64,000 bases of DNA. Origin: Aplysia californica (Eukaryota). The translations under genes were made by a program, and so were the position numbers. The stretch covers positions 890,549 to 954,548 of the forward strand of contig NW_004797413.1 of NCBI RefSeq assembly GCF_000002075.1, written 5' to 3'. The notes under the pieces are model-generated. The model made no database searches. It saw only the letters and a list, made by a program, of their open reading frames with translations, and was not told where the DNA came from. Below are positions 1 to 64,000 of the stretch, piece after piece. How positions within the stretch are numbered: the first letter of the stretch is position 1; each line of letters begins with the position of its first letter.

Positions 1-375
1 TACACTGCCTGTAAGCTCTGGAAAACAGGTTCCAAGTATAACTTACTGGAGTCCTTCGGCAATAGTGAGACGGCAACTTGGGCAGATCACGAAGAAACTG
101 TTTAAGTACCTTTGATGCTGTAGTCTCCTCCCTAACCCTTTTTCTCTGAACTGGAACCTCACCCTCTGCTACACCCAACCCACATGTGAGAACAATGTGA
201 ACACACTAGTAACAAAGTACAGGACTTAAGAAGAAAGCCGTGCACTCTTTGACTCTGGCCCCATTCACTCACAGATGGTACTTCATGGACCACGATCTTC
301 TGCTTTCTCTTTCCTTTTACTCCACAGGCTCGACACAGTCGACCAACCCTTTAACAAAAGCAGCCTTTTCTGATT
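1..375 (-). mobile_element. Decayed DNA transposase fragment, Sola-like
   Basis: Minus-strand translation with stops and frameshifts gives FVKGLVDCVEP...SRRSWSMKYHL*VNGARVKECTAFFLS...LKQFLRDLPKLPSHYCR/DSSKLYLEPVFQSLQAV. The LPK.PSHYCR...K.YLEP motif resembles Sola1 transposases (from recall). Confidence 0.6.
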
Positions 376-380
376 TTACA

Positions 381-1290
381 TTTTATTTATAATCAAACGC
401 CTCCTTCAGAGCAATACGTTATCGCCGTGATCCACAATGACGGGCTACCTAAACGAATTAGACGGTTAGAATTCTTCAGTCACGGAAGTCAGTCGGAATA
501 TACGGTTAGAATTTCTCTTTAAAACAAGACTTTTGTTTGTCAAAATTGTTCTAGATTTTAATAGGACGTAGCCATTCGTCATGTCGATCTATTTTCAGGA
601 AAAAAGAATTTTATTTATAATCAAACGCCTCCTTTAGAGCAAAACGTTATCGCCGTGATCCACAATGGCGGACTACCTAAACGAATTAGACGGTTAGAAT
701 TCTTCAGTCACGGAAGCCAGTCGGAATATACGGTTAGAATTTCTCTTTAAAACAAGACTTTTGTTTGTCAAAATTGTTCTAGATTTTAATAGGACGTAGC
801 CATTCGTCATGTCGATCTATTTTCAGGAAAAAAGAATTTTATTTATAATCAAACGCCTCCTTTAGAGCAAAACGTTATCGCCGTGATCCACAATGGCGGA
901 CTACCTAAACGAATTAGACGGTTAGAATTCTTCAGTCACGGAAGCCAGTCGGAATATACGGTTAGAATTTCTCTTTAAAACAAGACTTTTGTTTGTCAAA
1001 ATTGTTCTAGATTTTAATAGGACGTAGCCATTCGTCATGTCGATCTATTTTCAGGAAAAAAGAATTTTATTTATAATCAAACGCCTCCTTTAGAGCAAAA
1101 CGTTATCGCCGTGATCCACAATGGCGGACTACCTAAACGAATTAGACGGTTAGAATTCTTCAGTCACGGAAGCCAGTCGGAATATACGGTTAGAATTTCT
1201 CTTTAAAACAAGACTTTTGTTTGTCAAAATTGTTCTAGATTTTAATAGGACGTAGCCATTCGTTATGTCGATCTATTTTAAGGAAAAAAG
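381..1290. repeat. 228-bp tandem repeat, 4 near-identical copies
   Basis: Unit start ttttatttataatcaaacgcctcc recurs at 381, 609, 837 and 1065. The end of the array plus flank reappears at 2558-2647. Confidence 0.95.
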
Positions 1291-1489
1291 CAATTCGAGA
1301 AAATTTTGAGTTAGACGGTTAGAATTCTCTGCCGACGATTTATATTTTAGGAAGTGCCTATTTGCAACGCCGCGTTGCGATTAGCGCCAGTGCTAAAAAG
1401 ACTGCGTTGCGATTAGCGCCAGTGCTAAATAAAACGCTGTGTCGCCGTGTGTAAAATATCAAGCTTAATCTGCACATATCGTTATCGGA

Positions 1490-1605
1490 AGTTCTGATGG
1501 CCAAAGTGACAGCGCGTCTGCGCTTGAAGTGAAACCATTATTTTTTTGGCGTGGGTTCGATCCCGGTCCTGGACGGGGTTTTTTTTCTTTTTTTTTCTTT
1601 TTTTT
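1490..1605 (+). mobile_element. tRNA-derived Pol III-type module (SINE head or tRNA relic)
   Basis: A-box-like TGGCCAAAGTG at ~1498, B box GGTTCGATCCC at ~1554, followed by a T run. It does not fold as a clean cloverleaf. Confidence 0.45.
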
Positions 1606-2905
1606 TGTTGTTGTTGTCCTCTTCTCGACTGACCAACAAATTGTTCCCATAATTTAGACCTGCATGTTTGCCGACAATCGTCTGAAATCCGACAATCGCG
1701 ACCCGACCCACGAGCCGGCCGATGCTATCGCTAGGCTCACCTGTGTCAGCCAATGTGCGTAGTGCGAGGCCTGGCCGACTGCCAGCGCCCCCTTTTTCTC
1801 CCGTCGGCTTTGTCGGCACTTTCGTTTTCGTGCCGACTGCCGACGTCGGCGTTTCCGACATAATTGTCGGAACTTAAGTAGAAATGCGATTACGAAAAAG
1901 GACAACAACTTAAATATCTACTTTCAGTTTCGTGCTCGAGCGGCCATTTTGAATTTCGTTTGTTGACAAATTCAATTGTTCAGATCGTGTGGATTCATTC
2001 AAGTCCGACTCTCTTGTTCTAATAGAATCTAGAAATCTAGATCTAGATAAAATATATAGATCATTATAGACCTCAATGGAGGATTCATATTCCAATTCTA
2101 TTGTGTCAAACCCTGTCATAGGTTGTGCTGTAATCTTTATATTGGTAAAAATAAGCATTTCATCAGGTGCGTGAATTGTTTATGTATTTAGTAAAGATCT
2201 AGAATCTAGATCTAATCTAGATCTAGAGTCTAGACTCAGCTGAGTCCCTCTGTTCGGAATCGGATGCGGATTTCTAGTTCAAGGCCTATTCCTATTCCAA
2301 CAAGATCTAGATCTAGATTTATTTAGATAACTAGATTTCTAGATCTAGATATATATGAGCTTTTGCCAAAAGGTGGGGGTGTTTGCATGAGGACTTTTTT
2401 AATCAACCACTACTCATGGTAAAATATGTTTTCTTCTGAAAACTTTATGCATATGGCNNNNNNNNNNNNNNNNNNNNNNNNNNNNNNNNNNNNNNNNNNN
2501 NNNNNNNNNNNNNNNNNNNNNNNNNNNNNNNNNNNNNNNNNNNNNNNNNNNNNNNNNCGTAGCCATTCGTTATGTCAATCTATTTTAAGGAAAAAAGCAA
2601 TTCGAGAAAATTTGGAGTTAGACGGTTAGAATTCTGTGCCGACGATATATCACGACCTGAAGAAAGTGGAATTGTGTTGAAATTTTTTTTAAGTATTTGT
2701 AGCAAAAGCTGTAGTCGGGTGATAGTTCCAGCGTTATCACGTGATGCAGATGTAGTAAAAAATGTTTGTAGAAATATAGACTTTGGATGTTTGTATCAGA
2801 GTTATCACGTGGTCAGAATCAAACGTCCAGACCCTCAGAGCACGCGGTGACAGACAGTCAGGATGACCAGCACGGTGATACTTCCGGTCAAGGCAGCAGG
2901 ACTAC

Positions 2906-3211
2906 TTATCTGCACGCCAGTGTCTTGACGGTAACGTACTCCTTCTCGGAACAACCCGCACCCATGATTGCTTCTTTAGCTTCTGGTTTCCTGACAATCA
3001 TACAAGCTAGCGTCTGGTCATCGGGTATATGCTGTGCTACTTCCAATTGCAACACGCCAATGTAACAGCCAGCGGACACCTTGCTATGGAGCTCCTTGTT
3101 AAACCTATCGAGAAAACCTGCGTTTGGCGAACTAGGGGCGCCTGACACTGAGGCGAGAACAAGGCTGAGGCTCAGCACTGAGCACAAGACGAAAACTCTC
3201 AAGGAAACCAT
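2906..3211 (-). CDS. Uncharacterised small secreted protein, 101 aa, four Cys in mature chain (copy A)
   Basis: ATG-TAA ORF that is GC-richer than its flanks. It has a hydrophobic signal peptide ending ASVSG|AP and Cys49/70/87/100. A polypyrimidine-AG acceptor lies ~115 nt upstream of the ATG. The frame is preserved in both diverged copies. Confidence 0.72.
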   Translation of the reverse strand: MVSLRVFVLCSVLSLSLVLASVSGAPSSPNAGFLDRFNKELHSKVSAGCYIGVLQLEVAQHIPDDQTLACMIVRKPEAKEAIMGAGCSEKEYVTVKTLACR

Positions 3212-4771
3212 TCTGGTGAAGATTGCTTTGATTGGTAGGACGATACGGTGTTTTCACATTTCGTTAGGCTCTTGTCGTTGCAGGTTCTGGGTGAGGTTTT
3301 CCGCTTTTTGGCCGCGAAGGTCGTTCTGTGGGGAGGGAAACGACCATTACTAGCTGTTGGTTTTTTTAATTAGAGGTTTTACGGCGCTTGCAACTGGATT
3401 AGGTCATATGAGCGCCAGAAGATTAGAGGTGTTACAATAGAGTAACAAGCATAAAAAAAGAAGAAGGGGAGAAAAGGACGATAGATATTTCATAGGAAAG
3501 AAGAAGCAAACCACACCAGAGCACCCGCCACCCACTCGCGATTATTGGTTTGCTTTCTTTTTTCTTTTTTTTCCTCTTCAGCAAACCTATCTAGAACAGC
3601 TTCTGTGGTGTAGCGGTAACACATTTCGCCGTCTCACACAGGAGATCCTTGTTCGATTCTCGAGTAAGGAGAATTTTTATCAAGTATCTCCGTCTGTCTT
3701 ATGGGGTTCTGTATCCTAAATCAGTCCGCGGTGCCCCTGACAGACAGTGTTGCAATAATCTGTTCCCTAGAGATCTAAATTGTGTTGAAGGTGATGTAAA
3801 ACTTCTAGAGCTAACCTTATTTTCGTCATGGTGTCATTCAAGTAGACATCTCCACGCATAGCAAAGCATTTTCCCAAAGGACCAATGCCAATAGACAATT
3901 CTTGGAAAACCAGACCATATCAACGTTGGAGTAAATAGCCCCGATATGAATCCTACAGGTAAATGAAGTCCCCTGAAACAACAGCTGAAGAAAAAGTGAC
4001 TTTGCTCCCAATTCAGACCCTTTGTTTTCAAATCTCTGTGGCATTTGGGATGAATTGAGAAATAATTATGTCCAAAATTTAAAAGAGGCGATGCCCAAAG
4101 TGTTTGTGCACAACACAAATTCAATGCGTACATTAATTTAATTTTTAGTTTTGTGTGGAATTAGTTATTGTTCTGTGTTCTGTTTTGTTTGAAATCATCG
4201 TAATAAATTATTGTTTATCGCAGAGACAGATTTCCACATTCATTGGATCTGCAATGTATGTCCATTCTATCAATATTTATGCTCTTCAATACAATCGCGA
4301 AGACAATTTTACGTTTCTTTGATTTCACACACTTTTGCCAAGCCTGATTTTTTATGGTCAATTTTGGTGACCATATATCGAAAGCCCCTTAACATAGATG
4401 AAATATGAAGGTGTCAGATGTTGTAGAATTTATTAAGCTTTAAATTGGTTTGCTACATGAGTGGGTACAGCAAGGCTTTAAAACCATAANNNNNNNNNNN
4501 NNNNNNNNNNNNNNNNNNNNNNNNNNNNNNNNNNNNNNNNNNNNNNNNNNNNNNNNNNNNNNNNNNNNNNNNNNNNNNNNNNNNNNNNNNNNNNNNNNNN
4601 NNNNNNNNNNNNNNNNNNNNNNNNNNNNNNNNNNNNNNNNNNNNNNNNNNNNNNNNNNNNNNNNNNNNNNNNNNNNNNNNNNNNNNNNNNNNNNNNNNNN
4701 NNNNNNNNNNNNNNNNNNNNNNNNNNNNNNNNNNNNNNNNNNNNNNNNNNNNNNNNNNNNNNNNNNNNNNN

Positions 4772-5178
4772 GGCTCTCGTCAATGTAGAGTTATTGGTAT
4801 CATCTTAAAGCTTGTTCACTTGTCTTTATTTTGATGGAAAAAATATCCATTTATATTGAATACAAGTCGAGAAATTTGTGAAAGAAGGAGCTGGAGGTCA
4901 CTTGTTTTCATAAATAAAATTAGTGAGAAAATGGCCGCCAAAGTTTAGTTATTTCCTTAGCTTAAGAGTCCGTGGTAACTTAAAATTTACATTTTTTGTG
5001 CCTTAAATCAACACTTTTCAGAAAAATCCACTCTGAAATAGCTTTTTAATGGGCATGAATGGTGGTGAGCCAAAAACCAAAAATTTGATAAGAATTCACA
5101 AACCTGCAGAAAAATGCAAGTTTCTTCACTTAGATTAATTTGACGAGAGCCTGATTCCACCACGCTGCCTCACATATA
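4772..5178. mobile_element. MITE, same family as 23482-23926 (left end lost in gap)
   Basis: Starts ggctctcgtcaa after the gap and ends ttgacgagagcctgattccaccacgctgcctcacatata. The internal sequence aligns with 23500-23926. Confidence 0.85.
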
Positions 5179-5185
5179 TATAATA

Positions 5186-5792
5186 TAGTCCGTCCCTGTC
5201 TGTCAGGTCCAGCGTTGGCCAAGTGGGGTACAACATCCCAGTAGACAGGAGCAAATATTTATGTCCTCCGTGCAACGATTCAGAGCATGAAGGCGTCAAA
5301 AGAAGCCACACTCTAAATTTCTGCATTCTGTCCAGAGGCGTGCGACGAGATTGCAACAAGCATTATAATGCTATTTCTGAATCACCTTCTATTTCGCTGC
5401 TAAACAGAGTAATTTTTCTTGTCCAAAGTACAAAGGTTTGAATCGTGGTTAAGCAAATTTTTTTCTACATTTAACAGATAAGAAATCTATTGTTTTCACT
5501 TAATGGGTCAAAGTAGAAGCAAAGATATCTGTATAAAAAGAAGCGTTGGAGCAGTCCAGACAATACCTGACAGGGAAGCGAGGACACCAACAACAACTGC
5601 TTGATTCACCTAGTAAGTCTGTGTGTTGTGTGAGTGAGCGATGATGTGTACTACCCTTTGTAGCTTCTGGCGTCCGTGGTGCAGCGCCCATGCTCTTAAT
5701 CGTTGCACCGAAGACATGAGTATTTGCTCCTGTCTGCTGGGATGTTGTATCCCACTTAGCCAACGCTGGACCTGACAGGCAGGGGCGGACTA
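5186..5792. mobile_element. TA-flanked element with ~75-bp terminal inverted repeats
   Basis: tagtccgtccctgtctgtcaggtccagcgttggccaagtgg...agacaggagcaaata at the left and its reverse complement at 5720-5792. Followed by a (TA)n run to ~5861. Confidence 0.7.
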
Positions 5793-5803
5793 TTATATAT
5801 ATA

Positions 5804-5866
<63 letters not shown>

Positions 5867-7255
5867 CATGTATTTCTGACCATCAATGATTTATTTATAG
5901 AGGCACCAGCCATCCATGTCCAGGTGCTGTTTTAGCCTCTTTTTCCTGTATTCGGATTAATATCTTGATTCCACCATATACATTATTCTAACCACCCAAT
6001 CATGGTTTTAAAGCCTTACTGTATCAACTCATGTAGCAAACCAATTGAAAGCTAAATAGATTCTACAGCATCTGACACCTTAATATTTCATCTATGTTAA
6101 GAGGTTCCCGATATAATATGGTCACTCAAAATTGACCTAAAAAAATCAGGCTTGGCAAAAGTGTGTGAAATCAAAGAAACGTAAAATTGTCCTCGCGATT
6201 GTATTGAAGAGCATAAATATTGATAGAATGGACATACATTGCAGATCCAATGAATGTGGAAATCTGTCTCTGCGATAAACAATAATTTATTACGATGATT
6301 TCAAACAAAACAGAATACAGAACAATAACTAATTCCACATAAAACTAAAAATTAAATTAATGTACGCATTGAATTTGTGTTGTGCACAAACACTTTGGGC
6401 ATCGCCTCTTTTAAATTTTGGACATAATTATTTCTCAATTCATCCCAAATGCCACAGAGATTTGAAAACAAAGGGTCTGAATTGGGAGCAAAGTCACTTT
6501 TTCTTCAGCTGTTGTTTCAGGGGACTTCATTTACCTGTAGGATTCATATCGGGGCTATTTACTCCAACGTTGATATGGTCTGGTTTTCCAAGTATTGTCT
6601 ATTGGCATTGGTCCTTTGGGAAAATGCTTTGCTATGCGTGGAGATGTCTACTTGAATGACACCATGACGAAAATAAGGGTAGCTCTAGAAGTTTTACATC
6701 ACCTTCAAACAATTTAGATCTTTAGGGAACAAATTGTTGCAATACTGTCTGTCAGGGGCACCGCGGACTGATTTAGGATACAGCACCCCATAAAACAGAC
6801 GGAGATACTTGATAAAAATTCTCCTTACTCGAGAATCGAACTCGGATCTCCTGCGTGAGACGGCGAAATGTGTTACCGCTACACCACAGAAGCCGTTCTA
6901 GATGGGTTGACTGAAGAGAAAAAAAATAAAACAAAACAAAAAGACACACACAAAAAAACCCCAACTAGTTAGTAATCGTGGGTGGTTGGTGGGTGCTCTG
7001 GTCTGGTTTGCTTCTTCTTTCCTATGAAACATCTATCGTCCTTATCTTCCCTTCTTTTTTATGTTTGTTACTCTCTTGTAACACCTCTAATCTTCTGGTG
7101 TAAAAACCAACAACTAGTAATGGTCGTTTCCCTCCCCACAGAACGACGTTCACGGCCAAAAAGCGGAAAACCACACCCAGAACCTGCAACGACAAGAGCC
7201 TAACGAAGTGTGAAAACACCGTATCGTCCTACCAGTCAAAGCAATCTTCACCAGA

Positions 7256-7561
7256 ATGGTTTCCTTGAAGGTTTTCGTCTTGTGCTCAGTGCTGAGCCTA
7301 AGCCTTGTTCTCGCCTCAGTGTCAGGCGCCCCTAGTTCGCCAAACGCAGGTTTTCTCGCGAGGTTTAACAAGGAGCTCCATAGCAAGGTGTCCGCTGGCT
7401 GTTACATTGGCGTGTTACAATTGGAAGTAGCACAGCATATACCCGATGACCAGACGCTAGCTTGTATGATTGTCAAGAAACCAGAAGCGAAAGCTGCAAT
7501 CATGGATGCGGGTTGTTCCGAGAAGGAGTACGTTACCGTCAAGACACTGGCGTGCAGATAA
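7256..7561 (+). CDS. Uncharacterised small secreted protein, 101 aa, four Cys in mature chain (copy B)
   Basis: Inverted paralog of 2906-3211 with 5 aa differences (R5K, D35A, R74K, E80A, G84D). Acceptor ccctccccacag ends at 7141; AATAAA at ~7982. Confidence 0.75.
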   Translation: MVSLKVFVLCSVLSLSLVLASVSGAPSSPNAGFLARFNKELHSKVSAGCYIGVLQLEVAQHIPDDQTLACMIVKKPEAKAAIMDAGCSEKEYVTVKTLACR

Positions 7562-9779
7562 GTAGTCCTGCTGCCTTGACCGGAAGCATCATCGTGCTGC
7601 TCATCCTGACTGTCTGTCACCGCGTGCTCTGAGGGACTGGACGTTTGATTCTGACCACGTGATAACTCTGATACAAACATCCAAAGTCTATATTTCTACA
7701 AACGTTTTTTCTACATCTGCATCACGTGACAACGCTGGAACAATCACCCGACTACAGCTTTTGCTACACATACTTTTTCAATATATTCAACACAATTCCA
7801 CTTTCTTCAGGTCGTGATATATTTACTTATTTCTGCTTCAAATGTCTCTATCTCGTTTGAATTAGGCACAGAGGCCATGAAATCTCAACACGCTCATATT
7901 ACAAAAAAGAACAGAATCAACAGGCCTGCTATTGTTGCCACTTCTCTTTAAAACCAAACCTGAGCAGCGAACTTTCCATCAAATAAACTGTTGCACAATC
8001 GGTGGCGACACTCAAATCACTGTTGTTGTTTGAATCGAATGGAGCCTCGTGTACACTCGTTGCTTGTTTTAAGTGTTTGTTTGTTTGTTTGTTCGTCTAC
8101 TTGTTTGTTCGCCTTCAAGAGAAGGCTGACACTAATGGTGTAGTTTTCAAGCTCTTTGCTTGAAATTGAGAGACCGAGAGTTTGGTTCTCACGAGCGGGA
8201 GACGTTTTACGGAGTATGTCAGTCTCTCTGCTCGGCTGTATCATTCACTGCCTGGGTCAGTCGTGACGGACAGAGTGAAAGCAGCCCGCCTCCTAAACAG
8301 TCCTTACTATGCCGATAGGGGGAATCGTCTATTTACATTAAGTTTACAGTCATAATTGAGAAGTTCATGAAGTACAACAGAACCAGCGTCTGTGGTGTTG
8401 CGGGTAGATTCTTTTCCCGTGGTACACTGAAGGTGTGAACTTGATGCCCAAATGAGGGAGACATTTTTTACATTGAGTATCTCCGTCGTGTTAAAGAATT
8501 CCTGTGGGTGGTTGGAGGGGGCTCTGGTGTGGTTTGCTTCTTTTTTCCTATGAAACATCTATCGTCATTATCTCCCCTTCTTCTTTTTAATGTTTGTTAC
8601 TCTCTTGTCCGAGTTCGAGCCTCGGTACGGACACGAATTTTTTTCTCCCCTTCCAGCCCACCAAGCAGTAATGGGTAAATGACACGTTGAAATAAATAAT
8701 TGACCTGTTCAACTGGTCCAAATGGGGGTCGGGCATTACGCCAACTGGTCCAAAAGGGGTGCAACCATCTTGTTGGGGTGTTGTATCCCTCTCACCCCCG
8801 TTGGCCCTGACAGGAAGCGTGGAAGCAGCCCGCCTCCATAATATCTAACTCTATATTGTGGTGATGGGGGCGTACAACACTTCCAATGACGCTTTATTTC
8901 TCAGAGGAAACACCAGTTAGTGACATAGGAAATAGAACACAGCAGCTGAAGACAACCCTCACTAACCCCCAACATCNNNNNNNNNNNNNNNNNNNNNNNN
9001 NNNNNNNNNNNNNNNNNNNNNNNNNNNNNNNNNNNNNNNNNNNNNNNNNNNNNNNNNNNNNNNNNNNNNNNNNNNNNNNNNNNNNNNNNNNNNNNNNNNN
9101 NNNNNNNNNNNNNNNNNNNNNNNNNNNNNNNNNNNNNNNNNNNNNNNNNNNNNNNNNNNNNNNNNNNNCAAAACATTATATAAAAGTATGTCTATATAAT
9201 AAACATAAATAGATCTAGGTATAATTATTATACTTCTATTTTTTTTAAAAACTAGATCTAATATGTGATATGTAGATAAAACTACCTGTATTCGTTATCT
9301 ATTTCTTCGGAGCCCACTCAGGTAGTGTCCAATCAAGACTTTATCACCCGTAACTCAAAAAAAATTAGAGGAAACTGAGACATATTTTGTCGGACGTTCC
9401 TAGAGCATAGTAGAGAGCTGGGCCTTTATAGAACTGAGAGAAAAAGTTTTGTACTTACTGCTCTCAGTCTTATCCTTCTTACAGTATTTCTCTGGTTAGT
9501 TCATGGACACTTCATGTTAATCGCGCAAATCCGTGTTACAATCATTGTTCTATGTGCTTTACATGATACAGGCATACACACATACGTGCACATAATAATA
9601 TTTTTACATGCAGTTCTACATTCAGTAAAAAATAACAGAGTAAACAATTCCAAATAAAAATAATGAATACACTCTTTCTAACTAATAAGAAAAAAATGTA
9701 GACTCATGTCAATGTCAAAAGCACCTTGTAATGAAACAAATTGCAGTGGAATTCTGATAAAGTCAACACCTCGGGACCG

Positions 9780-9950
9780 AACTTCTGTTTTTGACATGGA
9801 GATTTTCATGTTAAGGTGGTTGAATTCCTCATTTAGTTTGGTGGTGTGTTTTTGTGATTCCTCTTCCTTTGTGTTTAATATACTCTGGTCATCAGCAAAC
9901 AGAAACACCTGGACATGGCTGGTGCCTCTATAAATAAACCATTGATGGTC
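9780..9950 (-). mobile_element. Non-LTR retrotransposon reverse transcriptase fragment
   Basis: Translation LFADDQSIL...KLNEEFNHLNMKISMSKTEV has the RT (Y/F)ADD motif and the following ISxxKTE motif. Confidence 0.7.
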
Positions 9951-10094
9951 AAGGCCCCATGATTGTCACATTATCTTTGTTATCCACGGTTTTTAAAAGA
10001 TCACTCAGTTGATCATAGAACTGATGTCGCTGTTCTTCGGGGTATGTGTCATTGCATGGTGCATATTGTATGAAGACATATTCGATGCCCCTCA

Positions 10095-10602
10095 TTAACA
10101 ATGATAGTACATAACAAGATGGGCCACTTCTCTCTTTGAGCCAATTAAAAAAGTGTCCTCAAAATTTGGTGGCGCCCTCTTCACAAAAGCGCACTCTTTG
10201 CGAACAGAGTTACCCTACTTGAGTTTTAAAAAATCAGAGTGAAACTAGCAAGTTTTGGGATAAATTTCGGAAGAACGCTTTTTTAAAATGGTTACGGTGA
10301 CAAAAAACGTCTTCCGGAGGAAAGGGTGATGGTTTTCTTCGTTTAATTTGACTTTAGAATAAAAGGCGAGAGGTCATTAAAATAAAAAAAACACTAAAAC
10401 TCCGCACTGAACGTACCCGAACTGCTGATGAACAGCAGTCGATCTGCGCACGCAAAGAGGTGCTATTCCTATTCTTCTCCTGGAAAAACGAAAGAGAGCT
10501 TCAAAACAGACTGCAGCGCCATCTGAAGCAAAGAGCATACTTCCTGCGGACACTTTTTTGGCTGAGTGGCCCATCTTGTTATGTACTATCATTGTCATTA
10601 AT
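10095..10602. mobile_element. MITE with ~35-bp TIRs
   Basis: acaatgatagtacataacaagatgggccact near 10100 and its reverse complement agtggcccatcttgttatgtactatcattgt near 10565-10595. Confidence 0.75.
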
Positions 10603-11893
10603 CATCATATTCTATGGTGATTCTTGTATCGATCTCCGGCTTTACAACATACTCGTTGAATTTTATATATTCTTCAAATCTGTTTCATGCTTTTTTAGTT
10701 TAGGTTTAGCATAGGTGTAACGGCACTTGCAACACAAATTGGTCATATGAGCGCCGAAGATTAGAGGTGTTACAAGAGAGTAACACACTCAGAAAAGATC
10801 GAGGACAGAGGACGGTTGATTGTTAATAGGAAAAAAGGAACAATACCACACCACAGAGCACCCGTAAACCTCCTTCTTGAGTTATACATGGAATATTGAA
10901 ACTGCTTTCAATTTTAATTATTCTTCCCCAATAGAATTTTAAAGAACTCTTTAAAACAAAATGAGTGATGTTTTTCTTTTGAAAATTGGATAATAGGCAT
11001 CGGACTCATCACGTCACACTTATGACGTAATTAAACGTTAAATAGAATGTTACTCTTAATGTACTTGACTTTTATCTTTATATTATTGATTCTACGTAAA
11101 ACAACAAACAAAATGATACCCCAATGATTACGATACAACTATTATTAAGGATTTTTTGACGTTTTGAAGCAAAATTTGGAAGTTTGGTGGCACAAAATGC
11201 AGAGCAAAAATTTGGCCATCAGGGCAAAAATTGATTCTCAAAAATGGTCGCTGCTTCTGAACTAGCAAAGATAACACAAAAATTTAAAAATCTCTGAAAT
11301 CAGAAAGTCAAGCTCTTTCCTTTAATCCTAATTTTAGTGCCCTTGGAGAAGTTTGAGAATTTCACTGAAGTGCATATCCTGTTTATCTAGGAGAAAGATA
11401 CTAATTCACTGTGGGAAACATTACTAGTCAAAATTAGAAGGGCAAAATACTCAAGAAAAGGTAGGCCTAGTCAAATATTTAAAATAAATACGAAATATTA
11501 TGTGGATACGCCAAACTACATTCTGAACAAAAAGAGGCTAATTTTCCCTCTGTTCGGTGTACAAGAATTACAATGCAGAATAAACCGAGCGAAGCGGAAT
11601 TTTTGTCTACGCAAGCAGAAAGCTCTTCTTTCTGACGAAATAGAAAATGCTGATTACATCCGGGATATTTCAAGATGTCAGCCCCCTTGGTTTCTGTTTT
11701 CCCTTGATACGTGGAAGGGCTCTTTGCACTGGTAAGACGTTGTGTGAATATATAGAAGACCGTGCTCTACATGTATGTTGCGTTTAAGCTGTTGAAAGAG
11801 TTCTGGAGGGACTAAATCATTCCAGTCCTAATGAACAAAACACTCACACATGCATAGGTACAACCGCAGCAAATAAATTTACTTGCTGTCACT

Positions 11894-11912
11894 GTCGGAA
11901 GTCGGAAGTCGG
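11894..11912 (+). promoter_or_regulatory. Tandem ETS/GABP-like motifs, candidate GLT8D1 promoter
   Basis: gtcggaagtcggaagtcgg ~1.1 kb upstream of the first coding exon, followed by a TCTAGA/AGATCT cluster. Confidence 0.4.
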
Positions 11913-13003
11913 TTTGTCCTGTTAATTAAAATGTAATAATGTAATGAAAAGTTAAAGATAATGAGTTGACTGAGTTGATGTCTAGATTTCTAGATCTAGA
12001 ATCTAGGTCCCGACTTTTGTAACAGATAACCCAGAGTAAATCTAGAATCTAGTTTTGACCCCAACGACGATTACTTCTGGTTCTAAGTCTAGTCTAAACT
12101 CTAAACAATTACTTTTTGATTTGCGTGCCGGAGAGATAGCCTTTCAAACTTAATTGCAAAACATCATATCGTGGTCAAATTCAGAGGGGCATGCCCCCCT
12201 GAAACACCCCATGTTTTGTTTTGTTTTTAAGACAGGGGGGCAACCCCCCTTGCCTTATGAAAAACAAGTGAAATTTTACTGCTCATTTTGTAGGCTAGAT
12301 TTAGATCTAGATTATCTAGATTTAGATCTAGGCTGCTGATAAAACATAAAACATTGGGCGCTTTTTCAGTAGTTCCCACCCCGCAATTGTTATTCGCGGG
12401 TTTTGGCCCCAAGAGTAGGGGGGTTTCAGGGGGCTCAGCCCCCTGACCCAATAAGATGGGGGGGGGTTTCAGGGGGGCATGCCCCCCTGAATTTTACCAT
12501 AATTTGATGTTTTGCAGTAGTCAGTAGTTAGGTGTGATAGCTCACCGCGCATCGAACGTATAGATCTCGTTGTAGATCTAGGCTCAAATAAGGGGGGGTG
12601 GGAACTACCGAAAAAACACCAAACATTGATACCGACTATTTAAATCAGTATCGATATTTCAGTTGCAAAAGTCGGGACCACCATATCCAAGTAGTGCCCT
12701 TGTCAGTTGTTATAGTGCACAAAGCGCAGAGAGCCTGCTGTAAAGCGGGGATATGCGCTATACAAATGCTATATTTATTATTATTATTATTATATTAAAA
12801 AGCACCAAAAAAAATTCTTTTAATAGATAGTGAATTGGCAGGGTTGTTTTTTTTAGTGTAACAGAGAATCCATTATTGTTGTACATACTTTGTAACAGTT
12901 TCCTCTTCATAACTCCCCCTTTCGGACATTTTGCAGGATAAATCTTCTGAACTTTGAGAATCTATAGGGGACCTGCCTGTATCAACACTGAATGATCTTT
13001 GAA

Positions 13004-16000
13004 ATGGGAATACTTTCCACTCGTAAAGGTAGGTTTGTTGTTTAGCAGCGTTTATGCTAATACCATTGTTGTTATTACCGTAGGTAAGTTTCTTGTTCAC
13101 AGGCTTGTTCTTGTACTAACTCCATCATTATTAAATAGTTTTCTCTGAATGACTATTTTTATTTTAGTTTTTCCAAAAAATCCAGACTAGTTACTGTGTT
13201 TTTAAGTTGAAATCTCTTTGGTACCTGAGAATGAGACCCATCACTAATCTTTGATCTCTCTTTGTTTTAAAATTTAAAGTCTTTAAAGGGTCTGTTAGGT
13301 TTTTGTTGGTTGTGCCTGATACAAATTTTTCCCCAGTGGTGCATGGTAAACCTATAAATTAGCTGTGAAGATATCTGCCCATACTAGCATGGAGTGAATT
13401 ACAATCTTTGTTCTCAACAGTTACCTTAGCTTTCTGTGATTTAGGGATGTTTATCTTGAAAATTTGGTCCTTTATTTCAAGTTGACATCAATGCTGAACA
13501 ATGTTCTTTATCTGGACTGTAGTGCAACCTTTAGAGTGCAATATTATTTTGTTTAGACTTATGAATATTTTGATATTCATATTATATAGTCTGCACACAC
13601 ACAGAAAAACATGCATTGCGAACAAATTTTTCTGGGCCCAAGTTTTTTTTTCTTTAAATGCAAGTGTATTTTCTTTGTTACGCAATGGTGAAATTCATAC
13701 ATAGGACTACTGAAAATATTTTTGCATCCTCCTGCTGATTTCACTAGGCTTGCTAGACTGAGATATCTATTCTTGTTGCATATATATGTATATTGCACAT
13801 GTCATTAGTATGTTATATTTCTATTTTCCATATTCTTGATTTTTGCCATATTCTCCTCCTCAGTGGGCTTCTTGCTCGCTTTCGTCTGGATCGGTACGCT
13901 GTGCTACATTTGGCTTCCTGACAATTTGCCCGACTTTTTGCAGCATAGCACAAAGTCTACGCCAAGATCAGGTATAAGCTTGTAATCATTGTTGTCTTAA
14001 CAGAAAAATTGTGCTTACTACTGCCAAGTCACATAGTGAACATAATAATGACAAAAGTTTTGTGACCAGGATATGGTGGCTGGAAAGAAACATAATTTTT
14101 GTGTTGTTCCCATTCTGAGTCTTTCTAGTCTTCATTTTTTAAAGGAAGGTGTCACCAAGATTTTAACATGTGAATGGTAATTGCAGCATGGTCCGTTAAA
14201 TTTCCACTGTGTAGGAAATACCTGATCAGTTTTTTTCTTTTAAGAAACTGAGGTCTTCTTGGGATGGGTGTTCTGGCCAGAGGTACCATTGGTTTTTATG
14301 AATGTTGATAGATGAGCTGAGGGAACATAGTAAGATTTAGTGGAGTTTTCACATTTATCGAATTATAACTCCATTATTTATATTATAAAACAGTGAAAGG
14401 TTTTTGCCTTTCCTTGACGACTTGAAGCGTGAACAATGATTGTCTTTTCTGTGCTCATCGCTGATTTTGTTGGACAATAAGTGTTACATAACTAGCTGTG
14501 TATAATATGTTGTGCTTTTCAAATTTTTACTGATGAAAGTATTGAGACTATAGATAATTTATAACATGTGTCATGCCTTTGTCTACATGCTGTTTGTCTT
14601 TTCACAGACAAAGTTGATTTACTTTCGTCTCTGAGATACAAAAATGCATCGGCAAATTCAAAGGAAGTCATTCATGTGTGCATCACTTCGGATAAGAATA
14701 CTGTTGGTAAGTTTTGATTCCAAATAAAATGATTGAATCATTATTCTTATATTTGGACTAAAAATGAACACATCTTCAAAATATTGGCTATACACTTTGA
14801 ATCCTAATTCTTTGGGCTGCAAACAACCCAAACTGTGGGCTCCACAGCCAAAATACATAAAAGATCGAGAAAAATAACAGCTATTTGTTTGTTCTCTTTT
14901 AACCTACAAGTTATGAAATTCTGTTCCTTTAATGCCGATGGTTTTATGGTTAAAGTTCCAAGGCCTCTATAAAAGTGCTAACCGATGAGAATTTCTTCCA
15001 CTTTCAATTTTACCTCATACCCATGCAATGGGCTATGTCAGACAATGTTCAATTGAATTGTTGCTGTATAAGAAATATACTAGGCCATTTAGACGGTGTA
15101 ATGCTAGATGCGCAATTTTTTATTTTAGAAAAATGGCTTGATATTTCACGATTTTGTCACTGAAATACATTATATTTGACAACATAATGATCACAGAAAT
15201 CTCTTCTGTAAAATGAAAAGCTTCTTTTAATGCTGATTGCTTCTTGAAATGTCACTAGTCTAGAAAAATCTTTCAGGTGGCATGGTGGCATTGATGAACA
15301 GTATTGTCTCCAACACAAAGTCGCGTGTCAAGTTCCACTTGGTTGTAGACGAAGAAAGCATGGACCATTTGAGGTATGAAAGGAGAGAGACACAGTGTCC
15401 TTAACCTCTGCCTTTTTAAACTAATTATTGATCTTTTAAGTTGAAAAGTTTCTTCTCTGATTTACTATTGAATATAGTCGAAATTACCCAAGACAGCCAC
15501 CAATTGTCAGGAGAATAGTGGTTGTCGTAGACAGGTGAACAGGTCAAGAATATAGAAAAAACACCACAGGGAAGTTGGAAGTGGTTTTTGTACCGGTGAT
15601 CATCTCGGACAGGTGGCTATTTCAGCAGAGTTGACTGTAACTGTGAACTTTTTGGCTTCATTAAATTTGAATTTTATAATAGCATTGACGGCTTCCCAGC
15701 AAAAGCGGAGTTATTCTTTTATCATGAGCAACTGTGATATTTCTGTTACCTGCAATGCGTGGTGTTTGTTTTAGGGGTATTATTGGGCCTTGCACATTAA
15801 TGTGGACTCTCCAAGACATTTTTTCATTTCAAAATTCTCGACGAGTGCCTGGCCATCTACTTAGAAGTTAAAATGTTTTTAGAGATAACTTTTGATTCTC
15901 TTTGAGAAACCTAAGATTAGTACTTTGAAATGTTTTCGTAAAGTGTTTATTGCCATGATAAAACGATGATAAAAAAAGTTATAATTTTTTAAAGAGAACT

Positions 16001-19000
16001 TACTTTTTCGATAACTGGACCGTCAAAAAACACCATTGATGCATGCTGTGATTATAAGTTTTGTCTTTGATCTTTCAGCATTTGGCTCATGACATCCAAG
16101 TTGAAGAATGCGAGTTTTGAGCTGAAAGCTTTCCCACCCCAGTGGGTGGAGGGGAAAATTCTCCTCCGAGGCGGAAGGAAAGAACTCGGCAGTCCTGTGA
16201 GTGGATTAAAAAAATGTCTCTCTTTTTGCTTTCCTTTTATTCCCAAAAAAAATTTCCAGTAAAAATAAAGTATGAGTTGCTGCAGTAATATTAATTAATA
16301 ATAGTTTGTCCATCAATGTCTAATAATAATAAATAATAATGATAATAAATAGCATTTGTATAGTGCATATCCCTGCTCAACAGCAAGCTCTATGCGCTTT
16401 ACACTATATTATTACCCCAGCAGACCATAGAACACTCGGAAACATTCTCAGCTTCCCGGGAAGCATACAGTGCAAGCAGCTGATTAAGCGCTCAAACGCT
16501 AACAAACTGACAAGATCTTTCGCTGTTTATAGCCGGGTACCCATTCCCACCTGGGTGAAGTGAGGAAAATTTGTGTAAAGTGCCTTTCCCAAGGACACAA
16601 TGTCGGGCCCCTGACGGGATTCGAACCCTCAACCTTACGGTGGCGAGTCCGAGAGCCTATCCGCTAGGCCACCGACGCCACATTAATGATCAATGCATCT
16701 GTAGAGAAGAAAATTCCTGAAATGAAATAGAAAAGATGAGGACTAAGATGACATGTGGTTTCTGCTATGACCAATTAGATCTATTCTAGCAGAGAAGAGT
16801 TTGCCACATTTTGAACATTTAAGGGGAGGAGCGACCCTTGATTTTGCAGATTTTGGGTCAGGCTATGCAAATTTTATGTTTGGCTGATTTTTGAAGATCA
16901 ACCAGTTTTTGGTCTAAAAATAGCATGGACATATTGAGAAAGTCTCTAAACTCCTGGTAAATTGCCTTTGAAAACATGAGGATGGATTCGTATAGTGAAT
17001 TTTCACAATTATTGTTGTTTTTCGAAAAATGTATATTTTTTTGCAGTATTTTTATCAAATTTGTGTGACATGGATAGTTACAGCTGGAGACAGGGAGATA
17101 ATTCTAATGGAAAGAAAAATAGTTCAAGTTTCCTCTACTTTCCATATATGAAGAAATTCTAGACTTCATTCTGGACAACCTCAATTTAGCAAAAGAAGTC
17201 TGCTGGGTTTTTTTGGTGTTTTTTTGGTGATAAGTTGGCGAAAAATTTCATTAATATTTGCTCTTTTTAAGAAATGGTATGTAAGTAAAAAATTAAAACT
17301 TCCTCCTGTTATGTCTTATTTCGGCTGAACTAAATATCTCCTGTTATGTCTTATTTCAGCTAAACTATCTCCTGTTATGTAATGTCTTATTTCAGCTGAA
17401 CTATCTCCTATTATGTAATGTCTTATTTCAGCTAAACTATCTCCTGTTATGCAATGTCTTATTTCAGCTAAACTATCTCCTGTTATGTAATGTCTTATTT
17501 CAGCTAAACTATCTCCTGTTATGTAATGTCTTGTTTCAGCTAAACTATCTCCTGTTATTTAATGTCTTATTTCAGCTGATCCTTCTCTTGTAATGTCTTA
17601 TTTCAGCTAAACTATCTCTTATTATGTAATGTCTTATTTCAGCTGAACTAAATATCTCCTGTATTGTCTTATTTCAGCTGAACTATGCGCGTTATTATCT
17701 GCCTCGACTGTTTCCCAAACTGAAAGAGAGGATAATTTTTCTTGACGACGACTGCATTGTTCAAGGTACGCAAACATGTCAGTGGGTGGTTGGCGGTTGC
17801 TCTGGTGTGGTTTGCTCCTTCTTTCGTCCTTATCTCCCCTACTTCTTTTTTGTGTTTGTTACTCTCTTGTAACACCTCTAATCTTCAGCACTTATATGAC
17901 CTTATTGTGCTGCAAGTGCCGTAAAACTCTTACTAAAACTAAAAACTAAGCAAACATGTCATGATATTTTTGTTATTTTCCTTTGCTTCAATTTATAAAT
18001 TTTGTAGCTAGCAGAAAAAAATGGTATATTTTAAAATTAAAGTATAGTTTATAAATAAAGGTAACGTTGAAAGATAAAAACAAGTTTAAAATATAGCTGC
18101 AGTTTTTGACTTTATAAAGAGAGCTATAGTTTGTGGATAAAACTAGAGTTTTAAGCTGCAGTTTATAAAGAAAATTACAGTTTATAGATACCGTTTGTGG
18201 ATAAGACTAGAGTTTATAAAAAGAGCCACTGCTTATGAATAAAGCTACAGTTTATTTATAAAACTAGAGTGTTGATCTGTGGTGTAGCGGTTAGGCGTCG
18301 GCTGTGGCACACAGCAGATCCGAGTACCTCAATCTTTCTGTTGGGGCATTGTTGTATCTCTCTCAGCCTGGGTTGGCCATGAGAGTCAGGATTGAAGCCC
18401 GCTTCTTTAATGATCTAAACTGTCCCCGTAGTTTTATACAAAAATAATTATGAAATTATGCAAACTGAACCCAAAAATGTGAAATTATGCGATTCTGTTA
18501 ATTTTAACAGGGAATGATAAAGGAAAATAAAAAGAAATTATGCAAAAAAAACGATCACATTTTGCTAAATTATGCGGGGTGCATAAAACCACGGGGACAG
18601 TCCAAATAGCATTAATGTGTGTGTAAAAACACCTACTTTAAAAAGAAATTCTAAATTAGAATTTATGTAAGAAGTTGGGTAGAATAAAGGGGTAGAGTAA
18701 AGTTTTGGCTTGATTCTTATATCTGTCCCCTTCGTTTTATGCAAAAAAAATTATGAAATTATGCAAACTGGGCCCAAAAATGTGAAATTATGCGATTCTG
18801 TTAATTTTAAAAAGAATGATAAAGGAAAATATTAAGAAATTATGCAAAAAAAACGATCACATTTTGCTAAATTATGCGGGGTGCATAAAACCACGGGGAC
18901 AGTCTATAAATAGCATTAATGTGTGTGTAAAAACACCTACATTAAAAAGAAATTCTAAATTAGAATTTATGTAAGAAGTTGGGTAGAGTAAAGGGATAAA

Positions 19001-22000
19001 ATAAAGTTTCAGCTTGATTCTTGTATGATGCACATAATATGGTAAAAAATCTATTCCTTTTCTTTTTCTCTCTCTCTCTCTCTACCAGGAGACATCAGAG
19101 AGCTGTACAACACGCCCTTCAAGAAAGGCCACATAGCGGCTTTCTCCGAGGATTGTATCGGGGTCAACAAACGCCTCAGTCGACTCACTGTGAGTGCTTG
19201 TAGTCTTGTGGAACTCGCCTCATCCTTCCACTTCTCCTTCTCCTCCTTCTCCTACGCTTTCTACTTCTTCTCCTCCTCCTCCTCCTCCTCCTCCTCTTTT
19301 GCCTCTTCCTTNNNNNNNNNNNNNNNNNNNNNNNNNNNNNNNNNNNNNNNNNNNNNNNNNNNNNNNNNNNNNNNNNNNNNNNNNNNNNNNNNNNNNNNNN
19401 NNNNNNNNNNNNNNNNNNNNNNNNNNNNNNNNNNNNNNNNNNNNNNNNNNNNNNNNNNNNNNNNNNNNTGACCAGATTTCGGAGTTTTGCCTTTAAACAA
19501 CCTATTTCCCCCTCTTCTTCTAATACAGCTGTACCTGCTATAGTGGGGCCACCTGTTCAACACAATCATCTGTAAAAATCACCATTTCTCAGTTGCTTCC
19601 TTTTGAACTCTTTGAACACCATCGGATGCTGGGAGCGTCTGGTGGTAATAACCCTGTTCCCCATCGGATGCTGGGACGGTCCAGTACTAGTGACAACTGT
19701 TTCGTTTTATTTAGTGCTAGCTTTTGCTTATTTTTCAGAACTATTCCCGAACCAAGTTTTTTTTGTAATGACTAAGACTTTGTTTTCGCTATCTAGAAGT
19801 TTAGAGGCAAGCTTTTGGGGTTATAATGAGACATAGTGCACTAGGTGCAGGTGACTGTAGAAAAAAACTTCGGGAAACGGGGGAAAAACCTCAGGGCTTA
19901 AAGAGTTAAAAGCCCTGAGGTTGGGTTTTTTTTTGGTCGAGTATCTCTGTCCGTCTGCTGGGACATTGTATATCTCTCGGCCCAGCTTAGTCCTGACAGG
20001 CATAGTTAAAGCAACCTGCCTCTTAACCTTTTGAGCCCTGGCCACCGCTACACACAGTGTTTACATCATAGGGCATTACTGATTTTTTAAATTAACTTTC
20101 TGAATTAAATGCTAGTAAAGACAAGGACTACCCTTAGTGGGATATGAATATGATTCTGACGATTATATAAATGTGAGACTTACAAAAGTGTGAATCGCTC
20201 AGGAGCTCAGGCAGAGGGGTACAGTAGCCACAGGAGGTCAGAGTTCAAAGGGTTAAATTACCTTAATTTTGTTGATGGGGGTGTCAAATACGTTCAATTA
20301 CAATTTTTCTCATGTCTGCTCTTGTTTGCACAGAATGTGTATGCAGAGTATCTGGACTTCAAGAATCCCCACATCAAGGAGATGAAGATGAAGGCGACGG
20401 CGTGTTCGTTCAACACGGGTGTGTTTGTGACGGACCTGAGGGAGTGGGACAAGCTCAACATCACGGCACAGCTAGAGTACTGGATGGAGCTCAACACTAA
20501 GTAAGGACAGAGATTGGTAGAAGGATGGAAACTGAGATATATAAACAAAGATCTGAGCAAAGATAGAAACAAAGATATAACAACATTCTGAGAAAAAAAA
20601 TAGAAACTAAGATACAGAACAAAGTTCTGAGTAAAGGTAGAAACAAAGATTGAAACAAAGATGCATTACAAAGATATGAACGAAGACAGAAACAAAGAAA
20701 TAACAAAGTTCTGAGCAAAGGTATAAACAAAGATCTGGACTGAATTAAAATCTGAACAATTTCTAAGCAAACATTTGATTAAAGATATTTTTGTGATCTG
20801 TAGTGACTGTAAGATGTTGTGGTGATGTGGAGTGACTGTTGTTGTGGTGTGCTCTCGTGACGTGATGAGTACTGACTATCATTATGACGCGTACACATTT
20901 ATACTGTGATGGACTCACTTTGTGCCTTTAACACACACTCACACACACACACACACACACACGCACGCACACACACACAGGTGGAAGTATATTTCTGTTA
21001 TTCTCTCTCCCCAGGGAAGAGGTGTACGGCAACGAGAGAGGGGGTGGAGGGTCCCAGCCTCCCATGATGATTGTTTTCTACAACAAGTTCTCCGCCATTG
21101 ACCCCATGTGGCACGTGCGCTATCTGGGTAAGGCAGCTCATTTTTTTAGTAGAGGTTTTACGGCGCTCGAAACTGCATAAGGTCATATCAGGCGCCAGAA
21201 GATTAGAGGTGCTACAAGAGAGTAACAAACAAAGATTGGAGATGTTACATGAGAGTAAAAAACATAAAGATTGGAGGTGTTACATGAGAGTAAAAAACAT
21301 AAAGATTGGAGGTGTTACATGAGAGTAACAAACATAAAGATTAAAGGTGTTACATGAGAGTAACAAACATAAAGATTGGAGGTTTTACATGAGAGTAACA
21401 AACATAAAGATTAAAGGTGTTACATGAGAGTAACAAACATAAAGGCAGCTCAATATATAAGAATAAGTTCGCCATAAGCAGAAATGTAACAACTTGTCTT
21501 GAGATGGGTTTGTTTTACCCTTTTGTTTTAGTTTTAGTTTAGTAAGATTCTTTTGGCGCTCACATCTACATAAGGTCGTATGAGCATGCACTCTTGGTAG
21601 ATTCTTTGGGTGTCTTTTCGGGTGTCTACAAAGCATCCGTTTTAAAGAGTACAAAGTGGGTGGTTGGCGGGTGCTCTGGTGTGGTTTGCTTCTTCTTTCC
21701 TGTCAAACATCTATCGTCGTTATATCCCCTTCTTCTTTTTTATGTTTGTTACTCTCTTGTAAAACCTCTAATCTTCTGGCGCTCATATGACCTTATGCAG
21801 TTGCGAGTGCCGTAAAACCTTTACTAAAACTAAACTAAAAGAGTACAATTAATTTCGTCTCACTTTGTCTTTTCTTGCGTCAAATTTTGTGTTGTTATTT
21901 CCATCATCATATTTTGTGTCTTCTTGTTTTTTCTTATGCCAAGTTGAGTGTTTTGTCTCATCTTGTCTTTTGTCATGTCGATTCTTTTCTTATTTCGGTT

Positions 22001-22516
22001 TTGTAATGTGTTTGTCTTGTCTTATCTTTTTTCGCGCCAATTGGTCGCTTTCGAGCACAAGGGGGCTATCCCGAAAAATGCTGTTTTGAGAAAATCGAAG
22101 GTACAGTTTTTGCCCCTTGTTCAGTTTCTTTAAAAGACAAGTCGACTTTTCTTTATAACCAAACAAATATACACACCAACAATGAAACCAAACTTCTCCT
22201 ATAGGTAGGGCAATGCCCACATTTGGTGTAGGTCAAGATTTCTGGACATCCCCGAAATCTGGGTTAGCCCGCTTGTCCTTGAAAGCGACCAATTTGTGTA
22301 TAATCTCCATCGTCACGTTTTGCTTTGTTTCCATCCCTTCCCATAGGCTGGACATCCGGCACCAGCTACAGCAAGAAGTTTGTGGCCAAGGCCAAACTGT
22401 TGCACTGGAACGGGAAGTTCAAGCCGTGGGGTCGAGTCTCGCAGCACCACGACGTCTGGGACCGTTACTTCTTGCCTGACCCCGGCAATCGTTTCAAGCC
22501 CATGAGGAGGACATAA
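13004..22516 (+). CDS. GLT8D1: Glycosyltransferase family 8 domain-containing protein (GLT8D1/GLT8D2-like), 361 aa, 10 coding exons
   Basis: Exons: 13004-13028, 13864-13971, 14608-14706, 15277-15373, 16079-16196, 17678-17765, 19089-19189, 20334-20500, 21015-21127, 22347-22516. All introns GT-AG, phases consistent, total 1086 nt. The protein has an N-terminal signal anchor (MGILSTRKVGFLLAFVWIGTLCYIWL), LNYARYYLPRLFP, a DxD motif (IIFLDDDCIVQGDI), ACSFNTGVFV, QPPMMIVFY, IDPMWHVRYLG and LLHWNGKFKPW. These match vertebrate GLT8D1 motifs as I recall them. Confidence 0.93.
16322..16681 (-). mobile_element. Full-length tRNA-derived SINE (Deu/Nin-like central domain, (ATT)n tail)
   Basis: Reverse complement of 58302-58649. 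A box GTGGCCTAGCGG, B box GGTTCGAATCCC, core tgtgtccttgggaaaggcacttt...cacccaggtgggaatgggtacc, and an ATT-repeat tail. Confidence 0.85.
17303..17686. repeat. ~36-bp minisatellite (~11 units) built from the GLT8D1 exon-6 splice acceptor
   Basis: Unit tctcctgttatgtaatgtcttatttcAG|ctaaacta. The last unit supplies the real acceptor (ttatttcag|CTGAACTAT at 17678). Confidence 0.9.
18420..19025. repeat. ~303-bp tandem duplication, each unit containing a small TIR element
   Basis: Units start at ~18420 and ~18723. Each has ctgtcccc...cggggacag inverted ends over ~180 bp. Confidence 0.8.
21200..21443. repeat. 35-bp minisatellite (~7 units) inside a dispersed retroelement 3' end
   Basis: Unit aaagattggaggtgttacatgagagtaacaaacat. 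It is flanked by the family tail (minus strand) at 21147-21200. Confidence 0.85.
21655..21840 (+). mobile_element. Representative copy of an abundant ~180-bp retroelement 3'-end repeat
   Basis: gtgggtggttggcgggtgctctggtgtggtttgcttc...gttactctcttgtaa...ggcgctcatatgaccttatgcagttgcgagtgccgtaaaac...actaaaac. More than 12 copies, e.g. ~3367, 6978, 8503, 10700, 17782, 36085, 46992, 47591, 55435, 55686, 59248. The stem-loop plus short-repeat tail resembles a LINE (I/Nimb-like) 3' end. Confidence 0.8.
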
Positions 22517-23481
22517 GAGGTTCTTTCGCGGCGATCCCGATTGCTTCTTGGGGGAAGTTTTGTGGGAGTTTTTTTTTTGCCAAAGCTGTGGCGAATGATC
22601 TGTTATGTTCTACTATGAGGGTTAGATATGTTCTTGAGTCCCACTTACTTCTCTTGATAGAGTTAGCAAGGTCCAGTTGGTCTTCTAGTGTATAAAAGTA
22701 AATGGTTTGACATGTGTTGGATGTTATTTGTTGGTATTGGGTTTAAAGGTCTGGAGGGGGGGGGGGTTCTTGTCAGTGTACAAAGTCATCCGAACTCATT
22801 TTTCATAAAACATTTAGTCCATGCTAATTAAGTTCATAGGTTCTGTGGCTTTCATTTGGAATGGGTTGTCCCCTGGCTACAATATTGGTTTGATTGATTG
22901 TCACAATTAATGTGCATACTTAGTAAAGCAGGGGGAAAAAAGCTAAGAATTATTTCAAGAGGGAAAATGTAGAGAAACAATTTTTTCTCTTTCTAGAATA
23001 CTCAGAATTGTGTCCCTTTCTACAGCTTCGCTGTGCGACCAAGTGGTTTCAAAGTGCTCGATCTCTCTCTACTGTTATTGAGGGTTTTATTGTATTTTAA
23101 GCCAGTTCTAATCATGTCTTCATGAATTCTCGTTCTTTTGTAATATATTGTTTAGTGGTTGTGCTGGTTTGATGTGATAAATGTCATCATTTCATCCAGC
23201 AATACAGGGTCTGACAAACAATGAATATATATATATATATATATATATAACATTGCCATGGTTTTAGTTTAAGAAATGAGTGACTTTGTGTGACTCTGTT
23301 TTATTTTTAAGAAAGTGTGAGTTTAAAAAATCTGGATTATTTTCCTCTTTTTTTTTTTTCGACAACAGCTACATTTACAGTCATATTTTCTTTGATAACA
23401 ACAGAGTACCGTACAACGTGTTTTGCTATTTGAACGTGTGGAATATTATCATCAGACCTTTATCCCTCTCTATTATTCGAT

Positions 23482-23926
23482 TATATGTGAGGCAGCGTGG
23501 TGGAATCAGGCTCTCGTCAATTTTGGGGCATGTAGAGCAATTGGTATCATCTTAAAGCTTGTTCACTTGTCTCTATTTGGATGAAAAAAATATCCATTTA
23601 TCTAGAATAAAAGTTGAGATATTGCGAATGAAGGAGGTGGGGGTCACCTGTTGTCAGAGGTAAAATTAGAGAGAAAATGGCCGCCAAAGATTAATTATTT
23701 CCTAGCTTAAGAGTCCGTGGGAACTGAAAATTTAAATTTTTTGTACCTTTAATCAACGTTTTTCAGAAAAAATTCACACAGAAATGAGTTTTTTTAATGG
23801 GCACGAAAGGTGTTGAGCCAAAAAACAAAAATTCCATAAAAATTCACAAACCTGCGGAAAAATGCAAGTCTCTTCATTTTGATTATTTTGACGAGAGCCT
23901 GATTCCTCCACGCTGCCTCACATATA
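23482..23926. mobile_element. TA-flanked MITE with ~40-bp TIRs (Tc1/mariner-type target)
   Basis: tatatgtgaggcagcgtggtggaatcaggctctcgtcaa ... ttgacgagagcctgattcctccacgctgcctcacatata. Second copy at 4772-5178. Confidence 0.88.
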
Positions 23927-24615
23927 TTGATAATCATAGTTTGCATGTAGCTGTTTGCATGCTCAGTTATTGTTGTCTTTTTTTTGTCTTTTCTCTCTGT
24001 GTTCCAGAAAGAGCACTTGATGCTTTTGACTGTTAAAATGTTTTTGGGTTTTTAGATGACAGCGATGCCCTGAAGAAATTTTTTACACATGTACGCAGCA
24101 ATAGCTTCTTTACAACAAGTGAATATGAGCGCGACATTAAAATGTACAAAATCTTTTTCAGAGATTGGTATTGTAATTTTTGGTTGCTGTTTTTATTCTT
24201 GATTTCATTTTTGCGTCTTCAGTTTAATTTCATTCTCATTTTGGGATTTTTTTTTGGGGGGGGGGGGGAGGAGGAGAGGATATGAATGGCAGTTGGAGCT
24301 TACATCAAATTCCAGACTGGGTTTTTTTTACACTCTTTTTAGAATGATACTGAGTAATAAGTTGTTCATAATATAAGATTGCTCTAGAATAAATTGTCTT
24401 CAAAATCATAATCTTTTATTGGGAATATTCTCAGGAAAAAAGTCCTGTATCTTTTAACATAGTTTACTTCTATTCTAATGGCTTTTTATTCTTTCATTCT
24501 CTCTTACGCAAGTCGTGTACATAATAAATTCATAATAAAAGCATGGTATTCATATGTTAAATCTTATATCGAGTAGAAGATTAGAACAAGGCTACTGTAT
24601 TCACTTGTGGAGTTT

Positions 24616-24702
24616 TGGAGATGTGTGGTCATTGTATTCTCTTGGAGATGTGTGGTCATTGTATTCTCTTGGAGATGTGTGGTCATTGTATTCTCTTGGA
24701 GA
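24616..24702. repeat. 27-bp tandem repeat, 3 copies
   Basis: ttggagatgtgtggtcattgtattctc repeated. Confidence 0.9.
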
Positions 24703-27700
24703 GTGTGTACAGTTATAGTGGAATGTATTGTTTACATTTTTTGTGGTCTTTGATTTGTGCAAATATATATACATATATATTTTTTGCGTTCTCCATGAAT
24801 CTCAAAGGTGCTCATGTGTAAATCAAATGGAATGTATGCATGAATTGTTTTATCAAAGCTTTAATGATGGAATGTATGGATTTCATCACTGCTCTCTAGT
24901 CGATGTCTTTTGTCCGCTGAACTCCCTTCATTGACAAAAAGATGGGTGTGGGAAAACAATGAGCAGGCTGCACCAATATAATCCATATTTAACTTTAAAA
25001 TTAAAAGTAGGGCCCCCAAAATATCGTCCTGTAGACTTCAATTGGCCCACAGGCTGCGAATTTGATACCCCTGGTGTAAAAGGAGGAGCGAGGAAGGAGA
25101 GTTGGTTGTGTTGTTCACAGGTTGAGTGTAGCAGAATCTTTTGACTGATTGATTTGTGTACTGATTGAAATTGTTATATTTAGTTTGTGTGGTTGAGATC
25201 TGGTTTAGACATATCCTAGCACTGTTGACCAATAATGAAAGTTTTTCTTTACTACCGACTTAAATGCATTCTTCATCATCATGTGACGATTTGGATGGTT
25301 TGTCGCTTTTTTTCAAATTCTGCGCTCAGTCTTCTATTTTTATTGACTGATCTGACTCAGACTGTATTAATTGAGATTTGGTGAGAGAGATAGAGAGGGA
25401 GGAGGAGGAGAGAAGGAGAAGGGGAGAGAGAGAGAGGGATGGAAAGGGAAAAAGAATAGATATATTTATATAACCTTGATGATTTTCTAAACAGCTATGA
25501 GTGGAATTGTATGTTCACTTTACAAGTGTAAGTCACAAAATACTCCAACTAAAGCTACTCACAATGTGCGACATACGACTGAGCAAGGTTACTTGAAGAT
25601 TTTTCTGCATAGCTATACATAAATGTTCCAAATGAGAGTTCCCTTTTCTCAATAATCATATCAAAACAGTATTTTGTTGAAGTTTATTTGGGGTTACATA
25701 AACTCATGGTCCGTATGCATAAATTTAGTGCTCGAGTAAAGGACTCAAGTTAATACCACGATTGTTTTAAATCTCCGATAAGAGGACAGTTCAGGGTAAT
25801 GTGGATTGTGTTTGTGGGTGAGGAAAAGTGGGGTGGGGGCGGGGAGATAGAAAGCTGGCACTGTTTTTCAGAATGACACATATCACGTATGATTTATTGT
25901 GTAAGTGTCATAGACTCCATCTGTTTGTGTTTGTGTTAGTTTCCTGATGATCTTCTGCCATGTTGGAAACATCTTGAGTCTCAGCTCTGTGTGTGTGTGT
26001 GTGTGTGTGCCTGAATCATGAACAGGGTGTTGTGTGTTTGGTTCAACCAAAGACTGTACATTACTTATACAATTTTTTCAGTTGCTTTTGTCTGAAATTC
26101 TTTGGCTTCAGAGGTGTCCCAAAAAATGTGAATCTCCTCGCTGTTGCAAAGTTCACCATTTGATCACAAAGAAAATGCGAGTCATCTGTGTTTTCATTTT
26201 AAAGCGTTTGGTGCAGTTTATAAGATAGCACACTCATGCTCCGTGATAGCGACTGCTAGAAATAGAATGATGTGTAGGTTTGGAAATGTTTTAATTTGAA
26301 CTTTGTTGTGATTCTCTTGTAACTTTTCTCGTATAACTTCTGCTACGAAGCGAACACTTTGTGTAACTTGTAAACTTTGTGTGTTTGGAAGTGTGAGGGA
26401 TGGTTTGCAAAAATGGCTTCATCGTGATTGCTCAATGAAGGTGCTCGGGGGGTACAGTACTATATAGACCTTGTGTTTTTGAGTTCTTTATCTCTTGGTA
26501 TTTCTCTATAAATGACTTGGATTTGACATACTGTGTTTGATTTCTCATTTTGTTGTTTAGTTTTAGTAGAGCAACTGCGTAAGGTCATTTGAGCGCCAAA
26601 CATTTTGTTGTGAATTGCTTGCGCTGACATTAGTCCGTTTAAGACATATATAGTTTGTTTACCCACTGCATAAAAACAAGGAAAAAACCCGAAAACAATT
26701 AAACTTTATTCCGCCAGGCACTCGGAGACTGTGACATAAGGAAGTTGGGGTTGAAAAAGTGGCCACGTAAATTAAAGGATTTATGGTTGTAATGACTAGA
26801 CGTGAGTATATTTTTTTGTGTATGGAGAAAAATTTGAAACTGATTTACTCTATCAACACATAGATCCATAAGACTTGACAAGTGGCCATCTCACAGGAGA
26901 ACCTGTATGGGCCAACAGAGGAACTGAGCAGGACGGCCCAGTACAATGTGATAGATACTGGTCTTCAAGTGTGATGCGATCAAGAAGAAGAAGAAGAGAA
27001 TTATTTTTAGTTTACAAAAGTAACTAATTGAGCAAAGTGCTAGACTTGTAGTATGGATGTGCACTCTCTGAGATCTACTCAGTCTTTGTTGGGACCCAGT
27101 CTATCATTTTGAGGAAAGGATGGCTATTTTTAGAAAAATTCTATAGTTCATTTTTGTTTACGCTTTGCTGTGACAATCCAATAGTGGTAATAGTTCCATG
27201 GAGCCTAAGACAAAAATAACATTTCCTGCAAACAAATTTAATCAGTGTTTGGGAAAATATTCCACTAACACAAATGACAAACACAGGCTATGCGTTTTAG
27301 ACATTATCATTTTTATTATCTTTCTTATAATAAACCACTCTTGCAGGAAAACCTACGGTACTTGAATACCCATGAACTGGGTGATAAAATAAAACAATTC
27401 ACCGGGATGAATAGTGAAATATGACGAAGATGGTAAAAAGTGTGATTTTTATATTTTACTTTTATGAAACCAAAACAATTTGTCTTGTATTATGGAATTC
27501 AAAAAGAGAGAAACAAATTTTAGCCCCTCTTTAACTCTTTTTGTACTTTGCTTTCTCACCTGAAGTCAGAATTGCTGAAAGCAAAGTCTGATGTACTGGT
27601 GTATATTAATGAAACAGTTAAATGTCTTGAAAGTGAGTCCTATTTTCATCAACAATGTTCCCACAATTTCAAAGACCTTTCTTTTTTTCTTGGCAAGAAA

Positions 27701-28390
27701 AACTGGCACAGTTCCTTGCTCCGTGTAAGTATTGTTATGTCCCATAGTCACAGATCTACGCACAGATTGAGTTGAGCAAGGGCCTTGGTCACATTCATTA
27801 GTCGTTGTAAAGTATTGTTCCCCTGAGACAAATGAAATTTATGAGATAGGGAATTTTTCATGTACAAAGTAGGAAACAGAATAGAAGATATAATGTATGT
27901 ATACTTACCAACACATCTATTCAAAAAACAGCTTAAAAGCTTGGTTAAGCCCTCGTACACATATGCACTTAAGCATTTATGCTCACATATGCACTCATAT
28001 ATACATCATGGCATTCCCTATGATAAAAGTTATACAGAGAGACAGAAATGTAAAAATTGTAGAAGTTTTACACCCCCATCAGGATAATTCATGGCCAACC
28101 CGGGCTTGGAGCAATTTAGCATCCCGAAAGACATAATATATATATGGAGATATTCGATAAAAACTCCTCACATGGGAATCAAACTCACATCTTCAGCATG
28201 TAAAAACAGGAAAATGCCTCACCATTACCCCACGGATGCTGGTATGGTACGGTAGACAACATGGCATTGTTGAAAAGAATAAAAGAAAAAAAGTCGACCA
28301 ACCAAAATAAAGGAATAAAACCTGGATAGAAAATCTCTAGAGTGAGAATCATCATCCAGGCAAGTGAGATCTTTCTGTGTTTGGACATTT

Positions 28391-28466
28391 CTCTCCTATA
28401 GGCACATCCAGAAGCAGACATCGGAACTTGATTTCATCTGCTTCTATCATAAACAGGACAGAAAAG
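28391..28466 (-). promoter_or_regulatory. Eukaryotic SECIS element (type II) in the SelL 3' UTR
   Basis: RNA: CUUUUCUGU CCUGUUU A UGAU AGAAGCAGAU G AA AUC AAGUUCC GAU GUCUGCUUCU GGAU GUGCCU AUAGGAGAG. It has a 9-bp helix I, an AUGAU/GGAU kink-turn core, a 10-bp helix II, unpaired apical AA and a mini-stem. It lies ~760 nt after the stop codon. Folded by eye. Confidence 0.9.
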
Positions 28467-29226
28467 TCAGGGGAAATTTGAAAGTAACAATATTTGACTA
28501 GTAAGTAGGCAAAAGGAAGGTTGCCTAATTTTAAAAAATGTAATGCATTTATTTTTCTCATTTTTGAAAATGGAAAGAGTCCACATTTGGATCTATTATG
28601 GGAAAATAAATATTAACCCTATCCATACGTCGTGTTTTACTATTGCATCCATAAGACGTGGGGAGCTCTGTGCCACCACTTTCCAAAGAGGATATTTACT
28701 CGTTAATCCGATCCATACACTCTGCATAGCAGTCTGTCAAAATGATTTTTTGAAAAACACTTAAAGTTTCAAAGAGATCTTCGTACTAAAAGTAGTAGAA
28801 GTATTCTAAAATGTGAAGACGGGGTACAAAACGACCCCAGGGCATACGGATAGGGTTAGGGTACATTCGTAGAAAGACAGTGAACTACGAGAGTGACAAT
28901 GAAAAATCTGGCTAATTCAAAGAAAATCAGGCAGTCTCCCCATTTTTGGTTTCAGTGGACTTCACTGTTCCTTGGTATTGAAAAAAAAAATAAATAGAGC
29001 ACTCAACGTTGTGAAGGATATTGGCTGTACAAGTAAGCATGCTCTTTTTATGAATGGATCGAAGAAACATTTTAAAGATATATGTTGAAGAATGACATCT
29101 GTTTTTTCTGAAACAAGATCGAAATCTGTCAATTCATCTCCACTTACAGCTTCATCATCGTTACAGTCAAATTTTCCCATGCACAAACACATAAAACACA
29201 CACACAGAAAATCAGATACTAAGACA

Positions 29227-32200
29227 CTACTTGTCTTGTGTTTGAACTTTGCTTGTGGAAGGAAGAGAATCTGGGTCATTGACTGTCATGGCCGCCAGTA
29301 GTTGATCCACCGATGGGCGATCAGACGAGGTTTTGCTCGGGTATGACAGTTTGATCACACCCTGGCGGTCTAGGACAAAGTCTCCACCCATCTGAAAGTG
29401 AAAAGGCATAACAGCTGTGGTACATGATAATGGCAGGTAAAAATGAGATACTTGACAGGAAAAGCTAAAAATAGTTTTATATGCCAGAGCCTCTTTTGTT
29501 GTAAATTCTCTGTCATGATATAAACTATAATAAACCACTAGTTACAACAAATATTTCAAATAGATGTAAAAAAAACAACCCAAAAACCAGTGACTGAATT
29601 CCAGAATGACTGGAGTAGACTGGCCAATCTGGTTAAATATTAACACTTTGCCCCCCACACCGGACGCCAATCGGCGTGAGCAATAAGTCATCTCTTTCTC
29701 CCACTGGACACCGTAGGCGACAGTAATAATATAGCAAAAAAGCCCCTGGCATAATCGGATTGTTTTGAGAGAAGTGTGTTGTTCACTTCCTCTGTTTTGT
29801 CATATCACCGATGGAAACATTATGAGGCCTTACAGGTGTTGAGCTCAACAATACAAAGTCCAACTTGCTGTAACAACCACTTGTCCAAGACAATCATCTA
29901 CAAATAACCACTTTCCAAATTGATTTTTTTTTTAATTATAAGAACACTGTCCAAGATGTTCATCTGTCTAAGACAACCAAACACTTTTCTCCTCCACAGT
30001 TGGAGGCTGTCTTCAACAATTTAGACTAATACCATACGGTACCTAAAAGATCAAGGGGAAAACCGTGTGGAACATGGAGAAGAATTACAGAAATTGATGT
30101 ACAAAAAAGTAGGAAGACATGGAATAACATCAAGAGGCTAGCCTAAGAGAGAGAAAGGTGGAAAGTGTTTGTCCGTGGCATTTAACTCATTCGCTACGCC
30201 GAGCCGTGGGGGGCGGCACGGCTAGAGTGCCGTCAGTATGCTAAGCCGCCCCCGGCGGCTCGAGAACCGACGTTCAATTTGAGCTTGGTTTCTATTCCAA
30301 TCCACATATCCATGTTAAAATAAAGGTCACAATATAAAGTTGACTTCCGGGTCAAGCGTTTCCATCGAAAATCGGAAGTTTTGATTCAGTTTTGAAACAC
30401 GATTTCGAAGTTTATGCGACATTGTTTTATCGCGAAGCCCAAATTATAGCCCAGACACCAGTCTTAGTACTTTTACACAACAAAATGTATCATTATTTTG
30501 CCCACTAAAGAAATGTAGGACTCTTCTTTATAATATTGATACTACTGGACTCAAATTGCCAGTGCACTGTAATTGAGAAATCAATATTTTTGAATGCTAG
30601 ATCTAGGCCTAGATCTAAATAGTCAAAATATTTTTTCTCCCCAAAATCACTATTTTTTGTGAATTTACTCAAAAAGTACCACCCTAGACATGTATAGGTT
30701 TATTCCAAATACAATTCTGGATAATTCCATATAAGATACAAGTGTTTTTTTCTGCTTAGGATCCTTTTTTCAAAATTATTTTAAAAATTATTTTTTTTTC
30801 AATATCGGAGGTTATGATCCAAATGTACAAATATTATGGAATGTATGTAAATAACTGCTCATTTTTCAATATTTTCCTGTTCTATATACAGTTATGGTTA
30901 TTTTGATGTATCATTTGACTAGGTGCAAACATATTTTTTGAGTTTCATCTGAGATTATAAATTTTTTGTTTTCAAATTTTATCCGCAGCCAATCACAATT
31001 GTGTTGCATAATCGCCTCTTACAGGAACCAAAGTTGAAAAATACACAAATAAATAATGCAGATGTATTCTACAAACCATACTAAAAATGTTGGTATATAA
31101 TATGTTGATATTTATTTGAATTTATGACCCCCAAGACCTGTGAACTGCGCACTAGTCATCATCTCATTTCGCCCTCCCGAAAAAAATTCGTCCACAAGCC
31201 GAAAATAATACGTAGCGAATGAGTTAACTTGATGCAGGGTGAGAAAGGCAATATGATGATGATGACCATACTTAGGTGTAAGCTTACCTGCTGGGGATCA
31301 TCATGAACATTTTCAAAGGGTTTGGGCAGTTCCCGACCAGCCACAAGTTGTTCAGCGTAGTAGACCATGCATGCAATGCTCCACACCTGAGGGGGCGAGA
31401 GATCAGAGACCGTTAGAAACTACCAATCAAAGACCAAGTGAGAACTGTTGATCAGAGATCATGTGAGAGAACAAGAGATCATAGATCATAGACCACCATG
31501 TGAGAAATTGTAGATCCCAAGAAACTAAATTCAGAGAGAGAAGGGGGAGGAGGAGTTCCAATTTATGTATTTTCCATGTCATAAAAAACTTTAGGATTTT
31601 TGTTTCTAATTTAGAGAAAGAATTTTGAAGAGCAGTGTCCACATTTCAACATATATACAGTAACACTGTCGCAGTGTTGATGGCTGAGGTAAATCTGTGA
31701 ACCTCTCAGTGTGTAGACCTGTCCATAGTTAAAACTGTTGTCATTTACACAACAAAAATTATCTTGCTTGGCTAGTTTTGTCTTGGGGGAGGGGGGGGGG
31801 GATGAGAGGTGGGACTGGGAACAAGTGCATGCAGATGACAGTCATTTTTAAAAAAGTGATGGGAATATATACATAGTTGAATTTTTTCAAGATGGCCACC
31901 CATTGTTGAGGCAAAAAGTAGTTGCCTAAGACTGGTAGACGGCTTGCACTGTGCCATCATAATACAGAAAAAAACACAGATGGGAAAGTGGGAAGCAGTT
32001 ATTTGTACAGGTCTTAGGCAGGTGGTCATAAGAGCAGACTCAACTTATCTGATTTAAAAGATGTAACAAAGACATCATTCCTTGAATCTGGTGAATAAAG
32101 ACTTAGCTTATTTGAGTACTTACTTTATAAACAGATCTACTTAAACCGAATGCTTGATATATCTGAGGACATACAAGAAAAACTAAATTAAAAAACATTT

Positions 32201-35200
32201 AAGCAATTGGAGCTTTACATTTTATCTTTCTCTGCTTTCAGAAATGCTTTTCTAACCATTATACTGTAAGCACATTAACTTAATTAACTTAAGCACCTTC
32301 TTAGTAGAAATGCTCTGACAAGTGAGATTTATGATCCTTATCTTTATTAAAGCACCACAAAAACAAGTACAATAAAATATGTAGCTGTCCGTTAAATCAT
32401 AAAATAGAAGAAAAGAAAAAACTGACCACATTTCTGTGGAGTCTGGAGGGTGCGCTGAGCTTCCGGACTCAGTATTTTGGGAAGTTTGTTCCTAATTTTC
32501 ACACATTTCTAATGTTCTATATATCTAGTATCTTTATTTTACAGCCTATGATAATGCATTCTACCTTCCCAACCCTTCCCCCCATCCCTTTCCCCTTCTT
32601 TCTCAGGAAAAATCAATCTATCATCTAGTTCTTTTCCAAGAATAAAAATGGTCATAAGAGTGGTGACATTCATTTTCTCCATAAACAGCCAACTTACCGT
32701 CCTCTTGCCATCCAAAACCATGTCATACGGACACTGCGTTTCTTCCAGCCATTTCAGAGCTCCATGACGCTCTCCAAAAGACACCATCAAAATTCTGCCT
32801 CCGGCTTCTGAGATTTCTGCCTGTATGAACAAAAAAAAAGAATGAACTCCACAGTTTCCTACTGTAAGAAAGGCCTGATAAAAAAACTGAGAACACAAAG
32901 TTCTTCTGTAGAAAAGGTCTGGTTATTATAGAATGAAAACATCGCCAAAACAGCCACAGCTAAGACAGAAAAGGAATTTCTCTTGTACCTATTGATCACT
33001 AGACAGAGCAAAGATTTGGTCTCCTGACAACTGCCATAACATTGGGAAATCTATGCTTTTTTTAAAAAGATATTATATACATGAAAAGAAAAACTAAACC
33101 TGTTAGCAAACAGAAAGTCAAACATAGACTTGGAACAGGGAAACATACAGTTGAACCTGCTTTAACTTCTAATCTCCCGCAAGCCGCTCCCAGCAGCACA
33201 CGGTTGGAACCGGTCGGAACCGCCGTGCCGACGAGCCGCTGACAAGGCTGAGAGAACTATCAAAATAGGTCGACTTGTTTTGATTTAATGACCCAATTAG
33301 TGATGTTTTGTGTCATTTTTAGATTTAGTACCAAATAAGGGCCCCGGCGTTGTAGGTTTACCCCCCTCTCAGATAAAGAGTTAATAACCACCTGTCCCTG
33401 ACCTGTACATACAACCACTTCCCATTCCTGCCTCATGTGTTTTTTACATTATATTGTCACTATCCAAGAAGGAAAAGAAATCAAATGAGGTAGTGCTTGA
33501 TGAAGCCCACGTGGGACGCTCAATGTTAAAAACAATCAGGAAACGACAAATGCAGTTTTTGGGACACATAAATAGACATAAGGGTCTTGAACATCTAGCT
33601 CTCACTGGCAAAACTGAGGGCAAGCAAGGCAGGGGTAGGCCCAGAACAACATACTTAGGGAACCTAAACAAATGGGTAACAGGGAAAGATCAGGTAAATG
33701 TAGCTTTTTTGAGAGCATCCGAGTAAAGGAAGGAATGGAGAACCATGATTGCCGATGTCTGTCGCAGATTTGGCACTGGATGATGATGATCCAAGAAGAC
33801 CACCTGTCTACGATGACCACTTTTCTCTTCGACAATGGGTGGTTGCCTTAGACACAAGTTCTACTTTTGTTTGTTTTAGTAAGGTTTTACGGCGCTGGCA
33901 ACTGCATACGGTCATATGAGCGCCAAGGGGTGGATGTCAACAGAGAAGTCTAAATGGGGAATCAGGCTTACTCAACTGCATAGGCTACAACTTACTCCAA
34001 AAAAAAGATAAAAACCTGGCACGTACACAAAAAACAGAAAACTTAACTGACCTGTCTAGAAACAATTGCACGCACATGGTCTCGTCAGGGCAATCAGGCA
34101 AAGTGTCTCAGCAGCACAAGCACGAGAAACTGCTGATCCATCAAGAAATCCTCAAATGTTGTAGGCAGCTCCGTGCAAGCATTGACCAGGCTGTCTGAGA
34201 TGGGACCCACATCTCCCTCGCGTAACGCAGGGCCCCCTGTTGAAGCAAGACCTTTGTCCACTCCCATGAGAAAGTCATCCCACTCTCGCTGTGAAGTAGA
34301 ATACCAGCACTTAATGAACATAGTCAACATTTCGGGAAGAACATTTAGGAAAACATTTTTTTTATCTCTGTCAACTTTTGGTAACAGGAGCAATGACAAG
34401 AGCATTCTGACTTAATATCCGTTGAACGCACAGAAATTCACAGGAAAAATTAAGTCTGATAAATATAAAAACTGAAGCCAATAATGTGGCAAGTAGCCCT
34501 CAAGCAAACAAAAGCCTATTTGACTGCAATAACATTTGATGAGGATGAAACCTAACAAGTTAACAACCTTCTCTCTTCCAGTATCATAGATCAACACGCG
34601 TACAGTAAAAAAAAATTGAGATAAAAAAATAAAAATGGTGAAAAACAAAAAACAAAACAAAAAAAATTACCTCAACATCAAGAAGCTCATCAAACGCTTC
34701 TCTCATTTTTCCATCTCTGTAAAAGGAAGACTTGTGTTAGAACAGGGAAAAACATCACAGCATAATAATCAATATTAGTAGGAAAAATAGAATTCAGCAA
34801 CAAAAATTACTTACTATTGCGGTACAAAAGGGGAAGTCTGCTAAAAAAAAATTCTTTAAACCACCATGTTTCCCTATTGGATTTCTCTGGTATGGATGCT
34901 TCATGGTTTTATACAATGATGGCTGAAACTTTAAAGACACACCAGCCACTAACTTTTAAAGTATCAAAAACACACAAACAGACAACATTGACCTTTCGTC
35001 ACTGAAATTCATACTCTACTCTATTCTTATATCATAAAAGGCAAGAAAAAAATACCCATAAAGATGAAACGAAATACCTATCCAGAAAGAGATTCCCCCT
35101 CAAAAACAATTAACAAACATATATAAGAAAAAATCAGAGCTTTCATTACAATGACAAAAAGAAGATAAGTTACTAAAGAAACGAACTTGCTACTGGTCTC

Positions 35201-36782
35201 AACAGAAGAACAGCCTAACAACACGAAGAATAACTTTGGCCATATTCGCATCTTGCAAAGTGAGGTTACCAGACAAGGAACTGTTTACATTTTTACATCA
35301 ACAACCACCGGTGTGTTCATGTGGGAGAAGAAGATCGCTTATTACATCAGTGCTTCGCATCTAACAGTACTGAAATAAAGTCAGTGACAGAGCTTCGAGA
35401 TTAAAGATCTTGGGGTGTGTCCAAGAGAAAAAATAAAAATAAATAAATGTGAAATCTCGTTATTTGTGAAATATTTTGTACATGCATGCCATTGTAAGTG
35501 TAAGCAGAAGGTATCTTTAATTTTTCTTTTTTCACTTTGGAAGGGAGGCGTGATTGGACAAAACTGGCATGACTCTAGTTCTGTACATACCTGAAGTGGC
35601 GACTCGCTTTCCTCTCAAATTCATCTTTGGACTTTGCTTCAACCCTGGAAAGACAAAACAATATTTTTTCCCTCACTGATAATAATAATGGGCTCAATTG
35701 CTTCCTCCATCTTCACAGAACATTTCAAAGGAGTTACAAAATGATCAATTGACACTTCAATATACAGAAATAATTATTGTGTTGTCGACACGATGAGCCA
35801 AAACATGTATAAAGCTGAGGTCAACTTCCCAGTTCTATCAAATGAGCAACATCCCTCCCCCTCCCCCCTCACTATCCAATAATTATTACAGAGAAAATCG
35901 AAGTAAAAGAGAAAACACATTTCTAGAAAGACTTACTTTTCAAAGGCTTTTTTGTACAGACCCACAATTCGGAAGAGTTTACCAATCTTCTGAGACACAA
36001 AGTCTTCACTGCTGCCTGCAGATTAGAGAGTGACACAATATGAGGACATGTACAGAGTCATATACTTCTAAATTAAGTAAGTGTTTTACAGCACTTGCAA
36101 CACAAATAGGTCATATAAGTGACGAAAATTAGTGGTATTACTGGACAGTAAGGCGGAGAGATAAGGACCATGAATGTTTGATAGGAAAGAAAGATTGAAC
36201 CACACCAGAGTACCTAATAACCTCCTGTGACCTACAGTAATTATGTACTGAGTCGATATAAGCAGCACTGGCAATAAACTCTCTAAAGAGAGAGTCCCAA
36301 AGTGTTGATTATAAATGATAGGCGATCGTTGCCAAAGTCAATGAATCCATATTAAGTCACTAAAATAATCTTAAATACACATTTCGGGAAATGATATTTT
36401 ATCTTGTGATTGCTGTAGAAAAGTAAAGTACTGCCATGGACAAATGATTTGTACTTCAATTTTGCTGAATATTTATTCAGGCCTAGATCTATATATATCT
36501 TTCATATGAAATTTCCTGCCGACATATTCTTATTCATTATTTCGGAAATTCAGACTTTTATAACAAGCTCCTCATGGTATTTCCACTAAGTAAAAAACAT
36601 CTCTTAAAATTTCTGAATTGTTAGAAAAGCAATAATATGGGTACATGCTAACACTGCATAGTAAAATAAGGCAACTTACTCTGAACATCATTTCTGGCAT
36701 TCCGTATGATCTCCGTGGCAGCATCGGTGACACTCTCTAGAGCAGACAGCAATGCTGCCTGCTTTACCTTGGACAAATCCAT
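29227..36782 (-). CDS. SELENOL: Selenoprotein L (AhpC/thioredoxin-fold protein with UxxU motif), 314 aa, 9 coding exons, two in-frame TGA (Sec) codons
   Basis: Minus-strand exons: 36782-36680, 36015-35937, 35644-35591, 34716-34671, 34288-34052, 32820-32698, 32162-32124, 31386-31288, 29391-29227. All GT-AG, total 945 nt. Protein: MDLSKVKQAA...FVSQKIGKLF...FDELLDVEREWDDFLMGVDKGL...LVLVLLRHFA-U-LP-U-RDHV...GGRILMVSFG...WLEETQCPYDMVLDGKRTIYQAFGL...QMGGDFVLDRQGVIKLSYPSKTSSDRPSVDQLL. These motifs are characteristic of SelL. TGA codons at 34096-34094 and 34087-34085; SECIS in the 3' UTR. Confidence 0.93.
30186..31223. mobile_element. Non-autonomous TTAA-targeting DNA transposon (piggyBac-like)
   Basis: TTAA|CTCATTCGCTACG ... 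CGTAGCGAATGAG|TTAA: perfect 13-bp TIRs with TTAA on both sides. Confidence 0.85.
33450..33790 (+). mobile_element. RTE-clade LINE 3' fragment
   Basis: Translation KSNEVVL...IRKRQMQFLGHINR...GKTEGKQGRGRPRTTYL...WRTMIADV, followed by a (TGA)n tail. Related fragments at ~48560-48680 and at ~30040-30185 plus 31228-31266. Confidence 0.85.
34052..34288 (-). CDS. SELENOL: SelL exon 5 carrying the UxxU motif (Sec159, Sec162)
   Basis: Acceptor tcacag|CGA at 34288, donor CAG|gtcagt at 34052. The 237-nt exon is phase 0/0 and reads ...AGA CAC TTT GCC TGA TTG CCC TGA CGA GAC CAT GTG... Confidence 0.92.
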
Positions 36783-37216
36783 GGATGGGGAAAATCCTGA
36801 TAGGAAAGAGGAATGTAAATAGACAGGTACTTAGAAAAAAAAACTTTAAGTGGGATTTGTTAGGACTGCCAGTACTGTAGTCTCTGCTTAAGGTCCTGAT
36901 GCTTGGGAGTAAGAAAATGTCAGAACTTCGACGAATGTATGGGATCTTTTCATATTCATCAGGGCAAGAATCCAAGGAGAATCATGGTCAGGCCCACAAT
37001 CGGTAAAATGATCTCAGTTTCCTTTGAAAGAAACTGATGTGGCCCATAGATGGGTATGACTTCTGGAAAGCAAAGAGCTGTTAACCTTGATTGCCAACCA
37101 CAATGGCATCACGCCATTTACACTTTTCATCTTGATCTAATTGTGAGTCTCAAGATAACACATGGCATAAAATCAGTTGGTTTAACAATGTATTTCAATA
37201 CAACTAAATTAAATAA

Positions 37217-38935
37217 AGGCTATTGTTAGGGGACCGTACGCCCCAATAGCGCTTGGCGCTAGGGGACCGTACGCCCCCATAGTGTTTGGCGCTAGGGGAC
37301 CGTATGCCCTACCTGCGCTAAGGCATGGTGTTACGGGACCATACACAGATATGCACGCATCTGGACTTTGTGCAAAAATACTGGAGGAAAACGGCCAGTT
37401 TAATGAAGCTCCTGACGTAAGGAGTTATTACAAGGAGAATGTTTAAAATATCTGAATACGATTGTGAGGTATCCGTTGCAGTGGGTGAACCAGAATTTGA
37501 AATTTGCTCACGTCTGCACCCACGTTGTTGCTATATATGTCAGTAAAAGAAATCAAAGAGAGAGGGAGAGAAAGAGAGNNNNNNNNNNNNNNNNNNNNNN
37601 NNNNNNNNNNNNNNNNNNNNNNNNNNNNNNNNNNNNNNNNNNNNNNNNNNNNNNNNNNNNNNNNNNNNNNNNNNNNNNNNNNNNNNNNNNNNNNNNNNNN
37701 NNNNNNNNNNNNNNNNNNNNNNNNNNNNNNNNNNNNNNNNNNNNNNTGTGTGAAAAACAGACAGAAAGGAAGTGAGAAAGAAAGAAAGAAAGTAAGAAAG
37801 TAAGAAGGAGCGGGAGAGAGAGAGAGGGAGACAAAGTGTGAGTATGTGTGTTTGTGTGTGTGTGTGTCTGTGTGTTAAAGAGAGAGAGAGAGAGAGAGAT
37901 GAGAGGGGGGGGGCTTGAGAAAAAGAGAGAGATAAATAGATTTACACAAAGGAAATGTTTCGGAGAAAAATGAGTAGGATAATAGTGTGTGTGTTCAGGC
38001 GCATTCTGCGGGCAGACATGAGTACATTTTAAAGCTTTGCGACCTGAAATAAATAGGCCCCTAAGCCCCATTTAATGACGCTCGTAAACGCCAGAAAATT
38101 ACTCACTTTTGCATGAGAGAACACGCCTGAGCACGCATTCAGTCTTGATAGCGCGCAAGACGCAAGATCAACTCACATTCAGTAACAATAACAATAACAT
38201 GAAAAGAAAGGAAAAAGAAGACAGCTTGGAAAAAGTAGATAAAAAGCAAAGCAAACTTGACAGAACGACGGGTCGTGAACTAAGCACAGACGAATTAAAG
38301 TTTATTTGCAAGCGCATTACATATAATATTACACGCCTGTCCATATTAATTTAATAAAACAACGTTAGTATAACTGGACTACTTTTGCGCGCAGGTGTAG
38401 TGTAACTATAGTGCGGTCAAAAATTCGTGGCGCAACTTTTCCTCAAATATCTCTTTAACGGGAGCAAAGTCACCCATACTTTGCACAGCAGTTGGTATTA
38501 AAATTTTTTAAAACTGAATCATATTTTTCCTCAACAATTGAGGCTCGATCAAAAAAATGTTCTTCATAAATGTATATAAAATACTAGGCATATAAATCTC
38601 CATCACGCGAAAAATGTGATTGTTCATAGCACTTCCCGCTTCTCGCACACATTTTACGCATGGCCTACGTCATAGCTACTGGATACCTCACAATCTTATT
38701 CAGATATTTAAACATTCTCCTAGTAATAATTCCTTACGTCAGGAGCTTCGTTAAACTGGCCGTTTTCCTCCAGTATTTTTGCAAAGTCCAGATGCATGCA
38801 TATCTGTGTACGGTCCCGTAACACCACGCCTTAGCGCAGGGAGGACATACGGTCCCCTAGCGCCAAACGCTATAGGGGCGTACGGTCCCCTAGCGCCAAA
38901 TGCTATTGGGGTGTACGGTCCCCTAACAATAGCCT
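37217..38935. mobile_element. Non-autonomous PIF/Harbinger-like transposon with ~260-bp TIRs
   Basis: TAA|AGGCTATTGTTAGGGGACCGTAC... and ...GTACGGTCCCCTAACAATAGCCT|TAA: 3-bp TAA TSD. The long inverted arms (37217-~37475 and ~38681-38935) contain 33-bp subterminal repeats. Confidence 0.85.
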
Positions 38936-38944
38936 TAAATAAAA

Positions 38945-39543
38945 GGAAGAGGCTAGCCGTACTTAATGACGGCTAGACTGGCAGTCTAGCCGTACTTAAG
39001 TACGGCTAGACTCACAGTCTAGCCGTACTTATTCTTAATATGATGGCTAGACTGACCATTTACAAAAAATAGGCCTACTGAATTGTAAATATACATTTTT
39101 AGTGTGCAGTACCTAAAGTATTTGTATTTGAGACAAAACCAGGTTCCTTAATGACAGTGCATGTATTTTAAACCTCCTGTTTTCTAATGTAAATAGGGCC
39201 TAAGATAAGTACGGCTAGACTGGCAGTCTAGCCGTACTTAAGTACGGGTAGACAGCCAGGCTAGCCGTACTTAAGGACGGCTAGACTGTCAGGCTAGCCG
39301 TACTTAATATTGATGGCTGAATTGTAAATGAAAATTTTAGTTTGCAATGCCTAAAGTATTTGTATTTCAGACAAAACCAAAACGTGCCTTACTGACTTGC
39401 ATGTATTTGAACCTGAATAATTACTAGATCTAGATCTAATGAGACCTGTGTACTTAACAGGCTTGAGTCGATTGGGCCAAACCTAGATCTAAGTATGGCT
39501 AGACTGGCAGTCTAGCCGTACTTAAGTACGGCTAGCCACTTCG
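38945..39543. mobile_element. MULE (Mutator)-like MITE, copy 1
   Basis: Ends GGAAGAGGCTAGCCGTACTTAA / TTAAGTACGGCTAGCCACTTCG. 9-bp TSD taaataaaa at 38936-38944 and 39544-39552. Many internal palindromic CTAGCCGTACTTAAGTACGGCTAG units. Confidence 0.9.
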
Positions 39544-39879
39544 TAAATAAAATGCCTAGGCCTATAACTGCCACTATTGCCACCAGTAATTAAATCTACC
39601 CGACTTCTGCAACTGCTGTTTACACTCTCACTGACTGTGCTCCACTTACAATATTACAACTTACACGTGCAAGACTTGTTTACCTCTTGTCAGTTACATT
39701 TCATGGTTTCTTATATTATATATCTCTGAATCTGGATCACTCTGAACAGACTCAAGACTGGTGCATTCCACACGAGAAGGCATGCTCTCGTACTTCAATT
39801 TCTCTCCTGACGTCAAACACACTCTCCCGTCTTGTTCTCCTTACTTATAAGTTATATCAGAGGTCAGTAAGTAGCACAT

Positions 39880-40095
39880 AGAATCTAGATCTATGGAATA
39901 CTATACTACTATACTAGATCTAGATCTAGATTCTAGATCTAGATCTAGATCTAGATATTAGCTGTTTAGATTTCAGAGTATTTTTTTACACGAGCAATAG
40001 ATCTAGATCTAGAATCTAGATCTAGATCTAGAATCTAGAATCTAGAATCTAGATTAGATCTAGATCTAGAATTAGATCTAGAAATCTAGATCTAG
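39880..40095. repeat. (TCTAGA/AGATCT)n palindromic microsatellite cluster
   Basis: Dense agatctagatctag runs. Smaller clusters at ~2020-2350, ~9210-9260 and ~11980-12330. Confidence 0.9.
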
Positions 40096-40299
40096 TGCAT
40101 GACGGTTCGACACGACGTCTCACTCAACTCACATACAGTCACCAAATGATTTGCAAGTTCTCTGCTGTCACTCCACCAAGCCACAGAGATACATCATTCA
40201 GTGCGTCAGAGCCTTTTTTCAATATTTTTGCAGAGCAGACTTTGCCATCATACACGTCCTTAGTCCTGTCTAATAAGTCTTTTTCGTGTATCATTCACA

Positions 40300-40800
40300 A
40301 GAAGTTTCCTAATTAAGCAATAGCCTGTATCAGTTGATGGAAATTTAACCAATTCATTCACAATTTTTTACACTCGCCCAAGGCCTTTCAACGGAATAAA
40401 ATTAACAAGTAGATCTAGGCTAGATCTAATATAAAACTGTATCACACAGTGGGCACCTCAAAATGGGAATTTTTTGTTTTGCTAAATTTTATGCCCCGCC
40501 CCCATCCAAATTTGCTTCCGTTCCGGAAGAAGCTAAGAGTACTCGCAAAATTATTATCATTACTTTGTACGCACAATCTATTTTTGTTATCATCGCAGAA
40601 TCACGAGCCCAGCAACAATGACAGGTAATTGATTGTATTGATCTGGCCTTATCGTATTTTGGGCCCAAGCTGAGTAATATGGATGCGACTCTCTGATGGA
40701 GCGGAACTACACGTAGTTTGTTTCTCAAGCGAAACTGGGGGCTCAGGGTTGTTACTTTGAGATTGTTTTTTCGGTTGTGATTTGACGTAAGTTGTAAGTG
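40300..40800. promoter_or_regulatory. Candidate bidirectional promoter between SelL (-) and presenilin (+)
   Basis: The genes diverge around this region. GC box gccccgcccc at 40493-40502, ETS-like cttccgttccggaag at 40515-40529, CRE-like tgacgtaa at 40783-40790. Candidate first-exon donors on both sides: minus TAT|gtgagt at 40133, plus CAG|gtaatt at 40624. Confidence 0.55.
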
Positions 40801-41458
40801 AGTCAGTGAGGGGAGGAAGTGCAGTAACATTACTGACTGTTGTACATTCACAATAATTTATCGAACGAACTGGTTTTTCTTCACTGGTTTAAATAACAAC
40901 CGAAGGCTCTATCTCTTGCCTTACCTACTTATCACATGTTGTCAGACTTGCCATTATGGTTAGATTTATTTTATGCTTTACAAATGCTACGTTCATTCTG
41001 TGTGTATCACGCCTCTGTGTAAGCCTACTGTTGTTACTGAATTTTTCACTTCCTCCTCACTTCTCTCCTCAGTCCTCAGTTCCCCACCTTCTTGTTGCCT
41101 CTGTTTGTATTATGATTCCCCTAGCCCCTAGTATAGAATCTAGATGCTTTCATTTATTTGATTAAACGGATTGATTGAAATGACTTTTGTTTGAATCAGG
41201 GTAGTCAGGAAGGATGAATAATGAATTGACTATGATTGACACTAAACGGGAGGACTTTCGTAACATTCGACCACTATGAGTATGAGACAGTGCAATAGAG
41301 AATTAGGGTTAGGTCTCTTCTTTATTGTGTTTGTTGGGGTGGTTGCTCATTACGGAAGTCGTTCCCACTAAACTGAAAGTGTTAGCTTTTTACAACACGT
41401 AGACTTAATGACTGAGTGAATGGGAGTTCTGTGTAGTGAATTGTTTTAAATATAATAT

Positions 41459-42093
41459 GGAAGAGGCTAGCCGTACTTAATGACGGCTAGACTGGCAGTC
41501 TAGCCGTACACTTAAGTACGGCTAGACTCTCAGTCTAGCCGTACTTATTCTTAATATGATGGCTAGACTGACCATTTAACAAAAAATAGGCCTACTGAAT
41601 TGTAAATATACTTTTTTAGTGTGCAGTACCTAAAGTATTTGTATTTGAGACGAAACCAGGTGCCTAAATGACAGTGCATGTATTTTAAACCTCCTGTTTT
41701 CTAATGTTAATAGGGCCTAAGATAAGTACGGCTAGACTGGCAGTCTAGCCGTACTTAAGTACGGGTAGACAGCCAGGCTAGCCGTACTTAAGGACGGCTA
41801 GACTGTCAGGCTAGCCGTACTTAATATTGATGGCTAAATTGTAAATGAAATTTTTAGTTTGCAATGTCTAAAGTATTTGTATTTCAGACAAAACAAAAAG
41901 GTGCCTTACTGACTTGCATGTATTTGAACCTGAATAATTACTAGATCTAGATCTAATGAGACCTGTGTACTTAACAGGCTTGAGTCGATAGGGCCAAACC
42001 TAGATCTAAGTACGGCTAGACTTGCAGTCTAGCCGTACTTAAGTACGGCTAGACTCTCAGTCTAGCCGTACTTAAGTACGGCTAGCCACTTCG
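41459..42093. mobile_element. MULE (Mutator)-like MITE, copy 2
   Basis: Near-identical to 38945-39543 and in the same orientation, with its own 9-bp TSD atataatat at 41450-41458 and 42094-42102. Confidence 0.9.
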
Positions 42094-43618
42094 ATATAAT
42101 ATATGCCCTCAGTTATGATAGTGATAGTTTAAATCATAGATTAGCCTAAACAGTTAATATTAATATTTTCCCTGATTATCAGCATAGGTGTGTTGCATTG
42201 CTGCTGATATTCAGTGATGTGTACCCTTTTTTCTGTCTCAACACTCAACTTTGGCTTTGGCAATGCAACTTAAAGTAGACTGAACAGGAATGTTTTGACA
42301 ACCGAGGATAAAAGGCTTTAAGGGGTGACTGTACAAGTTGGCAAATCACAAGTTCAGTTATAAAGAAATATACCAGTACAACAGATATTATATAATCATA
42401 TGGAAAGAAAAACAAGCCAACTTGATAGATTGTATGACTTTTATAAAACAATGCAAAAAATTCCAAACCTTGAAATTTAACATCATGGTCAAAGCCTAGA
42501 AAAGTAAGCAAAATGAAATTGAATTGACATAAAACTGACCAATTTTTTTCAGCTAACATCAATAATTTCACCTTTATTTTGTTATTGATTGTCTCCAGCA
42601 GCCCAATATAATCCTTTCTTTTCTTGTGTGAAAGTTTTCAAATTACTCGGAATACATTTATTATATAATCCAGGTTTTGTGGGGCAATGGTAGCTTTTTG
42701 CGCCTGGAAGGACTAGGCTAGATTAGAACTAAAACCCCCTTGAAACAAAAGAGATCCAGTCTCATCAAGATCATAGATTTCAAATATGATGTTTCTATTT
42801 CAGTTGCAGACAATATCCCTGATCAACAATTGAAATTGAATTATAAATGCCATACATTTGTTGTATATAAATTATAAAGTCCTGAGTTAGAATCAGCTGA
42901 TTTGATGCCATAATTCATACATCATATAAGAAGGTCACTTGTTGACTCTATTTATGCCACACATCACATGTAGTGAAGGGGTTAATAACTTTGCTGCTTT
43001 GAGCACTCACACAGAGTAAATGTGGCCTTTTAAAAAACTTGTACACAATGTCTAAGGCTGACACTAACTTCCTGCTGGCAATAACTATGTGCTGGAGCAC
43101 CCTAAATAGCTGAGTGGGTTAAGATTGAGTGCAACCTAGTTTGTCTTGCAATCACTAACTTGCCTTGGACATTTTTTCTGTGTGAAACGTTGAAGTTAAG
43201 CCCAAATTCAATTCAAACATACACTTTTGACACCTTTGTTTTGAAAGATGATAGTGTTTCCAAACTTTTTCTATGGTATCTGTTTTCTCAAAATGACTTT
43301 TACTAATTTTCAGCTGTAATATACTCCCTTTGTTTTAGTTTTCGAAAATTTGGAAAAGATTTTGGGATAAAATCCTCAGGGATTTGGAAATAGAAAAAAA
43401 AGCTCACTTTTGTAAAATAACAATGGCATTTTAGACTTAATGGGATTTTAGATGGCCCTATAGGTTACAAATCATTGAGCAAGTGTTTTGTTCCTGTGTG
43501 CTGTTGGCATCGCTGACCGATTATTACGCCACAGCGCCAGAAGAGAGAGAGAGTAAATGATCGTTCACGTTCTTTTTTCTTGTCCCCTTTTGTGCAGCCT
43601 TAGTGGGATATTGACTGC

Positions 43619-46600
43619 ATGAATCCCCAACGGAGCTCAACGACTTCTGTAGGTGTGGACAGCTCTCCCACGGAGAGGACCGGACTAATGAGTAACCTGA
43701 CAGGCGGGGAGTGGGCGGGGGAGAGTGGGAACTTCTCTCCGGTCCGCCGCTACTCTGCCGCGGACGATGAGGCCACGACGGTGCCAGAGGTACAGCAGGC
43801 TGTGTGTGTGTTCGTGCGTGTGTTGGTGGGGGGGGGGGGGGGTGGGTTGTTTGTTCGTGTGTGTGTTTCTGTGGGTGGGTGTACGCATGCGTGTGTGTGT
43901 GTTGCATCTCAGCTCAGTGTCTGCTTATCCTTCACGTTGACTGTTTCATTTACTTTTTGATCTAGTATTTTTTATTTAGAATTGTTTGATTACACTACTA
44001 TTTTTCCCATTATGTTCTGTTCTCACAACTGGCAGTCCCTTCTTTTAAATTGTTTCCTTTTACTCTACTCTTCCTATTCATTCTCCCTTTTCACTTTTTT
44101 GGTATACATTTCGACTCAAAACCAAAGAGCTAATCTTATAAGAATCTTTTCTTTCTCTTTTTTTGTTTGTTTGTTCCACATACGAGAACTCAAGGGTAGT
44201 GAACTGTAGGTTATTCAACACCCAATGAAGCTGATTTTTGTATGTATAATAACGTGCTTTTTTTTCTCAAATCAAGAGGGTTTTATCGTTCCGCTGTCAG
44301 ACCGCAGTTTTTGAAGATGCTTTTTAAAGATGGGTATTCGTGCTGATGAGAGTCTCTGCAGTTTTATAAGACCTATTTTTTTATAAGTTCTGTGAAACTT
44401 AAAAAACTTTTTTTTAAACTAAGGTGGGGGGGTCAAAGTTTGTATTTGTATTTTAACAAGTAATTCTCCCCCCTCCCTCTTTCATCCCCCTGCTTCAGAC
44501 ATCAGTGGTGACCCCCTCGACCAACAGCACAACAAACCAGCAGCCGCAAAGTCAGAGAACGCGGCGCGGCGAAGGGTCTCAAAATAGATCTGACGGTGAT
44601 GGAGCGGCGGCCACCCGTGGTGGCGGTGCCCAGCCAGCTGCTGCTGCGAGGCAGGAGGCGGGGAGAGGGAGCGGAGAGGCGGTGTCGGGGCAGCAGGAAG
44701 AGGAGGACGACGGGGAAGAGACGCTTCTGTACGGGGCCAAGCACGTCATCATGCTGTTTGTCCCCGTCACGCTGTGTATGGTGGTGGTGGTCGCGACCAT
44801 CAGTTCCATCACGTACTACACCACGAAGGGAACCTATTTGTAAGTTGTTCACGCCGCGCTAGCTCTGGCCCTTTTTTTTTCTTTTTTCCTTCTCTGCTGC
44901 AGAAGTCGCTATCTGTTTTTGTTTTTTTTCTTCCATACTTTAGTTATCTTGTCTTTTAACTTGATAATAGTTGGGTTATGCGTGTGTATTTCTTGTCTGT
45001 ACATTCCATACCACAACAAAGTTGGGTTATTGTGGTGTATATTTCCTGTCAGTACATTCTTTTCCATATTAAGAGTTGGGCTGTGTATGTGTGTCTTCTC
45101 CATGTGTGCAAGCTAAAAAAAAACTTTTGGGACAAGAGTTGGGTTATGTGTGTGTATTTCCCCAGCATGTACAAGTGTTGGGTTATTTGTGTGTATACTG
45201 TATTTCCCCAGTCTGTACAAGTGTTGGGTTATTTGTGTGTATACTGTATTTCCCCAGTCTGTACAAGTGTTGGGTTATGTGTGTGTATTTCCCCAGTCTG
45301 TACAAGTGTTGGGTTATGTGTGTGTATTTCCCCAGTCTGTACAAGTGTTGGGTTATGTGTGTGTATTTCCCCAGCCTGTACAAGTGTTTGGTTATGTGTG
45401 TGTATACTGTATTTCCCCAGTCTGTACAAAGAGTTGGGTTATGTATGTGTATACTGTATTTCCCCAGTCTGTACAAGTGTTGGGTTATGTGTGTGTATAC
45501 TGTATTTCCGCAGTCTGTACACCCCATTCCATGACAAGTGTTAGGTAATGTGTGTGTATTTTCGCTGTCTGTACACAAGTTGGGTTATGTGTGTGTATAC
45601 TGTATTTCTCCAGCCTGTACTAGTGTTAGGTTATGTGTGTGTATTTCCGCAGCCTGTACACAAGTTGGCTTATGTGTGAGCATTTCCGCAGTCTGTACAA
45701 GTGTTAGGTTATGTGTGTGTATTTCCGCAGCCTGTACACACGTGTTGGGTTATGTGTGTGTATTTCCGCAGTCTGTTCCACTGTTGTACCTCTGTTTCAT
45801 GACTTTATGTTGGGTTATGTATGTGTATACTGTATTTCCCCGGCGTGTACACAAGTTGGGTTATGTATGTGTATACTGTATTTCCCCGCGACCAAGCTGT
45901 GGCAGTCTATGGCTTTATGTTGGGTTATATATGTGTATACTGTATTTCCCCAGTCTGTACACAAGTTGGGTTATGTGTATGTATACTGTATTTCCCCGCG
46001 ACCAAGCTGTGGCAGTCTATGGCTTTCTGTTGGGTTATGTGTGTGTATACTGTATTTCCGCAGCCTGTACACCCCGTTCCACGACAAGACGGAAGACACC
46101 GGGACCAAGCTGTGGCAGTCTATGGCCAACGCCCTCATCCTGCTGGGCGCTATCATCGTCATGACCATCGTTCTCCTGCTCCTCTACAAGTACGAGTGCT
46201 ACAAGGTCAGGAACAAACTATAAATAGAAACAGCAAATTGTTTTTCGTTCTCCTGCCCCTCTACAAGTATGAGTGCTACAATAGTTCTTTTTTTTTTTCC
46301 TATGAAACATCTGTTTTCCTTATCTCTCTCCTCCTTCTTTTCTTTGTATGTTACTCTCTAGTAACAGATCTAATCTTTCATCTGTGGCACTTATGTGATC
46401 TCACTCTGTTGCAAGTGCTGATCTTATTTAGTTCACAGGTATAAACTGCTTTTAAATGTAAAAAACTCCAAAGAACTTGTTGACTTAAGAAAAAGCATAT
46501 TTCGTGTTTGTGTGTGTGTGCATGTGTGTACGTGGTGAAACACCAAACCAATGTGCGAGGGTCTGGACAATAAAGAGGTATCTTATCTTATCAGGTATGG

Positions 46601-49600
46601 CAACTCCATAGATAGGCGTGGCCTGGTTTATCGTAAATTTGGATTTAAAAGCCACTGAGCTTAGTACCGTTGTTTATTATGGGTTGTTGTTTTTTTATCC
46701 CTTTGAGGTGGAGAATGTTCACAACAGTTCTACTGAATATGAGTTTTTAAATTCCAATTTTGTAGTGGAATAGGTGTATTAATAGACCTTAACAATTCAT
46801 TGGAAGTAAAGTGTAGGTTTAAACTTTTTACTTTTTATTCTTTTTTTTATTATATAGTCCTTTGCAGTAACATTTGAAATTAATTTGTACCGTATTGAAG
46901 GCATTTATGAGGTCTATCTTCTCTGACTAGTATTTTCAATATTTGCATACTCTGAATATTTTGGTGGCCCCCTTGTATATGAATATGTTTGTGGGTGGTT
47001 GGCGGGTGCTTTGGTATGGTTTGCTCCTTCTTTCCAATCAAACATCTATCGTCCTTTTTCTCTCCTCCTTCTTTTTTGTGTTTGTTACTCTCTTGTAACA
47101 CATCTCTTCTTCGACACGTATATGACCTTATTGTGTTGCAAGTGCCGCAAAACTCTTACAAAATCTAATAATACAGGGCGCTGCACAGTGGCGACCGACA
47201 GTGGCATTGTTTGTAAACTGTTCTGTATTTGTGTAATAGTGTGTATTTATGTATGTATTTACACATGTGTGTATTTATGTATGTACGTGTTTATATTTAT
47301 GTATTTATGTATGTATGTTTGCCATTGTAAAACAAAGTGCCCTTCTGGGACAAACAAAAGTGTAATTTATTTTTATTATTATTATTATTTATAAATATGC
47401 TTTGTTTTGTTGGTTTCCTCAGATCATCAATGGGTGGCTCGTGATGTCTTCAGTGATGCTGCTGTTTTTCTTTTCCTACATATATCTTGAGTGAGTATGC
47501 ACGGATACGAATACGAGTTGCTGTTTAGTTAAGTGATTGTAACAGGAAATGTCCTTTCAACATGAGGAAAATCTTGGTAGCAGTCAAAATGTGGGTGGTT
47601 GGCGGGTGCTCTGATGTGGTTTGCTTTTTCTTTTCTTCTTTCCTTTCAAACATCTATCGTCCTTATCTCCCCTTCTCCTTTTTTTATGTTTGTTACTCTC
47701 TTGTAACACCTCTAATCTCCTGGCGCTCATATGAACTTATGCTGTAAAACCTCCACTAAAACTTTTTTTAAATTGTTTCTGATGGCACCCGTTTTCAAAG
47801 AGCTAAGTGGCTGTCTTAGACAGGTGGCCATCTTACACAGTGTCATTATGTTGTAAAAAAAAATGTAAGTTGGGAAATGGGAAGTGACTGTTTGATTTGT
47901 AGGTGTTTGACTTATACTGGTGGCCGTTGGACTGTATCTGTAAAAAAAAAATGCATTTGATAAGTCCTACTCTTCCAAGAGATATATAATTTGTATTGCT
48001 ATTGGCTATAAGTTCATGCAGGCCGTCTCATTTTTCTTCGATCATCCACCATTGCTTCAGAGGACAATTTTGGTTAATTTGGAAGTGGTTCTTTTTAAGA
48101 CCTTGAAATTTTGAGGACAAAAGTAATTTTATGTCATTTGATAAAATTGTTTCACAAAGATCTTTGTCTCTCATCACTTTTCCTTTTCTCTTTTTCTTTT
48201 TGTCCTTGAACTGTCAAGGGATTCAATATGTTTTGAAATATTGTCTGTGGCTTCAAGTTATTTTATTCAATTCTCTCTAGAAATCATTCATTAACCCTTT
48301 AATTTAGCAGGTGGCTGGAAGAGACCACTGACAGATCCTAATTTTTTTCCCCCTCTGTTGTCTCTGTCTGTCCCTTTTGTTTTTTCCCTGCACAAAATGA
48401 CAGTTATTGCGTCTCCATGCTTCTCTTTACACAAAAAAAAAACCCCAAAAGAAACAAAATTTGCATTTGGTAACCCTCTCTTCGGATGTAATTGCATGTG
48501 GATGCTCTTCTGTGCTATTGCATGATAAAGGTTCAGTTTTAAGTGAAGTAAATAAAACTTACGGGTGTCAGGGAAAGATCAGGATAACGTGGCTTTTCTA
48601 AAAGCATCTGAGCAAAGGAATGAATGGCGAACCATTATAACCGATGTCTGTTACAGATCTGGCACTTGAAGACGATGGGGAAAAAAACAACCCCAACCCT
48701 GTGAACTTTCATGCCCTTTTTTATTTGCAGACAAATTCTACGTGCCTACAACGTCCCGATGGACTATATCACAGTGGCTATCATCATGTGGAACTTTGGC
48801 GTGGGGGGCCTGTTCTGCATCCACTGGAAGGGGCCGCTACTCCTGCAGCAGGCGTACCTCATCAGCATCAGCGCGCTGGTGGCCCTCATGTTCATCAAGT
48901 TTCTGCCGGACTGGACGACATGGGCCGTGCTGGGCGTCATGGTGGTGTGGGGTGAGGACCAAAGACTGCTGTCTTCTTTATATCAGAGGATAGGATAAAC
49001 TTTTGTGTCACTTTACAGGCTAATCTCCCTATATGTTGGAGCATTCTCTGTCAGAGGACAGGATAAACTCTCTGTCACAGAATAGGATAAATTCTTTACC
49101 AATGAATAGGATCAACGTTACGTCACATGATAGGATAAACTCTTTATGAACAGATAAGATAAACTCTTTATCAAGGGATAGGATAAACTCTATATCAAAG
49201 GATAGGAAAAACTGAACATCAGAGTATAGGATAATCTTTATTTCATGTTGTAGTATAAACTCTTTGTCAACGGATAGGATGAACTCTATGTCATAGGACG
49301 GGATAAAGTCTGTGTCATGTTGCATTAGAGGAAAGAATAACTCTAATAAAGTCAAAGCTCAAAAGGCTTGAACTGGTAGTTCCTTGTCTTCTTTTTAGCA
49401 ATGCTTATTCACACCAAATTTGTACTCGGATGAAATGCTTAAATTACTTTGTTGAGTGTACCCACCGATTTACAGATAGGGGTATTCTACTGATTATCAG
49501 CCAAAGCTCAGTTTGAGGATTAAGTTTGAATCACTTTCTGTGTTACCATGCATTGTGAAGTTATTACACAGTTATTTCCCTTGTAAATAAGTGTTTGTTT

Positions 49601-62906: not shown

Positions 62907-63068
62907 TGTGTGGAATATACATACATGTGACTGTGTGGAATATGCATACATGTTACAGTGTGGAATATACATACATGTGACTGTGTGGAATATACATACA
63001 TGTGACTGTGTGGAATATACATATGTGTGACAGTGTGGAATATACATACATGTGACTGTGTGGAATAC
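62907..63068. repeat. 25-bp tandem repeat next to a ~900-nt assembly gap
   Basis: tgtgtggaatatacatacatgtgac repeated ~6 times; probably continues into the gap. Confidence 0.9.
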
Positions 63069-64000
63069 AGCCTGCTGCGCTACCTGCCAACCTGGGCAGT
63101 GTCTCCCGCTGGTGGGTAATTAAATTTGCTACTTTTGGTGACGCCCCGCTTGGAAATACATGTAGGTGAGAGGTACGAAAATGTAATTCTCTTAAAGGTG
63201 GCAAAAGTGGGCAGTGGCTATACAAAGGTAGTTGTTTACTGTGAACAGTGGAGTTATCGCAGTGGGAAGTTTTATCCTGTCATTTGCTCAGTCTTGCATA
63301 GGGTGATTCAGGCCAAAATTTTTGTGTGAATGTGCAAGGATGTTAGTTTATTATAAGGAAGAGTTTTACCGCACTCGCAACACCAATAGGATCATCCAAG
63401 TGCCGAAAATTTAAAAAGTGTTGCTAGAGAGTTACATACAAAAAAAAAAAAGGAAGTGAAGAGAAAAGGATGATGCTCAGAAATTTGACAGGAAGGGAGC
63501 AAACCGCACAAGAACACCCACCTGCACGGAAAGTGTCACAATCAACTGACCCCTAGTTGAATGAAAATCTCATGACTCATTCTGTGTCCGACGTATTGTG
63601 AAAGAGCAATAACTCTCTACTCCTCTGTTACGTATGGTTAAGATAAAAGAAGGTCAACTTCTTCTCCTCATTTCTTAAAACATGAAGTTGGCAGTGTGTA
63701 TATAAATTATAAATAATATGTACAACTTGTTAGAACATTCCTTTCATTTCGTCTCCTTTCATTTTGTCTTTGACTTTGAAGTATTTCATTTTGTGCGGTT
63801 AATATAGTTCATGTTTCATTACTTTTTCTTCAGACAACAGCATTGCACATACAGCATTGCACATATTATCAATCTATAACAGAACATTTTGAAAAGATAT
63901 GGGAATCTCTGTCTAGAGCTATTGAAAGCAGAAATTAAACTTGGTGCAAACTGTGTTCCATTGCATGTTCTGAGCTGTAATACTGATTTTCATCTCTGGT

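Follow-up and report, generated by a model that had tools for sequence, protein, structure and literature searches.

Loss of an anchor-like tail by a five-base insertion behind the last cysteine codon of a probably secreted helical protein of Aplysia californica

Results

In the stretch of 64,000 nucleotides of Aplysia californica DNA analysed here (the window), two divergently oriented open reading frames (ORFs) each encode a small four-cysteine protein which probably became a secreted molecule upon losing a hydrophobic, anchor-like tail. The event is readable as a 5-base insertion lying directly behind the last cysteine codon (7556..7560, plus strand, in copy B; 2907-2911, minus strand, in copy A), which supplies an arginine codon and a stop and is not found in the paralogs. 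It is common to all three copies of this contig (3/3 C143 copies, that is, A, B and a third copy situated outside the window). Because the stop falls immediately after the last cysteine, secretion is predicted for the 8-kDa domain.

The tail is absent from the window proteins and is present there as out-of-frame DNA, namely at 7561..7632 (plus strand), now the 3' untranslated region of copy B, and at 2835-2906 (minus strand) in copy A. When read in its old frame, the copy B segment yields a hydrophobic tail of 23 residues, 20 of which are as in the C801 paralog, one of two such genes located elsewhere in the Aplysia genome. A hydrophobic, GPI-signal-like tail of 23 residues terminates every close paralog that we found in the Aplysia genome at non-C143 loci (5/5), with a best 15-residue hydropathy of 2.5-2.6 in 4/4 paralogs. 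Read-through of the stop in the window genes would add five residues and no tail, and the tail-less contigs contained no splice joint inside exon 2. The original prediction had missed this leftover tail, which follows the stop in another frame.

In a study of GPI signals, the criterion given is a hydrophobic stretch that begins at about omega+10 and continues as far as the C-terminus (10.1101/838680). The paralogs show such a stretch, Ile110 standing at +10 from Cys100. Candidate omega residues are Cys100, with Ser at +2, and Ser/Gly101, with Pro at +2; the preceding residues belong to the last helix and provide no polar linker, which makes the omega region imperfect for GPI attachment. We consider it likely that the tailed relatives are GPI-anchored.

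Both ORFs were recovered at the predicted length and on opposite strands: copy A at 2906..3211 (minus strand; 101 amino acids, intact) and copy B at 7256..7561 (plus strand; 101 amino acids, comprising a hydrophobic leader at residues 1-24 and a four-cysteine helical domain of 77 residues). The two proteins (8.3 kDa) differ at five residues only. Their mature cysteines, at positions 49, 70, 87 and 100, display the anticipated 20-16-12 spacing (C-x20-C-x16-C-x12-C). Hydropathy is high at the N-terminus (best 15-residue mean, 2.7), and cleavage after residue 24, as had been proposed, fits (V-S-G|A), as does cleavage after residue 25; the proteins are probably secreted. A single dibasic site (74-75) occurs in the window proteins and none in two single-domain paralogs, which rules out a neuropeptide precursor with repeated peptides between basic sites and agrees with the non-neuropeptide layout initially described.

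The structure model of the window protein is all-helical, with five helices (pLDDT 89.6), in keeping with the helical nature first suggested. The three-finger fold is beta-stranded, and LY6/three-finger membership is ruled out by this model. Database comparisons likewise showed the lack of a match in Pfam and the PDB. In detail, (i) Pfam gave no match for the window proteins, the paralogs or the wider family described below, one search returning scattered, repeat-driven matches only, and neither neuritin, DUF1397 and DUF19 profiles nor, in the window proteins, a SAM profile matched; (ii) PDB sequences gave no match (best E 0.016), nor did Foldseek with the window and family models; (iii) VIA-align reached best Z values of 5.3 and 6.0, a lack of match that says nothing on fold novelty, and the SAM comparison (best Z 5.3, rmsd 2.3, 59 aligned residues, 5% identity) was level with unrelated bundles; (iv) the best Atlas (language-model) scores were 0.83 and 0.82, for a bar of 0.9; (v) these loci were not among the hits of genome searches with PF15056 and PF01579 (neuritin and DUF19); (vi) word-indexed homologue searches found no match, except LOC101861323 from one of them; and (vii) 6 of the 7 proteins were absent from the exact-sequence collection. 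Literature searches under the identifiers of the family found no paper on it.

Profile searches, by comparison, linked the window domain to a euthyneuran family without a name in Aplysia, Biomphalaria, Physella and Lymnaea, so that the protein is not an orphan. Profile-profile comparison with this family gave an E value of 5e-5 (probability 67) with all four cysteines aligned; 7 of 8 C886 domains outscored at least 199/200 cysteine-fixed shuffles, and the reciprocal hit was obtained as well. When 73 domains taken from 19 hits were combined into a profile, six window and paralog domains scored above 500/500 cysteine-fixed shuffles, a result that is partly circular, since these hits came from a profile containing window and paralog domains. 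The family pattern is C-x6-C-x16-C-x10/14-C-x6-C-x12-C, of which the window form has 4/6 cysteines, the second and fourth being missing. Judged by sequence, the window form is a derived subfamily of this six-cysteine helical repeat family. A domain tree did not separate the three Aplysia subgroups. The family domain was also modelled as a helical bundle (pLDDT 92.2), and fold searches with the window and family domains had 20/50 rows in common (counted by eye).

Members of the family include Aplysia LOC101861323 and LOC118477136, Biomphalaria LOC106077440, Physella LOC131944988, Lymnaea CAL1542506, and a Biomphalaria "G surface protein, allelic form 156-like", all of these names being automatic. 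They are long repeat proteins, in which the number of domains reaches about 25, and share with the window form a homologous domain, a leader peptide and a conserved terminal C-x12-C; the window form, in contrast, has one domain, four cysteines and no tail. Since the family occurs in at least four snail genera, the term "lineage-specific" fails for the domain and stands only for the four-cysteine, tail-less form. Among 28 further profile hits, 16 carry an anchor-like tail according to a fixed rule, including Biomphalaria, Physella and Lymnaea proteins, while 5 stop 1-12 residues past the last cysteine and are either truncated or tail-less. Because 5/5 Aplysia paralogs and 16/28 snail hits are tailed, the anchor appears to be ancestral and subsequently lost.

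The ORFs lie within mirrored arms (2645-4487 and 6002-7822; 91.5% identity over 1,873 columns, 82 of them gap columns), consistent with the inverted duplication first reported. The inversion extends further inward, 5174-5289 being the mirror of 5689-5804, and its centre was placed near 5475-5500 (5474..5502). Copy B, on the plus strand, retains a TATA box (5532) and a non-coding exon 1 (5532..5612, with a GT donor at 5613), a GT...AG intron (5613..7140) and exon 2 (7141..8011, end approximate) with an AATAAA poly(A) signal at 7982; some 30-60 bases of ancestral sequence are left upstream of its TATA box. In copy A, on the minus strand, none of the TATA box, the first exon and the poly(A) signal is present. 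Its left arm (2645..4487, minus strand), consisting of exon 2 and the distal intron, ends 190 bases before the poly(A) region and is fused to a piece of a 228-bp repeat unit (2558-2650); a high-copy element with inverted ends (4783..5187, unstranded) sits at a TA site of its intron. The proximal intron piece (5174..5289, minus strand) is followed by a far-upstream piece (5294..5478, minus strand; about -2,200 to -1,970 relative to the paralog's TATA box), which abuts intron position about +160, the 2.1 kb that carries TATA box, exon 1 and donor being deleted. Copy A is a promoterless duplicate and likely silent; of the two, the working gene is probably copy B.

A third, near-identical copy was found 10 kb upstream of the window, with 97.1% identity to the copy B region over 2,334 bases and a different upstream region; it may be an allele of B. 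The "pair of genes" undergoing copy-number expansion was therefore overstated, as promoter, exon 1 and poly(A) end are gone from copy A and the third copy may not be a separate gene, although several copies do exist. That the pair itself would be an assembly artefact, representing alleles of one gene, is very improbable. Arm A, flanked by N stretches (2458-2557 and 4490-4771), and the third copy each lie on short N-bounded pieces, the third copy closely resembles B, and haplotypes of the sequencing runs appear recombined between the two. However, the spacer that contains the inverted intron piece and the two junctions is free of N, and it is bridged by contigs from two further runs, namely X1 (5183-5367, with 0 other letters, and 5338-5538, the latter spanning the inversion centre) and X16 (5259-5513, spanning both the centre and the junction of the far-upstream piece). 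Moreover, X1 contains both A-type and B-type pieces. Only B and the third copy may be related as alleles. The X1 depths are inconsistent as a measure of copy number (137-210 for B-type pieces; 54-77 for junction and A-type pieces).

The analysis of reads covered 8 of 24 listed runs, five of which were called RNA-like from coverage alone and are not on record as RNA. All five (X7, X13, X3, X16 and X5) yielded tail-less contigs that run through the insertion ungapped, of B type or third-copy type in every case. In X3, depth was 1,567 on the exon and about 0-1 on the intron, while the DNA-like run X1 covers both. An X7 contig joins the paralog's version of exon 1 to the acceptor at 7141, and contigs of X3, X5 and X16 end at the equivalent acceptor; no contig joined the window's own exon 1 to exon 2, exon 1 being uncovered in X3 and X5. 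Expression of copy B is putative, because it is the third copy that the contigs of greatest depth match (30/30 listed sites in X3) and B-type sites were seen only in X16 and X5, X16 being a mosaic. The recorded RNA runs X23 and X24 (about 15 million reads each) had zero reads on the gene. No A-type contig appeared in the five RNA-like runs. This bears on the idea of an inversion switch, whereby recombination between the arms would bring copy A to lie downstream of the lone promoter and exon 1. The single exon 1 on C143, set between mirrored intron pieces, is what such a switch would need; yet A is without both a contig and a poly(A) region, a deletion with inverted duplication accounts for the layout, and the A and B proteins differ by no more than five residues. 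We regard this idea as scarcely credible.

Divergence of the mature domain has been about twice as rapid as that of the intron. At second codon positions 20-22/76 differ, while the intron value is 12% (p about 0.001); for the pair of C801 genes the figures are 9/76 and 32/941 (p 0.002). Classical dN/dS was 0.86-0.99 versus C801 and 1.97 between the C801 genes, the latter not significant (p 0.25), and fourfold sites were also raised in 2/4 comparisons. Such divergence could stem from gene conversion by an older, unseen paralog instead of selection acting on a binding surface: differences are spread about evenly over the three codon positions (22/20/19 of 76), fourfold sites versus C801b differ at 5-6 of 16-17, and the assembly contains many N stretches. 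Nevertheless, the C801 pair combines its raised second positions with fourfold differences at only 2/30, and genome searches found no closer donor, making conversion an unlikely driver.

A dN/dS near 1 versus C801 would also be expected had the insertion been a loss-of-function frameshift, with the C143 clade now decaying and transcribed without a job. The promoterless copy A, the loss of most of the upstream region of B, and the repeats and rearrangements filling the locus point the same way. Against decay, the 306-base ORF shows neither gap nor stop between A and B, versus 8 gap events in the remainder of the arms, the four cysteines and 13 other positions are conserved across five domains, second positions are above, not equal to, the intron rate, and the X3 and X7 contigs are deep. 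We judge decay to be quite improbable.

Discussion

On balance, we favour an account in which the ancestor would have been a snail helical cysteine-rich protein ending in a likely GPI-type anchor; the 5-base insertion created a stop behind the last cysteine, so that the 8-kDa domain would be released; and the freed domain, soluble and fast-evolving, would serve in recognition or as a decoy, encoded by a probably working copy B, copy A being a probably silent duplicate. Its role might be to bind surfaces, foreign or conspecific, in mucus or body fluid, the kind of ligand that its anchored relatives would bind, though we would not press the point. More tentatively still, the locus could represent a member of an undescribed heterobranch family of tethered all-helical recognition modules (1 to about 25 per protein) that is turning into a soluble effector or signal with a diversifying binding surface. 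This extracellular domain family without a name is common to Aplysia, Lymnaea and the schistosome host Biomphalaria, and no Pfam model or solved fold was found for it.

Neuritin is a small helical GPI protein. Neuritin (PF15056; 0.76) and DUF1397 (PF07165; 0.82) are weak language-model neighbours of a tailed paralog, below the 0.9 bar, and a lead only.

Rapid divergence is common among reproductive proteins, and the fast divergence of the mature domain would suit a gamete-recognition protein or a water-borne or contact pheromone. As those are described in PMC3484142, the window protein resembles attractin, enticin, temptin and seductin, from the same genus, in being small, with a single product behind a signal peptide and disulfides; its uneven expression among runs adds to the likeness. 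Attractin, however, has 58 residues and three disulfides in that source, versus 77 residues and four cysteines here, so that an attractin-type pheromone is rejected, in line with the cysteine mismatch noted at the outset. There is also no sequence match to the Aplysia pheromones, and the relatives are long tethered repeat proteins. A pheromone or gamete-recognition role is accordingly improbable, and we retain a recognition or decoy function as the preferred reading. The GRC and PTC2 clusters of Biomphalaria encode membrane proteins proposed for parasite recognition (PMC8861042); the analogy is one of role only and no homology is claimed.

Anchor loss is a known route from the cell surface to secretion. 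In the LY6/uPAR family (PMC10421932), a stop before the membrane-anchoring region gave rise to secreted forms, SLURP and three-finger toxins, which then diversified, and both there and in the window a tethered cysteine-rich domain would have been made secreted by a stop before the anchor. The folds are unrelated, and no toxin activity is shown or implied for the window protein. While the LY6 case is reconstructed across deep time, in the window the lost anchor is still readable in the 3' untranslated region. A laboratory animal thus carries, in one genome, the insertion that caused the loss, an intact remnant of the anchor and sister genes of the tethered kind, and the anchor-loss route is therefore directly testable here.

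Gene copies and their close paralogs

Re-examination of the sequence bore out the original prediction of two 101-aa ORFs with 20-16-12 cysteine spacing (copy A, 2906-3211, minus strand; copy B, 7256-7561, plus strand) set in inverted arms (2645-4487 and 6002-7822). The encoded proteins differ at 5 residues. A genome search located a third copy, 98% identical, 10 kb upstream of the window on the same contig (C143), as well as five further loci on two other Aplysia contigs, C801 and C113. The latter comprise two single-domain paralogs of 123 aa each, two two-domain paralogs with a Thr-rich stretch (277-279 aa), and a three-domain locus (L008, L010; G000:C113:16281-17406) with an apparent frameshift within a run of A bases and its last cysteine replaced by Phe, either a pseudogene or an assembly error.

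Copy B (plus strand throughout) has a TATA box at 5532, followed by exon 1, which is non-coding; its GT-AG intron spans 5613-7140, and exon 2 carries the poly(A) signal AATAAA at 7982. The exon 1-exon 2 splice was seen in a contig of sequencing run X7, with the paralog's exon 1. Only 30-60 bases of ancestral sequence precede this TATA box, and the third copy retains the ancestral upstream region as far as an N stretch of fitting size. In copy A (minus strand), a far-upstream piece is joined directly to the intron at about +160, with deletion of 2.1 kb including the TATA box, exon 1 and the donor; its 3' end is equivalent to 7822, where a repeat is joined, and no poly(A) signal occurs there in the visible letters. 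The head-to-head layout is real, since contigs of runs X1 and X16 span both central junctions. Copy B and the third copy may represent either two alleles of one gene or two paralogous genes.

A 228-bp unit occurs in 4 copies, 98% alike, at 380-1295, and a further piece (2558-2650) adjoins copy A where its 3' end is truncated. A high-copy element with inverted ends lies at 4783-5187, at a TA site of copy A's intron, and again at 23483-23925; in the C801 paralogs it occupies the same TA site of the intron but is oriented the other way with respect to the gene, and it is absent from copy B. Elsewhere, the window contains presenilin exons (44457-46223, plus strand; a single exon matches PF01080 with E 7e-8, which stays below the cut-off), a tandem array inside that region repeating pieces of the next exon boundary (44960-46100), and a long tandem repeat of about 60-base units with three frames kept open (53075-54356).

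Loss of a likely anchor tail

All five C801/C113 paralogs terminate in a 23-residue tail of small residues followed by a hydrophobic stretch. The hydrophobic stretch agrees with the rule given in 10.1101/838680, the omega region only partly; the tail may serve either as a signal for GPI attachment or as a short helix in the membrane. In a DNA alignment, each of the three C143 copies still carries the paralogs' tail sequence after its stop codon; 5 inserted bases, which read Arg-stop, have shifted it, and in its old frame it retains 20 of the 23 paralog residues. The insertion is not a sequencing error, since contigs from five runs align across it with no gap. The anchor tail was lost through one insertion, and the inverted duplication and the decapitation of copy A came later.

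Expression

None of the runs listed as containing the gene is recorded as RNA, "RNA-like" being assigned by contig coverage. In the five RNA-like runs, from five studies, contigs span exon 2 and end at or near the acceptor, while those of the DNA-like run (X1) continue past it. The X3 contig shows 35 differences and 2 gaps relative to copy A, as predicted for the third copy, whose type it matches at 30/30 listed sites; X7 and X13 contigs are third-copy-like, and B-type sites are present in X16 and X5. On window 7201-7721, X13, which bears a second organism label, covers the tail-less form to a depth of 7, and pieces of tailed paralogs to depths in the thousands. No A-type contig was found among the five RNA-like runs; because contigs lose rare variants, the probable silence of copy A rests mainly on its gene anatomy. 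In two recorded RNA runs the gene is free of reads, which points to restricted expression.

Divergence of the mature domain

Between C143 and C801, 27-31% of bases differ in the mature region, 6-19% in the leader, old tail and UTRs, and 12% in the intron. At second codon positions divergence is higher than in the intron (p about 0.001; in the comparison of the two C801 genes, p 0.002), classical dN/dS is 0.86-0.99 against C801 and 1.97, not significant, between C801 genes, and divergence at fourfold sites is partly raised. Diversifying selection acting on a putative binding surface is more probable here than gene conversion with an unseen donor.

A six-cysteine snail family

Weak recurrent matches led to two intronless genes on contig C886 (L045, G000:C886:275365-280317; L046, 285998-287992). 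Both encode a leader, tandem six-cysteine domains (6 in one gene, at least 14 in the other) separated by linkers of Thr, Gln and Pro, and a short apolar C-terminus; a 478-aa piece of this material is in RefSeq as LOC118477136. Evidence that the four-cysteine domain is related to these domains comes from profile comparison (E 5e-5), shuffle tests (7 of 8 C886 domains), a reciprocal match, and similar, helical predicted models. The two cysteines absent from the window form probably pair, as they were lost together. The six-cysteine domain also has a weaker relative, probably spliced, on contig C186 (L067; G000:C186:634506-634715).

Searching 1.84 billion representatives with a joint profile yielded 29 matches, 28 of them new; ten were looked up, six being named but uncharacterised proteins of Aplysia, Biomphalaria, Physella and Lymnaea, and four being without name. 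Among the 28, an anchor-like tail follows 15-45 residues past the last cysteine pair in 16, two fall one residue outside the length rule, a further two carry weaker tails, another two are fragment-like, five end within 12 residues of the last cysteine, and one, without the motif, is probably false. This distribution argues that the tail is ancestral and the tail-less window form derived. The five short-ended members (P0016, P0021, P0030, P0031 and P0035; termini 1-12 residues beyond the last cysteine) are either fragments or independent anchor losses. P0010, a 2,044-aa protein with an automatic name only, from the schistosome host snail Biomphalaria glabrata, has about 25 tandem modules, a leader and an anchor-like tail. 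A literature search by locus identifier found no papers.

Proposed mechanism and comparison with known systems

Overall, we consider the window protein a real, derived and probably secreted variant of a putative snail surface-protein family apparently not described before. Its relatives would be displayed at the cell surface, with binding modules that occur singly or in tandem; the domain without the tail would enter the secretory path, fold as a two-disulfide five-helix bundle and then be released. Tentatively, it might bind the same partner class as its relatives, as a soluble sensor or decoy. The two main alternatives are a pheromone role for the released domain, which seems unlikely, and decay of the tail-less genes, which appears still less probable. 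By comparison with PMC3484142, the window protein is not an attractin, and weak resemblances to neuritin and SAM serve as leads only. The proposed route works like that from LY6 to SLURP and three-finger proteins described in PMC10421932, but the window protein does not belong to that family.

Follow-up and report, generated by a model that had tools for sequence, protein, structure and literature searches.

A probable type II SECIS element downstream of a two-UGA selenoprotein L gene in Aplysia californica

Selenoprotein L (SelL) and its single SECIS element were reportedly described by Shchedrina and colleagues in 2007. The protein contains two selenocysteine (Sec) residues two positions apart, and both are inserted with a single SECIS (PMC3316567). 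It has also been documented that SelL forms a diselenide bond and occurs in fish, invertebrates and marine bacteria (PMC2397514, PMC13134290), and invertebrate SelL genes have been catalogued (PMC3473315). The structure rules of SECIS elements include a UGAN/KGAW core with tandem G.A pairs (PMC3753652). Our literature search found no paper on an Aplysia SelL gene. Here we analysed a hairpin in a 64-kb stretch of Aplysia californica DNA, which we call the window, and compared it with these systems. The results indicate that the hairpin is very probably the single SECIS of the A. californica SelL mRNA, serving both UGA159 and UGA162.

The SelL gene lies on the minus strand of the window; its nine coding exons extend from 36782 to 29227 and are bordered throughout by AG/GT (Table 1). 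We joined the spliced model for the frame and distance checks, and homology searches were performed exon by exon or through database protein identifiers. The joined frame comprises 314 codons followed by TAG, and its sole interruptions are TGAs at codons 159 and 162, within the motif RHFA-U-L-P-U-RDH (U159-L-P-U162). PF13911 matched exon 6 with an E value of 0.0064, a match that falls short of the cut-off when the exon stands alone, and was also found on P0019 and P0025, the identical database proteins; the sequence of P0019 equals the C-terminal 130 residues of the window SelL. Exons 6, 8 and 9 are 100% identical to A. californica XP_035825281.1, an uncharacterised protein of 136 residues (LOC118477121), and UPI00065BB38C contains exons 6-9 as modelled. 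The short exon 7 is absent from the former and present in the latter, pointing to exon skipping or a difference between models. When the N-terminal half of a relative was used as query in one search, this locus alone was found in the genome. The RefSeq model spans only the half of SelL behind the UGAs and is listed as an uncharacterised protein, so the main use of the present analysis is to correct this annotation.

Table 1. Positions of the features discussed, numbered along the window.
Feature	Position	Strand	Remark
Putative type II SECIS including helix I and its extension	28388..28464	minus	Model match 28392-28460
SECIS core, 5' side, A-UGAU	28446..28450	minus
SECIS core, 3' side, GGAU	28406..28409	minus	Fits KGAW; tandem G.A pairs with UGA
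Helix II	28410..28445	minus	28445-28436 with 28419-28410; apical part lies within the span
Apical G-A-A	28435-28433	minus
Mini-stem AUC/GAU	28432-28430 with 28422-28420	minus	Closes a 7-nt loop
Helix I, favoured register UCCUGU/AUAGGA	28394..28458	minus	28458-28453 with 28399-28394
AATAAA, possible proximal polyadenylation signal	28548..28553	minus	98 nt upstream of the SECIS AUGA
MITE with TTAA-CCCT ends (piggyBac-like)	28613..28859		247 bp; terminal inverted repeats of about 21 nt
SelL coding exon 1	36680..36782	minus	Inferred ATG at 36782; matches the N-termini of P0001 and P0006
SelL coding exon 2	35937..36015	minus
SelL coding exon 3	35591..35644	minus
SelL coding exon 4	34671..34716	minus
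SelL coding exon 5	34052..34288	minus	U-L-P-U motif; TGAs at 34096-34094 and 34087-34085
SelL coding exon 6	32698..32820	minus	AhpC/TSA thioredoxin-like fold (weak Pfam match alone)
SelL coding exon 7	32124..32162	minus	39 nt
SelL coding exon 8	31288..31386	minus
SelL last coding exon	29227..29391	minus	TAG at 29229-29227; 100% identity to XP_035825281.1 residues 83-136

Several other features were observed in the window. Presenilin-like exons lie on the plus strand at 43600-55400, divergent from SelL with its ATG at 36782, and tandem repeat arrays occupy introns at about 45000-46200 and 53300-54250. A repeat of about 600 bp with short inverted units is present upstream of the SelL start in two near-identical copies (38945-39540 and 41460-42000), and inverted repeats of about 200 bp, some 1.3 kb apart (37240-37440 and 38720-38910), are possibly the ends of one element. 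An inverted pair of near-identical 101-codon frames, at 2906-3211 on the minus strand and 7256-7561 on the plus strand, encodes a small protein that has four cysteines and whose start resembles a signal peptide.

On the minus strand, the hairpin region (28466-28391) begins with CUUUUCUGU and ends with AUAGGAGAG. An earlier note on this DNA had described a core AUGAU...GGAU with tandem G.A pairs and a fully paired 10-bp helix II, and both were present. Helix II is formed by AGAAGCAGAU/GUCUGCUUCU, with 10 of 10 positions paired, one of them as U-G, and pair probabilities of 0.97-1.0. The apical G-AA was found as that note had given it, and the AUC/GAU mini-stem lies where it had been placed, with a probability of 0.58-0.67. 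The core belongs to the UGAN/KGAW class as UGAU/GGAU, and its AUGA and GA are invariant across nine aligned elements. Helix II is followed by G-A-A-A in the window element, and two apical A columns are invariant in the alignment of SelL elements. The third apical A is also invariant among the relatives, and just 3 of 9 have it paired; the mini-stem may therefore be no longer than 2 bp here. Most relatives keep its UC/GA pairs and three of nine its A-U pair, which places the element in type II, weakly. The top pair of the quartet is able to form U-G instead of a non-standard pair, and this counts against the assignment.

The hairpin lies on the same strand as the Sec codons, downstream of them by more than the minimum of 51-111 nt. 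The strand and the distance of about 760 nt from the stop codon had been claimed correctly: the stop is 760 nt from 28466 and 776 nt from the A of AUGA. In the spliced model the AUGA follows the two UGAs by 1244 and 1235 nt, and these distances fall within the published mammalian UGA-SECIS range of 207-5207 nt (PMC3316567).

The helix I proposed earlier did not hold up. Its register can be drawn with nine pairs, three of them G-U, but its pair probability is about 0. We rejected it in favour of UCCUGU/AUAGGA with a 5-bp extension, which has a probability of 0.94-1.0 and keeps this value when the core is constrained to be unpaired. The Rfam alignment also backs this register. Among the relatives, 68.5% of cells were paired in UCCUGU/AUAGGA, compared with 53.1% in the rejected register, which is about the level of shuffled sequences.

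We assessed how far the hairpin exceeds chance. Its folding z score was -4.8, and none of 200 shuffles was equally stable. A strict SECIS pattern (RUGA, 11-12 nt, AA, 10/10 pairs, GA) gave one match across both strands of the window, and it occurred in 4 of 5000 simulated UTRs (0.08%). The comparison with Rfam was divided: SECIS_1 (RF00031) was the best match in 6 kb and the best of 4227 families, covering 28394-28458 with an E value of 0.0067, but its score of 30.0 bits is under the gathering cut-off of 35. This cut-off is a database threshold and not a biological criterion. The SelL SECIS of one relative scored 30.3 bits in Rfam, likewise below the cut-off, and the elements of four other relatives missed E 1. 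A genome-wide RF00031 search returned no matches and missed the window element itself, and is therefore uninformative.

A covariance model was built from the elements of eight relatives, with the window left out. It matched the window element with 49.4 bits and an E value of 3e-9, and the next match in the window reached 15.6 bits; the model searches of the window covered 1-30700 and 30860-64000. In the 927-Mb genome, the element was the sole match of this model among the scored candidates. No second SECIS was found in the UTR or introns, no other model match in the window exceeding 16 bits. A GUGA candidate at 26167, with 8 of 10 pairs, had no model match and was rejected. The earlier proposal that one element decodes two UGAs agrees with the single model match in window and genome, but the arrangement is not new, because it has already been published for the SelL family (PMC3316567). 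Judged from sequence, the hairpin appears to carry every testable feature of a type II SECIS, the Rfam score threshold excepted.

We then examined related loci. A search with the stretch of exon 5 that precedes the first TGA found 14 proteins, 13 of which terminate in LRHFA, where the first UGA lies. The remaining one, isoform P0008 of Apostichopus japonicus, ends in LRHSQ and is probably a model or splice variant that departs from the frame just before the UGA. The in-frame TGA-xx-TGA was present in all 11 animal loci fetched, and synonymous sites vary. The named relatives include 'selenoprotein l' of Plakobranchus (GFO25969.1 and GFO25968.1), which matched exon by exon with 45-88% identity; the SelL of Callorhinchus was reached from the C-terminal half of a close relative. 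Plakobranchus, Patella and Mactra share with the window an intron located 33 nt past the second UGA. A metagenome scan yielded four GC-rich loci that are probably bacterial; no close animal transcript was among its results. The GC-rich loci L023:1232 and L024:2648 are probably bacterial AhpC/TSA kin, with RH-x-x-U-x-x-C motifs containing one UGA.

One SECIS was found in each of the 10 relatives' loci with enough 3' sequence, 21-334 nt after the stop codon. In this set of ten, L008 and L014 carry an identical element and L027 and L028 were counted once. Outside the set, L013 ends 41 nt past the stop. Seven of the ten are intron-free contigs that hold coding sequence and element together, and we took them as transcripts. 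RNAalifold, applied to nine aligned elements, returned exactly helix II unprompted. In this alignment 91% of helix II cells were paired, and both-sided changes occurred in 9 of 10 pairs, although the pairing is partly selected, as a SECIS-like pattern had been used to choose the relatives' elements initially. The covariation score was 0.785; shuffles gave 0.29, and slid registers did not exceed 0.27. The whole structure beat all 500 shuffles on four of five measures and also stood far above slid controls. As regards the window, the test with the relatives-only covariance model is independent of the pattern selection. Moreover, the SECIS was the only significant block common to the Aplysia UTR and the UTRs of relatives, with 77% over 56 nt in the case of L007. 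The earlier argument that the SECIS supports reading TGA as Sec was borne out by the type II SECIS downstream of SelL and by the retention of both TGAs and the SECIS in related loci.

The sequence around the UGAs was also compared. The base after the second UGA (window 34084, minus strand) is C in 11 of 11 aligned SelL sequences. A purine after UGA favours termination, and the C may fit selection against a purine at this site. The Arg after the second UGA is encoded by CGN in 10 of 10 cases, and the Arg that precedes the first UGA by four codons is encoded by AGR in 7 of 11 (one-sided Fisher p about 0.003, calculated by hand and ignoring relatedness). No conserved stem-loop adjoining the UGAs, that is, no Sec redefinition element, was predicted.

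The genome contains a tRNA-Sec gene with a UCA anticodon (79 bits), a multi-exon SepSecS and eEFSec domain III. By analogy with the pathway known from eukaryotes, a kink-turn formed by the tandem G.A core would be bound by SBP2, and SBP2 together with eEFSec-GTP would deliver Sec-tRNA to UGA159. The ribosome would add Leu and Pro, and the same SECIS would then serve UGA162. The predicted product is a full-length thioredoxin-fold protein whose U-x-x-U could form a diselenide, as reported for SelL. Failed Sec insertion would lead to a stop at 158 or 161 residues, and the 158-residue piece would be the kind of fragment that databases list for relatives.

The distance between stop and SECIS is longer in Aplysia than in the relatives, in part because a MITE was inserted between the SelL stop and the SECIS; the SECIS itself is outside the MITE. 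The MITE accounts for about 243 nt of the stop-to-SECIS distance, which would shrink to about 533 nt without it. Other full-length copies of the MITE number at least 39, with 84-88% identity, some with tandemly repeated ends (contig C70).

The 3' region also bears on how often the mRNA would include the hairpin. Many transcripts might be cleaved at the proximal AATAAA (28553), so that alternative polyadenylation would set the share of full selenoprotein against truncated or degraded message, with the SECIS itself functional. The signal is canonical, CA and a U-rich run stand right behind it, and the next canonical AATAAA, at 27317, is about 1.07 kb beyond the SECIS. In public runs, the share of the words of 28200-29400 that is present amounts to 0.67-0.77, with many runs stopping at 0.70; an mRNA end near 28530 predicts 0.71 ± 0.04, but a longer mRNA with 0.5-1% divergence (0.62-0.85) or absence of the MITE fits equally well, and no record identifies the runs as RNA. 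The chance of an AATAAA in a random stretch of the same length and make-up is 0.40, and none was found between stop and SECIS in the relatives' loci. We consider such cleavage unlikely, and it would be an addition to the reading of the hairpin as the SelL SECIS, not a replacement for it. A further scenario, in which the MITE lengthened the UTR and the proximal AATAAA is now a regulated polyadenylation site whose SECIS-less message switches the two-Sec protein off, for example by tissue or selenium supply, seems to us a long shot. The locus would matter more if the upstream AATAAA were indeed a regulated site that removes the SECIS. The frame is intact, both UGAs are in place and helix II is perfect within an otherwise diverged UTR, all of which speaks for the SECIS being present in a working share of the messages.

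The same observations weigh against the hairpin being a vestige, which would be the case if the Aplysia mRNA always ended before the SECIS, or if the gene were split into two frames as the 136-residue LOC118477121 implies. The RefSeq model does contain only the part after the UGAs, and for Plakobranchus, Patella, Mactra and GCA_048127485.1 (L010, L011, L012 and L016) the annotation breaks SelL at the UGAs into two neighbouring genes. However, gene callers produce this split at every place where they encounter these UGAs, including in intron-free contigs that bear the SECIS. Both TGAs, the frame across them and the shared intron are kept in Plakobranchus, Patella and Mactra, and helix II has remained perfect although the rest of the UTR diverged. 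We regard a vestigial hairpin as very improbable. It is even harder to accept that the hairpin arose by chance or is part of a repeat unrelated to SelL, a reading to which we give practically no credence. The Rfam score under the cut-off and the many false genome-wide matches that SECIS patterns give (PMC3753652) would speak for it, but the element is single copy in the genome and outside the MITE, the strict pattern is rare in simulated UTRs, and the relatives-only model matched it with high significance. This reading has already been refuted, since the hairpin matches in sequence the element at the same place in related SelL loci.

The original observation is thus confirmed except for helix I, and its interpretation is supported and ordinary. 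The Aplysia element provides one more natural SECIS with which to ask how two UGAs three codons apart can be served by a single element, a question that fish SelL already allows to be tested. Compared with type II SECIS elements (RF00031), it shares the AUGA before a UGAN/KGAW core, the 10-bp helix II, the unpaired apical adenines 12 nt after the AUGA, the extra mini-helix and the location 3' of the coding sequence. It differs from them in scoring 30 bits against the cut-off of 35, in its short mini-helix (2-3 bp, probability about 0.6) and in the U-G at the top of the quartet. Like SelL (SELENOL), the locus has two Sec codons two residues apart, a peroxiredoxin-like (AhpC/TSA) fold and one SECIS, and it belongs to an aquatic animal; unlike the ten SelL relatives, it has 776 nt rather than 21-334 nt between stop and SECIS, and an AATAAA ahead of the SECIS. 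As in selenoprotein P, more than one UGA per mRNA would be recoded, but selenoprotein P has two SECIS elements and many UGAs (PMC3316567), whereas Aplysia SelL has one SECIS and two UGAs.

Follow-up and report, generated by a model that had tools for sequence, protein, structure and literature searches.

A selenoprotein L gene with two in-frame UGA codons in Aplysia californica, truncated at the first UGA in RefSeq

The stretch of Aplysia californica DNA analysed here (the window; 64,000 nt of contig NW_004797413.1) harbors a gene for selenoprotein L (SELENOL) that occupies positions 36782-29227 of the minus strand with nine coding exons. There is little doubt that it is an intact single gene, both UGA codons of which would be decoded as selenocysteine (Sec) via a SECIS element; its product is most likely an oxidoreductase. 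The gene is an orthologue of SELENOL and an ordinary member of a known family; neither a new mechanism nor a new family is involved. Its recognition corrects the annotation: the 158-aa product in RefSeq is devoid of the active site, and the same cut occurs in nearly every family entry that was retrieved. It also documents an intact SELENOL in gastropods and bivalves alike, the introns of which are conserved.

Apart from exon 5, the coding exons were identified by eye, and a script confirmed them (Table 1). All eight introns have GT-AG boundaries, pyrimidine tracts, and matching phases, and the spliced frame of 945 nt encodes 314 aa followed by TAG, with stop codons only at positions 159 (TGA), 162 (TGA), and 315 (TAG). 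Exon 5 is preceded by AG, reads LVLVLLRHFA-TGA-TTG-CCC-TGA-CGA-GAC-CAT-GTG across the motif, and is followed by GT, which yields the protein motif RHFA-U-LP-U-RDH with U159 and U162. A possible 51-nt exon in intron 6 (region 32477-32427, by eye) was dropped; the homologues have no such insert. SELENOL is a single-copy gene in the Aplysia genome, and other matches to PF13911 are located on different contigs. Exons 1-5 agree letter for letter with the RefSeq entry LOC101856259 (XP_005097021.3 and two more accessions), an 'uncharacterized' protein of 158 aa that ends at the first TGA; this identity independently supports junctions 1-4 and the first TGA.

Much of this had been anticipated in a preliminary description of the locus. 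Its claim that the open reading frame appears to break at RHFA while the frame continues through TGA-TTG-CCC-TGA to a GT donor is borne out by exon 5, and the four exons on either side, the length of 314 aa, and the positions of both U residues were reproduced exactly by script. It had also predicted that gene finders would truncate or split the gene, which is what XP_005097021.3 and the split homologues illustrate. Only the count of nine junctions needs revision: nine coding exons have eight junctions, and a ninth would require an untranslated first exon. Such an exon is probable, given the acceptor just upstream of the ATG.

Table 1. Coordinates of SELENOL and its transcript features in the window.
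Feature	Position	Strand	Remarks
Pyrimidine tract and CAG acceptor	36797..36830	-	15 nt before ATG; candidate donors at 38106 and 38176
Coding exon 1	36680..36782	-	ATG at 36782; residues 1-34; helical N-terminal bundle begins; identical to RefSeq protein 1-34; donor shared with Plakobranchus
Coding exon 2	35937..36015	-	Residues 35-60; splice script, mollusc comparison, RefSeq identity
Coding exon 3	35591..35644	-	Residues 61-78; RefSeq protein identical; too short for tblastn matches
Coding exon 4	34671..34716	-	Residues 79-94; splice script, mollusc comparison, RefSeq identity
Coding exon 5	34052..34288	-	237 nt; residues 95-173; end of helix bundle, first peroxiredoxin-like strands, UxxU
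TGA codon 159, first Sec	34094..34096	-	TGA in 10/10 homologues
TGA codon 162, second Sec	34085..34087	-	TGA in 10/10 homologues
Coding exon 6	32698..32820	-	Residues 174-214; AhpC/TSA-like; Cys203, conserved in most homologues
Coding exon 7	32124..32162	-	Residues 215-227; equal 39-nt exon in four molluscs
Coding exon 8	31288..31386	-	Residues 228-260; homologue and splice comparison
Coding exon 9	29227..29391	-	Residues 261-314; TAG stop; runs on into 3' UTR
AATAAA hexamer	28548..28553	-	Between stop codon and SECIS; candidate poly(A) signal by sequence
SECIS element	28394..28458	-	AUGA/GA core, 11-bp helix II, AAA apical bulge, short extra helix (form 2)
First AATAAA downstream of SECIS	27312..27317	-	Candidate poly(A) signal; would give a 3' UTR of ~1.9 kb

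The same truncation pervades the databases. The 'selenoprotein L' entries of sharks and coelacanth are cut at the first TGA, gene callers split homologous contigs into two genes, and RHFA is the C-terminus of 69 of the 75 proteins collected. The errors in public models of SelL are systematic. Most of these models stop at the first UGA, and the motif is missing from both full-length fish models: the one from gar is short of precisely four residues, U-L-P-U, and the one from wrasse omits the entire motif region.

Homologues were searched exon by exon or with database proteins as queries. A single-sequence homologue search returned nothing beyond its own query; when the 64 residues that precede the first TGA served as query, 14 relatives were recovered, nearly all of which end at the equivalent residue. 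Many of the proteins recovered by a profile search bear the name selenoprotein L (sharks, rays, coelacanth, Plakobranchus); others are from amphioxus, sea urchin, barnacle, Artemia, and sponge. Together with the similarity of the N-terminal half to that of coelacanth SelL (29% identity, E 8e-13), these matches uphold the proposed identity of the gene as selenoprotein L.

The DNA of ten homologous loci was read, namely those of Patella, Plakobranchus, Solemya, Mactra, and Apostichopus and five intronless transcript-like contigs. The alignment of orthologues at both U positions had been set earlier as a check, and TGA-x-x-TGA is present in all ten loci, with synonymous variation in the surrounding codons; judged from these sequences, such conservation is far beyond chance. 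It supports, together with the SECIS element of Table 1, the notion of a complete unit of two Sec codons plus SECIS. Conservation extends past the TGAs: exons 6-9 are 54-80% identical to the two closest contigs and 33-77% identical to fish, the full-length models of gar and wrasse match exons 5-9, and Cys203 is common to four of the five homologous transcripts and both fish proteins. The readthrough frames of the transcript-like contigs comprise 299-303 aa, and four of them could be matched exon by exon, in order, to the Aplysia gene. Intron positions are common to Aplysia, Patella, Plakobranchus, Solemya, and Mactra, and, a few exceptions aside, the other molluscs have AG/GT sites at the boundaries of exons 5-9, including those of the 39-nt exon. 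The SelL of the sea cucumber Apostichopus japonicus (contig L018, near 11893) has a divergent motif, RHSQ-U-PP-U, with both TGAs kept, and its intron pattern around the motif differs.

The protein consists of two parts. Residues 1-111 are predicted to form a bundle of three long helices (pLDDT 87), which matches a 'Selenoprotein L' cluster in the Atlas (TM 0.92). Otherwise the N-terminal model resembles only three-helix bundles of a generic kind (syntaxin Habc, spectrin, BAG). Their Z of up to 9.2 is below what is meaningful for helical bundles, and no function was drawn from them; a weak Pfam match to PDCD7 (E 0.06) was rejected. A sequence search of the PDB gave no match. In the C-terminal half, exon 6 weakly matches AhpC-TSA_2 and AhpC-TSA in Pfam, the homologous C-terminal halves match AhpC-TSA_2 with E 1e-11 to 1e-15, and positions 9-104 of the AhpC/TSA profile span the UxxU motif, which we take to lie at the position of the CxxC of the fold. 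The C-terminal half of a full-length structure model of the gar protein was poor (pLDDT < 50, no Foldseek match), so that the fold assignment rests on Pfam and on the Atlas features (0.93 for a peroxiredoxin-like domain).

A SECIS element is located ~770 nt past the TAG stop. It matches the full Rfam model SECIS_1 with 30 bits (E 0.016), below the gathering score of 35 bits, and the homologous elements likewise score under this threshold. Its fold has a z of -3.2, with none of 200 shuffles equally stable; if the 3.2 kb that follow the stop are shuffled, a simple SECIS pattern is expected 0.01 times. The element shares 77% identity over 56 nt with the SECIS carried by a homologous metatranscriptome contig (L010). 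SECIS-like elements follow the stop in six homologues (L010, L013, L014, L016, L017, and L021); they have 9-10 helix II pairs and differing sequences, and helix II is retained through changed pairs. Pairs in this set were anchored on the core by script, as MAFFT misaligned the set. The decoding machinery is also present in the Aplysia genome, with tRNA-Sec (anticodon TCA), SepSecS, and eEFSec. The match to domain 4 of eEFSec has its last part twice, ~2 kb apart (G000:C194:133384-137046), which reflects either a duplicated exon or an assembly artefact.

The truncated entries could be taken at face value, as two separate products or genes: a helical protein of 158 aa that ends at the first TGA and an AhpC/TSA-like reading frame downstream. 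RefSeq lists the former, gene callers divide the homologues accordingly, and the N-terminal half folds on its own in the prediction. This view is very unlikely to be correct, because the stop is TGA and never TAA or TAG in 11 of 11 loci, the second TGA three codons on is equally fixed, the break falls within the AhpC/TSA domain, both halves share one frame on single transcript-like contigs, and the downstream SECIS is conserved. Least credible of all is a pseudogene with two nonsense mutations, or a gene whose UGAs are translated as Cys or Trp by leaky readthrough or another code; it has in its favor only that TGA is normally a stop, and it is contradicted by the identical TGAs across molluscs and an echinoderm, the intact splice sites, the single copy, and the presence of SECIS and Sec machinery.

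A different possibility leaves SELENOL real but postulates that many of its transcripts, a substantial share, end through cleavage at the AATAAA (28553) that precedes the SECIS, which would constitute a regulatory switch. An mRNA without SECIS would encode the 158-aa bundle or be degraded, and its existence would be compatible with Sec decoding of the full-length transcript. In 18 probable RNA runs from six studies, 67-77% of the sampled words of region 28300-29391 are present, suggesting that much of the UTR is transcribed if these runs are indeed RNA. The maximum of 0.77 fits a transcript that ends before the SECIS (0.78 is predicted for an end near 28530) but also a polymorphism of ~1%, which alone gives 0.73. 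Moreover, the homologous cDNAs L010, L014, and L017 have no such hexamer before the SECIS, and the Aplysia hexamer is surrounded by A-rich sequence, in which AATAAA often occurs by chance. We regard a substantial share of SECIS-less transcripts as improbable. Slightly more doubtful still is the idea of a stable 158-aa protein, produced by alternative polyadenylation before the SECIS or by selenium-dependent termination at the first UGA, in which the bundle has a function of its own. If this were true, selenium would control the production of two functional proteins from one gene, and the truncated database entries would in part reflect a real product.

With Sec decoding of both UGAs as the preferred explanation, expression of SELENOL can be envisaged as follows. 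In the spliced mRNA, two sense codons would lie between the two in-frame UGAs, and the 3' UTR would contain a single SECIS hairpin. As is standard in eukaryotes, this hairpin would bind SBP2 and recruit eEFSec with Sec-tRNA(UCA), so that both UGAs are read as Sec. The resulting product of 314 aa would combine the three-helix bundle with a peroxiredoxin-like thioredoxin-fold domain that carries U159-L-P-U162, and may act as a two-electron oxidoreductase that cycles between two selenols and an intramolecular diselenide. The fold and the diselenide reported for the family make a selenol/diselenide oxidoreductase the most likely function. For the helix bundle, a role in dimerization or in the binding of a partner or substrate is probable, a guess from its generic fold. 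Under selenium shortage, translation would be expected to terminate at the first UGA and release a fragment of 158 aa; the spliced junctions downstream of this codon would probably leave the mRNA open to nonsense-mediated decay.

Several other elements were noted in the window. A presenilin gene (43600-55400, plus strand; Pfam Presenilin, E 6e-8 on 44505-44840) is divergent from SELENOL, and its introns contain tandem repeats (about 45000-46200 and 53300-54300). Convergent with SELENOL is a glycosyltransferase family 8 gene, GLT8D-like by reading, exons of which lie at 19000-22516 (plus strand; Pfam E 4e-9 and 2e-4). Intron 5 of SELENOL includes a 90-codon reading frame on the plus strand (33454-33726) that has no Pfam match and resembles the C-terminal end of an RTE-type LINE protein. 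Upstream of the ATG, an inverted pair of ~250-nt repeats with short internal tandem units (37200-37450 and 38700-38950, by eye) flanks an N gap and is probably a non-autonomous DNA transposon. Dense runs of TAGATC/TAGAATC at 39880-40100 represent a dispersed simple repeat of the Aplysia genome.

The SelL family was described in 2007 (Shchedrina et al., as cited in PMC3316567, PMC2397514, and PMC13134290). Decoding of both UGAs from one SECIS (PMC3316567) and a diselenide bond (PMC2397514, PMC13134290) have been reported for the family. Members are known from sponge, Trichoplax, Nematostella, Capitella, amphioxus, Ciona, and fishes (PMC3473315, PMC2874816, PMC3316567); the entry for the limpet Lottia is blank in a 2012 survey (PMC3473315, Table 1). 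A literature search found no paper on Aplysia SelL. According to a preprint (bioRxiv 10.1101/2025.10.02.680026), SELENOL is almost confined to aquatic animals and its function is unknown; Aplysia could serve as an invertebrate model for testing it.

Among molluscs, a gastropod member is already named selenoprotein L in GenBank: the 'selenoprotein l' of Plakobranchus ocellatus (GFO25969.1), whose N-terminal half is 46% identical to that of Aplysia. It shares motif, intron positions, and split annotation with the Aplysia gene, as do the homologues of Patella, Mactra, Solemya, and Pomacea. The neighborhood of SELENOL differs, with Fcf1 in Plakobranchus, TMEM160 in Solemya, and the presenilin and glycosyltransferase family 8 genes in Aplysia. 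PRXL2/SelU and other AhpC-TSA_2 (PF13911) proteins resemble Aplysia SelL in their peroxiredoxin-like thioredoxin fold and have an RHF/xxC-type redox motif at the equal position. To our knowledge, however, this motif is CxxC or UxxC in these proteins, not UxxU, and they possess no helical N-terminal bundle. By contrast, Aplysia SelL agrees with known SelL in its two Sec codons two residues apart, one SECIS, a peroxiredoxin-like domain, a length of ~300 aa, a helical N-terminal half homologous to that of named fish SelL, and an aquatic host. At 314 aa, it exceeds the products of mollusc-like homologous transcripts (299-303 aa) by ~11-15 aa because of a C-terminal tail, and its SECIS is farther from the stop (~770 nt versus roughly 20-330 nt in the homologous transcripts); the differences from known SelL are at the lineage level only.
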